42,375 nucleotides of DNA. It comes from Eoetvoesiella sp. (lineage in GTDB: Bacteria; Pseudomonadota; Gammaproteobacteria; Burkholderiales; Burkholderiaceae_B). The notes under the pieces are model-generated. The model had not been told where the DNA came from. It saw only the letters and a program-made list of their open reading frames with translations, and did not search any database. The stretch is taken from NCBI GenBank assembly GCA_036567205.1, contig DATCVA010000035.1:1-42375 (forward strand), given 5' to 3'. How positions within the stretch are numbered: position 1 is the first letter of the stretch; each line of letters starts with the position of its first letter. The position numbers and the translations under genes are program-made. Shown here piece after piece: positions 1 through 42,375 of the stretch.

Positions 1-173
1 AAGTCGGCAGAGTCACTCATGACGCGATCAAAACTCCCAGAAACAATGGAATCCATTCCCTCAAACTGGGAGATATTGTACAGTCAAATCGCCGTATTCG
101 GTAGATAAATCAATGGGTTGAAGGATTTGCAGGGCCGACTATGTGGGACAAACACCCACATACTAAGCCAAGC

Positions 174-380
174 TTACAAAGGGCGAATCTCGGAAGCTTG
201 CGGACCTTTAGGGCCGTCTTTTAATTCAAACTCCACTTCCTGGCCTTCGTTAAGGCTGCGATACCCGCGTCCTTCAATTGCCGAAAAGTGAGCGAACACG
301 TCGGTGCCGCCTGCGTCAGGAGTAATAAAGCCGAAACCCTTATCGGCGTTAAACCATTTAACTTTGCCCTTTTGAGCCAT
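174..380 (-). CDS. Cold-shock protein, CspA family (68 aa)
   Basis: ORF 174..407 contains [22 protein letters not shown]...VFAHFSAI, the cold-shock domain RNP motifs. The internal ATG at 380 is preferred over the TTG at 407. Confidence 0.9.
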
Positions 381-728
381 GATGTGTAGCGTCCTAAAAA
401 TAAACAAAAGTGCAATGAATCAAGGACGCCAACACGAACTAGACTACGCTGAACCTTAGGCTTTAATACATAATGATTGAACCCTAAAGCAACTGGCTTA
501 CTAACTACGGGACTTGCGTACAGCTTGAATTCAACTGCAGACGTGCAGCATAACCATGCTAATCAGCTTTTTCAAATAGTTGTTTTCCCCGATGTGGTAT
601 TTTTCCCTCAATCCCTTAGCGGCCTTTGGGACTAACCCTTATTCACTGCGTTTTTCCTATTCGATCAGCCAAAATAAGGTTTTGCCCACTCCGGCTTTGC
701 CCACTTCTTTACTTCGGCGCGCAACATA

Positions 729-1898
729 ATGAACTTTCAATCCAAATTACCCAACGTCGGCACCACCATCTTTACAGTAATGAGCCAGTTGGCAACCGAA
801 CACAGTGCAATCAATCTAGGCCAGGGCTTTCCCGACTTCAATCCTGCCCCCGAATTGCTCGATTATGTAACGCAAGCCATGCGCGACGGACATAATCAAT
901 ATCCGCCCATGCCAGGCATAGGCTTGCTACGCGAAGAAATAGCCCGGAAGGTTAAAAACTTGTATGGGCACTCTTATGATGCCGACAGTGAAATTACGGT
1001 CACCAGCGGCGCTACAGAGGCCTTAATGGCCAGCATCATGGCCTTCGTTAAGGCGGGCGACGAAGTAATCGTGATTGAGCCGTTTTACGATCTTTACATT
1101 CCCGCTATCAAGCTGGCGGGCGGCGTACCCGTTATTGTCCCTATGCGCGCACCCACTGAAAGCCAGCCGCTTTATCAAATCGATTGGCAACAAGTACGTG
1201 CGGCAATCACAATAAAAACCCGGCTGATTATGTTGAATTATCCACATAACCCGACCGGAGTCGTACTGGAAGAAAGCGACCTGGACGCCCTGGAGTCTAT
1301 TGTGAACGACACCGGTGTCATGCTGTTATCCGACGAGGTATACGAACACATTATTTTTGATGGCAAAAAACACCATAGCCTGGCCGGGCGTGCAGCCCTG
1401 GCCGCTCGTTCCATTGTTATATCGTCATTCGGAAAAACGTATCACACCACCGGCTGGAAAGTAGGTTATTTCTGCGCTCCCAAATCTATTTCCGCCGAAA
1501 TTCGTAAAGTGCACCAGTTTATGGTTTTTACGGTTAGTTCGCCCATGCAATTCGCGCTGGCTCAATACCTTAAAAATCCCAAGCCTTATCTTGAACTAGC
1601 AGCTTTCTACCAGACCAAACGAGATCGTCTTAGCGAAGCACTAAAACGAACCCGCTTTAAACCTTTGCCAAGCCAGGGAACGTTTTTTTTACTCGCCGAC
1701 TACAGCGCTATTTCAAATAAACCGGAAGCCGATTTCGCGCACTGGCTAACCGTTGAGCATGGCGTCACGGTGATACCCATGTCGGCATTTTATGAAGACC
1801 CCACAGCTAAGGAATCCAACCACAACCTTGTCCGGTTCTGCTTTGCCAAACAGGACCATACCCTGGACAGCGCAGCCGAAAAACTGTCCAGGATCTAA
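729..1898 (+). CDS. ybdL: PLP-dependent class I aminotransferase, YbdL/methionine aminotransferase-like
   Basis: 389 aa. SKLPNVGTTIFTVMSQLA..INLGQGFPDF at the N-terminus and the PLP-lysine motif SSFGKTYHTTGWKVGY closely resemble E. coli YbdL as I remember it. Confidence 0.85.
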   Translation: MNFQSKLPNVGTTIFTVMSQLATEHSAINLGQGFPDFNPAPELLDYVTQAMRDGHNQYPPMPGIGLLREEIARKVKNLYGHSYDADSEITVTSGATEALMASIMAFVKAGDEVIVIEPFYDLYIPAIKLAGGVPVIVPMRAPTESQPLYQIDWQQVRAAITIKTRLIMLNYPHNPTGVVLEESDLDALESIVNDTGVMLLSDEVYEHIIFDGKKHHSLAGRAALAARSIVISSFGKTYHTTGWKVGYFCAPKSISAEIRKVHQFMVFTVSSPMQFALAQYLKNPKPYLELAAFYQTKRDRLSEALKRTRFKPLPSQGTFFLLADYSAISNKPEADFAHWLTVEHGVTVIPMSAFYEDPTAKESNHNLVRFCFAKQDHTLDSAAEKLSRI

Positions 1899-1962
1899 CC
1901 CGCTGCAACGGGCCCAACGACTGTTTAAATATCGACACGTTCAGCGCAGCCCGATATCCAGC

Positions 1963-1994
1963 AAAAAGGGCGGCCAATGCGGTCCGCCCTTTTT
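1963..1994. terminator. Bidirectional rho-independent terminator between the convergent aminotransferase and tctA genes
   Basis: Perfect 11-nt arms AAAAAGGGCGG (1963-1973) and CCGCCCTTTTT (1984-1994), with an A-run and T-run on either side. Confidence 0.75.
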
Positions 1995-2044
1995 ACTAGC
2001 AAGTGTAATTTAAGCACTTGTTCCAATGTTATATCGCTACCGCA

Positions 2045-3583
2045 TCAAACTACATCGCCCGGGCTTGTTAACGACAGTGCCTTCTTCTTTTTAAAATAGC
2101 GAAGCAGGGGAGGAACGACAACGATAAAGATCGATACGATCCACAGGCCTTTGGAAATATTGCTGTCAAATAACACGTGAAGCTCGCCGTTAGTGATAGA
2201 TAACGCACGGCGCAGATTCTGCTCCATCATATCGCCCAGCACCACCCCCAGCACCAGAGGCGCCATCGGTAAACCTCCTTTACGCATAAAGTATCCGATA
2301 GCGCCTATGCCCACTACCATCATCAAATCGAATGTCCCCGCATTGATTGCATACACGCCAATGTAGCTGATACACAAAATACCCGGAACCATAAGCCAAC
2401 CCGGTACAGAAAGAACTTTGGAAAAAATCCTGACCATGGGCACGTTCATGCAAAACAACATAATGTTGGCAATGAAGATCGATGCAACCAAGCCCCAAAC
2501 CAATTCCGGCTTGGTATCGAACAGAACTGGCCCTGGTGTAATGTTGTAAAGCGTCAGCGCACCCATCATGACTGCGGTGGTACCGGACCCTGGCACGCCT
2601 AGTGTCAGCATCGGTATGAATGAGCCAATTGCCGACGACGTAGCCGCTGCTTCCGGGGCAACCAGGCCGCGCAAATCACCCTTGCCGAACTTCGCATCAG
2701 GATCTTTCGCTTCACATATCCGTTTTTCATTCGAATAGGCTACTGCGGCTGCAACACTGGCGCCGGCGCCGGGCAATACACCCACACCGAACCCAAGAAA
2801 CGCGCTTCGAACAACGCTCCACCAGGTGTATGCCATTTCCTTTAGATTGAAAATTTTACGTCCGCTCGACTCGACCTCGACAGTTTGTCCCGCCATGACT
2901 TTTTCAAGCATTTCAAGCATTTCAGCAACAGCGAAAAGGGCGATCACGACAATCACGAACTCAATACCATCGAACAAGTGCACAGAATCGAATGTATAGC
3001 GATAAACGCCAGAGTTGGAGTCTACCCCTACGGTTGCAATAGCAAGGCCTATCATGGACGCCAAAACGCCTTTAACGGGCTCTTTACCCAACAAGCTGGT
3101 CAAGCACACAAACGCAAAAATCATCAAAACAAAATATTCGGCCGGACCGAACGCCAAAGCCCATTTAGCCAAAAGAGGGGCCAAAACAATAATCCCGAAT
3201 ACCGCGACTACCGACCCGCAAAAGGCAGACCAGGCAGACAATGACAATGCAACATTGGCCAAACCTTGCCGTGCCAAAGGATAGCCATCAAGCGTAGTCA
3301 TAATGGCGCTGGCTTCGCCAGGTACATTAATCAAGATGGATGTAATCCGCCCACCGTATTCGGCCCCCACATACACTGCTGCCAGCAAAATAAGTGCTGT
3401 CTCGGGCGGCAAGTTCATGGCAAACGCAATGGGAATTAACATGGCCACGCCATTAATCGGCCCCAGGCCTGGCAAAACTCCCACCATTGTGCCGATAAAC
3501 GAGCCAATTGCAGCAACCAACAGATTTTGCCAGGATGCAGCGACGTTAAACCCGATTTCCAGGTGGCTTAGAATTTCATTCAT
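2045..3583 (-). CDS. tctA: Tripartite tricarboxylate transporter, large permease TctA
   Basis: 512-aa polytopic membrane protein with TctA-family appearance. It overlaps tctB by 4 nt and is last in a tctC-tctB-tctA array. Confidence 0.9.
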   Translation of the reverse strand: MNEILSHLEIGFNVAASWQNLLVAAIGSFIGTMVGVLPGLGPINGVAMLIPIAFAMNLPPETALILLAAVYVGAEYGGRITSILINVPGEASAIMTTLDGYPLARQGLANVALSLSAWSAFCGSVVAVFGIIVLAPLLAKWALAFGPAEYFVLMIFAFVCLTSLLGKEPVKGVLASMIGLAIATVGVDSNSGVYRYTFDSVHLFDGIEFVIVVIALFAVAEMLEMLEKVMAGQTVEVESSGRKIFNLKEMAYTWWSVVRSAFLGFGVGVLPGAGASVAAAVAYSNEKRICEAKDPDAKFGKGDLRGLVAPEAAATSSAIGSFIPMLTLGVPGSGTTAVMMGALTLYNITPGPVLFDTKPELVWGLVASIFIANIMLFCMNVPMVRIFSKVLSVPGWLMVPGILCISYIGVYAINAGTFDLMMVVGIGAIGYFMRKGGLPMAPLVLGVVLGDMMEQNLRRALSITNGELHVLFDSNISKGLWIVSIFIVVVPPLLRYFKKKKALSLTSPGDVV

Positions 3584-4017
3584 ACGAATTCTCTCAAGAT
3601 ACCAAGTGGCAACACCACATCTAAAATCCGGTCAAACAATATGAAGAAGAACACGCTCATTACCAGACCGCCGATCAACACCTTTATCCACTTGCCACTA
3701 AAGAGCCGGCCAACAAACACGGTCATCAACGTCGTAGCAACAATAAATCCCAACATTTGAAAGAAATAGGCATAGGCGGCACAAACACCCACCATTACCG
3801 TAATCCGCCCCGTAGCACCAGGCGGATTGGGTTCCGACGGATTACCACCTTTATAAGTAAGCCAAAGACCGCACATAGCAATAATGGCCGCGATCAACAA
3901 AGGAAACGCACGCGGTCCAACCGGCTCGTAAGAAAATGGGGCTTCGATATCCCAGCCCAACCACACCATTAGGGCGGCAAAAACAAGCGCGCAAACGCCT
4001 AATATTCGATCATTCAT
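3580..4017 (-). CDS. tctB: Tripartite tricarboxylate transporter, small membrane subunit TctB
   Basis: About 145-aa hydrophobic protein between tctC and tctA. The ATG at 4017 (MNDRILGVCALVF) is preferred over the upstream GTG at 4065. Confidence 0.8.
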   Translation of the reverse strand: MNDRILGVCALVFAALMVWLGWDIEAPFSYEPVGPRAFPLLIAAIIAMCGLWLTYKGGNPSEPNPPGATGRITVMVGVCAAYAYFFQMLGFIVATTLMTVFVGRLFSGKWIKVLIGGLVMSVFFFILFDRILDVVLPLGILREFV

Positions 4018-4198
4018 AATATGAAGTTCCGACCAAGAGTCGTGATACAAAAGGAATCCGCGCACAGTCTTTGATATTAAGTTCTTGGTTCAAAACTAAA
4101 ACCGTGTTGCGCGGATTGGCTGGATTAGCAAGAAAGCTGATGATTGTTTCAATAACAAACGCGACAGCGCTTGTCAGTTAACCCAGCCTTAATACAGC

Positions 4199-5197
4199 TT
4201 ATTTTTTCATTAAGCCAAATGAATCAGCCAGTTCTTTGTAGAACTCAACGCGTTCTTTGACATAAGTGTCCAGCTCGGCGCCCGTTTTATTGAACGGGAA
4301 CAACCCTTGCTGTTTCTGTAATGCTGCGAACTTAGGGCTGGCCTGGGTGTTGTCAAATGCCTTGACCCACCAGTTGTATTGCTCGTCAGTGACTTTGGGC
4401 CCTACATAGAAACCACGGATAATAGGCCAGTCAATGTTATATCCTTGTTCTTTAGCAGTTGGAATATCGGCAAGCTTGCCAGGCAAGCGTTCGGTATTAA
4501 ACACAGCTAGCAAGCGAATCGGTGCGCCACCTTCAAGCATGGTGAACGCTTCCGCGGCGTCGCCCATATAAGCCTGAATATGTCCACCGCGTAACGCGGT
4601 TATAGCCTCGCCGCCGCCCTCAAATGCCACGAAACGCATTCTTTTGTAATCGACTCCGGCCGCTTTAGCAGTTAGTGCTGCTTTCATCCAGTCTTGACTG
4701 CCCACCGTGCCACCAGCGGCTAAAACGATTTTGCTCGGATTTTCCTTAAAAGCATCCATTAGCTCTTTAAGACTTTTATAGGGAGAGTCGTCGCGTACGA
4801 TAACAACGCCATAGTCAGCGCCAATGCCCGACAGCCAGCGCACGTCATTCACGTTGTATTTGCCAAATTTTCCCTGGGCCAGGTTCAATAACGAGCCACC
4901 CGAAAAAGCAATAATGGCGCCAGGTTCAGCTGGTTTTTGTGCAACAACATGGTTATAAGCTACAGCGCCAATACCACCGGGCATATAAACAATACGCATC
5001 GGCTCTTTAAGCTGCCCGGCTTGTTTCAAGGCTTCTTGCGCCAATCGGCATGTAAGATCAAAACCACCGCCGGGTTGGGCTGGAGCAATACATTCCGGAC
5101 GGCGGGGTTCTTCGGCAGCGGCGGTCGACATCGCCATCAAGGAACTTGCACTAAGCAAAACTCCGGCTATCAAGCCAGGAACAAGGGATTTTTTCAT
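4199..5197 (-). CDS. tctC: Tripartite tricarboxylate transporter periplasmic receptor TctC (Bug family)
   Basis: Signal peptide MKKSLVPGLIAGVLLSASSLMAMSTAAA, a Bug/TctC-like body, and GGAG 6 nt upstream of the ATG at 5197. The ORF track extends to 5275. Confidence 0.88.
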   Translation of the reverse strand: MKKSLVPGLIAGVLLSASSLMAMSTAAAEEPRRPECIAPAQPGGGFDLTCRLAQEALKQAGQLKEPMRIVYMPGGIGAVAYNHVVAQKPAEPGAIIAFSGGSLLNLAQGKFGKYNVNDVRWLSGIGADYGVVIVRDDSPYKSLKELMDAFKENPSKIVLAAGGTVGSQDWMKAALTAKAAGVDYKRMRFVAFEGGGEAITALRGGHIQAYMGDAAEAFTMLEGGAPIRLLAVFNTERLPGKLADIPTAKEQGYNIDWPIIRGFYVGPKVTDEQYNWWVKAFDNTQASPKFAALQKQQGLFPFNKTGAELDTYVKERVEFYKELADSFGLMKK

Positions 5198-5316
5198 TGT
5201 CATCTCCGATAAGAACATATACAGGTTGATACCCGTCTTTTTATTGCCTAAGCTTGGCAAGTTCATACCGTACAAAAATTAGCTTTCCAAACCCTTTCAA
5301 CTTGCTTGTTTTTTAT

Positions 5317-6756
5317 TTAAACCCTTGCTTTATCAGCAAAATCTAGGGTAAATACCAGTGTAGCCCGGCACCCTTTTTGATCATTCAGCGTTTCCAGGGT
5401 GAACTCTCCTTGATGCTGCTTCATAATGGTTCTGACAATCGCCAGCCCCAAGCCCGCTCCTGTTGTATTTTTGCCTGCTGCCCCTCGTCGAAACCGGATG
5501 CCCGCTTTTTCAATGTCGGCAGGAGTCATGCCCGGACCATTATCTTCAACAATCAAATAAGCATTTGTGCCTTGCTTGTATGACCTCAACGTAACAATAC
5601 CGCCTACAGGCGTATAACGAATTGCGTTATCCACCAAATTAATAATGGCCTCGCGTATTAACCATTCGAAGCCGTCTATGCGAACAGGCAAGTCCGGACC
5701 TTCAAAACCAAAATCCAGTTGCTTGGTACGTGCAACCGGATACATATCCTTCAATATGCCGTGTGCCAGCGCCGTTAAATCTATTTTCTCCAGACTTTGA
5801 GTCATTTCCAATGGAGAGCCTTCCCTGGCTCGAGCCAGGGACAACATTTGATTGGTAGTGCGAACCGCCCGATCCAACCCCTCGCGCATTGCCTGCAACG
5901 CCGAGTGAATTTCCTCAGGATCGTCTTCCCGCAAGGCATAACCCAATTGGGCTCGCAATACTGAAAAAGGCGTACGCAATTGGTGAGAGGCATCATTCAA
6001 AAACTGGCGTTGCATTCGTGCCTGTTTTGCATAACGCGCCATATGGCTGTTGACGGCAGCCACCAAAGGCTGAACTTCAGATGGTATGTCTTTATCCTCT
6101 ACCGGCCGCAAATCGTCAAAACGCCGTCCCGCAAGGTCGTTATGTAAACGCGTTAGCGGCCGGACAGCAAAAAGTACGCCAAGCACAACGATCAAAATAA
6201 CCAGTCCCACTACAACGACGTCACGCTCTATGGAACGCAGCAACATCGAATGAATAAATTGTTCACGCGTATCGAAATCTTCGGCCACTTGAACAATTAC
6301 ACGACCGCCAATCTCTTTGTTCAAAGGAGGATTCATGGGCCGCGCCAGTGCAGCAATACGAATGGATTGCCCAAGATAAATCGCGTTATAAAACTGCGGT
6401 ACCCCTGAAATTAGCGGAGCGCTTGGCAATGGAAGTTCCTGATTGCCAATTTCAGCCAGTCCGTCTTCAGTCAAGACCCGAAAATAAACACGTTCATTGG
6501 CCGTCAGTTCAAAAAACTCAAGCAGAAGATACGGTTGTTCAAGTGATAAACCACCGCTGGCTGTGGAAATATTATGGTCAATCGAGCGCAGCGCTCCGGC
6601 CAATGAACGATCGTAGGCAATATTGACTTGTGTACGTAGCTGATGGTTTGAAATCCATAAAGCAATTACCAAAATAACAATAAGGGCCGGGATTATGGAC
6701 CACAATAAGATCGATTTCAGACTGCTTGACCAAGAGTAAAAACGCCTAATTTTCAC
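5317..6756 (-). CDS. tctE: Sensor histidine kinase TctE
   Basis: 479 aa with two TM segments, H-box SHQLRTPFSVL and an ATPase domain (DNAIRYT, GLGLAIV). It overlaps tctD by 11 nt. Confidence 0.88.
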   Translation of the reverse strand: MKIRRFYSWSSSLKSILLWSIIPALIVILVIALWISNHQLRTQVNIAYDRSLAGALRSIDHNISTASGGLSLEQPYLLLEFFELTANERVYFRVLTEDGLAEIGNQELPLPSAPLISGVPQFYNAIYLGQSIRIAALARPMNPPLNKEIGGRVIVQVAEDFDTREQFIHSMLLRSIERDVVVVGLVILIVVLGVLFAVRPLTRLHNDLAGRRFDDLRPVEDKDIPSEVQPLVAAVNSHMARYAKQARMQRQFLNDASHQLRTPFSVLRAQLGYALREDDPEEIHSALQAMREGLDRAVRTTNQMLSLARAREGSPLEMTQSLEKIDLTALAHGILKDMYPVARTKQLDFGFEGPDLPVRIDGFEWLIREAIINLVDNAIRYTPVGGIVTLRSYKQGTNAYLIVEDNGPGMTPADIEKAGIRFRRGAAGKNTTGAGLGLAIVRTIMKQHQGEFTLETLNDQKGCRATLVFTLDFADKARV

Positions 6757-7423
6757 TCATTGGCTCCAAACAATAGCCCATCCCCCTTAAGGTAACAATT
6801 TGGGTGCCGGTATCGACCAGTTTTTTACGAAGTCGATGCACAAGGACTTCGATGGCTTCAAGGTTTATATCTTTATCGTCAGAGTTGATTCGGTCCAGAA
6901 TTTGCTGCTTGGCAATCGGCTCGCCGCTTTTCTGGATAAGTACTTTTAAAACGGCATATTCTTTTGGGGATAAAGCCAATGGCTGCCCATCAACCAAAAA
7001 CCGTTGGGCAGCTGTGTCCAGGCTAAGAGCTCCCAAGGCTAATCGCGGATGTTCACGTCCACGGCTACGTCGTATTAATGCAATTAATCGTGCTTCCAGC
7101 TCTTCGACAACAAACGGTTTAGCAACAAAATCATCAGCCCCTTCATGTAAAGAATCGACTCGTTCCGATAATGAATCGCGAGCAGTTAAAACTAGTACCG
7201 GCGTTCGGTCATCACGTGCCCGTAGCCGGGTTAAAAACGTGTGTCCATTCATTCCAGGTAATCCTAAGTCCAAAATAACAGCATCGAATTCTTCAACTGC
7301 CAGTCGTCGTTCGGCAAGTTCGGCATCATCGGCCCAATCAACAATAAATCCACCATGACGTGCCAAGCTTCTTGATAGCCAATGGGCAAGTTCAATTTCA
7401 TCTTCAATCAGCAGTATACGCAT
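6746..7423 (-). CDS. tctD: OmpR-family response regulator TctD
   Basis: 225 aa. Receiver domain (MRILLIEDE...DLGLPGMNG) plus a winged-helix C-terminus (VHRLRKKL..TLRGMGY), directly upstream of tctE. Confidence 0.9.
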   Translation of the reverse strand: MRILLIEDEIELAHWLSRSLARHGGFIVDWADDAELAERRLAVEEFDAVILDLGLPGMNGHTFLTRLRARDDRTPVLVLTARDSLSERVDSLHEGADDFVAKPFVVEELEARLIALIRRSRGREHPRLALGALSLDTAAQRFLVDGQPLALSPKEYAVLKVLIQKSGEPIAKQQILDRINSDDKDINLEAIEVLVHRLRKKLVDTGTQIVTLRGMGYCLEPMSEN

Positions 7424-7515
7424 AGAAGGAGGAGCCTTGTTTGGGTGACTAAGAAGGAAATGTTTTATCTTTTCTTTCTTATCTTTATATATAAAGACTA
7501 ATAATAATGGGTGTC

Positions 7516-7524
7516 TGTGGATAA
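7516..7524 (-). promoter_or_regulatory. DnaA box, perfect 9/9 (TGTGGATAA on the + strand)
   Basis: Exact match to the reverse complement of TTATCCACA, immediately downstream of the AT-rich tract at about 7460-7510. Confidence 0.6.
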
Positions 7525-7695
7525 CTGGGACAACCTTTAATTACCTAATCATTTCATAGGATTAGGCAACTTTTTAAAACATCATAAGTTCTGTTTTTTT
7601 GAAGGATGAATTCTGGACAACTTTTAGGTTTGTTCTGAAAGTAGTAGTTGTACTTTATCAATCCACAAGCTGTGCACAACCTGCTTGCTTAGTAG

Positions 7696-7704
7696 TTATC
7701 CACA
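7696..7704 (+). promoter_or_regulatory. DnaA box, perfect 9/9 (TTATCCACA)
   Basis: Exact consensus, inverted relative to the box at 7516-7524, with a start-to-start offset of 180 bp. Confidence 0.6.
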
Positions 7705-8276
7705 GGTGGAAATATTGTAACTAACTGAAAGGCTGACGCGTAAATTTATTGAAGCTTGAGTTTTGGCAGCGAGTTGCACAGCAGCGGGGCTGAATCACAC
7801 CCTGAAATCGAAAATACTTTCAAAAAAGAGTTATTAGAAATGATCGAAAAAGCACGCTAGAACCCTTTAGAAGGGCAAGGAACAGATTTTTAGCCGTGTG
7901 GCGGCAGGATGGGCTTGGTTTCGACTTCAAAAGGTCGGAAATCGCTTGAATCGTTCTGCTGCGGTTTTGTTATGACTACTCGGAAAAAATTCTGTAATTT
8001 TCTTTTATGGGGTAGATAAGGAAAGTTTTGAACGAGTTTTTACGTTGCATGTATCTACAGATTCGTAAAGTTTGAGCCTGGCATCTATCTTGAATACAGG
8101 CGTTTGCTTCCTGTTCAATTTGTTTAACGCTTCCCTAGCAATTTTCTTGTAAGAAAAATTAATTTCGAGCTACTTGAATCGTTCAACAGAAGTATGGGCC
8201 AAGTTTGTTTTTAGCCGTTACTGCTTTATGTTGTTTATCTTTATTATATATATAAAGACTAATAATAATGGGTGTC

Positions 8277-8285
8277 TGTGGATAA
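8277..8285 (-). promoter_or_regulatory. DnaA box, perfect 9/9 (TGTGGATAA on the + strand)
   Basis: Exact match, preceded by the AT-rich tract at 8235-8270. Confidence 0.6.
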
Positions 8286-8456
8286 GTGGCATAAGTACCA
8301 ATAGTTCAATCTTTTCATAAACTTAAAACAGTTTTTTTGCCGGCATAAACTCTGTTTTTAAGAAGGATGGATTCTGTACAACTTTTAGCTATGGAACAAA
8401 CCTCTGACTTGTCCTTGTTTGTTCCACAGCCTGTGCACAATGCCGCTTCATAGTAG

Positions 8457-8465
8457 TTATCCACC
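8457..8465 (+). promoter_or_regulatory. DnaA box, 8/9 (TTATCCACC)
   Basis: One mismatch at the last position, 180 bp from the box at 8277. Confidence 0.45.
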
Positions 8466-8472
8466 GCTCAAT

Positions 8473-8521
8473 AACGTTAAAAAGCCACCCTATACCAATA
8501 GAAAGGATGGCTTTTAACGTT
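8473..8521 (-). terminator. Hairpin/terminator downstream of the metallophosphoesterase gene
   Basis: Long inverted repeat AACGTTAAAAAGCCA (8473-8487) / TGGCTTTTAACGTT (8508-8521). On the minus strand a GC core stem is followed by TTTTT. Confidence 0.55.
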
Positions 8522-8546
8522 TACAGGTATCCAAAACAGCAGGGTT

Positions 8547-9596
8547 TCAGCAGGTTTTTACTATTTCCCCGGAGTCGAAAACCAGCTGGTTTTCTGGCCA
8601 TTGCAGCGCAGCCAACTTAAATCGCGAGGCTTCGGAACGGCTAACTTTGCGATCACGCCAGCGCGCACCGACTGAAAAATCCACACAAAAGACATTGCGA
8701 TGTTTGCCATGCCATGCGGTGGGTTCAATGTTTTGAAATAATTGCGTATAGCGCGGCATGTTTTCTTTTTTCTGGGGGGTAAACATTCGCCAGTAATGGC
8801 CGATGATGACAGGAATTGCATCGTCGTAATCGTCCCACCAATTTGTGCGGTCTGAAAAACGCCATCGATTGCCTGCAAAGAACGGAGTAGTGGCTTGTTG
8901 CTCTACCCCGGAGGTCAATACTTTCAAGGGGTTCACCATCTGTTGCATGGCTTCGTATTCGGCAATGGCGTGAAGAAAAGGAGGTGGATTTTTTTCATCT
9001 TCGAGCTCGTCGGCCCAACGCTGTTTTTCAGCCAGATAGCGCTGATATAGTCCGGAAGCTTCAGCGGAAGACTGAGCAATGTAGTCCCATACTTTGTATT
9101 GTTCGACAATGGTGCCCACTGGTATGGCGCTTACAGCGGCAATGGCTGCCGGAGTCCAGGCCGCATGTACTACCCGGATATCGTCACGAACCAAAGCAAC
9201 GGGTTGCCGGCGTAAAAAGTCCCTGATGCTTTTGCGTTCAGTGGGTGGGGTACGTCGAAAGGGCGCGTAGTTTTTAAGGTCTTGTTCCAGACGTTCGTCA
9301 AAAAACCATCCTGATCCGTCTTTAATGTCGTCGATCAGTAAGTTAAGTTCATGATTGCCTAAAATCGTATAGGCGTTGCCTTGTTCAACTAGTGATTGGA
9401 CAAGGCGAACAACGCCATGGCTATCGGGTCCCCGGTCCACCAGGTCGCCCACAAAAACCAGTTTTCGATTTTGTGGATGTCGACCGTTGCTGTCGTATTC
9501 CAGATGCCTTAATAAGGAATGCAAAGCGGCTAATTCGCCATGGATATCGCCAATAATATCGAGCGGGTTGTCGGGAAGGGGTTTGACTAAATGCAT
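8547..9596 (-). CDS. PPP-family metallophosphoesterase (ApaH/PrpA-like Ser/Thr phosphatase or diadenosine tetraphosphatase family) with a large internal insertion
   Basis: Motifs GDIHG, GDLVDRGPDS and GNHE, plus a distal IIGHYW. The ATG at 9596 (MHLVKPL) is preferred over the TTG at 9626. Confidence 0.8.
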   Translation of the reverse strand: MHLVKPLPDNPLDIIGDIHGELAALHSLLRHLEYDSNGRHPQNRKLVFVGDLVDRGPDSHGVVRLVQSLVEQGNAYTILGNHELNLLIDDIKDGSGWFFDERLEQDLKNYAPFRRTPPTERKSIRDFLRRQPVALVRDDIRVVHAAWTPAAIAAVSAIPVGTIVEQYKVWDYIAQSSAEASGLYQRYLAEKQRWADELEDEKNPPPFLHAIAEYEAMQQMVNPLKVLTSGVEQQATTPFFAGNRWRFSDRTNWWDDYDDAIPVIIGHYWRMFTPQKKENMPRYTQLFQNIEPTAWHGKHRNVFCVDFSVGARWRDRKVSRSEASRFKLAALQWPENQLVFDSGEIVKTC

Positions 9597-9832
9597 GTGC
9601 TTTATAAAAACGTAAACAGTGGGCAATTAACTTTGGAGTGCAACCGACTCCGTGCCTGGTTTTCCTTTATACCAAAGTATTTGTTACATGCTCCGGGTTT
9701 TACATTAGCGGTTATTAATTTATTAGCGTTATATCTGTTCGGCGGCGAGGCGCATTGTCATAACCGCTTCGGTTGGCAGCCTTGTGGTTTGTGGATTTAA
9801 TTATTTAAACACTGCGTGCTGTTAGTCGTGTG

Positions 9833-10495
9833 CTACTGCCCGTTTAGCAGCAAACCATCGCGTTCGATGAAGGCTATGACCTCTTTAAGGCCGGTACCAT
9901 CTTTCAGGTTGCACATGACGAAGGGGCGTCCGTTACGCATGCGTTTGGTGTCTTCGGCCATAACTTCGAGTGACGCCCCTACGTATGGCGCCAGATCGGT
10001 TTTATTAATAATCAATAAATCCGACTTTGTAATGCCCGGACCGCCTTTACGAGGAATCTTTTCGCCGGCTGCAACATCAATAACATAAAGCGTCAGATCG
10101 GATAGTTCGGGGCTGAAGGTGGCAGCCAGGTTATCACCACCCGATTCGACAAAGACAATGTCAGCTTCGGGAAATTTACCCAGCATGCGATCGATGGCTT
10201 CCAGGTTGATGGAGGCGTCTTCACGTATGGCGGTATGGGGGCACCCGCCCGTCTCGACGCCCATAATACGTTCTGCGGGCAAGGCCCCTGAAATCGTCAG
10301 CAGGCGTTGGTCTTCTTTCGTGTAGATGTCGTTGGTAATGGCTATTAAATCGTAGGTGGCCGACATATTTTTGCAGAGCATTTCAAGCAAGGTTGTTTTG
10401 CCTGATCCGACGGGGCCGCCAACGCCTACTCGTAACGGAGGCAATGATTTTGTACGTAACGCTGTGGTGGACGAGGACTGGGACGGGGTATGCAT
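9833..10495 (-). CDS. ureG: Urease accessory GTPase UreG
   Basis: P-loop [11 protein letters not shown] and ESGGDNL. Last gene of the urease array. Confidence 0.95.
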
Positions 10496-10506
10496 GGAAC
10501 AACCTT

Positions 10507-11208
10507 TTAAGAGCGAAAGAGTCGAGAGTACTGGGTCTCGTGACGTGATGAAAGGATCGCGAATTGAGGCGCCAGGGTATAAATTTTGGGCGGATTATGG
10601 GCCGCCCGTTTCAGTGCGTCGTTAATTACATCAGGAATAAGCTGGCGCGCCTGATTTAAAATGCGCTGGCCGGCCATTTGTCCTAAAGGCACTGTTTTAA
10701 TAGCAGCCATAACCTGGTTTTCAAGCCAGGAAAACAAATAAGCCGTTAGTCCGTTTAGCTTGTCGATACCCAGCGTGCTGATGGAAAAACTATGAGCGGT
10801 CGGATAGGTAATACTTTGGTTTTCAAGTAAATATGAACGGGCGTGCGCTTCGCCCCAGTTCAAGTCAGCGGCCAGTTTAGTAAGCGACCAGCCCATTTGT
10901 TCGGTTTCCTGGCGCATTTCCTGGGTTTCCCGCGAAGCGTGAAACCAGTTATTCCAGTGGGTAACGCCAGCCCAGTTCCGGGCGGACCAGTTATCAAACA
11001 ACAAGGCCCAGACAGGCGCTTCGCATTGCCCTACAACCAGGGTCAATTGCTGGGATATCCATTGGTGCGCGCTGGGTTCATCGGTGATGATCTTGCAGTC
11101 TACCGCTGCTTCGAATCCCTGTGAATAACTGTATCCGCCAATAGGTAAAGCCGGTGATGACAGGTGCAGAAGGGCAGCCAGTTGGCCTGCGTTCATAGCG
11201 TGTTGCAC
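10507..11208 (-). CDS. ureF: Urease accessory protein UreF
   Basis: 233 aa. [21 protein letters not shown] is typical of UreF, and the gene sits between ureE and ureG. Confidence 0.9.
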
Positions 11209-11217
11209 TGTGATGTT

Positions 11218-11850
11218 TCAATGTTTATGAGTGTGGTCATGGTCATGGGAATGGTTTTGATCGCCATGCTCGTGTTCATGGTGGTTATGGTTGTGTTCGC
11301 CGTGTGCATGACTATGCCCGGATTTGATCTGGGGAGCTCGTGCTGCATAAGCGGCTTGCGCCAGTGCATAGTCTTCATCGAATGTTTCGTCATGGCCATG
11401 TTTGTGTCCGCCGCCATACGCGCCAGCGTCCGGTTCAAACGGCTGGTTAACGCGTTCAACGTTAACGTTGCCCAGGCGTTGCAGCATATCGACTAATACC
11501 GGGTCGTATTCCAGATGCAAGTAGCTGGGGCCAACCTCTACAAGTACGTGCCGGTTGCCCAGGTGGTAGGCGGCGCGGGTTAATTGCTGGGGTGAGTTTG
11601 CCGTTACCTTGAGCACGGACTCAAGGGCGGCTTCCACCAGGACAAACTGCCCGTCTTCGGCCACCAGTAAATCGCCATGACGCAAGACAGTTCCCTGATT
11701 CAAGACCAGTCCGATTTCCTGGCCATCATCGAGCGTAACTTTTTGACGACTGCGGCGGCGTGATTCGAAAGGCAACACAGCTTTTGGAGCATTGCGAGTA
11801 AGGGCTTTGGCAACGCTGACGCCGTGTAAATGTTTTTTAATAATACGCAT
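11218..11850 (-). CDS. ureE: Urease accessory nickel chaperone UreE with a His-rich tail
   Basis: 210 aa. UreE-like N-domain with a C-terminal HSHAHGEHNHNHHEHEHGDQNHSHDHDHTHKH tail. Confidence 0.9.
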   Translation of the reverse strand: MRIIKKHLHGVSVAKALTRNAPKAVLPFESRRRSRQKVTLDDGQEIGLVLNQGTVLRHGDLLVAEDGQFVLVEAALESVLKVTANSPQQLTRAAYHLGNRHVLVEVGPSYLHLEYDPVLVDMLQRLGNVNVERVNQPFEPDAGAYGGGHKHGHDETFDEDYALAQAAYAARAPQIKSGHSHAHGEHNHNHHEHEHGDQNHSHDHDHTHKH

Positions 11851-11852
11851 AA

Positions 11853-13568
11853 TCAGAATAAAAAGTAGCGTTGCGCCATAGGCAGGATTTTGGCGGGTTC
11901 ACATGTCAACAACTTACCGTCAGCCATAACCTGATAGGTTTGCGGGTCGACAGTAATGTGCGGTAGCCAATTATTAAGCACCATGTCTTTTTTGCCTATG
12001 GTGCGGCAACCGTGAATGGTTTCAAGGGTTTTGATCAGACCCAGTTCGTGTACTTTCGGGTTGTCCATGGCGGCCTGGGACAAAAACGTAAGCGACGTTT
12101 TCAGGGCCCTGCCGAAACCGGCATACATGGGACGCGAATGAACCGGTTGGGGCGTGGCAATTGACGCGCCTGGGTCGCCGACCGTAGCCGAGGCAATCAT
12201 TCCGCCTTTAAGGACCATGCTGGCTTTTATGCCAAAAAAAGCGGGCTTCCAGATGACGATATCAGCCAGCTTACCGACTTCTATCGACCCTACTTTATGA
12301 GCAATGCCGTGCGTGATGGCCGGGTTAATGGTGTATTTGGCAATATAGCGCTTAATGCGATGATTATCGGCCCGTGCGCTGTCGCCTTCAAGGGCGCCTT
12401 GTTGCGCTTTCATTTTATCGGCGGTTTGCCAGGTACGCAGCACGACTTCACCTACACGTCCCATGGCCTGGGAGTCGGAACTCATAATTGAAAATGCGCC
12501 CAGATCGTGCAGAATATCTTCAGCCGCAATGGTTTCACGGCGGATGCGGCTTTCAGCAAAAGCAAGATCTTCGGCGATGGACGAGTCCAGATGGTGGCAA
12601 ACCATCAGCATATCCAGGTGCTCGTCGATAGTGTTAGTAGTAAAAGGCATGGTCGGATTGGTGGAAGCGGGCAGAACATTGGGCATACCGGCCGCCCGGA
12701 TAATGTCTGGGGCGTGGCCGCCTCCTGCTCCTTCCGTATGAAACGAATGGATAGTGCGGCCTTTAAATGCCTTGAAGGTGTCTTCGACGAAACCCGATTC
12801 ATTTAGAGTGTCGCTGTGAATAGCGACCTGGATGTCCATCTCGTCGGCAACGCTCAAGCACGAGTCGATGGCGGCAGGTGTAGCGCCCCAGTCTTCATGC
12901 AACTTTAGACCAATGGCTCCTGCAGCTACTTGCTCGATAAGCGGGCCGTGAACGCTGACGTTACCTTTACCCAGTAAACCGATATTTATGGGAAAGGCGT
13001 CTAATGCCGCAAGCATGGAATGGATGTGCCACGGACCTGAGGTGCAGGTTGTTGCGAGCGAACCGGTAGCCGGACCGGTGCCGCCGCCGATCATGGTGGT
13101 TGTGCCGGTAGCCAGGGCTTCTTCGATTTGATCCGGGCAAATAAAGTGCACGTGCGTATCGATTGCGCCAGCAGTGATGATCAGGCCTTCACCTGCAATG
13201 ACTTCGGTAGCCGGGCCCACCACAATAGTGACGCCGGGCTGGATATCTGGATTTCCAGCTTTGCCGATGCCTGAAATCAAGCCGCTTTTAATACCGATGT
13301 CGGCTTTAATGATGCCGGTGACGGCATCAATAATAACGGCATTGGTAATAACGGTATCTACGCAGTCGGCGCTTAAACGCTGACTTTGGCCCATGCCATC
13401 GCGGATCACTTTACCACCGCCAAATTTCACTTCCTCACCGTAGATGGTGTGATCTTTTTCTATTTCCGCCAACAACTGAGTATCGGCAAGCCGGATGCGG
13501 TCGCCAATACCATTAATGCAGGTAGGCCCGAACATTTCTACATAGGCACGCCGTGAAATTGCAACCAT
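11853..13568 (-). CDS. ureC: Urease alpha subunit UreC
   Basis: 571 aa with the hallmark motifs MVCHHLD and [12 protein letters not shown]. The ATG overlaps the ureB stop by 1 nt. Confidence 0.97.
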
Positions 13569-13873
13569 TAGAGAGCTCCCATAATGTCGCCGTTAAAGCC
13601 GAAAACCTTGCGCTCGCCACTTAATTCAACGAGTTCAACCGTACGTTTCTGGCCGGGCTCGAAACGCACGGCAGTGCCTGCCGCAATATTCAGGCGAAAG
13701 CCTCGCGCGGCTTTTCGATCGAAATCCAGCGCCTTGTTTGTTTCGGCAAAATGGTAATGAGAGCCGACTTGTATGGGCCTGTCGCCCGTATTGATAACAC
13801 TGACTACGCATGTGGTCCGGTCGACGTTGAGTTCGATTTCGCCGGGCTCAGTCAGAATTTCGCCTGGTATCAT
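13568..13873 (-). CDS. ureB: Urease beta subunit UreB
   Basis: 101 aa: [16 protein letters not shown]...[10 protein letters not shown]. Confidence 0.95.
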
Positions 13874-13907
13874 TTTTGTGTCCTGAAAACGAATAGGTTA
13901 CGAGAGT

Positions 13908-14513
13908 TCATGCGGTTAAAAGGGCAACACCGTACGCGGCAATACCTGCGCCGGCAAGACGTGTAAGCCATACATTGCGCTGCTTTAATGTGAAGCCAGC
14001 CGTCAGTCCGATCAAATGCAAGGCAAATGTACTTAGCATGAAGCCGGCGATGAACGCTGCCGCGCTGCCGCCTAGGGGCAACTCAGAGCCGTGGGCCATG
14101 CCATGGAACAAAGCGAAGAAGCCGACCAACGCGGCGCCGGCCCAATTAGGTAATGAAACCCGGCTGGCAACCAAAAGACCCAATACAAGCAACGAAGCCA
14201 TGATAATGGGTTCAATCGCTGGCAAAGCAATACCGGCCATGCCCATGAGTGCACCGATCAATAGCAGGCACAAGAAGCTGATTGGGGTCCAGACCGCAGC
14301 GCGAACATTGTCATGGGTGAGGGCGCTCCAGAGACCGACGGCTAGCATGGCTAAAAGATGATCGACCCCGGTCAAAGGGTGTGCCAGGCCAGACAAAAAC
14401 AGATTGTCGGCAACTTCATGGCCCGGATGTGCAAGTGCGGCGGTGGAAACAAGACTCAGCCCAAGTGCATACGCCATAAATACACCGACGGATTTAAAAG
14501 AGGAAATTGACAT
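13908..14513 (-). CDS. ureJ: HupE/UreJ-family nickel transporter
   Basis: 201-aa membrane protein with a signal peptide followed by AHPGH and multiple TM helices. It sits between ureA and ureB, as in Bordetella urease loci. Confidence 0.85.
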   Translation of the reverse strand: MSISSFKSVGVFMAYALGLSLVSTAALAHPGHEVADNLFLSGLAHPLTGVDHLLAMLAVGLWSALTHDNVRAAVWTPISFLCLLLIGALMGMAGIALPAIEPIIMASLLVLGLLVASRVSLPNWAGAALVGFFALFHGMAHGSELPLGGSAAAFIAGFMLSTFALHLIGLTAGFTLKQRNVWLTRLAGAGIAAYGVALLTA

Positions 14514-14698
14514 AGTTAGAGTCCAGAAATAAGCAGGTTATGCGAAAAAAACTTAAATGAGCGTTCGGCTTATAAAGCAACAGGCCTGATTCCATTTTTA
14601 TATCAAACATGCATTTTTTCGGCTTCGCTGCCTTACAAAAGTAAGGTCTGCGCTTCGCCTTCGCGTTCATGCCTGATCTGGAAACGGAATGACATGTT

Positions 14699-15001
14699 TC
14701 AAGTAATTGGGTGGTGCACGGTAACCAGCTTGGTACCGTCTGGAAAGGTAGCTTCGACTTGAATATCAGAGATCATTTCGGGAATCCCGTCCATGACATC
14801 GTCACGCGTAAGAATTGTGGTGCCGTAATGCATAAGTTCGGCCACCGTACGACCGTCGCGAGCACCCTCAAGCAGGGCCGCAGTGATTAGCGCAACGGAT
14901 TCCGGATAGTTCAATTTGACACCACGGGCCTTGCGCCGTTCGGCCAACAAACCAGCCGTAAATATCAACAACTTGTCCTTTTCGCGGGGAGTTAATTCCA
15001 T
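14699..15001 (-). CDS. ureA: Urease gamma subunit UreA
   Basis: 100 aa: [34 protein letters not shown]. Confidence 0.96.
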
Positions 15002-15125
15002 TGATTTATTCCTTTCTATGAATCACGTTTATTCAAATTTTTATACAGTAAAAATACTGTCAATTAAGCTGAATAACAATCGCTGAGCGGCTTAAAATAT
15101 GAGCCGGTATTTTTGACGACTTTAG

Positions 15126-15156
15126 GTATTTGGAATACTTCAGGTATTCCAAATAC
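15126..15156 (-). other. Perfect 13-bp inverted repeat straddling the ureD stop codon
   Basis: GTATTTGGAATAC (15126-15138), loop TTCAG, GTATTCCAAATAC (15144-15156). The ureD stop (15140-15142) lies in the loop. Confidence 0.7.
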
Positions 15157-15994
15157 GCAAATAAGTGCCTTCTTTTTTTTGCACTAAGGGGCGCAACAGA
15201 GTCCAGAGCTCAATTAGCAGCCGCTTTACATCCTCAACATGCTGACCCAATACCCGGATAAGGCTGAGGCCTTGCTCATTTGCCTGAGGCATATAGGTAA
15301 GGCCTGCACGCACAGTGTTATCCCAAGGCAGCGTTTCGGCAAGTACATCGGTTTGTTCCGAGGTAAGACCTGGTCCAAATGCCCATAAAGTGGCAAGGAC
15401 GGGAAAACCGTCCAGTCCGTTGACGCTGGTGCGCAGCGGGCTTGTTGCACACAGTTCGCCGACATCGAGCCACAAGGGGCGTTGATTAAGAGTCAGCTGC
15501 GTGTTCAGCAGTACCAGACCTTCGTCCCAATGATTTTTCTTGGTGATGCTGCCTAACTGGGTAATTTCCCAACCTATATTGCTTGCGCCGGTGTGCATAT
15601 TTATCTGCGTTGTAATCGCAGCGTTGGCTTGCTCAAAAAAAATATTCTCGTGAGGCAGCCAGTCTAGTCGCGCGTTAGCGGCTAGATTAACAATGACGGT
15701 CTGGGCCGAACGACGGCCATTGGCTTTGTACCAGCGCGTTGCGCCAGGTGTAGTCAGCAATGCATGGGCATCTTGCTTAACATCAATATTTATCTGTAGG
15801 ACATCGCCGCCTGCGATACCGGACGGGGGGTGCAAAATAGTGACATGACAAACTTCGGCACCTTCGGGATAAAGTGCTTTTTGTACAAGCAAAGGCCCTT
15901 CATGTTTGCGCCTGGCCAGTACGGTTTTGTTTGTTCCCTGGCGCTCGAATGAAAGTTCTAGTTTGGCATGCCAATCATTAGCGAGTGCGAACAT
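15140..15994 (-). CDS. ureD: Urease accessory protein UreD
   Basis: 284 aa, first gene of the array, with UreD-like size and sequence character. Confidence 0.85.
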   Translation of the reverse strand: MFALANDWHAKLELSFERQGTNKTVLARRKHEGPLLVQKALYPEGAEVCHVTILHPPSGIAGGDVLQINIDVKQDAHALLTTPGATRWYKANGRRSAQTVIVNLAANARLDWLPHENIFFEQANAAITTQINMHTGASNIGWEITQLGSITKKNHWDEGLVLLNTQLTLNQRPLWLDVGELCATSPLRTSVNGLDGFPVLATLWAFGPGLTSEQTDVLAETLPWDNTVRAGLTYMPQANEQGLSLIRVLGQHVEDVKRLLIELWTLLRPLVQKKEGTYLRIWNT

Positions 15995-16345
15995 GTATTC
16001 AGGGCCCGTATTATTTTATAACAGATTGATTTAATAATGAAAAATTAAGATTTTAACGTATATCTGTTGTCTTGGTGGCGTGTCTTTAATTCGGATGTAC
16101 GGTTGTAAGACAAAGTGATGTGCGGACGATTGCGCAAGAGTACGACGGGCTGCCTGTATTCCTGCGATATCGGCCGATGGTGGACAAGTCCGTCTGGCGC
16201 CATCCCATCTTTTGCGTAGCCCCTTATAATCAGGCATGAACCTAATTTTTTTCCGCTCAGTTGCGTTGCTGGCAGCCGCATCTACGCCCCATGTTTCCGG
16301 GGCGCATATTAATTACGCGCATCATGGCCTGCGATTGGCGTTCGC

Positions 16346-17188
16346 ATGAAAGTGCCTAAACGGTTAATACCGCTGCTTGAAGAAGGACTCATCGACGAAG
16401 TATTGGGCCAATTAATGAGCGGCAAGGAAGCAACGGTATACGTGGTGCGCAGCGGCGATTCAACGCGTTGCGCTAAGGTTTATAAAGACGCGAAGCAGCG
16501 CAGTTTCAAACAGGCGGTGGCTTATCGGGACGGCCGCAAGGTGCAAAATAGCCGTCAGGCGCGTGCAATGGAAAAAGGCACCCGGTACGGGCGTCAGATG
16601 CAAGAGGAAATGTGGCAGAACGCTGAAGTCGACGCGCTATACCGGCTTGCCAATGCGGGCGTGCGTGTCCCGCAACCGTATATCTGCACCGATGGTGTAC
16701 TGCTTATGGAGCTGGTCATTGACGAGTCGGGTAATGTGGCGCCGCGACTTAACGATGTTCACCTAAGCGAAGCACGCGCGCTTGAACTGCACGCGCAACT
16801 GCTAAACGAGGTGGTGCGCATGCTGTGCGCAGGCGTGATTCACGGCGATCTTTCCGAATATAATATTTTGCTGGCAAGCGATGGGCCCGTCATTATCGAC
16901 TTGCCACAGGCCGTTGACGCAGCCGGCAATAGCGAAGCCGCGGCCATGCTCGAGCGCGATGTGAATAACCTTGCGACCTATTTCGGACAGTTTGCCCCCC
17001 AACTGCTTAAGACCCAGTACGGCAAGGAAATCTGGAAGCTTTTCGAGGCGGGCCAGCTGGACCCAGAGGTCGCCCTGACCGGCCGCATCGAGGTTGACAG
17101 GCGCCCTGTGGATCTTGATGGCCTGATGCAGGATATTGAAGATTCTCGTCTTGAGGAAGAAGAGCGGGTACGCCGTATGGCTAGCTAG
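16346..17188 (+). CDS. RIO1-family atypical serine protein kinase/ATPase
   Basis: 280 aa with RIO motifs SGKEATVYVV (nucleotide loop), IHGDLSEYNILL (catalytic loop) and IIDLPQAVD (metal-binding loop). Confidence 0.85.
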   Translation: MKVPKRLIPLLEEGLIDEVLGQLMSGKEATVYVVRSGDSTRCAKVYKDAKQRSFKQAVAYRDGRKVQNSRQARAMEKGTRYGRQMQEEMWQNAEVDALYRLANAGVRVPQPYICTDGVLLMELVIDESGNVAPRLNDVHLSEARALELHAQLLNEVVRMLCAGVIHGDLSEYNILLASDGPVIIDLPQAVDAAGNSEAAAMLERDVNNLATYFGQFAPQLLKTQYGKEIWKLFEAGQLDPEVALTGRIEVDRRPVDLDGLMQDIEDSRLEEEERVRRMAS

Positions 17189-17213
17189 GCGGCTTGTCCT
17201 GGCTTGCGCCGAC

Positions 17214-18170
17214 CTAGTCCGTGTTGGCCATAAATCCAAGGAAAATCGATTCAGAAACGTTGCGTAGCCACATAAGCCCGGGCTCGTGATGGTACCGGGT
17301 GTGCCAGTACTGCGTGACATCGAAGGAGGGAAATGGGACGGGCGGTTCGATCAGCGCCAGCTTCCACGATTTGACGAATGTATTGGCAAGGTTACGCGGT
17401 ACTGTCGCAACCAGGTCGGTGCTGGCAATCAGCGGTGCGATCGACAGGAAATGAGTTACTCGTAATACCACGTTTTCGCTTATTCCATGAGCCAATAGTA
17501 CTTTGTCGATGGAGTTGGCGTGCCCTGTGCCAGCTACGTTTGGCACGACATGCCGTAGTTGTTTGAGTCCTGCCAGATCAAGTTTTTTTTGCGCCGCCGG
17601 ATGGGTGCCGCGTACGACACATACATATGTATCGCTGAACAAAATTTTCTGAAAAATCTCTTTGCCAGGGTTTGAAATGAATCCGTACGCAAGATCAATG
17701 TCGCCCGTTGATAGTTCATTGACCAGGGCGTTTGTGCTTTTGCTGGTTACCGTGGTTTCAAACTTGATATTGGGAGCGTGCTCGGCAAAATATTGGGTAA
17801 GTAATGGCAGAAATATCTGCTCGCCGATATCGGTCATTGCTACGCGGAAGGTACGCTGTGATGTTGATGGATTGAATGGAGAGTTATCGAGCGTAGAGCG
17901 AATAATCTGCAGCGCATCCGATACGGGCCCAGCCAGTTGTTCCGCGAACGGTGTCGGGCGCAGGCCTTGCGCCAACCGGACAAAGAGGGGGTCGCCATAC
18001 ATTTCACGCAGACGCGCCAGTGCATGGCTCATTGCGGGTTGGCTCAGTCCTAGTATTTCTCCTGCCGCCGTGAGGTTGCGTGTTCGATAGACGGTATCGA
18101 ATAGATCGAGAAGATTCAGATTGAGCTGTCGCGATATCGGTTTGCGATGTGTTCCAGACACTAGAGTCAT
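17214..18170 (-). CDS. LysR-family transcriptional regulator, divergent from the dioxygenase operon
   Basis: 318 aa. N-terminal HTH LTAAGEILGLSQPAMSHALARLRE, with a 95-bp divergent spacer to 18266. Confidence 0.88.
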   Translation of the reverse strand: MTLVSGTHRKPISRQLNLNLLDLFDTVYRTRNLTAAGEILGLSQPAMSHALARLREMYGDPLFVRLAQGLRPTPFAEQLAGPVSDALQIIRSTLDNSPFNPSTSQRTFRVAMTDIGEQIFLPLLTQYFAEHAPNIKFETTVTSKSTNALVNELSTGDIDLAYGFISNPGKEIFQKILFSDTYVCVVRGTHPAAQKKLDLAGLKQLRHVVPNVAGTGHANSIDKVLLAHGISENVVLRVTHFLSIAPLIASTDLVATVPRNLANTFVKSWKLALIEPPVPFPSFDVTQYWHTRYHHEPGLMWLRNVSESIFLGFMANTD

Positions 18171-18265
18171 CCAAAATATGAATAACTTAAATTAAATCAT
18201 TTCATTTCTAGAATGTCTATTGCCTTTCTATACTGATTCCAGCCGTTAAAAGGAAGAGGAACAAA

Positions 18266-19606
18266 ATGCAGAGGCAGGACAACACACAGCGCGTCGATCC
18301 GGAAAAACTCATCCGGGACGAGCCTGATACAAGCACTTTTTTGGTTGATCGCTCCATCTATATCGATGAGGACGTGTTCAATGCTGAAATACGCCAGTTG
18401 TATGAAGGTGGTTGGATTTACCTTTGCCACGAGAGCGAAATCATCGAAGCGGGCGACTACGTTACCCGCTTCATGGGCCGGCAACCTGTCGTTATCAACC
18501 GGCGCAAGGATGGATCCATCGGTTGTTTTATTAATGCCTGTTCGCATCGCGGGACTGTTATTGCGCCTTTGCGCAAGGGTAACGCCAAGAGCTTCACCTG
18601 CCGTTTCCACGGCTGGACATATAGTGATAGCGGGCGTTGCATCAAGATTAAGAACGAAACAACGGGCGCATATCCTGGTACGGGGAGCTGCCGCGGAAAA
18701 TTCGATTTGAAGGACATCCCGCGTCTGGATACCTATAAGGGTTTTGTATTCGGCAGTCTGGTAGCTGATGTGCCTGAGCTGATTGATAACCTTGGTCCGG
18801 CCAAGGTGTGGATCGATTTAGTGGCGGACCAGTCGCCTGAAGGTCTGGAGGTTCTGCCGGGGGAGTCGACCTACATTATTCGTGGTAACTGGAAGATGGG
18901 CGGTGAAAACGGGGTCGATGGCTATCACGTCAGCACGGTACACCGCGTGTTCGCAGCGACCATGGCCAAGCGGGAGGAGTCCGGCAGCTATACAGGGGTG
19001 AAAAAAACCGAGTCTGGCCGGATTACCGGCAATGTTGATTCGGGAAGTGCAGATTTCGGTAATGGTCATATAGGCATTTGGGCCAGGCGCGAAACGCCGG
19101 AGGCGGGGCCGCTGTATGAGGCCAAGGATCGCTTGTCTGAAGAGTTCGACGTACGTAAAGTCGAGTGGATGATCGGCGCTGGGCGAAACCTATACCTATT
19201 CCCCAATATGTTGCTGATGGATCAACCGTCGACTCAGATCCGCACGTTCCGGCCTCTCTCTGCCGAGCGTACCGAGGTGAAAATCCAGTGCATCGCCCCA
19301 AGAGGAGAAAGTGCCCAGGCCAGGGAGTCCAGATTGCGCAAGTTTCTGGATTTTTACCTACCGACGGGGATGGCGACATCCGATGACATTGCTGCGTTGG
19401 AGGACACATCGATCGGCGGTCACGGGCGTCTTAGCCAATGGAATGACTATAGCCGGGGCGTTCAGGAAACGATACCAGGCGACCAGTGCGAAGAACTGAT
19501 GGGGATTGGCTGTAACGCAACTGCGGTAACACGCAATTGGGACCACGATACGTTCTACCACGGGTATTACCGTCATTGGTTGAAAATGATGAGCAGGAAT
19601 AAATAA
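18266..19606 (+). CDS. Rieske aromatic ring-hydroxylating dioxygenase, alpha subunit (benzoate/toluate/2-halobenzoate 1,2-dioxygenase family)
   Basis: 446 aa. Rieske motif CSHRG..(17)..CRFHGW, with BenA/XylX-like surrounding sequence. Confidence 0.88.
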   Translation: MQRQDNTQRVDPEKLIRDEPDTSTFLVDRSIYIDEDVFNAEIRQLYEGGWIYLCHESEIIEAGDYVTRFMGRQPVVINRRKDGSIGCFINACSHRGTVIAPLRKGNAKSFTCRFHGWTYSDSGRCIKIKNETTGAYPGTGSCRGKFDLKDIPRLDTYKGFVFGSLVADVPELIDNLGPAKVWIDLVADQSPEGLEVLPGESTYIIRGNWKMGGENGVDGYHVSTVHRVFAATMAKREESGSYTGVKKTESGRITGNVDSGSADFGNGHIGIWARRETPEAGPLYEAKDRLSEEFDVRKVEWMIGAGRNLYLFPNMLLMDQPSTQIRTFRPLSAERTEVKIQCIAPRGESAQARESRLRKFLDFYLPTGMATSDDIAALEDTSIGGHGRLSQWNDYSRGVQETIPGDQCEELMGIGCNATAVTRNWDHDTFYHGYYRHWLKMMSRNK

Positions 19607-20106
19607 TGATGGTTACTGATCCCATGATTTATGCCGAAGTGTCCACATTACTTGCGAGCGAGGCTCTTTTTCTTGATGAGCAGCGCTGGCAGGAATGGCT
19701 GGACTTATATACCGAAGATGCGGTGTATTTTGTACCGGCATGGCAAACCGAAGACAAACTGACTGAAGATCCAAAAACTCAGTTGAGTTTGATTTATATC
19801 TCGTCCAGGCTGGGGCTCGAAGAGCGCATCTTCCGTATAGAAAGCCGCGATTCGTTTGCATCGTTGCCGCTTGACCGCACTACTCACATTACCTCCAATT
19901 TATTGCTTACGAGTATGGATGGCGACACAGTTAGCGTTGCTGCGAACTGGCTGGTTCATAGTGTCGGCTCACGTGGCGAAGCCACACGCGGTGGCCGTTA
20001 TAAATATACGTTGCGCCGCAGCGAAGGAAAACTGCGAATAGCCAGAAAAGTGACGATCATGATCGATGAAAAACTGGAAGGCACGGTGGATGTCTACCAT
20101 ATTTGA
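19606..20106 (+). CDS. Ring-hydroxylating dioxygenase beta (small) subunit
   Basis: 166 aa. The start overlaps the alpha-subunit stop by 1 nt. Typical small-subunit N-terminus (LLASEALFLDEQRWQEWLDLYTEDAVY). Confidence 0.88.
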   Translation: MMVTDPMIYAEVSTLLASEALFLDEQRWQEWLDLYTEDAVYFVPAWQTEDKLTEDPKTQLSLIYISSRLGLEERIFRIESRDSFASLPLDRTTHITSNLLLTSMDGDTVSVAANWLVHSVGSRGEATRGGRYKYTLRRSEGKLRIARKVTIMIDEKLEGTVDVYHI

Positions 20107-20125
20107 ACTACCTTCACGGATTGCT

Positions 20126-21139
20126 ATGGACACGTATCAAATTACCGCTATTTTCGAAGACGCGCATCTGGTGACGTTTCCGGCGCGGGCCAACGAGGTC
20201 GTTTACCAGGCGGCCTATCGTTCAAATGTGCGGTTAGAGCATGATTGCCTGGAAGGCGCTTGCGGCTCATGCAAGGTTCTCTGTACTCAAGGTGAATTCG
20301 AAATCGATGACTTTAGCGACGAAGCATTATCTGATGCTGAAAGGGCGCAAGGCTACACCTTGCTATGCAGGATGAAGGCAAAGACGCCGTGCGTTGTCGA
20401 GCTTCCCTACCCGTCCAGTTTATTGTCGACGCTAAAGGAGCCGCAGTGGCTCGATGCCACAGTGGTGTCGATAGAGCAGGTGGCCTCCACGGTAACTCGC
20501 ACGGTGGTTCGCCTGAAGGCTGATGGGCTGGATTTCCTGCCGGGCCAGTATGTGCACATGTCGGTACCGGGAAGCGAGGTTGTACGCTCGTATTCATTCG
20601 CCAATATGCCTGGCCAGCAGGATCTGGAGTTTTTCCAGAAGGTGTATGAGCAAGGGGCGATGAGCGATTACCTTCGGGGCAGGGCTGCTGTTGGTGACGA
20701 AATTCGTATCAAAGGCCCGGCCGGGCATTTTTATCTACGACCGATTCGCGGCCCTGTGCTCATGGTTGCTGGCGGTACGGGCCTGGCTCCCATGCTGGCG
20801 ATGTTGCGCAGCATTGAGGCGGCAGGGCCCACTGCTCAGCCAATACATCTGATTTATGGTGTTAATGAAGCGTCAGAGTTTTTTGCACAAGATGTACTTG
20901 CTGGCTTTTGCCAGCGTCTGCCGTTAACGATCGAGCGTATTGCGGTGTCCGGGTCTGGCTGGCAGGGCCCAACAGGGCATGTGACAAGTCTCTTGCGGCC
21001 CGAGCTTTTAAGCGCTGGCGACGGCGATGCATATTTGTGCGGGCCGCCGCCCATGATAGTGGCTGCAACTGACTGGTTGCGCGACAACGGTATAAGCGAC
21101 GCCCGTATTCATGCTGAGCGCTTCGTTTCCAGTACCTGA
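20126..21139 (+). CDS. Dioxygenase reductase component (plant-type 2Fe-2S ferredoxin fused to an FAD/NAD(P)H reductase, BenC-like)
   Basis: CLEGACGSCK..C cluster, RSYSFAN flavin motif and GGTGLAPM NAD motif. The ATG at 20126 (MDTYQITA) is preferred over the track start at 20066, which overlaps the beta subunit. Confidence 0.88.
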   Translation: MDTYQITAIFEDAHLVTFPARANEVVYQAAYRSNVRLEHDCLEGACGSCKVLCTQGEFEIDDFSDEALSDAERAQGYTLLCRMKAKTPCVVELPYPSSLLSTLKEPQWLDATVVSIEQVASTVTRTVVRLKADGLDFLPGQYVHMSVPGSEVVRSYSFANMPGQQDLEFFQKVYEQGAMSDYLRGRAAVGDEIRIKGPAGHFYLRPIRGPVLMVAGGTGLAPMLAMLRSIEAAGPTAQPIHLIYGVNEASEFFAQDVLAGFCQRLPLTIERIAVSGSGWQGPTGHVTSLLRPELLSAGDGDAYLCGPPPMIVAATDWLRDNGISDARIHAERFVSST

Positions 21140-21238
21140 CAAGGAGAAGCCCCCGACACTGTATAGCAACCCCTTGGGATGGCACATATTGCATCCCGCC
21201 GTTTGATTAAGAACAGAAAATTAATAGAGGAGACTTTT

Positions 21239-22237
21239 ATGAACCATCGTAAATCTTTGAAAGGGTTGCGCGCGACTCTTATGGCCGTGGCATTGGGCGT
21301 AGTGGGTGTGCAACCTGTCTGTGCGCAGGCGGCGCCAGCGGACTGGCCGAATAAGCCCTTGAAGCTTATTGTCAGCTTCCCGCCCGGGGGCGTTACAGAC
21401 ACGATCGCCCGCGCCCTGCAGCCTCGTTTGTCCGAGGGTTTGGGGCAGCCGGTCGTTATCGAAAACCGTGGTGCGGCTGGCGGAACCTTGGCCGAAGGCA
21501 CACTTGCCCGATCCTCCCCTGATGGGTACACCATGATGCTGACGGCGGACGGTGTTGCGGCGAACCCGCATTTACATCCCAATTTGCCTTACGACACGTT
21601 CAAGGATCTGTTGCCTGTGAGTCTATTGGTAAGGATACCGCTAGTCATGCTGGTTAATCCGTCGGTTCCGGCCAACACGGTTAAGGATTTTGTTGAGTAT
21701 GCCCGTGTTAACTCCAGCATGGTTAGTTATGCCAGTCCTGGCAGCGGTACGAGCAATCACTTGTTTTTCGAAGTGTTCAAGGACATGGCTAAGCTGGACA
21801 TTCAACATGTGCCCTACAAAGGGGGAAGTCCGGCGATGTCTGACCTGATGGGGGGGCATGTACAGGCATTGCTGATCACCAGCACTGTCGCAGCGCCACA
21901 GCTGCCAGGTGGAAAAATCAAGGCACTGGCTGTTACCAGCAGCGAGCGGTCGGCACAGATGCCTAATGTACCGACCTTTATCGAAGCGGGGTATCCCGAC
22001 TTTAAACCCCATCAATGGACCGGACTTTTTCTGCCCGCAGGTACTCCACCCGCCATTGTGGAGCGTATCCGCACCGAGTTTGATAAAGCCATGAATGCGC
22101 CTGAAGTGGTGACGCGTTTGCGCGATCTGGGGGCCGAACCTGTGATGAATACGCAAAAAGAATTTACCGAACTGTTGCAAAGGGATCATGCCGCCTTGGG
22201 CAAATTGATCAAAAGCCGTAATATCTCGGCGCAGTAA
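21239..22237 (+). CDS. Bug-family (TctC-like) periplasmic solute-binding protein
   Basis: Signal peptide MNHRKSLKGLRATLMAVALGVVGVQPVCAQA, then WPNKPLKLIVSFPPGG, the typical Bug N-terminus. GGAG lies upstream of the ATG at 21239. Confidence 0.88.
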   Translation: MNHRKSLKGLRATLMAVALGVVGVQPVCAQAAPADWPNKPLKLIVSFPPGGVTDTIARALQPRLSEGLGQPVVIENRGAAGGTLAEGTLARSSPDGYTMMLTADGVAANPHLHPNLPYDTFKDLLPVSLLVRIPLVMLVNPSVPANTVKDFVEYARVNSSMVSYASPGSGTSNHLFFEVFKDMAKLDIQHVPYKGGSPAMSDLMGGHVQALLITSTVAAPQLPGGKIKALAVTSSERSAQMPNVPTFIEAGYPDFKPHQWTGLFLPAGTPPAIVERIRTEFDKAMNAPEVVTRLRDLGAEPVMNTQKEFTELLQRDHAALGKLIKSRNISAQ

Positions 22238-22252
22238 TGTGTAGAGCGGGTT

Positions 22253-22290
22253 AAAAAGCTGGGCTAGAGACGATCAGCCCGGCTTTTTTT
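22253..22290. terminator. Bidirectional terminator between the Bug gene and mnmE
   Basis: AAAAAGCTGGGCT ..10 nt.. AGCCCGGCTTTTTTT: a 9-bp stem with one G-U pair, flanked by an A-run and a T-run. Confidence 0.75.
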
Positions 22291-23683
22291 ATTTTCCGAT
22301 GCAGAAGCTTGAAAAAATCTCGCCCAGCAAATCGTCGCTAGTGAACTGTCCGGTAATAGAACACAAGTCGTCGTGGGCCAGGCGCAGTTCTTCGGCAAAC
22401 AAATCAAGCACGCGATCGTTGTGGCTGGCGTGCTCGGCGGCCAGATCCAGATGTTCCCCGGCGTCATTCAGCGCGCGCAGATGACGTTCGCGGGCCAGCC
22501 ACGGTGACTCGGTGCTGGGGTTCCAGCCGGCAATGTCCAGTAATTTTTGTCGAAGCTCGTTCAGGCCGATTTCGGTTTTGGCGGAAATTCCCAAGGCGAT
22601 TTCTTCAGCATCGGCATCGGGTCGGCGTTCTTCAATTGCCGCCTTAAAGGCATTTTGATCGAGCAAATCAATTTTATTGAATACCTTGAGCACCGGAGTG
22701 CGAGCAGGCAGCCGTTTCGTAATAGCTGAATCGAGTTCATCATTTTGGGTGCGTGCGTCTTGCAAGTGGATGATGACATTGGCTTTTTCGATTTCCGCCC
22801 AGCTGCGGGCAATGCCTATGCTTTCAACAGTATCGTCGGTTTCACGCAGCCCGGCAGTGTCGACGATATGGATGGGTACGCCCTGTATGTGAATTTGCTG
22901 GGTGACTTTGTCGCGGGTCGTACCGGCAATAGGGGTCACAATGGCGACTTCGTCGCCAGCCAGGGCGTTCAATAAACTGGATTTACCCACATTGGGTTGA
23001 CCGGCCAGCACCACATGCAGACCCTCTCGCAAGATCATGCCTTGTTTGGCTTGTGCAATCAGTCGGGTCAGGTCGTCTTGAATACTGATTAATGTTTCGC
23101 GTGCCTGATATTTTTCGAGGAAATCAATTTCTTCTTCGGGAAAATCCAGGGTCGCCTCGACCAGCATGCGCAGATGCACGATACGGTCGCCCAAAGCGTT
23201 GACGTGGGTTGAAAATGCACCGCTTAATGATGCCATGGCGCTACGCGCTGCGGCTTCGGACGAGGCATCGATAAGGTCTGCAACCGCCTCGGCCTGGGCC
23301 AGATCGAGGCGTTCATTCAGAAAAGCCCGGTGGGTAAATTCGCCGGGCTCGGCGTGGCGCAGGCCAAGCTCTTTGCCGACGTGCAGACAATGCTCCAGCA
23401 AGCGGCGAAGTACCGCCGGACCACCGTGCCCCTGTAGCTCCAGCACATCTTCGCCGGTGTACGAATGGGGGCTTTTGAAGAACATGACGATGCCCGCGTC
23501 GATCGCTTTTCCGTCTACATCGTTAAATGGCAGGTAATGAGCGTGCCGCGTTTTTAGCGGCGTTGCAAAAAGCCTGGCTGTCAGAACGCTTAAGTCGCGG
23601 CCGGATATGCGGACGACGCCAATACCTCCGCGCCCGGGGGCGGTGGCGATGGCAACAATAGGTTCGTGCGAAGTGGCAGTCAT
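22289..23683 (-). CDS. mnmE: tRNA modification GTPase MnmE (TrmE)
   Basis: [22 protein letters not shown]-domain, G-domain [14 protein letters not shown] and C-terminal FCIGK. The ATG at 23683 is preferred over the longer track ORF ending at 23764. Confidence 0.93.
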
Positions 23684-23835
23684 GGCAGGGGTTGGTTCTG
23701 AAGGTTTCACTAGCCTTCGATTGTAGATGGCTACGGATTGATGTGCTTGTCGTTGCAAACTCATAATTGGCAGGATCGTATGCTGCGATTAAGATGAAGG
23801 CCTTCTGCCATTAACTTTTGCAAGGGACTTCAAAC

Positions 23836-24132
23836 ATGCCGTACTTAATCGATACGTTCGATAGGGAACACACACAAGCGCTGCGTCAGGCTTTGCGAGA
23901 TCAGCACCTGGACTTTCTGGAAGCTAACAAGTCGCTGCTTTTGGCTTGCGGTGCCAAGCTTGATGACGATGGCATTGTGGGCTCGGGCAGCGTATATATT
24001 GTTGACGTTGAAACCCGTCAGGCGGCGGAAGAATTTATAAATAACGATCCCTTTACCAAAGGCGGACTGTTTGAACACATTGTGATTACGCGTTGGCGCA
24101 AAGCATATTTGGACGGGCAAAGCTACCTGTAG
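23836..24132 (+). CDS. YciI-family protein
   Basis: About 98 aa with YCII-like architecture (MPYLIDTFD...GSVYIVDVETRQAAEEFINNDPF). The ATG at 23836 is preferred. Confidence 0.7.
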   Translation: MPYLIDTFDREHTQALRQALRDQHLDFLEANKSLLLACGAKLDDDGIVGSGSVYIVDVETRQAAEEFINNDPFTKGGLFEHIVITRWRKAYLDGQSYL

Positions 24133-24195
24133 TATCGGGATGATCCGAGTGCGTCCGTGCGGGTCGCGCATCGTCGCTGGGACAGCGTTCAAAAT

Positions 24196-24228
24196 AAAGG
24201 GGATACGATTCGTGATCGTATCCCCTTT
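24196..24228. terminator. Bidirectional terminator between the yciI-like gene and the catalase gene
   Basis: Perfect 14-nt arms AAAGGGGATACGAT / ATCGTATCCCCTTT with a 5-nt loop. Confidence 0.8.
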
Positions 24229-24286
24229 ATCGGTGCAAGTTACGTCGTATTAACGTAATTTGCACGCCCAGACTAAAGCCAGATGC

Positions 24287-25720
24287 TTATCCCAATGCCT
24301 TGATGGCTGCAGCTACGCCTGCGCCGTAGGCTGGATCTGCCTTTGCACAGTGTTCAATATGGCGTTGCTGAACATCGGCAGACACACCGGCAATGGCACG
24401 AGCCGTATTGTCGAAGAGCTGCTGCTGTTGATCGGGTGTCATTAAGCGAAACAGTGCGCCAGGCTGCGAGAAGTAGTCTTCGTCGACACGATGGTTCCAA
24501 TGATCGGCTGCGCCCTCGATGCTTAATGGCGGTTCGCGGAAATCGGGCTGTTCTTGCCATTCTCCCTGGGTATTGGGCTCGTTGCCTGTAATGCCGCCAT
24601 AATTGCCGTCCACGCGCATTGCGCCGTCGCGGTGATAACTATGAAACGGGCATTTCGGAGCGTTGACGGGAATTTGGTGATGATTGACGCCAAGGCGATA
24701 GCGCTGTGCGTCGCCATAGGAGAACAGGCGCGCTTGCAGCATTTTGTCGGGCGAGAAGCTGATGCCCGGTACCACGTTGGCCGGCGTGAACGCGGCCTGC
24801 TCTACTTCAGCAAAGAAGTTTTCGGGATTACGATTCAGTTCGAGTACGCCAACTTCAATAAGCGGATAGTCGCCGTGCGGCCAGACTTTGGTCAGATCGA
24901 AAGGATTCAGGTGATATGTTGAGGCGTCCTTTTCGGGCATGATTTGCACATAGGCCGTCCAGCGGGGGAAGTCCTTGTTTTCAATGGCTTCGAATAAATC
25001 CCGTTGGGAACTTTCACGGTCGCCGGCAATAACGGCACCGGCTTCGGCGTCTTTCAGGTTTTTAATGCCTTGCTGTGTTTTAAAGGTGAACTTTACCCAA
25101 AAGCGTTCGTTATTCGCGTTGATAAAGCTGAACGTATGACTTCCGAACAGATGCATATTGCGAAAACCGGTGGGAATACCGCGGTCGCTCATGACGATGG
25201 TGACCTGGTGTAGTGCCTCGGGCAGACCTGTCCAGAACTCCCAGTTGTTCTGGGCGCTGCGCATACCTGTGCGGGGATCACGCTTTACGGCATGATTCAG
25301 GTCGGGAAACTTGAGCGGATCACGAAAGAAAAATACAGGGGTGTTATTGCCAACCAGGTCCCAGTTACCTTCTTCGGTGTAAAACTTCATTGCCACGCCA
25401 CGGATATCTCGTTCGGCATCGGCGGCGCCGCGTTCGCCCGCAACGGTGGAAAACCGGATGAACATCGGCGTTTGTTTACCCACCTCGGCAAAGATCTTGG
25501 CTCGGCTATATTGGGTGATGTCCTGCGTAACGGTAAAGGTACCGTAAGCGCCTGCTCCTTTAGCGTGCATACGACGCTCTGGGATAACTTCACGATCAAA
25601 GTGGGCGAGTTTTTCTATGAGCCATACGTCTTGCAGTAAAGCTGGGCCACGCGGCCCGGCCGTAATAATGTTCTGGTTATCGACTACAGGAGCCCCTGCG
25701 GCGGTAGTAAGTTTTTTCAT
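24287..25720 (-). CDS. katA: Monofunctional haem catalase
   Basis: 477 aa. Distal-His region [18 protein letters not shown] and proximal-Tyr region [14 protein letters not shown]. Confidence 0.95.
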
Positions 25721-25936
25721 AGACGTCCTTTAAGCGAGCTGAAGCGGTAATGGAAACTAGAGCTGCGGCTATACCCTTCATGGAAACGGAGCGGTAGTGT
25801 GTTTTCACAACCGCCCTAAGAAACATAGTTTATACAGACTACGGATAAAAATAAAATTAATTGATTTAAATCGCTATATAGTAAAAAACTATAACTATCG
25901 AGAAGGCTCTGTCGTGGACCATTATTAGCGGCATGC

Positions 25937-25973
25937 CAAAAAAGAGCCCGCAAACCTTTTATGGTCTACGGGC
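25937..25973 (-). terminator. Rho-independent terminator of the Bug-amidase operon
   Basis: The minus strand reads GCCCGTAGACC-ATAAAA-GGTTTGCGGGC followed by TCTTTTTTGG, about 85 nt after the amidase stop. Confidence 0.7.
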
Positions 25974-26058
25974 GCTGTGCAGTTAATTAAAGCTGCTTGT
26001 GTTTGTTATAGAGAATAGGGTTTTACACGAGTCTCTTTTTTGAAGCTAGGGTCCGCGT

Positions 26059-27351
26059 TTATTTGCATTGAGGGATTGCGCGCGTTATGGCGTTCGCTAC
26101 GGTTAGTAAACGCGCATCTTGACCAAAACCTCCAATCAGTTGTGCTCCCAGGGGAAGTCCCGCCGGACCAAGGTCAATCGGGAATGACACCGAAGGCAGA
26201 TGCAGTAAAGTCCACAGTGCGCCGAATCGGGGATCCCCAGCATTAGTTAAGCCCAACTCAGCCTCTCCTGCGGCAGCGGGGTACAACACCGCGTCATTAT
26301 CCTGAAACAGCGATTGAGCCTGAAAACGAGCACGGTTCAGTTGCAATTGCATTGATATGTATTCGTCCAGCTGAATATCTTCGCCTGCCTTCAAGCGTGC
26401 CTGTAATCGCGGACTTAGCCGGTCGCCATGATTCAAGCGTTCATGAGCCAGTGCTTGCCGAGCCTCGTACATAAATAGACGAGGCTGAATGGCGATCACA
26501 GCTTCAAGCTCGGATGGAAGCCAGATATGTTTGACTGAGACACCGGCTGCTTCCAGGTGTTGAATCATGCGCTCAATAGCGTGGACGGTTTCGGGCTTGG
26601 CGTAGTCCCATTGCCGCGACATACACACGGCGATGCGTGGCCTCGCCAGCGATTGATGCACCGTTTTGGCGCCGTGCAAACCCAAGGAAAAGAAGGCGGC
26701 ATCTTCTACGTTCCGGGTGATGAGTCCAATGGTATCCTGGGACGGACTCAGTGCTTTAGCGCCGGCTGTCGATATGAGATTAAAACTGGGTTTGTAGCCG
26801 ATCACGCCGCAATAGACGGCCGGTCGGATAATTGAACCGGTCGTTTGGGTGCCAAAAGCCACAGGAACCATAAAATCCGCCACAGCTGCGGCAGATCCGC
26901 TGGAGGATCCTCCGGGTGTGTGCTCCAGCCGTAAGGGATTACGGGCATTGCTGGGAGTTTGCGTGGCAAATTCCCCGGTTGCCACTTTACCCAATAAGAT
27001 AGCCCCTCGGCTTTTTGCTACTGCTACACACGCTGCATCAGCTTCGGGTTGAAACCCTTGATAAATTGGGGAACCGTATTCGGTAGGATAGTCCGCTGTG
27101 TTAATGATGTCCTTCACCGCAAACGGAACACCACGTAATAGTCCCGCATTTGAATTTGCCTGGACTTGTTCCGCGCTGGCTAACGCCCGCGCAGCATCAC
27201 AAGTGACAAAAGCATGGACGAGGGAGTTGCGTTCTTCGATGCGCTCGAGGCACGCTCGAACCAACGCTACACTCGTTATGTCTCCGCGCTCAATAGCGTC
27301 TGCTGCTTGTACCGCACCTAATTGATTTAACGGTTTTTCAATGCTGCTCAT
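26059..27351 (-). CDS. Amidase-signature family amidase (GatA-like)
   Basis: 430 aa. Signature GGSSSGSAAAVA with an upstream catalytic Lys context (FAVKDII). Confidence 0.88.
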   Translation of the reverse strand: MSSIEKPLNQLGAVQAADAIERGDITSVALVRACLERIEERNSLVHAFVTCDAARALASAEQVQANSNAGLLRGVPFAVKDIINTADYPTEYGSPIYQGFQPEADAACVAVAKSRGAILLGKVATGEFATQTPSNARNPLRLEHTPGGSSSGSAAAVADFMVPVAFGTQTTGSIIRPAVYCGVIGYKPSFNLISTAGAKALSPSQDTIGLITRNVEDAAFFSLGLHGAKTVHQSLARPRIAVCMSRQWDYAKPETVHAIERMIQHLEAAGVSVKHIWLPSELEAVIAIQPRLFMYEARQALAHERLNHGDRLSPRLQARLKAGEDIQLDEYISMQLQLNRARFQAQSLFQDNDAVLYPAAAGEAELGLTNAGDPRFGALWTLLHLPSVSFPIDLGPAGLPLGAQLIGGFGQDARLLTVANAITRAIPQCK

Positions 27352-28334
27352 TCGACTTTAATTCCTGCATCTTTAATAACCTTGGCCCACTTGTCATGTT
27401 CGTCGTGAACAAACTTGGCGAAATCCGCGCTTGACCCGCCCGCGGGTTCGGCCCCTTGAGCCAAAAGTTGCTGTTTGACTTGCGGCATATCCAGTACTTT
27501 TCGGGTTTCGGCGTTAAGTTTTTCAATGATTGCAGGCTCTACTTTGGCGGGAGCGAATAAGCCGAACCACCCGTTGACTTCGTAGCTTGGCAACCCCGCC
27601 TGGGCCATGGTGGGCACTTCGGGCAGCAAGACGGACCGTTTGGATGACGTGACTGCAAGGGCGTGGAGTTTGCCGGACTTGACGTGGGGCAGGCACACAG
27701 GCAAATTACAAAACATGACTTGCACCCTTCCGGACAGCAAGTCCGCAAGCGCATCACTTCCGCCTTTGTACGGGACATGCAGCATATCGTGGTTAGTCAG
27801 CGATTTGAATAGCTCAGCTGCCAGGTGCATACTGCCACCGGTACCACCTGATGCGTAGGCATATTGTTTTTGCGGGAGTAGAGCAATAAGCTCTTTGACT
27901 GTCTTGGCGGGTATGTCGGGGTGTACCACCAATATATTAGCAACCGTAGCTACATTCGTAATCGGTGCAAAGTCGCGCAGGGGATCAAACTTGAGATTTT
28001 TGTACAAACTTGGATTTACTGCGTTGGTGCTGGTGGGGCCCAGTAATAGCGTATATCCATCTGCGGCCGCCGTAGCCACCTCGGCTGCACCAATATTCCC
28101 GCCGGCGCCCGCTTTATTTTGGACGATTACGCTCTGACCCAACGATTCCGTTAGTTGCTTCGCGACAATTCTTGCCAGCAGGTCCGTAACGCTACCAGCT
28201 CCGAACGGGACAACCAAATTTACAGCCCTTGAGGGGTACTCTTCCGCCTGTGTTGCCTGTGGCGCGACTATGGCTGTAAGCGCCATCATTGTGAGAGCTG
28301 TCGATAGTATGCGAGTTCTAATTGAAGTGCTCAT
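27348..28334 (-). CDS. Bug-family (TctC-like) periplasmic solute-binding protein
   Basis: Signal peptide ending AQAEEYPSRAVNLVVPFGAGS. GAGGA lies upstream of the ATG at 28334, and the stop overlaps the amidase start by 4 nt. Confidence 0.88.
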   Translation of the reverse strand: MSTSIRTRILSTALTMMALTAIVAPQATQAEEYPSRAVNLVVPFGAGSVTDLLARIVAKQLTESLGQSVIVQNKAGAGGNIGAAEVATAAADGYTLLLGPTSTNAVNPSLYKNLKFDPLRDFAPITNVATVANILVVHPDIPAKTVKELIALLPQKQYAYASGGTGGSMHLAAELFKSLTNHDMLHVPYKGGSDALADLLSGRVQVMFCNLPVCLPHVKSGKLHALAVTSSKRSVLLPEVPTMAQAGLPSYEVNGWFGLFAPAKVEPAIIEKLNAETRKVLDMPQVKQQLLAQGAEPAGGSSADFAKFVHDEHDKWAKVIKDAGIKVE

Positions 28335-28499
28335 TGATTTCCATTCCTCAGAATATATAGGTTGTTCTTTTTGCAAAAATATAAATGGCCGCCTGGTTTA
28401 TGTTCTTGTTTGAAAGTACTCTAAAGTCTATTAATTAAGATGTCTAATATCAATTCAACTATCAATTAGGTTATATTTAGACTTAATCTAATTCCGCGG

Positions 28500-29402
28500 A
28501 TGATCATGCCTTTGCTTTCACGTGCTTTGCACGCATTTATCGCTGTAGGCGAGGAGTTGCATTTTGGTCGAGCGGCAGAGCGCCTGCATGTGACTCAACC
28601 CCCATTGAGCCAACAAATCCGTCGCTTAGAGGATAAAGTGGGCGCGCATCTATTCGTACGAACGACTCGTGCGGTCAGGCTGACCCCGGCTGGCGTGGTC
28701 CTGCTGAAGAAAGCACAGCAGATGGCCGCGGATGCAGAATCAGCAATGCTCGCAACACGCCGTATCGCGGCGGGCGAGGCAGGTAATCTGGCAATAGGCT
28801 TTACAAGTACTGCCGCCTATCAATTGCTGCCAAAAGTATTGGCCGGATACAGGCTCTGGTATCCCGATGTTTCACTAAGCTTGAAGGAGGATGTCTCCAC
28901 AAACCTGGTGGAGATGCTCTTAACCGAGAAAATTGATCTCGCTTTCTTGCGTCGGTCGGCGACTGCAGCTCATAACTCTATGCTTTTTCAAAGGGTGAGC
29001 CAGGAAAATATGTGCGTCGCCATGCCGAATACACATCGTTTTGCAGCGCAGCGTGAAGTATCGGTACAAGAGTTGCACGATATTCCTTTTGTGGGATTTT
29101 CCCCGCAAGCCACGCCATACTTTCGAGAGCGGTTGCAACGTCTTTTCTTGCACTTTCAAATTCAGCCTAGAATCATGCACGAGAGCGTTATGCCAACTTT
29201 ACTGGCATTGGTAGAAGCTGGAGTTGGAGTCGCGTTGGTGCCGGAGTCAGCATCCGGGCTTCGTCCCGCAGGTGTATGTTATCGCCCGTTGGCTGGCGCT
29301 GGCGCTTTCGCGGCGATTGATCTGTATTGCGCTCAGCGCCGTGATGAACAGAATCCAGCGGTGAAAACGGTGGCGAAGGTGTTGCAAATGATGCGCTCAT
29401 AA
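28500..29402 (+). CDS. LysR-family transcriptional regulator, divergent from the Bug-amidase operon
   Basis: 300 aa with HTH FGRAAERLHVTQPPLSQQIRRLE. Confidence 0.88.
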   Translation: MIMPLLSRALHAFIAVGEELHFGRAAERLHVTQPPLSQQIRRLEDKVGAHLFVRTTRAVRLTPAGVVLLKKAQQMAADAESAMLATRRIAAGEAGNLAIGFTSTAAYQLLPKVLAGYRLWYPDVSLSLKEDVSTNLVEMLLTEKIDLAFLRRSATAAHNSMLFQRVSQENMCVAMPNTHRFAAQREVSVQELHDIPFVGFSPQATPYFRERLQRLFLHFQIQPRIMHESVMPTLLALVEAGVGVALVPESASGLRPAGVCYRPLAGAGAFAAIDLYCAQRRDEQNPAVKTVAKVLQMMRS

Positions 29403-29469
29403 TTGTCGTAACAGAGTTAGGGCGGGACTCATTCCGGCAAGAACGCGCTTATGCGACAAGCGCATAAAG

Positions 29470-29509
29470 AAAAAGCCCGGCTCATCTTGCGATGGTCGGG
29501 CTTTGTTTT
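29470..29509. terminator. Bidirectional terminator between the LysR gene and yidC
   Basis: AAAGCCCG ... CGGGCTTT stem, flanked by an A-run and TTTGTTTT. Confidence 0.7.
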
Positions 29510-29529
29510 ACAACTTATTCAGCGCAGGG

Positions 29530-31233
29530 TTAACGTGCCGCGGCTTTGGTTTCTTTATCGAGCTTGTGCATGATGTAGCGTTGCTGTGCGATCGATACGG
29601 CGTTGTTGACGCACCAGTACAGCACCAAACCAGCCGGGAAGAAGAACATCATGCCGCCGAACACCAAAGGCATAACCATCATGACCTTTGCCTGCATTGG
29701 ATCTGGAGGGGTCGGATTCAGTTTGATCTGCAAGAACATTGTGGCCATCATGATGGCGGGCAAAATGAACCACGGGTCGCGTACCGACAAATCGTGAATC
29801 CAGAGAATCCACGGTGCACCGCGCATTTCGACGCTACCAAGCAGTACCCAGTACAAAGCAATAAACACCGGTATCTGTACCACCATGGGCAGGCAGCCGC
29901 CCAGCGGATTGATTTTTTCCGTCCGGTACATCTCCATCATGGCCTGATTCAGCTTGGTCTTGTCTTCACCGAATTTTTCTTTCAGTGTTTGCAGACGCGG
30001 CGCGACTTGCTTCATTTTGGCCATCGAGCGATAGCTGGCGGCTGACAGCGGATAGAACACCAGCTTGATGAGCAACGTCAGCGCAACGATAGTCCATCCC
30101 CAGTTGCCCAGGAAGCTGTGCAACCACGCCATAAGCTGAGACAGCGGTTTGGCAATGATCGTCAGGAAACCATAGTCGACCACTACGTTGAGCCCGGGCG
30201 CAAGCGCTTGCAAGGCGTCCTGGTCTTGTGGGCCAACCCACAATTGCGATTCGACAACCAGGTGTGCTCCGGGAGCAATTGCGCCAACGGCTTCAATTGC
30301 ACGTACCGCAAATAAATTATCGGAGACTTGCAGTATTTCGTTGTGCCGGACTTTGCCTTGTGGCGGTACCCAGGCACTGACAAAATAATGCTGCACCATG
30401 GCGATCCAGCCATTGTCGGACTGCGCAACGTAACTGGCTTTACCTTTTTTAATATCCGAAAAACTGGCTTTCTGGAATTTCTCCAGATCGGAATACACTG
30501 CGGGACCGGTGAAGGTGCTGTAGAAGTGCGAGGTGTTTGGCGGATCGTTGCCGTCGCGCGTCAGTTGCAAATACAGCGAAGGCGTAATCGGTGCAGTGCC
30601 TTCATTGTAGATATCGTGCTGAACATTGATATCGTAGCGGCCTTTGTGCAAGGTATAGGTTTTAACCACCTTGACACCATCGGTTTGCGCTTCGAATACA
30701 ACTTTAAGCGAGTCACCGGTTAGCACCTGTTCTGACGAAATCAGCTTGAATGGCGTCAGATGTGTTGGGTAGCTTTGGCCCTGAGGGGCTCCTACGATGC
30801 CGGTTTGCGCCATGTATATAGAGTGGCCGGAGTTATCCAGCAGCACCATGGGCTGATCGGGGTTTTCGTCGGATTTGAACTTAAGCAGTTCGGCCTTGAC
30901 CAATTGGGCGCCCAAGGTGTCAAAGGTCAGGTCATAGACATCGGTCTTGACGTTGATTTTTTCTGACGAGCCGGCCGCAATATCCGTGTTGCCCGGGACG
31001 GCTGTATCGGTAACGGCAGCAGGGGCAGCAGCGGTTGAAGGCAGACCCGAAGGGATACTGCTGTCGGCACTCGCCGGAGCCGGGCTTGGGCTTGCGGGTG
31101 CCGTTGTCGGCTGCGTGGCGGTTGGGTTGCCGCCAAACAACGAGGGTTTACCGTTATGCACTTGCCAGTTATTCCATAGCAGCAAGAGCGAGAAAGAAAA
31201 AATCATCCAGAGGACGGTGCGTCGGATATCCAT
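29530..31233 (-). CDS. yidC: Membrane protein insertase YidC
   Basis: 567 aa. N-terminal TM (MDIRRTVLWMIFSFSLLLLW), a large periplasmic domain and a conserved C-terminal 5-TM core. It lies in the rpmH-rnpA-yidD-yidC array. Confidence 0.95.
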   Translation of the reverse strand: MDIRRTVLWMIFSFSLLLLWNNWQVHNGKPSLFGGNPTATQPTTAPASPSPAPASADSSIPSGLPSTAAAPAAVTDTAVPGNTDIAAGSSEKINVKTDVYDLTFDTLGAQLVKAELLKFKSDENPDQPMVLLDNSGHSIYMAQTGIVGAPQGQSYPTHLTPFKLISSEQVLTGDSLKVVFEAQTDGVKVVKTYTLHKGRYDINVQHDIYNEGTAPITPSLYLQLTRDGNDPPNTSHFYSTFTGPAVYSDLEKFQKASFSDIKKGKASYVAQSDNGWIAMVQHYFVSAWVPPQGKVRHNEILQVSDNLFAVRAIEAVGAIAPGAHLVVESQLWVGPQDQDALQALAPGLNVVVDYGFLTIIAKPLSQLMAWLHSFLGNWGWTIVALTLLIKLVFYPLSAASYRSMAKMKQVAPRLQTLKEKFGEDKTKLNQAMMEMYRTEKINPLGGCLPMVVQIPVFIALYWVLLGSVEMRGAPWILWIHDLSVRDPWFILPAIMMATMFLQIKLNPTPPDPMQAKVMMVMPLVFGGMMFFFPAGLVLYWCVNNAVSIAQQRYIMHKLDKETKAAAR

Positions 31234-31353
31234 AGCGCCTGTTTTAAGTTAAAGCTGAGCGAAAAGCCCACTAGTTTAACGTAGCTCAGCTGAATCAAAG
31301 TTGAGCATAAGAACGTCGGAAAAAAACCACAATATGCCGTAGGCCTTAAAAGG

Positions 31354-31587
31354 CTAGTGACATGTGTGCTTCGAGTTCGGTACCGGATCACAACCACCCG
31401 GGGACCAGGGGTGGCAACGGGCAATACGCCACGCGGCCAGTCCCAAACCACGCAAAGGCCCATGCGTTTCGATAGCTTCGATAGCATAGGCAGAGCATGT
31501 TGGGGTAAAACGACAGCTTTGTCCCAGCCAGGGACTAAGAAAATATCGATAAAACCGGATAGGGGCGATAAGAATGGCTTTAATCAT
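31354..31587 (-). CDS. yidD: Membrane protein insertion efficiency factor YidD
   Basis: 77 aa with [29 protein letters not shown], the YidD hallmark. Confidence 0.93.
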
Positions 31588-31946
31588 CGCATTGCCCGCT
31601 GCAATAGAGCGTCTGCTTCGGTGCGTACGAGCTTTTTAAGCTCGGTGAGCGAGAAGGGGCCCACCTTGGAATGCAGCCGAAACACAAAGTCGCATTGCGG
31701 TAATTCGTGCCGTTTGGTTCGAAACGCTTCACGAATAACGCGTTTGATGGCGTTTCGGGTAACGGCTTTTGCGGCAAAACGCTTGGCAATGATTAGTCCC
31801 AATCGTGCCTGCGTCGCATCTGCCTGGACTTCGCGTGGTGTAGTTACAACAAACAAAGCCCCTCTGGCGATGCGTTTACCCTTAAGGGCAGAGGCATATT
31901 CCGAGGGGCGGTGCAAGCGCGCCGCTGGAGTGAGCGTGGCACGCAT
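31584..31946 (-). CDS. rnpA: Ribonuclease P protein component RnpA
   Basis: RnpA-like basic protein ([29 protein letters not shown]). The ATG at 31946 is preferred; an alternative TTG lies at 31961. Confidence 0.9.
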
Positions 31947-31999
31947 GGGCGTTGGCGCCAACAGACAACTAATTGGGGCGACAGCCTTTGCTGACCTGA

Positions 32000-32134
32000 C
32001 TAAACGGCCAGGCGCTTGCGACCCTTGGCACGGCGCGCGTTAATAACGGCGCGGCCACCGCGTGTTTTCATACGGACGCGAAAACCGTGGGTACGCTTGC
32101 GGCGAGTAACGGATGTTTGGAAAGTGCGTTTCAT
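32000..32134 (-). CDS. rpmH: 50S ribosomal protein L34
   Basis: Not in the ORF track because it is under 60 aa. My manual translation gives [44 protein letters not shown] followed by a stop. Confidence 0.93.
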
Positions 32135-32137
32135 GGA

Positions 32138-32146
32138 TTATCCAAA
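32138..32146 (+). promoter_or_regulatory. DnaA box, 8/9 (TTATCCAAA), in the rpmH-dnaA spacer
   Basis: One mismatch to TTATCCACA, adjacent to the rpmH start. Confidence 0.35.
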
Positions 32147-32284
32147 TAAAAGAGCTACTAGAAACGCGCCTTGAAATAGGTGTTCCTAGTGTTAGAAATT
32201 CTTGTAAAGCCCACTATTTCATCAAACTATTCCCGATTAGTCAAATGGTTAGCAGTAATACCAAGCGTTATTACTATCTACCCT

Positions 32285-32293
32285 TGTGGATAA
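32285..32293 (-). promoter_or_regulatory. DnaA box, perfect 9/9 (TGTGGATAA on + strand), about 47 nt upstream of the dnaA ATG
   Basis: Exact consensus flanked by direct CTACCC repeats. This position is typical for dnaA autoregulation. Confidence 0.6.
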
Positions 32294-32339
32294 CTACCCG
32301 CGCGACAGGGTAGAATCGAGGTTTACAAAAGTGGTGGAC

Positions 32340-33761
32340 ATGAAAGATTTTTGGCAGACTTGCGTCCAGCGCCTGGAGCAAGAACTCCCCCCGCAGCAAA
32401 TTAGTGCCTGGATACGGCCATTGGTTCCCCTTGCGTTCGATGATGCGCAGGCGGTGCTACGGGTGTCTGCGCCTAATCGTTTTAAATTAGACTGGGTACG
32501 CAAGAACTTCTCGCGTCAAATCGAAGATCTTGCCTCCGAATGGTACGAGCGCCCGGTACAAGTCGCATTTGAATTGGCCGCGGCCTCTGGGGCGACGCAT
32601 CGCGCAGCGGCGCCCGTGCAGGCTAACGGGCAGTCGGCATCAACATTTGATGCAAGCACAACATCGCGTGCCAGCACCCAGGCGGCGACACCGGTTGCGG
32701 CGGCGGTCAATGCGGCAGCGGCTGAAATCATGCACGATCGCTCGCGCCTTAATACCGACCTTACGTTCGATAACTTCGTTACGGGAAAGGCGAATCAACT
32801 GGCACGCGCAGCAGCATTGCAAGTGGCTGAAAACCCCGGTGTGTCATATAACCCGCTGTTTTTATATGGCGGCGTGGGACTGGGTAAAACTCACTTGATT
32901 CACGCCATCGGCAATGCACTGCTTGCCAACGGTACCGGTACGCGCGTGCGCTATGTGCACGCCGACCAATACGTATCCGATGTGGTCAAGGCCTATCAGC
33001 GCAAGGCATTTGATGAGTTCAAGCGTTACTACCATTCACTCGACTTATTGCTGATCGACGATATTCAATTTTTTGCCGGCAAGAATCGTACGCAAGAAGA
33101 ATTCTTTTATGCGTTCGAGGCGATGGTCGCACAGCGCAAACAAATCATTATTACGTCCGATACCTATCCAAAGGAATTGGCTAATATCGATAGCCGGCTA
33201 ATTTCGCGTTTCGATTCGGGCTTAACGGTAGCCATCGAGCCTCCCGAACTTGAGATGCGCGTGGCTATCTTGCTGCGCAAAGCCGAGACCGAGGGCGTGA
33301 CCATGCCCGAAGAAGTCGCCTTCTTCATTGCCAAGCATCTGCGCAGTAATGTGCGCGAGCTGGAAGGGGCATTGCGCAAGGTGTCTGCGTACGCACGTTT
33401 TCATGGCCGCGAAGTGCTTACTGTTGAAGTCTGCAAAGATGCGCTGAAAGACTTGCTGTCGGTATCGAACGGACAAATCACGGTTGAAAATATCCAGAAA
33501 ACCGTGGCTGATTTTTATAAGATCAAAGTCGCTGACATGTATTCGAAGCGGCGTCCTGCCAATATTGCATTACCCCGTCAGATCGCCATGTATCTGGCCA
33601 AAGAGCTAACCCAAAAAAGCTTGCCCGAAATCGGCGATCTGTTTGGTGGCCGCGACCACACAACCGTGCTTCACGCAGTACGTAAAATCTCCGATGCCCG
33701 GTCCAAGCAAACCGAACTTAACCATTCTTTACACGTATTAGAACAAACCTTAAAAGGATAA
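32340..33761 (+). CDS. dnaA: Chromosomal replication initiator protein DnaA
   Basis: [29 protein letters not shown]-terminus, Walker [19 protein letters not shown] and C-terminal DNA-binding HTTVLHA. The ATG at 32340 is preferred over the GTG at 32286, which lies inside the DnaA box. Confidence 0.96.
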
Positions 33762-33763
33762 CC

Positions 33764-34873
33764 ATGCAACTCGTACAAACGACTCGCGATGCATTGTTGA
33801 AGCCGTTATCAACGGTGGCGGGAATTGTCGAACGACGCAACACACTGCCTATATTGGCAAATATTTTGCTGCGCAAAGAAGGCAACAACGTTGCATTTAT
33901 CGCAACCGACCTCGAAGTACAGATCACCACACATGCCGAATTCGGCGTGGGCGACGACAACGAGTCCATCACGGTTGCCGCACGTAAATTGCTCGACATT
34001 CTGCGTGCCTTGCCCGAGTCGGGCGACGTTAAGCTGGGCTTGGCCAGTGCCAAGTTATCCGTTCAATCCGGTAAAAGCCGGTTCGCATTGCAAACCATGG
34101 GCGCGGCCGAATTTCCGACCCTGTCGCAACCCGAAAAATGGGATGTATCGCTGACATTGCCGCAAAAGACGCTTAAGCACCTGTTCAATATGGTGCATTT
34201 TGCGATGGCGCAGCAAGACATCCGTTACTACTTGAATGGCCTGCTTTTTGTTTTTGAGCCAGGGTTTGTGCGCGCTGTGGCGACCGACGGTCACCGCCTG
34301 GCGCATAGCGGTACGGCTGTTGACGGCATTACTCAAAAGCACGACGTTATCGTGCCCCGTAAAACGGTATTGGAAATGCAGCGTTTGCTTGCCGATACCG
34401 ACGAGCCCGTGTCCATCGACGTGGCTCCGGGTCAGATTCGGTTTCAGTTCGGCGATGTCGAGCTCGTTTCCAAATTGGTCGAGGGTAAATTCCCCGACTT
34501 TACGCGTGTCATTCCCACCAACTACACACGCCACTTTTCAGTAAGTCGCGAACTGCTGCAAGGCAGCTTGCAGCGTGCCGCTATTCTTACGACCGACAAA
34601 CTTAAAGGGGTTCGCATTCAGCTGTCCGATCATCAGCTAAAAATTTCCTCGTCCAATGCCGAACAAGAAGAAGCACAAGAAGAAATTGATATCGACTACA
34701 GTCATGAACCACTGGATGTTGGCTTTAACGTCAGCTATTTGCTGGATGTTCTGGCCAATGTCAAAACCGAGACTCTTCAATGGTCTGTTCAGCCCGATGT
34801 GAATGCGTCGGCATTAATCACCTCGCCCGAGGATGATCAGTTCAAGTATGTCGTTATGCCAATGCGCATCTAA
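33764..34873 (+). CDS. dnaN: DNA polymerase III beta sliding clamp DnaN
   Basis: 369 aa. Starts 2 nt after the dnaA stop, with a typical clamp N-terminus (LLKPLSTVAGIVERRNTLPILANILL). Confidence 0.95.
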   Translation: MQLVQTTRDALLKPLSTVAGIVERRNTLPILANILLRKEGNNVAFIATDLEVQITTHAEFGVGDDNESITVAARKLLDILRALPESGDVKLGLASAKLSVQSGKSRFALQTMGAAEFPTLSQPEKWDVSLTLPQKTLKHLFNMVHFAMAQQDIRYYLNGLLFVFEPGFVRAVATDGHRLAHSGTAVDGITQKHDVIVPRKTVLEMQRLLADTDEPVSIDVAPGQIRFQFGDVELVSKLVEGKFPDFTRVIPTNYTRHFSVSRELLQGSLQRAAILTTDKLKGVRIQLSDHQLKISSSNAEQEEAQEEIDIDYSHEPLDVGFNVSYLLDVLANVKTETLQWSVQPDVNASALITSPEDDQFKYVVMPMRI

Positions 34874-34951
34874 GCGCGCTGGAGTCAACGTCTAGATTCG
34901 GCCGGCGCCGCGGTGGCGCCTGCCGTTTCAACAGCCGCAAGGCTTATATAA

Positions 34952-37417
<2,466 letters not shown>

Positions 37418-37451
37418 TTTTTGTTGTAGGTGAAGGCATAAGCTGAGAATC

Positions 37452-37492
37452 CGAGGCCCATAAGTTGAGAAGCTTGTGGGCCTCGTGCTTTT
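37452..37492 (+). terminator. Rho-independent terminator of gyrB
   Basis: CGAGGCCCA / TGGGCCTCG arms, extendable to about 13 bp, followed by TGCTTTT. Confidence 0.75.
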
Positions 37493-37530
37493 GATCAACT
37501 TTGTTCGCTATTGCCGGTAGCTATTGAGCA

Positions 37531-37680
37531 TCATTGAACAGACAGCTGAAGGTGCTTGCCCGCTCGCGTCAGCATGTCCACCAATGCATCAATGGTGAAT
37601 TTAATGGTCTTTCTGTTGATCAGGTCGGAAATTCTCGGACGTGTTGTCCCAAGAATTTCCGCTTCTTCCGTTTCGAACCT
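37531..37680 (-). pseudogene. Relic of an XRE-family (HTH_37/HigA-like antitoxin type) gene; only the C-terminal HTH half remains
   Basis: My manual translation gives RFETEEAEILGTTRPRISDLINRKTIKFTIDALVDMLTRAGKHLQLSVQ followed by a stop. It is bounded upstream by an in-frame TGA (37681-37683) with no usable start codon. The N-terminal half is absent, and the hdeD stop is only 34 nt away. Confidence 0.45.
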
Positions 37681-37716
37681 TCAGTGTATGCGCGTAGATA
37701 TGCCAGGTTCGTCTGC

Positions 37717-38313
37717 TTATTTCACCAAGTCGATTTCCTGGCGTCGCAACGCCATCCCCAGCATCATGAGCATCAGGCCTTGGAAGATCAGGTCGATGGC
37801 AAGCAGCAACCCGAGCACCCATACGCTGTTGCCGGGCCAGCCTGCTGCGATGGCAAGACCCGCTAGCAGTGTCACAATGCCAGACAGGGCCAGCCACTGC
37901 CAGCCTGGCTGTGCCCGGTTTTGAAACCATATCCACAGACGGAATGCTCCTGATCCAATCAGCGTTGCGCCCAGAAGCAACGTGAGTACCGCAGCGCCTG
38001 TCAAGGGGTTATAGAACGCAAGTAACCCCGCCCCCAGGTACAAGATGCCGCTGATCGTCCAGAACAGGAAGCTGGTCCATCCTTTTACACGCCATGCGTT
38101 GATCAGCATGCCGACACCCGCAAACAGCATAAGGGTTCCAACGAAAATCACGCTGACAAGGGTCGCCGTCAGAACATGATAAGAGGCGGCAAAGCCAACG
38201 ATAAGAAGGAACAGACCAAGCCCCAAAAACCATTTCCATTTTGCGCGCACCGCATCAAGGGGATGTGTATCGCGTGCGTAAGAGTGCTTATCGTCAGGAG
38301 TGAGTTCGCTCAT
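37717..38313 (-). CDS. hdeD: HdeD-family (DUF308) membrane protein
   Basis: 198 aa with six predicted TM helices and the repeated G-rich helix pattern typical of HdeD/DUF308. Confidence 0.7.
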   Translation of the reverse strand: MSELTPDDKHSYARDTHPLDAVRAKWKWFLGLGLFLLIVGFAASYHVLTATLVSVIFVGTLMLFAGVGMLINAWRVKGWTSFLFWTISGILYLGAGLLAFYNPLTGAAVLTLLLGATLIGSGAFRLWIWFQNRAQPGWQWLALSGIVTLLAGLAIAAGWPGNSVWVLGLLLAIDLIFQGLMLMMLGMALRRQEIDLVK

Positions 38314-38788
38314 GTTGGCCCTTTCTGTTTCGGTTTCAATCGGTTATCGACCATCCAGCCTAGGCACCACCTACGCGGAGGGCGTCTTATGTTGCTGATA
38401 GTACACGGCGAAGATGACTAAGTGCGAAGTGCGGCCATAACTTAGTGCTTGTTGAATATCATCGCCTCTGCCCGTTCATATGGTCTGCGAAACTCTATTG
38501 AACTGGACATTTCTATTCAGCAGATACCGAACATTTTCACGTTGCACCAATATAAAATTTTATCCCCTCTTGCCATCAAGCTCCAATTCATCGATAATTT
38601 TGCATATCTTTGTATACAAATATATTTCGCCGGATGTCTATCAAAAAATAACACTCAAGCCAACCTCGCCAAGCTTCACTGGGAAAACGGCGCCGGTAAT
38701 TTGATAAGCACCAAAGAAGCAATACTTATTTAATCTGCGGATAAAAGCCAGATATAGGCTTACACCGCTATACCCAAAGGAGATGGAG

Positions 38789-39763
38789 ATGAAGAAAGTT
38801 TCGACAGTCAAAGTGTTTTTAGGCGCCATAGCAATGGCGGCAAGTTCCCTGACTTTTGCCCAGCCGTATCCAAATCATGCGATTTCAATGATTACACCCT
38901 TTCCGCCCGGCGGTGCCGCTGACGTGGTGTTACGTTTGATCGCGGAACGCTTAACCGAGTCGTTCAAGTCCCCGGTGGTGGTAGAAAACAAAGGCGGTGC
39001 GGGGGGCGCTATTGGCACCGCGTTCGTGGCACGCGCCGCACCCGACGGCTATACCTTGCTGCTGACATCGTCCAGCACCATGTCCATCAACCCGCAGCTA
39101 CGGGCTCAGCCTCCCTATGACCCCTTCAAGGACTTTACGCCCATCGCTCTGGTGGGAACTTCGCCCAATGTGTTGGTGGTGAATTCATCCCTGCCGATCA
39201 ACTCGGTCAGCGACTTAATCGCCGCCGCCAAGAAGCAGCCTGGAGGACTAAATTTTGCCTCGAACGGTATCGGCACATTAAGCCACCTTACCGGCGAGCT
39301 ATTCGAGCAAACGGCGGATATTGAAATGTTGCACGTGCCCTATAAGGGCGCGGCGCCCGCAGTTGCCGACACTGCGGGTGGGCAAGTGGCCGCCTTGTTC
39401 GCCGCGTATGCCAGTGTAGCGCCCATGGTGGAATCCAAAAAACTGCGGGCGTTAGGCGTGACTAGTGCGAAACGAATCAGTGTCGCCCCCGATCTGCCAA
39501 CCATCGCCGAATCAGGCTTGTCAGGGTTCGAGTCCAACCAGTGGTGGGGTATTTGGGGGCCCGCCGGTCTGCCCGAATCCATTGTGTCCAAAATCAATAC
39601 GGAGGTGAACAAAGTCTTGCAAGACCCTGAAGTGAAGAAGCGCTTCGCCCAGGAATCCGTCGAGCTCACTGGCGGCACGCCCCAAGAACTCACCGATTAT
39701 CTGCGCACAGACTACGACAAATGGACCGCCGTCATTAAAGCAGCGGGGATCAAGGCCGAATAA
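38789..39763 (+). CDS. Bug-family (TctC-like) periplasmic solute-binding protein
   Basis: Signal peptide MKKVSTVKVFLGAIAMAASSLTFAQPYPNHAISMITPFPPGG. AGGAG lies 6 nt upstream of the ATG at 38789. Confidence 0.88.
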   Translation: MKKVSTVKVFLGAIAMAASSLTFAQPYPNHAISMITPFPPGGAADVVLRLIAERLTESFKSPVVVENKGGAGGAIGTAFVARAAPDGYTLLLTSSSTMSINPQLRAQPPYDPFKDFTPIALVGTSPNVLVVNSSLPINSVSDLIAAAKKQPGGLNFASNGIGTLSHLTGELFEQTADIEMLHVPYKGAAPAVADTAGGQVAALFAAYASVAPMVESKKLRALGVTSAKRISVAPDLPTIAESGLSGFESNQWWGIWGPAGLPESIVSKINTEVNKVLQDPEVKKRFAQESVELTGGTPQELTDYLRTDYDKWTAVIKAAGIKAE

Positions 39764-41190
39764 TGACAAACAACCCATCCTTGCCCGTTACTCAACAATT
39801 AGCGGATTTTGTGTCTTCGCTGGATTGGGACGCGGCCTCTCCCCGTGTCCGATCTCTAATTCCGCTTTTACTGGTGGATATCTTTCGCGCGGCGGCCATT
39901 GGCAGCGATAAGCCCTGGACTCATAGCGTTGAAAAGCTCTTGGGCGGTCCAACGGATACGGTCGCGTCCGCCGGCGCGGCGAATGGGCTTATGGCCCAAC
40001 AAGCCGCCTTGTTTTATTCGAACCAGCAGGCTTCGCCGGCTTATGCGGCGTTTATTAACGGCACGGCCTGCGGCAGCCTGGATTGGGATGACTCGCATGT
40101 TGCGGCCATCATCCATCCCGGTATTTGCGTCTGGCCCGCCGCCCTGGCGGTGGCCGAAGCGGTACAAGCCAACGGACGGCAATTGCTGACCGCCGTCCTG
40201 GCGGGCTATGAAGTGGCCATCCGTATCGGTATGGCGATTCAACCGGAACATTCGTTGCGCGGCTTTCAAGGAACCCCCACTTGCGGCGTGTTCGGTGCAG
40301 CGGCGGCCAGCGCCAAGCTGCTGCAGCTGTCCGCTGAGCAAACCCGCAACGCGCTAGGGATCGCCGCGTCATTTGCCTGCGGTATTTCCCAGTTTTTTGT
40401 ATCTGGCTCCGATATTAAACGGATTCATGCCGGCAAAGCTGCGGCCAATGGGGTCGAGGCAGCCTTTTTGGCAAACGCCGGCCTAAGCGGGCCTCACGAT
40501 GCCATCGAAGGTGTACAGGGGTTTGGCCGAGCCTTCTCCGATCGCTTCGATCCGGAGCGGGCGCTTGAAAACCTTGGGCATACGTTTCCCACGGAGTGGA
40601 TCTCGCTCAAGACGCATGTCGGTAGCGTACGCATGCAGGCAGCCATTGAAGCAGCCGGGGTTCTGGCACGCAGCGGCGTGGCGATGGAAGACGTGGCTTC
40701 GATTGAAATTGGCGTTCACCGGGCCATGATCGGCAAGCTGACCGCCAACCAGCCCATCAATTCACAACACGCTCAGCTAAGCACCCCATTTGCCGTGGCC
40801 ATGGCAATGCAACTGGCGCCGCAACGAAGTGGGCCGTTCATTTTGTCGATCGATGACTATGACCGCTGCTTGAATGATGAGCAGGTCCGCGACTTGTCAG
40901 CCCGCATCGAGTGCGCCGCCGATCCGGACGTTGAACGGCTGACCACCGCTGAGTCCGTGCCAGCCCGAGTCACCTGCCTTATGCGCGACGGACGTCGCTT
41001 CGAGCAGTTCATCGAGCACCCCAAAGGCTGTCCACAAAATCCGTTGACGCCGGATGAGATTTTTGACCGTTTCAAGTCAATTGCCGGTGCGCGCTGCGAG
41101 CAGCAGGCTATCGAAACCTGGCTGACTCACGTGCGCCAGCTGGAGAGCTTGCCATCCATAAAACCATTGCTGGCGCTGCGCCCGCGGTAA
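39763..41190 (+). CDS. MmgE/PrpD-family protein (2-methylcitrate dehydratase superfamily)
   Basis: 475 aa. The start overlaps the Bug stop by 1 nt. PrpD-like features include LADFVSSLDWD, DWDDSH and the GFQGTPTCGVFGAAAA region. Confidence 0.85.
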   Translation: MTNNPSLPVTQQLADFVSSLDWDAASPRVRSLIPLLLVDIFRAAAIGSDKPWTHSVEKLLGGPTDTVASAGAANGLMAQQAALFYSNQQASPAYAAFINGTACGSLDWDDSHVAAIIHPGICVWPAALAVAEAVQANGRQLLTAVLAGYEVAIRIGMAIQPEHSLRGFQGTPTCGVFGAAAASAKLLQLSAEQTRNALGIAASFACGISQFFVSGSDIKRIHAGKAAANGVEAAFLANAGLSGPHDAIEGVQGFGRAFSDRFDPERALENLGHTFPTEWISLKTHVGSVRMQAAIEAAGVLARSGVAMEDVASIEIGVHRAMIGKLTANQPINSQHAQLSTPFAVAMAMQLAPQRSGPFILSIDDYDRCLNDEQVRDLSARIECAADPDVERLTTAESVPARVTCLMRDGRRFEQFIEHPKGCPQNPLTPDEIFDRFKSIAGARCEQQAIETWLTHVRQLESLPSIKPLLALRPR

Positions 41191-41219
41191 GACAAAATCA
41201 AAGTCAAAGGTCCAAAGCT

Positions 41220-42375
41220 ATGAACCCTGTTTCTCCTACCCTTGCCTTGTCTGATTTCGCCGCTGACCTGTCTTACGACAGCCTGCCGCAGAATGTGCGC
41301 GATTTGTTGTTTGTATGTGCGCTGGACTACCTGCGCGTGGCATCGATTGGCGAGCGCATGCCCTGGAGCGCCTGGACGCGCGAGTACATCAAGAAAACGG
41401 GTGCCAGCGGCACCGCGTCCTTACTGTATTCCAGCCATCAAACCGACCCCGCCAGCGCTGCCTTTCAAAATACAATTTACGCTGGCAGTATTGATGCGGA
41501 TGATACGCATGTGGGCGCCATGTTGCATCCGGGCAGCGTTGTATTTTCAGCGGCCCTGGCCATGGGCCAAGACCGCCATTTGTCAGGAAAGCAGGTGCTG
41601 GCTGCCGTGGCAGCGGGCTACGAAGCCATGATTCGTATCGCTCTTTGCGTACAACCCGGGCATTTTCAGCGCGGCTTTCAAAGTACTGCCACCTGCGGCG
41701 TGTTCGGTTCGGCAACGGCGGCGTCCATGCTCCTGTTTACTCAGCCCGATCGCCCTCGGCGAATCGCGGAGACCCTTGGCCTGGCGGCCTCGACAAGCGC
41801 CGGTCTGGTGCAGTTCTTTCATTCAGGCTCTACCGTCAAACGCCTGCACGCCGCGCAAGCCGCGCGCTCGGGCGTCCAATCCGCCTTGCTGGCTGAATCC
41901 GGTTTCTCGGGACCCACCGACATTCTGGAGGGGCAGGACGGATTTGCCCGCGCTTACTCCGATCACGCGGACTTTTCCCCTCTGTTTGATGGCCTGGGTA
42001 CCACCTACCGCTTGCTCGAGGTCGCCTTCAAACCCCACGCCTGCAGTGCCCGCGTGCAATCCGCCATTGAAGCAGCGGCCACACTGTGTCGGCAACACAA
42101 CCTAGGTCCCGCCGATATTGCAGCGATTATCTTAGGCATCCCCAGCGTTATCCAAGGCCGGTTGACGGGTACCGAACCCGATAGCTTGCAGGCCGCTCAA
42201 ATGAGTTCGCCGTTCAGTGTGGCGCTGGCCATTGACAAGGGGCGACACTCAGACGCGTTCTCGTTGAGTGTGGATGACTTTGAAGCAGGACTGCTCAACC
42301 CTGCCATCAAACAGCTTTCAGCCCGGGTACAGTGCGTACTGGATGACGAAGTTGAACGGACAAGCACCGGTGAAT
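41220..42375 (+). CDS. Second MmgE/PrpD-family protein, 3' end outside the window
   Basis: Not in the ORF track because it has no stop within the window. My manual translation from the ATG at 41220 gives MNPVSPTLALSDFAADLSYDSLPQNVRD...DADDTHVGAMLHPGS...GFQSTATCGVFGSATAA, a paralog of the preceding gene. Confidence 0.8.
   Translation, partial: MNPVSPTLALSDFAADLSYDSLPQNVRDLLFVCALDYLRVASIGERMPWSAWTREYIKKTGASGTASLLYSSHQTDPASAAFQNTIYAGSIDADDTHVGAMLHPGSVVFSAALAMGQDRHLSGKQVLAAVAAGYEAMIRIALCVQPGHFQRGFQSTATCGVFGSATAASMLLFTQPDRPRRIAETLGLAASTSAGLVQFFHSGSTVKRLHAAQAARSGVQSALLAESGFSGPTDILEGQDGFARAYSDHADFSPLFDGLGTTYRLLEVAFKPHACSARVQSAIEAAATLCRQHNLGPADIAAIILGIPSVIQGRLTGTEPDSLQAAQMSSPFSVALAIDKGRHSDAFSLSVDDFEAGLLNPAIKQLSARVQCVLDDEVERTSTGE

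Follow-up and report, generated by a model that had tools for sequence, protein, structure and literature searches.

The textbook rule is that a bacterial chromosome has one origin of replication. Exceptions are described as rare: Pseudomonas aeruginosa has two functional origins, its relatives are predicted to have dual origins, and BCG carries a recent duplication (PMC4403523; PMC2448323; Weigel, 2025). The P. aeruginosa pair, oriC1 and oriC2, has predicted counterparts across Pseudomonadaceae and Halomonadaceae (Yee and Smith, 1990; Jiang, 2006, both as cited in Weigel, 2025, bioRxiv 10.1101/2025.08.05.668638). On chromosome 1 of Cupriavidus metallidurans CH34, the GC-skew transition lies ~90 kb from dnaA, right after a 213-nt region with three perfect DnaA boxes (PMC2864759). 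For Pusillimonas, we found no publication naming an oriC in the literature.

The candidate considered here is an AT-rich gap in a 42,375-nucleotide stretch of DNA (the window), read in the original prediction as a replication origin, or else as a DnaA-titrating or DnaA-reactivating locus of the datA or DARS type. Every proposed computational test that was run favoured an origin, and we put at roughly 0.85 the probability that the gap is the oriC of an Alcaligenaceae chromosome, made up of two tandem, directly repeated and diverged ~250-bp modules of the Escherichia coli type. The element is ordinary in kind, an oriC away from dnaA, and its tandem dual form is unusual and long-maintained.

An intergenic gap with two oriC-like modules

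The gap had been singled out as the largest in the window without an ORF (at least 60 aa, all frames), and it is, with 1123 bp against 319 bp for the runner-up; its GC content is 37%, versus 52% for the window. The DnaA boxes reported in it, two of sequence TGTGGATAA, one TTATCCACA and one near-perfect TTATCCACC, are all present (Table 1). Perfect boxes number five in the whole window against 0.35 expected, and three in the gap, besides the near-perfect one, against 0.009 expected (Poisson P ~1e-7, a value somewhat overstated because the two module copies are not independent). The layout described around them also holds: each TGTGGATAA follows an AT tract (86–88% A+T) across an 8-bp spacer, TGGGTGTC, and has an inverted partner exactly 180 bp further on in both pairs, which is the R1 to R4 distance, start to start, in the K-12 sequence of E. 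coli oriC, in line with the original prediction. By nearest-neighbour calculation (rather than SIDD), segments 8227–8267 (z = 4.4) and 7466–7506 (z = 4.1) rank first and second in instability among the 40-bp duplexes of the 42-kb window. What had to be revised is the count, since the four boxes, originally taken as a single origin, belong to two copies of one ~250-bp direct repeat, 761 bp apart, and thus to a tandem pair of complete modules, A and B. GATC occurs once in the whole gap and in neither module; the window has 3.5 per kb. Scans of the gap for Rfam families (gathering threshold) and for tRNAs gave no match, a consensus promoter and terminator scan of 7300–8700 found none, and a search of the window found no parS-like site even with three mismatches allowed.

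Table 1. Coordinates of the gap, its two modules and the adjoining features in the window.
Feature	Position	Strand	Details
tctD-like response regulator gene	6746–7423	-	Pfam, NCBIfam; reads away from module A DUE
Candidate origin region with two tandem oriC-like modules	7424–8546	.	ORF-free, AT-rich, intergenic
Module A, complete oriC-like unit	7452–7713	+	nhmmer score 177 against the family profile
DUE-like AT tract, module A	7461–7507	+	86% A+T; second least stable 40-bp duplex
DnaA-trio-like element, module A	7499–7515	+	TAA TAA TAA (7499–7507), T, GC-rich spacer GGGTGTC (7509–7515)
R1-type perfect DnaA box, module A	7516–7524	-	TGTGGATAA on the + strand
IHF-like site, module A	7552–7564	+	TTTCATAGGATTA; 7/9 positions of WATCAANNNNTTR
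Left array, module A	7579–7620	-	relaxed boxes in R1 orientation, 11-bp register
Right array, module A	7648–7678	+	R4-orientation boxes 11 bp apart
R4-type perfect DnaA box, module A	7696–7704	+	exactly 180 bp from R1
Spacer between modules	7714–8218	.	non-coding, not conserved; without ORF of at least 60 aa, Rfam match, or promoter- or terminator-like site
Module B, second complete oriC-like unit, oriented as A	8219–8469	+	nhmmer score 171; 761 bp downstream
DUE-like AT tract, module B	8222–8268	+	88% A+T; least stable duplex of the window; TAA TAA TAA at 8260–8268
R1-type perfect DnaA box, module B	8277–8285	-	TGTGGATAA
Right-array boxes, module B	8420–8439	+	+143 TGTTCCACA, +154 CTGTGCACA
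R4-type box, module B	8457–8465	+	TTATCCACC, one mismatch; exactly 180 bp from R1
Strong hairpin and U-run just past the phosphoesterase stop codon	8473–8521	-	MFE -26.4 kcal/mol, z = -4.0
PPP-family metallophosphoesterase (MPE) gene	8547–9626	-	Pfam Metallophos; reads toward module B R4

Module architecture and a proposed initiation mechanism

In module A the elements follow one another as DUE, trios, R1, IHF-like site, left array, right array and R4. Its AT tract, whose upper strand is T-rich, holds TTATCTTT repeats at 7465 and 7479. With positions counted from R1, the left array comprises ACATCATAA at +63 and TCTGGACAA at +96, with a conserved GGATGA at about +86, and the right array comprises TTGTACTTT at +132, CAATCCACA at +143 and CTGTGCACA at +154. 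The site before the left array is an IHF-like candidate by its partial match to the IHF consensus, WATCAANNNNTTR, and it was aligned with the IHF-site region of E. coli in a MAFFT alignment that misplaced R4. The module also has 12-bp inverted ends, CTGTGGATAACT and AGTTATCCACAG. Modules A and B are ~75% identical over the repeat blocks (71–84%), 69% in a gapless comparison overall, and 63% between the boxes.

Published criteria for oriC prediction (Weigel, 2025, section 2.2.12, bioRxiv 10.1101/2025.08.05.668638) include a DUE, a reverse consensus box (TGTGNAWAA) about two helical turns past it, an array of boxes, a DUE-side gene that reads away from the origin and, optionally, DnaA trios. Both AT tracts have z > 4, and the matching tracts of relatives are likewise among their least stable segments; TGTGGATAA at 7516 and at 8277 supplies the reverse box, and each R1 follows the end of its tract by 8 bp and the centre by about 30 bp. 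The trio region reads TAT AAA GAC TAA TAA TAA, followed by the 8-bp spacer and the box, and its six NAN triplets fit the BUS rule of at least three NAN triplets and a spacer of at most 16 bp (PMC8287927). Since a DUE-like tract and trio motifs are found in both copies, the datA or DARS alternative offered in the original prediction is disfavoured for the locus as a whole, though it may apply to one of the copies.

By analogy with E. coli and Bacillus subtilis, DnaA would bind the high-affinity R1- and R4-type boxes, inverted and 180 bp apart, and ATP-DnaA would fill the 11-bp-phased weak boxes, so that a left and a right sub-complex would face each other. A bend at the IHF-like site beside R1 would place the left sub-complex on the trios (TAA-TAA-TAA) and on the T-rich strand of the neighbouring AT tract, which would melt and then take up helicase. 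Bidirectional forks firing from the gap are proposed to produce a skew flip at the gap, and dnaA-dnaN-gyrB would then be co-directional with fork travel.

Conservation, copy number and ancestry in relatives

That relatives with the same flanking genes should keep the element, a consequence drawn in the original prediction, is what we find in Pusillimonas, Pollutimonas, Paralcaligenes, Alcaligenaceae CGII-64 and ~40 metagenome contigs, and the skew flips there too. The spacing from R1 to R4 is 178–181 bp in 59 of 59 scorable modules (exactly 180 in 37), a set that includes second copies outside the search-pattern selection. Module A can be aligned gaplessly with seven other modules across R1 to R4, and these eight, from five genomes, stay free of gaps throughout the 171-bp interval between the boxes, with identities of only 50–65%, from which it follows that spacing is constrained more tightly than sequence. 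Across 57 modules a box array recurs, with conserved box-like positions at 0, +63 and +96 in R1 orientation and at +132, +143, +154 and +180 in R4 orientation, and with a mean of 2.5–2.7 mismatches at the phased weak-box positions (left array, +63 and +96) compared with 5.5 for the background. At +154, one relative (L004) has a perfect TTATCCACA and another (L001) has TTATACACA. A block ttCAa...cTT at +36 to +48, the candidate IHF site, is conserved in 57 modules, and period-3 T-R-R repeats before the GC-rich 7-mer are kept family-wide with their own sequence varying. In four relatives the matching AT tracts rank among the top three least stable segments of 20-kb loci.

Two modules occur in ~19 related loci, usually on either side of the phosphoesterase gene, and one in ~10; doubles make up roughly two thirds of the judgeable related loci, although the metagenome loci were picked by an 18-mer from the module, which biases both this ratio and the conservation of the 18-mer itself. 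Wherever flanks were recovered, the modules sit in one syntenic place (aminotransferase, module, phosphoesterase), in one orientation and in one or two copies. Here a tct operon is inserted beside the module, and elsewhere the phosphoesterase lies between or beside the copies. A closer relative (L015) has the same two-module layout and a phosphoesterase 84% identical as protein; its modules A′ and B′ align with A and B at 68–77%, and the spacers measure 505 bp in the window versus 307 bp in L015. A blastn and tblastx comparison of the inter-module spacer with all related loci, including L015, and with the rest of the window found no similarity. In 7706–8221, blastn and tblastx found no remnant of any gene, phosphoesterase included, and a derivation of this spacer from a second phosphoesterase copy that decayed after a unit duplication was therefore dropped.

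In a tree, module A groups with the RR-proximal copy of L015 and B with the MPE-proximal copy, so that A and B are not sisters, and both copies, to judge from their sequences, are kept by selection. A scheme of one ancient duplication giving clean "upstream" and "downstream" clades was rejected, since sequences of ~250 bp give a neighbour-joining tree of insufficient resolution; within a genome, paralogues resemble each other about as closely as orthologues do (63–65%). One old duplication with gene conversion, or several duplications, may each fit the tree, and the pairings in it that look reliable are only those of A with A′ and B with B′ of L015, those within L021, L031 and L042, and those within L034, L043 and L044.

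Flanking genes, GC skew and alternative locations

On the DUE side of module A the tctD-like gene reads away, and module B has the spacer and module A in that position. In relatives, the DUE-side gene reads away for copies upstream of the phosphoesterase and toward the DUE for aminotransferase-side copies. The orientation of the aminotransferase gene in single-module relatives breaks an empirical rule, that this gene reads away, said to hold for all confirmed origins. The phosphoesterase, whose N-terminus has weak similarity to ApaH, PrpE and Pnkp, is linked to the module in nearly all related loci with recovered flanks. The hairpin past its stop codon is probably an intrinsic terminator shielding module B from read-through, and was missed by the simple terminator scan because its loop presumably exceeds the limit of the scan.

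A cumulative GC-skew minimum of the complete replicon at the gap was the first check proposed; the minimum of the window falls at 7409, beside the gap. Total and third-codon GC skew turn from negative to positive exactly there, GC3 skew per gene being negative in six of the seven genes to the left and between 0.05 and 0.33 in the majority of genes to the right, out to rnpA; from dnaA rightwards the plus-strand skew falls to about 0, a point against the origin reading. Among 15 loci that extend at least 2.5 kb to either side of the module, 13 show, when oriented by it, negative skew on the DUE side and positive skew on the R4 side, and the cumulative minima of four relatives (L001–L004), at 11351–11886, fall on the module. 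A Pigmentiphaga locus (L005) has a phosphoesterase homologue and lacks the module, any perfect or one-mismatch DnaA box and such a skew switch at the gene. The switch is a local one, seen at the scale of the 42-kb window and the related loci rather than of a complete replicon.

Could the skew switch instead be an inversion breakpoint, and the repeat a mobile or selfish element with DnaA-box-like ends? The inverted module ends, a further skew change near 32 kb and the varying gene content beside the module among genomes would be in keeping with this, but the single syntenic place, fixed orientation and low copy number lead us to reject a mobile element, neither a transposase gene nor a target-site duplication turned up, the interior shows origin-like conservation of phase, and independent inversions would not make the skew flip at the module time after time, in 13 of the 15 loci drawn from several genera. 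We regard such an explanation as very improbable.

An origin elsewhere nearby deserves somewhat more attention. In relatives, the DUE side of the module has, ~3.5 kb away, mnmG-rsmG-parA-parB and a cluster of parS-like sites, and four DnaA boxes with at least five parS-like sites lie between csp and mnmG, ~2 kb from the module; the counterpart of this box cluster in the present genome lies past the left end of the window. If neither module were an origin, oriC could lie there, by mnmG and parS, or in the rpmH-dnaA spacer, and the modules would be regulatory loci of the datA or DARS type. The csp-mnmG cluster stays a candidate by skew, because the switch cannot separate sites 2 kb apart, and the perfect R1-type box at 32285 in the rpmH-dnaA spacer and the single modules in relatives that violate the gene-direction rule point the same way. 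Against this, no AT tract lies within two helical turns of the csp-proximal cluster, whose nearest unstable segment is ~135 bp off, whereas the modules hold every structural element of an origin, and we consider an origin outside them improbable.

The dnaA-dnaN-gyrB genes lie 24 kb to the right of the gap. The original prediction had argued that a dnaA-adjacent origin would have little room there, and its distances are correct, with 205 bp between rpmH and dnaA (given a dnaA start at ATG 32341) and 2 bp between dnaA and dnaN. An origin in the rpmH-dnaA spacer was rejected. This promoter-like region of 205 bp holds one perfect R1-type and one one-mismatch box, is not among the unstable segments, and coincides with a skew change in the wrong direction, from positive to about 0.

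One working module or two

Within the favoured reading of the gap as oriC, we lean toward module A as the primary origin, because its R1 and R4 are both perfect and the adjoining tctD reads away from its DUE. Module B would be a second usable origin or an auxiliary site for DnaA loading or DnaA binding. The alternatives that follow differ in whether the second copy fires.

It is close to an even chance, in our estimate, that one module fires and the other is a non-firing paralogue, serving DnaA titration or recharging in the manner of datA or DARS, aiding the loading of DnaA on its neighbour through looping, or regulating neighbouring genes. Such a division of labour is suggested by the imperfect R4 of module B, both in the window (TTATCCACC) and in its L015 orthologue (TTATGCACC), by the single copy in many genomes, and by P. 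aeruginosa, where DnaA controls the gidAB-parAB operon by binding in the oriCII region (PMC13438810). It is suggested too by degradation of the aminotransferase-side copy in one clade (L018, L034, L043 and L044), in which that copy scores far lower, has TGTTGATAA as R1, and matches the profile only from position ~62–71, without the conserved DUE part. Yet here both copies keep a least-stable AT tract, trios, a perfect R1, phased weak boxes and the 180-bp spacing; a pure titration site has no evident need of a DUE or helical phasing, and two perfect or near-perfect boxes per module amount to a small titration capacity.

That both modules are working origins, and that the clade of Pusillimonas, Pollutimonas, Paralcaligenes and relatives kept the tandem pair through speciation as lineages lost or degraded either copy, is a more tentative proposal, possible but on present evidence rather unlikely.

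Implications

The locus appears to be a new case, in which a short origin module has been tandemly duplicated and kept at about 25–37% divergence with exact internal spacing. For annotation, it would place the origin in a genome group where dnaA does not adjoin oriC. Relatives with A only, B only, both, or one decayed copy amount to a natural experiment on which origin elements are required, and duplication followed by alternate loss offers a route by which origins move relative to their neighbour genes. If both modules work, the group would document origin turnover by duplication and divergence, and would provide a natural pair of paralogous oriCs less than 1–3 kb apart, competing or cooperating for DnaA; if only one copy fires, the value would be mostly one of annotation.

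Comparison with known systems

The closest likeness is to E. coli oriC (minimal 245 bp, between mnmG/gidA and mioC), which shares the order DUE, R1 (TGTGGATAA), IHF region, weak boxes in the R1 direction, weak boxes in the R4 direction at 11-bp phase, and R4 (TTATCCACA), with R1 and R4 inverted, 180 bp apart and with opposed box arrays between them. There, too, the DUE-side gene reads away and the R4-side gene toward the origin, mnmG having the position held here by the tctD-like gene, and the origin lies tens of kb from a dnaA transcribed away from it. The differences are that the flanks here are tctD and the phosphoesterase rather than mnmG and mioC, that the left weak boxes are at +63 and +96 rather than +55 to +88, that a likely terminator stands on the R4 side, and that the unit is doubled. 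The modules, moreover, have no GATC, and no GATCTnTTnTTTT 13-mers were seen in them, so that sequestration of the Dam/SeqA type is not expected. Gapless identity to the E. coli interior is 26–37%, about chance for the composition, and given that MAFFT with E. coli oriC misplaced R4, only a shared architecture is claimed.

E. coli datA, DARS1 and DARS2 are likewise non-coding and lie away from dnaA, each combining clustered DnaA boxes with an IHF site. DARS is built around the closely set boxes I–III, and neither datA nor DARS is known to contain an unwinding element or trios or to lie at a skew switch. The modules differ in having a DUE-like tract and in that their boxes extend over 190 bp, and thus fall outside a class defined by a box cluster with an IHF site, no DUE and a position off the skew switch.

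The 213-nt region of C. metallidurans CH34, also of the Burkholderiales, resembles one module by its description, though it is described as a single region. Bipartite origins, as in B. subtilis and Helicobacter pylori, also have two DnaA-box clusters ~0.5–2 kb apart, separated by dnaA there and by the phosphoesterase in most relatives here (PMC4403523), but theirs combine one DUE with dissimilar parts, whereas here two ~75%-identical modules each have a DUE-like tract.

With oriC1 and oriC2 of Pseudomonas the locus shares two complete oriC-like regions per chromosome, each with DUE, trios, R1 and IHF site, in an arrangement inherited through speciation, with repeated decay or loss of one copy in different lineages. 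The Pseudomonas regions, however, lie at rpmH-dnaA and mnmG, 5–30 kb apart, with unlike right halves, and are not recent duplicates, whereas those described here are tandem copies, paralogous over their full length and 0.3–2.9 kb apart across loci, at one locus, which is not rpmH-dnaA and does not directly adjoin mnmG. Natural tandem duplication with two oriC copies on one chromosome is known from DU1 of Mycobacterium bovis BCG Pasteur (PMC2448323). DU1 is a recent duplication of 29.7 kb in the BCG Pasteur vaccine strain (PMC2448323), whereas the unit here is ~250 bp long and about 25–37% diverged, and the tandem pair predates the split from L015 and is shared across genera.

A tandem pair of origin-like modules between tctD and MPE

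Between the genes for a TctD-like response regulator and a calcineurin-type metallophosphoesterase (MPE) lies a gap of 1123 bp without any ORF of 60 aa or more (its longest has 49 aa), the longest such stretch in the window (the runner-up measures 319 bp), with a G+C content of 37% vs 52% for the window. Perfect TTATCCACA DnaA boxes number five in the whole window against 0.35 expected, and three in the gap against 0.009 expected (20,000 first-order simulations). The four DnaA-type 9-mers from which the original prediction read the gap as a replication origin are real and lie exactly where it had put them, but they form part of two direct copies of one unit, which had gone unnoticed. These copies, modules A and B, share one orientation, lie 761 bp apart and in register, and have repeat blocks 71-84% identical (about 75%), with a gapless identity of 69% for the full-length module and of 63% for the part enclosed by the boxes. 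Each runs from a T-rich AT tract (the DUE-like unwinding tract) through TAA TAA TAA, T plus GGGTGTC, and TGTGGATAA (R1) to a conserved TTTCAnnnnnTTA block and a conserved GGATGA...CTGnACAACTTTT block, then to (T/A)TCCACA, two bases and CTGTGCACA, and ends in TAGTAGTTATCCAC(A/C). No 40-bp duplexes in the whole window are less stable than the AT tracts adjoining R1 of B and A; the equivalents of these tracts rank first to third in the 20-kb loci of four relatives. The 505-bp spacer between A and B holds no ORF, Rfam match, or promoter-like or terminator-like site, and resembles no other fetched sequence. Transcription from MPE is probably prevented from entering module B by a strong hairpin and U-run that follow the stop codon of the gene.

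Elsewhere in the window, the fifth perfect box lies 6 kb from the modules, within a methionine-aminotransferase-like gene. Right of the urease cluster, mnmE, yidC, rnpA and rpmH are on the minus strand, and the dnaA, dnaN and gyrB genes that come after them are on the plus strand. The 42 kb contain four periplasmic receptor genes of the TctC/Bug family; large Bug-family expansions are typical of Bordetella-like Alcaligenaceae. Rfam RF02514, the 5' ureB sRNA known from Helicobacter, matches with 94.5 bits on the strand opposite the 5' part of the urease alpha-subunit gene, and this match may simply be conserved urease coding sequence.

Positions of features in the window, and offsets from the R1 start in 57 aligned modules
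Feature	Position	Strand or orientation	Remarks
Methionine-aminotransferase-like gene	729-1898		
Fifth perfect TTATCCACA	1238-1246	plus	
TctC/Bug-family receptor genes	4199-5275, 21179-22237, 27348-28376, 38783-39763		
tctD-like response regulator gene	6746-7423	minus	flanks gap; tctE and tctCBA follow
Gap	7424-8546		
Module A	about 7452-7713		
Module B	about 8219-8469		
Hairpin and U-run	8473-8521		
MPE gene	8547-9626	minus	flanks gap; then urease cluster
Urease alpha-subunit gene	11853-13568	minus	
RF02514 match	13118-13406	plus	
rpmH-dnaA spacer	32136-32340		box-like TTATCCAAA at 32138
R1-type TGTGGATAA in spacer	32285-32293		perfect; 48 bp upstream of likely dnaA ATG
R1 box	offset 0	R1	
ttCAa...cTT block	+36 to +48		7-8/9 positions of the IHF consensus WATCAANNNNTTR
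Relaxed boxes	+63, +96	R1	11-bp register; conserved GGATGA about +86
Boxes 11 bp apart	+132, +143, +154	R4	
R4 box	+180	R4	

Internal anatomy

The R1-R4 spacing is 178-181 bp in all 59 modules in which both boxes are recognisable (exactly 180 bp in 37/59), and eight modules from five genomes align without gaps over the 171 bp that separate the boxes, where they are 50-65% identical. The +154 site reads CTGTGCACA in the window, but CGII-64 has a perfect TTATCCACA there and Pusillimonas has TTATACACA; this variation among genomes supports its candidacy as a true DnaA site. Upstream of R1, a GC-rich 7-mer is kept across the family, with a sequence that varies in copies not selected by pattern (GGAACCC, GGAGCCC, GGGAGGT and others), and is preceded by period-3 T-R-R repeats (for example TAA TAA TAA, TGA TGA, TGG TAG TAA); the region matches the box, spacer and DnaA-trio layout of the basal unwinding system (PMC8287927).

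Conservation among relatives

A search with the MPE protein against one-genome-per-species contigs returned matches 69-74% identical in four Alcaligenaceae (Pusillimonas sp., Pollutimonas bauzanensis, Paralcaligenes ureilyticus and CGII-64) and a 52% identical homologue in Pigmentiphaga. The original prediction looked to relatives with the same flanking genes to keep the region, and these four close ones do (4/4), with a module of about 70% identity just downstream of MPE, perfect inverted boxes exactly 180 bp apart, and cumulative skew minima on the module (11351-11886 in their loci). At the Pigmentiphaga locus, no perfect or 1-mismatch DnaA box, no module and no such skew switch at the MPE homologue was found.

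A metagenome scan with the 18-mer ATGGGTGTCTGTGGATAA, common to all eight modules, gave 53 loci, about 10 of them chance hits, and an nhmmer profile built from gapless modules recovered all copies, including second copies without the 18-mer. All loci with flanks share the order aminotransferase, module, MPE and (in some) a further module, in a single orientation throughout. Counts are biased by the search pattern and redundant contigs: about 19 loci have two modules, mostly on either side of MPE and 1.0-2.9 kb apart (in two, about 1 kb separates the copies and a recognisable MPE is absent), with both on the same side of MPE in the window and in L015, a closer-relative metagenome contig; a single module occurs in about 10 distinct loci with sufficient flank, usually the aminotransferase-side copy, L025 being the sole single-module case with the copy upstream of MPE.

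MPE itself, a PPP-family protein whose N-terminus has weak similarity to Ap4A hydrolases of the ApaH/PrpE type and to the Pnkp phosphatase, shows close linkage to the modules in the majority of related loci with recovered flanks (L001-L061), and lies exactly between them in most two-module genomes. Compared with Pusillimonas, Pollutimonas, Paralcaligenes and CGII-64, the window carries an insertion of tctDE-tctCBA (2045-7423) that separates the aminotransferase gene from the modules, so that tctD, transcribed away from the origin, adjoins the DUE of module A; L015 shares this flank, and in L022 and L058 a tctC-like gene occupies the equivalent place.

Skew and the probable location of the origin

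Cumulative GC skew, proposed for the complete replicon as a check on the original prediction, has its minimum in the window at 7409, by the gap, a local result within 42 kb. Third-codon-position (GC3) skew, computed per gene and expressed on the plus strand, is -0.26 to -0.03 left of the gap, with one exception (+0.08), and +0.03 to +0.33 from MPE to rnpA on its right, except in the Rieske gene (-0.01), independently of gene strand, and this switch is the signature of diverging replication forks. Among the 15 loci that extend at least 2.5 kb to either side, 13 likewise show negative skew on the DUE flank and positive skew on the R4 flank. The explanation with the best support makes the gap the chromosomal origin, in the form of two complete modules in tandem; the origin as such is an ordinary element and was correctly spotted. 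An inversion breakpoint or a mobile repeat is rejected in view of synteny, copy number and the recurring skew flip.

From dnaA rightwards (32000-42375), plus-strand skew, total and third-codon, is about 0 or slightly negative (gyrB GC3 skew, -0.23), and GC3 climbs to 0.64-0.66 right of 35 kb; despite the low skew, the genes here (dnaA, dnaN, gyrB, a tctC paralogue and prpD) lie on the plus strand, the expected leading strand. The drop could stem from codon bias, from a foreign island or from a recent rearrangement.

That the true origin lies elsewhere, both copies being regulatory, is unlikely, although other sites carry DnaA boxes. On the DUE side, Pollutimonas and CGII-64, which have a second module upstream of MPE, present an aminotransferase gene, csp, a four-DnaA-box cluster, parS-like sites and mnmG-rsmG-parA-parB, which is an origin-proximal neighbourhood, but no AT tract adjoins the box cluster; by analogy, the cluster could act as a datA-like site or as a regulatory site at the gidA promoter, DnaA-linked gidA-promoter regulation having been reported for P. 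aeruginosa oriCII (PMC13438810). Its four boxes, in one orientation, directly follow the csp terminator, and at least five parS-like sites (TGTTTCACGTGGAACA) lie beyond, reaching mnmG-rsmG-parA-parB (these features are at 13851-15200 in the related locus L002 and at 14248-14393 in L004, from CGII-64); the window, which ends just short of the equivalent csp-mnmG region, contains no parS-like site. The rpmH-dnaA spacer has only one or two boxes, ordinary stability and the wrong skew direction, and looks like an autoregulated dnaA promoter; the true dnaA start is likely ATG 32341 (MKDFWQTC...), the mechanical ORF start, GTG 32286, being too far upstream.

Maintenance and decay of the two copies

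The L015 contig, with an MPE that shares 84% identity with that of the window, has the identical layout of tctD, A', spacer, B' and MPE. Its modules align with their counterparts at 68-73% (A vs A') and 73-77% (B vs B'), and its 307-bp spacer shows no similarity to the 505-bp spacer of the window. Since a neighbour-joining tree groups A with A' and B with B', the duplication is older than the window/L015 split, and both copies have been under constraint from then on. The tree fits either one old duplication with gene conversion or several independent duplications, and cannot decide between them.

A serious possibility is that a single copy fires while its partner serves as an auxiliary site in some DnaA-related role. 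Decay of one copy does happen, as seen in the imperfect R4 of B (TTATCCACC in the window, TTATGCACC in L015) and in a clade (L018, L034, L043, L044) whose aminotransferase-side copy lacks the conserved DUE part and has TGTTGATAA as R1. Module A is our first choice as the active origin, because R1 and R4 are both perfect in it and the tctD gene next to its DUE reads away from it; Weigel (2025) reports this orientation of the DUE-side gene for all confirmed origins.

Initiation at the proposed tandem origin would follow the E. coli/B. subtilis mechanism, from which we infer binding, opening and firing alike: DnaA would anchor at R1 and R4, ATP-DnaA would fill the phased weak sites, and an IHF-type bend would carry the left sub-complex onto the trios and the T-rich DUE strand, leading to duplex opening and then helicase loading.

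Comparison with known origins

In the annotated oriC of E. coli K-12, TGTGGATAA (R1) and TTATCCACA (R4) are 180 bp apart start to start, as in A and B, the DUE-side gene (mnmG there, tctD here) is transcribed away from the origin, and the R4-side gene (mioC there, MPE here) toward it; in E. coli it is standard for oriC to lie on the mnmG side and away from dnaA. Yet interior identity between the modules and E. coli oriC is at chance level (26-37%), so that what is shared is architecture and not demonstrable sequence homology, and since A and B have no GATC, unlike the Dam/SeqA-controlled E. coli origin, such control is not expected in them. At the skew switch of Cupriavidus, 90 kb from dnaA, lies a 213-nt region that contains three perfect boxes (PMC2864759). 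No paper on oriC in Pusillimonas was found in open-access text, and a DoriC entry or subscription paper is possible. Two functional origins on one chromosome are cited for P. aeruginosa in Weigel (2025), and dual origins are predicted for Pseudomonadaceae and Halomonadaceae (Weigel, 2025). Such Pseudomonas-type pairs are, however, two different loci 5-30 kb apart and not mutual duplicates, as the window's modules are; bipartite origins have one DUE, whereas each module here has a DUE-like tract; and the BCG DU1 duplication is recent (PMC2448323). The novel part is a diverged, phase-conserved, clade-wide tandem duplication, which merits experimental follow-up.

Follow-up and report, generated by a model that had tools for sequence, protein, structure and literature searches.

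Does the intergenic region between the genes of an OmpR-type response regulator and a metallophosphoesterase (MPE) in Eoetvoesiella sp. hold the replication origin of the chromosome, and why is an oriC-like unit found there twice? As a rule a bacterial chromosome has a single origin, and to our knowledge natural exceptions are few. All positions below refer to the window, which is the whole stretch of 42,375 nucleotides analysed here (GCA_036567205.1, contig DATCVA010000035.1, positions 1 to 42,375). The host is an uncultured soil bacterium belonging to the Alcaligenaceae (Betaproteobacteria).

The two modules, here named A and B, are located in direct orientation in a single 1.1-kb intergenic region. 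As proposed in a first-pass annotation of the window, they aligned without gaps at an offset of 761 bp; direct comparison of 7486-7704 and 8247-8465 gave 155 identities in 219 positions, one more than the earlier hand count of 154, and the MAFFT alignment placed zero gaps between A and B. The next best match to the 219-mer elsewhere in the 42-kb window had 83/219 identities against a background mean of 54 (sd 6.6), and the A/B pair is thereby about 15 sd over chance relative to the window background. The blocky distribution of identity was reproduced with counts of 39/39, 30/58, 39/45 and 15/33 as previously given, and only the last 44-bp block deviated by one, with 32 identities measured where 31 had been claimed. 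An independent repeat search returned the same three blocks, each at 761-bp spacing. In the formal alignment the similarity reached beyond the 39-bp block and extended left to approximately 7461/8222 (171/244 identities), giving modules of about 245 bp that are 69% identical paralogues. Unrelated sequence does separate them, as had been stated, but over approximately 515 bp instead of 530 bp. This spacer contained short, non-conserved ORFs only, and it showed no similarity to, and could not be aligned with, the 314-bp spacer of the closest relative (L082). Assembly unitigs from three runs of the source soil metagenome broke only at the shared 39-bp block; a 782-bp unitig (7495-8276) bridged A and B at an even depth of approximately 10-12x, and an assembly artefact was rejected on these grounds.

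The anatomy of the two modules and the features surrounding them are listed in Table 1.

Table 1. Features of the two modules and their surroundings, in window coordinates.
Feature	Position	Strand	Description
OmpR-type response regulator gene	6746..7423	-	Pfam Response_reg + Trans_reg_C; transcribed away from DUE of A
Module A	7456..7710	+	Complete oriC-type unit: DUE, trios, R1, DnaA-box array, R4; nhmmer 173.8 bits vs 57-copy family profile
DUE candidate, module A	7469..7508	.	AT-rich, ends 8 bp before R1; dG -38.1 kcal/mol, tied second least stable 40-mer of window
DnaA-trios, module A	7490..7507	+	Six consecutive NAN: TAT AAA GAC TAA TAA TAA, then 8-bp spacer TGGGTGTC
R1-type DnaA box, module A	7516..7524	-	TGTGGATAA on + strand; perfect match
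Central conserved block, module A	7583..7627	+	39/45 identical to B; includes reverse box-like TCTGGACAA at 7612-7620
Forward DnaA-box-like sites, module A	7659..7678	+	CAATCCACA (7659-7667), CTGTGCACA (7670-7678)
R4-type DnaA box, module A	7696..7704	+	TTATCCACA; perfect match, 180 bp from R1
Spacer between modules	7711..8216	.	Unrelated sequence 7705-8221, ~515 bp; not conserved; no ORF of at least 60 aa
Module B	8217..8471	+	Second complete oriC-type unit, same orientation as A; nhmmer 187.2 bits
DUE candidate, module B	8230..8269	.	Ends 8 bp before R1; dG -36.9 kcal/mol, least stable 40-mer of window
DnaA-trios, module B	8251..8268	+	Six NAN, then 8-bp spacer
R1-type DnaA box, module B	8277..8285	-	TGTGGATAA; perfect match
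Central conserved block, module B	8344..8388	+	Includes TCTGTACAA at 8373-8381
Forward box-like sites, module B	8420..8439	+	TGTTCCACA (8420-8428), CTGTGCACA (8431-8439)
R4-type box, module B	8457..8465	+	TTATCCACC; one mismatch, 180 bp from R1 of B
Metallophosphoesterase (MPE) gene	8547..9626	-	Pfam Metallophos; conserved origin-module neighbour across Alcaligenaceae
dnaA	32340..33761	+	Pfam DnaA_N, Bac_DnaA, Bac_DnaA_C; ATG at 32340 read from sequence

DUE candidates were ranked across the 42-kb window by the nearest-neighbour stability of 40-mers, a measure on which the DUE of E. coli oriC scores -40.7. Structural criteria for DnaA-dependent origins (Weigel 2025) expect a DUE roughly two helical turns upstream of a reverse consensus DnaA box (TGTGNAWAA). 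By this ranking, both A and B have a candidate DUE adjoining such a box, and the best DUEs of the window, as well as its only paired perfect boxes, are found in the modules. The BUS rule (Pelliciari 2021, PMC8287927) calls for three or more NAN trios no further than 16 bp from a DnaA box, and each module displays six. In the family of related modules described below, the R1 site was kept in 57 of 57 copies with a mean of 7.8 of the 8 specified positions. Box-like sites downstream of R1, with offsets mapped on alignment columns, were conserved in the family at +96 in reverse orientation and at +132, +143, +154 and +180 in forward orientation. At least 6 of 8 positions matched in 81% of family copies at +143 and in 89% at +154. 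The reverse site at +96 belongs to the central block, which is made up of high-information columns in the family. A palindrome, TGTGCACA, which had been pointed out in the first-pass annotation, was located inside the box-like site at 7670-7678. For IHF, the family consensus TATCAATAACTTA between R1 and the left array fits WATCAANNNNTTR. A strict match occurred in 10-38% of the copies and in neither module of the window, where TTCATAGGATTA and TTCATAAACTTA are found instead. The absence of the strict site from both window modules counts against the dual-origin reading given below.

Each module shares with E. coli oriC a reverse R1 adjoining the DUE, a forward R4 closing the unit, a total length of about 245 bp, and weak sites that are reverse-oriented on the left and forward-oriented on the right. 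The R1-R4 distance in the modules (7516/7696 and 8277/8457) is the same 180 bp as in E. coli (L001:502 and L001:682). The modules differ from E. coli oriC by containing no GATC (0 per module against 11) and no 13-mer repeats (GATCTnTTnTTTT), by a right array phased at +132, +143, +154 and then +180, and by their location, which is not between mnmG and mioC but between the response regulator and metallophosphoesterase genes. The resemblance is architectural only, since a blastn search with module A against 5,426 complete E. coli genomes gave no match; the identity of the interior to E. coli oriC was 51-57/171 against a background of 42.6 +/- 5.7.

The cumulative GC-skew of the window has its minimum at 7409, the left edge of module A, within a plateau from 7271 to 7726, and between 8 and 32 kb the skew takes strongly positive values. 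Genes on the minus strand have negative skew to the left of this switch and positive skew to the right, and gene orientation therefore does not explain it. The window also encodes DnaA with all three Pfam domains, approximately 24 kb to the right of the modules, with dnaN and gyrB coming after dnaA; in relatives, gidA-gidB-parA-parB are located on the left side of the module at a distance of a few kb. In all confirmed origins the left gene is transcribed away from the DUE (Weigel, bioRxiv 10.1101/2025.08.05.668638). Such a left-flanking, counter-clockwise gene is provided for module A by the response regulator, which starts 38 bp from it. Module B has no left gene transcribed away from its DUE, the non-coding and non-conserved spacer being found there, and this counts against the dual-origin reading. 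In those relatives with a second copy to the right of MPE, the MPE gene itself supplies the left gene transcribed away, and in genomes with one copy the left-hand neighbour is transcribed towards the module.

In approximately 44 Alcaligenaceae genomes outside Bordetella and Achromobacter, the same module was present at the skew switch with its boxes 178-182 bp apart. Over distances of up to 10 kb, roughly half of these genomes contained two direct copies, either in tandem or on the two sides of one gene or several, and all second copies were direct repeats. The R1-R4 distance was 178-182 bp in 55 of the 57 copies, with a mode of 180, and indels were almost absent. The skew changed from negative on the left side to positive on the right side at 42 of the 43 module-bearing loci of other genomes, whereas MPE loci without the module (Comamonadaceae) showed no such pattern. 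Copies were found solely at the skew switch beside the MPE gene and none was dispersed in the genomes surveyed; a dispersed repeat or MITE was accordingly rejected. The terminal boxes were the best conserved columns of the family. Pair geometry differed by lineage, with tandem pairs at 316-761 bp, pairs flanking a gene at 1.3-2.7 kb and pairs approximately 5 kb apart, as in L084, for an overall range of 0.3-5.4 kb. The window pair, at 761 bp, occupies one intergenic region, and in relatives one gene or several are enclosed by the two copies. For the Pollutimonas/Candidimonas clade, a degenerate third copy in the interval from the left module to MPE was considered and rejected; the interval is a conserved ORF of about 225 aa.

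A tandem pair was also present in the closest relative, L082, in which the second copy is 73% identical to module B (WIN_B/L082_2) and the first copy 68% identical to module A (WIN_A/L082_1), with cross pairs at 62-64%. Four-fold sites in the neighbouring gene are 38% identical between the window and L082, that is, saturated. Because L082 retains orthologous A and B despite saturated synonymous sites and an unrelated spacer, a recent, strain-specific duplication is ruled out; judged from these sequences, the duplication is old and purifying selection keeps both copies on the same columns. A and B were identical at 66 of 69 high-information columns (96%) but at only 56 of 125 low-information columns (45%), and the earlier suggestion that the mosaic reflects phased binding sites is borne out by this tracking of the family-conserved columns. 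Within a clade of nine two-copy genomes, the two copy classes shared their conservation profile (r = 0.80; mean IC 1.22 and 1.29), and both had top-0.1% DUEs and mostly perfect R1 boxes.

The proposal of an oriC-like unit present twice with phased sites was favoured in all computational tests, comprising skew, DUE, trios, box spacing, family and mosaic. We find it probable that the locus is the chromosomal replication origin, and that this origin is dual, consisting of two paralogous complete oriC units either of which could start replication. The anatomy, the location at the skew switch, the conservation through the family, and the age of both copies and the constraint on them are shown by the sequences. 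From the old duplication and the purifying selection on the same columns we infer that both units are competent for DnaA assembly and unwinding; DnaA binding and the activity of both copies would follow on this reading. Each unit would work like an E. coli-type origin: DnaA would first occupy the high-affinity end boxes, the reverse R1 and the forward R4 180 bp away, and then fill the two facing arrays of weaker box-like sites that lie in between. From R1, DnaA would grow across the 8-bp spacer onto the six NAN DnaA-trios, and the adjoining AT-rich unwinding element would open and allow helicase loading. The second unit may contribute robustness, DnaA-binding capacity or both. With under 1 kb separating the units, a firing event at either would copy the other at once, and there would in effect be one initiation locus per cell. 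More tentatively, Alcaligenaceae chromosomes may commonly initiate from paired paralogous complete oriC units that both fire, the pairs having arisen or been reshaped several times and having been maintained under selection over tens of millions of years or longer.

The selection seen on both copies would also fit a non-firing role for one of them. Only one module would then fire, and the other would be a DnaA-binding regulatory element, such as a datA/DARS-like element, a titration site setting the timing or a landing site feeding DnaA to its neighbour; we regard this division of labour as possible but rather unlikely. Some asymmetry among the copies speaks for it: R4 was perfect in 86% of first copies against 57% of second copies, and was gone entirely from two distant second copies (L016_2 and L084_2). 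The R4 of module B has one mismatch and that of its orthologue in L082 has two, and together with the two losses these show that second copies can decay. In Alcaligenes, the R1 of every left copy has one mismatch (TGTTGATAA) and the DUE/trio region of these copies has diverged, and the flank of module B described above points in the same direction. A pure DnaA-binding element would, however, have no need for the DUE, the trios and the spacer that are kept in both modules, and the column-by-column constraint is equal in the two copy classes. We also know of no unwinding element or origin-like end boxes described for E. coli datA or DARS.

That neither module is an origin appears very unlikely. 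The modules would on this account be DnaA-box clusters with another role, and the true oriC would be either upstream of mnmG, to the left of where the window starts, or between rpmH and dnaA. In relatives, the region upstream of mnmG has parS sites and twin reverse DnaA boxes. Between rpmH and dnaA in the window, three trios precede a perfect reverse box; the left gene running towards the module in single-copy genomes is also unusual among confirmed origins. Against a location near mnmG, a 5.5-kb insertion in the window separates the mnmG side from the modules and the skew minimum is still at the modules, which also hold the best DUEs and the sole paired perfect boxes. The positive skew from 8 to 32 kb excludes a switch at dnaA, and the rpmH-dnaA region, 205 bp in length, contains one strong box, located 46 bp away from where dnaA starts, and a weak DUE (-45.5); an origin there was rejected on skew, DUE strength and box count.

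It is scarcely credible that the repeats, whose presence within an intergenic region is the sole point in favour, are two copies of a small RNA gene, promoter cassette or small mobile repeat with DnaA-box-like words by chance, given that copies are confined to the skew switch beside MPE with the terminal boxes best conserved, and that RNA and promoter signals, named in the first-pass annotation as what would speak for a non-origin function, did not appear: RNAalifold gave an empty consensus structure for 57 copies on both strands, and the intergenic region had no match in Rfam (gathering threshold and E<=1) or in a scan for sigma-70 promoters and terminators.

A dual origin of two complete units has partial counterparts in known systems, and the novelty claimed earlier holds in part. 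Two complete origins on one chromosome, oriC1 and oriC2, are described for P. aeruginosa (Yee & Smith 1990 and Jiang 2006, as cited in bioRxiv 10.1101/2025.08.05.668638), and two origins are predicted for Pseudomonadaceae and Halomonadaceae (Weigel, bioRxiv 10.1101/2025.08.05.668638). What remains particular to the present locus is that those pairs are 5-30 kb apart and not mutual duplicates: one is fixed at <rpmH.oriC1 and the other at <mnmG.oriC2, with 5 kb or 20-30 kb between them, their right halves differ, and duplication is explicitly excluded by the author (bioRxiv 10.1101/2025.08.05.668638). Both systems have, on one chromosome, two regions each with a DUE, DnaA-trios, a reverse R1 and a DnaA-box array, close together in the mnmG...rpmH/dnaA neighbourhood, and in both the presence of one or two origins varies within the family. 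Unlike oriC1/oriC2, the Alcaligenaceae units are clear paralogues with a spacing (0.3-5.4 kb) and geometry that shift by lineage, in a betaproteobacterial host; the window modules share one intergenic region at 69% identity, and the rpmH-dnaA region has a single strong box.

In Bacillus subtilis and Helicobacter pylori, the bipartite origins (PMC3479198; PMC4403523) likewise have two DnaA-box clusters at one origin locus with a gene between the parts, dnaA in their case and MPE in many of the relatives studied here. Their parts are not copies of each other and a DUE is present in one sub-region only (PMC3479198; PMC4403523), whereas A and B both come with trios, end boxes and a DUE candidate of their own, the two DUE candidates being equal in quality. 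In engineered E. coli with an ectopic oriC, both origins can fire and the cells are viable (Wang 2011 and Dimude 2018, as cited in PMC4403523 and Weigel 2025); there the copies are artificial, identical and approximately 1 Mb apart, with a fitness cost according to the same citing sources. The window pair, by contrast, occurs naturally; its copies have diverged and retain 69% identity, lie within 1 kb of each other and have been stable in evolution. A search of the literature on Alcaligenaceae/Bordetella oriC and on tandem or duplicated oriC gave nothing specific, the sole item being an Ori-Finder prediction of a single oriC for Kerstersia.

The known exceptions in Pseudomonas and, by prediction, Halomonadaceae concern unrelated origins at two fixed sites, while here one unit is duplicated and both copies are conserved by column. 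If the paired units do both fire, a duplicated origin would be an adaptive and recurrent solution at the family level and no tolerated accident. The paired copies retained by selection in many relatives would constitute a natural system for asking why a bacterium keeps two origins. One- and two-copy states and several geometries in related genera make this a comparative and genetic system in which the benefit of a second origin (robustness, DnaA titration or timing), the minimum working distance of two origins, and the ways in which origins duplicate and decay can be addressed. The family also provides an origin model for Alcaligenaceae, in which R1 and R4 are exactly 180 bp apart, trios are present and GATC is absent; tools that predict a single origin would call the locus one oriC. 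Among the two-copy genomes, Alcaligenes represents culturable species, strains of the A. faecalis group included, in which the two copies flank one gene.

The first-pass annotation had claimed, from a hand count, that modules A and B align without gaps at an offset of 761 bp and that their identity falls in blocks, and the computed alignment returned almost exactly the same values. Positions 7486-7704 and 8247-8465 are identical at 155 of 219 nucleotides without an indel, distributed from left to right as 39/39, 30/58, 39/45, 15/33 and 32/44, and the similarity begins a little further to the left, at about 7461 and 8222. The next-best placement of the 219-mer within the window gave 83/219 on a background with mean 54 and sd 6.6, and the similarity is therefore not due to chance. 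An independent repeat search of the window recovered the same three blocks. Unitigs from three sequencing runs (X1-X3) of the soil metagenome used as source were broken solely at the shared 39-bp block, and a 782-bp unitig (7495-8276) of even depth linked module A, the spacer and module B; by these unitigs the A-spacer-B arrangement is real. Word depth in the same runs was approximately 100-126 over the block holding the DnaA-trios and the reverse DnaA box R1 (7436-7552), compared with 9-12 in the flanks, about ten times as high, and loose ends there matched the second of the origin copies in a Pollutimonas-type genome, which indicates that several module-bearing Alcaligenaceae coexist in the sample.

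The duplex unwinding element (DUE) candidates were judged by nearest-neighbour stability of 40-mers, not by SIDD; the E. coli oriC DUE scored -40.7 kcal/mol by the same measure. In the modules, six consecutive NAN trios (TAT AAA GAC TAA TAA TAA) are followed by an 8-bp G+C-rich spacer, TGGGTGTC, in agreement with the basal unwinding system rule of at least three trios no more than 16 bp from a DnaA box (PMC8287927). To the right of R1 is a conserved TCA....TT element, the family consensus of which, TATCAATAACTTA, fits the IHF consensus, while the window modules fit it only loosely. The palindrome singled out in the first-pass annotation turned out to be the forward box-like site at +154, CTGTGCACA.

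Features of the modules, their surroundings and the arrangements of two-copy loci. Offsets (+) are bp from R1; MPE, metallophosphoesterase gene.
Feature	Position or spacing	Orientation	Remark
DUE candidate, module A	7469-7508		-38.1 kcal/mol, tied second least stable 40-mer in the window
DUE candidate, module B	8230-8269		-36.9 kcal/mol, least stable 40-mer in the 42-kb window
R1	7516 (A), 8277 (B)	reverse	perfect DnaA box TGTGGATAA, right after spacer
Conserved central block	right of IHF-like element		includes reverse box-like site at +96
Box-like sites, right array	+132, +143, +154	forward	
R4, terminal box	+180	forward	TTATCCACA in A, TTATCCACC in B
Intergenic region holding both modules	1.1 kb		between response regulator and MPE
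OmpR-type response regulator and histidine kinase operon, Tct transporter	left of modules	all -	TctCBA and kinase/regulator block, 2045-7423
MPE, urease operon	right of modules	MPE -	urease alpha-subunit gene 11853-13568 (-)
mnmE, yidC-yidD-rnpA-rpmH, dnaA-dnaN-gyrB	further right		yidD-rnpA-rpmH/dnaA-dnaN-gyrB, 31354-37417
rpmH-dnaA intergenic region	32135-32339		perfect box 32285-32293 (reverse)
5_ureB_sRNA match	13118-13406	+	
TctC/Bug-family receptor genes	4199-5275, 21179-22237, 27348-28376, 38783-39763		
Tandem copies left of MPE	window 761 bp; closest relative (L082) 565 bp; Castellaniella 316-440 bp		
Copies flanking MPE	~1.3 kb		Alcaligenes
Copies flanking MPE and one further gene	2.0-2.65 kb		Pollutimonas/Candidimonas clade
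Widest-spaced copies	4.7-5.4 kb		loci L016, L084

Judged by its MPE homologues, the organism is one of the Alcaligenaceae and close to Pusillimonas, Paralcaligenes and Candidimonas; 80 loci around such homologues were fetched from species-representative genomes, with Bordetella and Achromobacter outside the sample. The module profile matched beside the MPE in approximately 44 of the 80 loci, all Alcaligenaceae-like (Pusillimonas, Pollutimonas, Candidimonas, Eoetvoesiella, Paralcaligenes, Castellaniella and Alcaligenes), and in none of the Comamonadaceae MPE loci. Of 43 module-bearing loci, 42 showed a change of GC skew at the module, from negative values on its left to positive values on its right, and the lone exception has just 1.2 kb of right flank; module-free MPE loci did not display this pattern. 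An alignment of 57 copies was almost indel-free, the R1-R4 distance being 178-182 bp in 55 of them with a mode of 180 (32 copies), and conservation was highest in the trio/spacer/R1 block, the central block, the forward boxes and R4. The module is thus predicted from its sequence to be the origin unit of the family. The blocky identity of A and B tracks this constraint map: in columns classed from the other 55 copies, A equals B at 66/69 high-information, 54/61 intermediate and 56/125 (45%) unconstrained positions. The identical 39-bp block is simply where conservation across the family peaks, and comprises the trios, the spacer and R1.

About half of the module-bearing loci were two-copy, always in direct orientation, where 'single-copy' may miss distant copies or those past contig ends since each locus covered the MPE surroundings to +/-10 kb only. 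A conserved minus-strand ORF of about 225 aa separates the left module from the MPE in L005, L006, L008, L010, L011, L013 and L018 of the Pollutimonas/Candidimonas clade, so that two genes are enclosed by the two origin units there. For A the nearest relative is B, and for B it is A (69% identical). In the closest relative, GCA_001482255.1 (L082), the MPE is 85% identical to that of the window and the copies are orthologous: B and the second L082 copy share 73%, A and the first 68%, and the cross pairs 62-64%. The inter-copy spacers (517 bp in the window and 314 bp in L082) could not be aligned, and 4-fold degenerate positions in the neighbouring MPE genes were only 38% identical and hence saturated. 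The duplication is therefore older than the split of the two species, and both modules have been under selection ever since. Within Alcaligenes, identity is 51-53% between left and right copies and 76-80% between positional orthologues across four species, and in a neighbour-joining tree each of the two copies grouped with its counterpart in the L029 lineage. These relationships argue for a much greater age of the duplication in that genus; a neighbour-joining tree built from 250 bp has too little power for counting events, and gene conversion may have occurred.

In E. coli oriC (NC_000913) R1 and R4 are also exactly 180 bp apart, as in both modules. Beyond this spacing the resemblance is architectural only: a blastn search of the module against E. 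coli gave no match, interior identity was near background, and neither module contains a GATC site compared with 11 in E. coli oriC. The closest precedent for the pair comes from P. aeruginosa, with its dual-origin state: each origin has been shown to replicate plasmids and to form pre-priming complexes. The same state was predicted in Pseudomonadaceae and 138 of 163 Halomonadaceae genomes (bioRxiv 10.1101/2025.08.05.668638). Those pairs, however, are tied to fixed sites at rpmH and mnmG, with 5-30 kb between them, and are according to the author not duplicates, whereas A and B are paralogues. The bipartite origins of B. subtilis and H. pylori have a single DUE, and the further putative double origins in Gao's 2015 survey include none of the duplicated-unit kind. 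In the searchable literature no description of an Alcaligenaceae origin or of duplicated origin units was found; one Ori-Finder prediction of a single oriC exists for Kerstersia.

From the observed anatomy, position, conservation and age of the modules we infer that each unit would act as an E. coli-style origin. DnaA would be anchored at R1 and R4, would then occupy the inward-facing weak sites between them, and would spread from R1 over the spacer onto the trios, opening the DUE. With the units less than 1 kb apart, a round might start at either, the partner being copied passively, and the pair could raise the chance of timely opening and would provide twice as many high-affinity DnaA sites at the origin. 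A less likely possibility is that one module alone fires and the other is a DnaA-binding regulator. In a nine-genome two-copy clade, the positional classes share their conservation profile (r = 0.80) and have mean information of 1.22 and 1.29 bits. Across all two-copy loci, the DUE candidates of both classes lie within the top 0.1% of their own locus and a perfect R1 is present in 76% and 86% of copies. R4 is perfect in 57% of second versus 86% of first copies and is lost in two distant second copies; second copies thus do undergo some decay or specialisation. As to two active units, confirmed origins all have a counter-clockwise left neighbour (Weigel, bioRxiv 10.1101/2025.08.05.668638), and module B, with no gene transcribed away from its DUE, departs from this regularity. 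In single-copy loci (e.g. L002, L003, L017, L024 and L084) the module sits between the 3' ends of a convergent aminotransferase gene (+) and the MPE (-), and the left gene is therefore transcribed towards the DUE, contrary to the same regularity.

Cumulative G-C across the window reaches its lowest value at 7409, on the left edge of module A. Skew of minus-strand genes was -0.08 to -0.21 on the left and +0.03 to +0.09 on the right, so that the switch is not due to gene orientation. An origin elsewhere was considered at two places. Upstream of mnmG (gidA), a region beyond the left end of the window and known from relatives, parS sites (TGTTTCACGTGAAACA) are found beside twin reverse DnaA boxes (TGTGGATAActtTGTGGGTAA), but in the window a 5.5-kb insertion parts the mnmG side from the modules and the skew minimum nevertheless remains at the modules. 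The rpmH-dnaA region, about 24 kb from the modules at dnaA, does harbour one perfect reverse box with three NAN trios and a 7-bp spacer ahead of it; it is, however, just 205 bp long, with the box 46 bp from the dnaA start (ATG), a weak DUE and positive skew on either side, and the box looks like a remnant or an autoregulatory site, not an origin. Readings of the modules as RNA genes or as a mobile or dispersed repeat are very unlikely, as RNAalifold found no consensus structure on either strand of the module copies, Rfam and promoter/terminator searches gave no matches at the modules, and the copies are confined to this locus. A search for the sequence in RNA-seq runs found none that contains it.

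The mnmG-upstream sites of relatives (L018:14367-14420, also L036 and L084) are 2-2.6 kb from the left origin module, and ACTAATGGCTC, directly before their DnaA boxes, resembles the module trio/spacer; in one relative gidA-gidB-parA-parB lies a few kb left of the module. The TctCBA and kinase/regulator block separates the aminotransferase gene from the origin in the window and is a lineage-specific insertion, since the aminotransferase directly adjoins the module in most relatives; L082 has at least the response-regulator gene, where its contig stops. The gene cluster around dnaA is classical. Between 8 and 32 kb the GC skew has clearly positive values, and from dnaA on (32000-42375; dnaA -0.009, dnaN -0.026, a DUF308 gene -0.076) it is about zero or slightly negative, so that the cumulative curve becomes flat; this last segment may be rearranged or recently acquired. 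The match to 5_ureB_sRNA of Rfam, which scored 94.5 bits and runs antisense to the gene for the urease alpha subunit, may simply mirror coding-sequence conservation where the Helicobacter antisense RNA overlaps. Four genes for TctC/Bug-family periplasmic receptors were present in the 42 kb, in agreement with the large size of the Bug family in Bordetella and other Alcaligenaceae.
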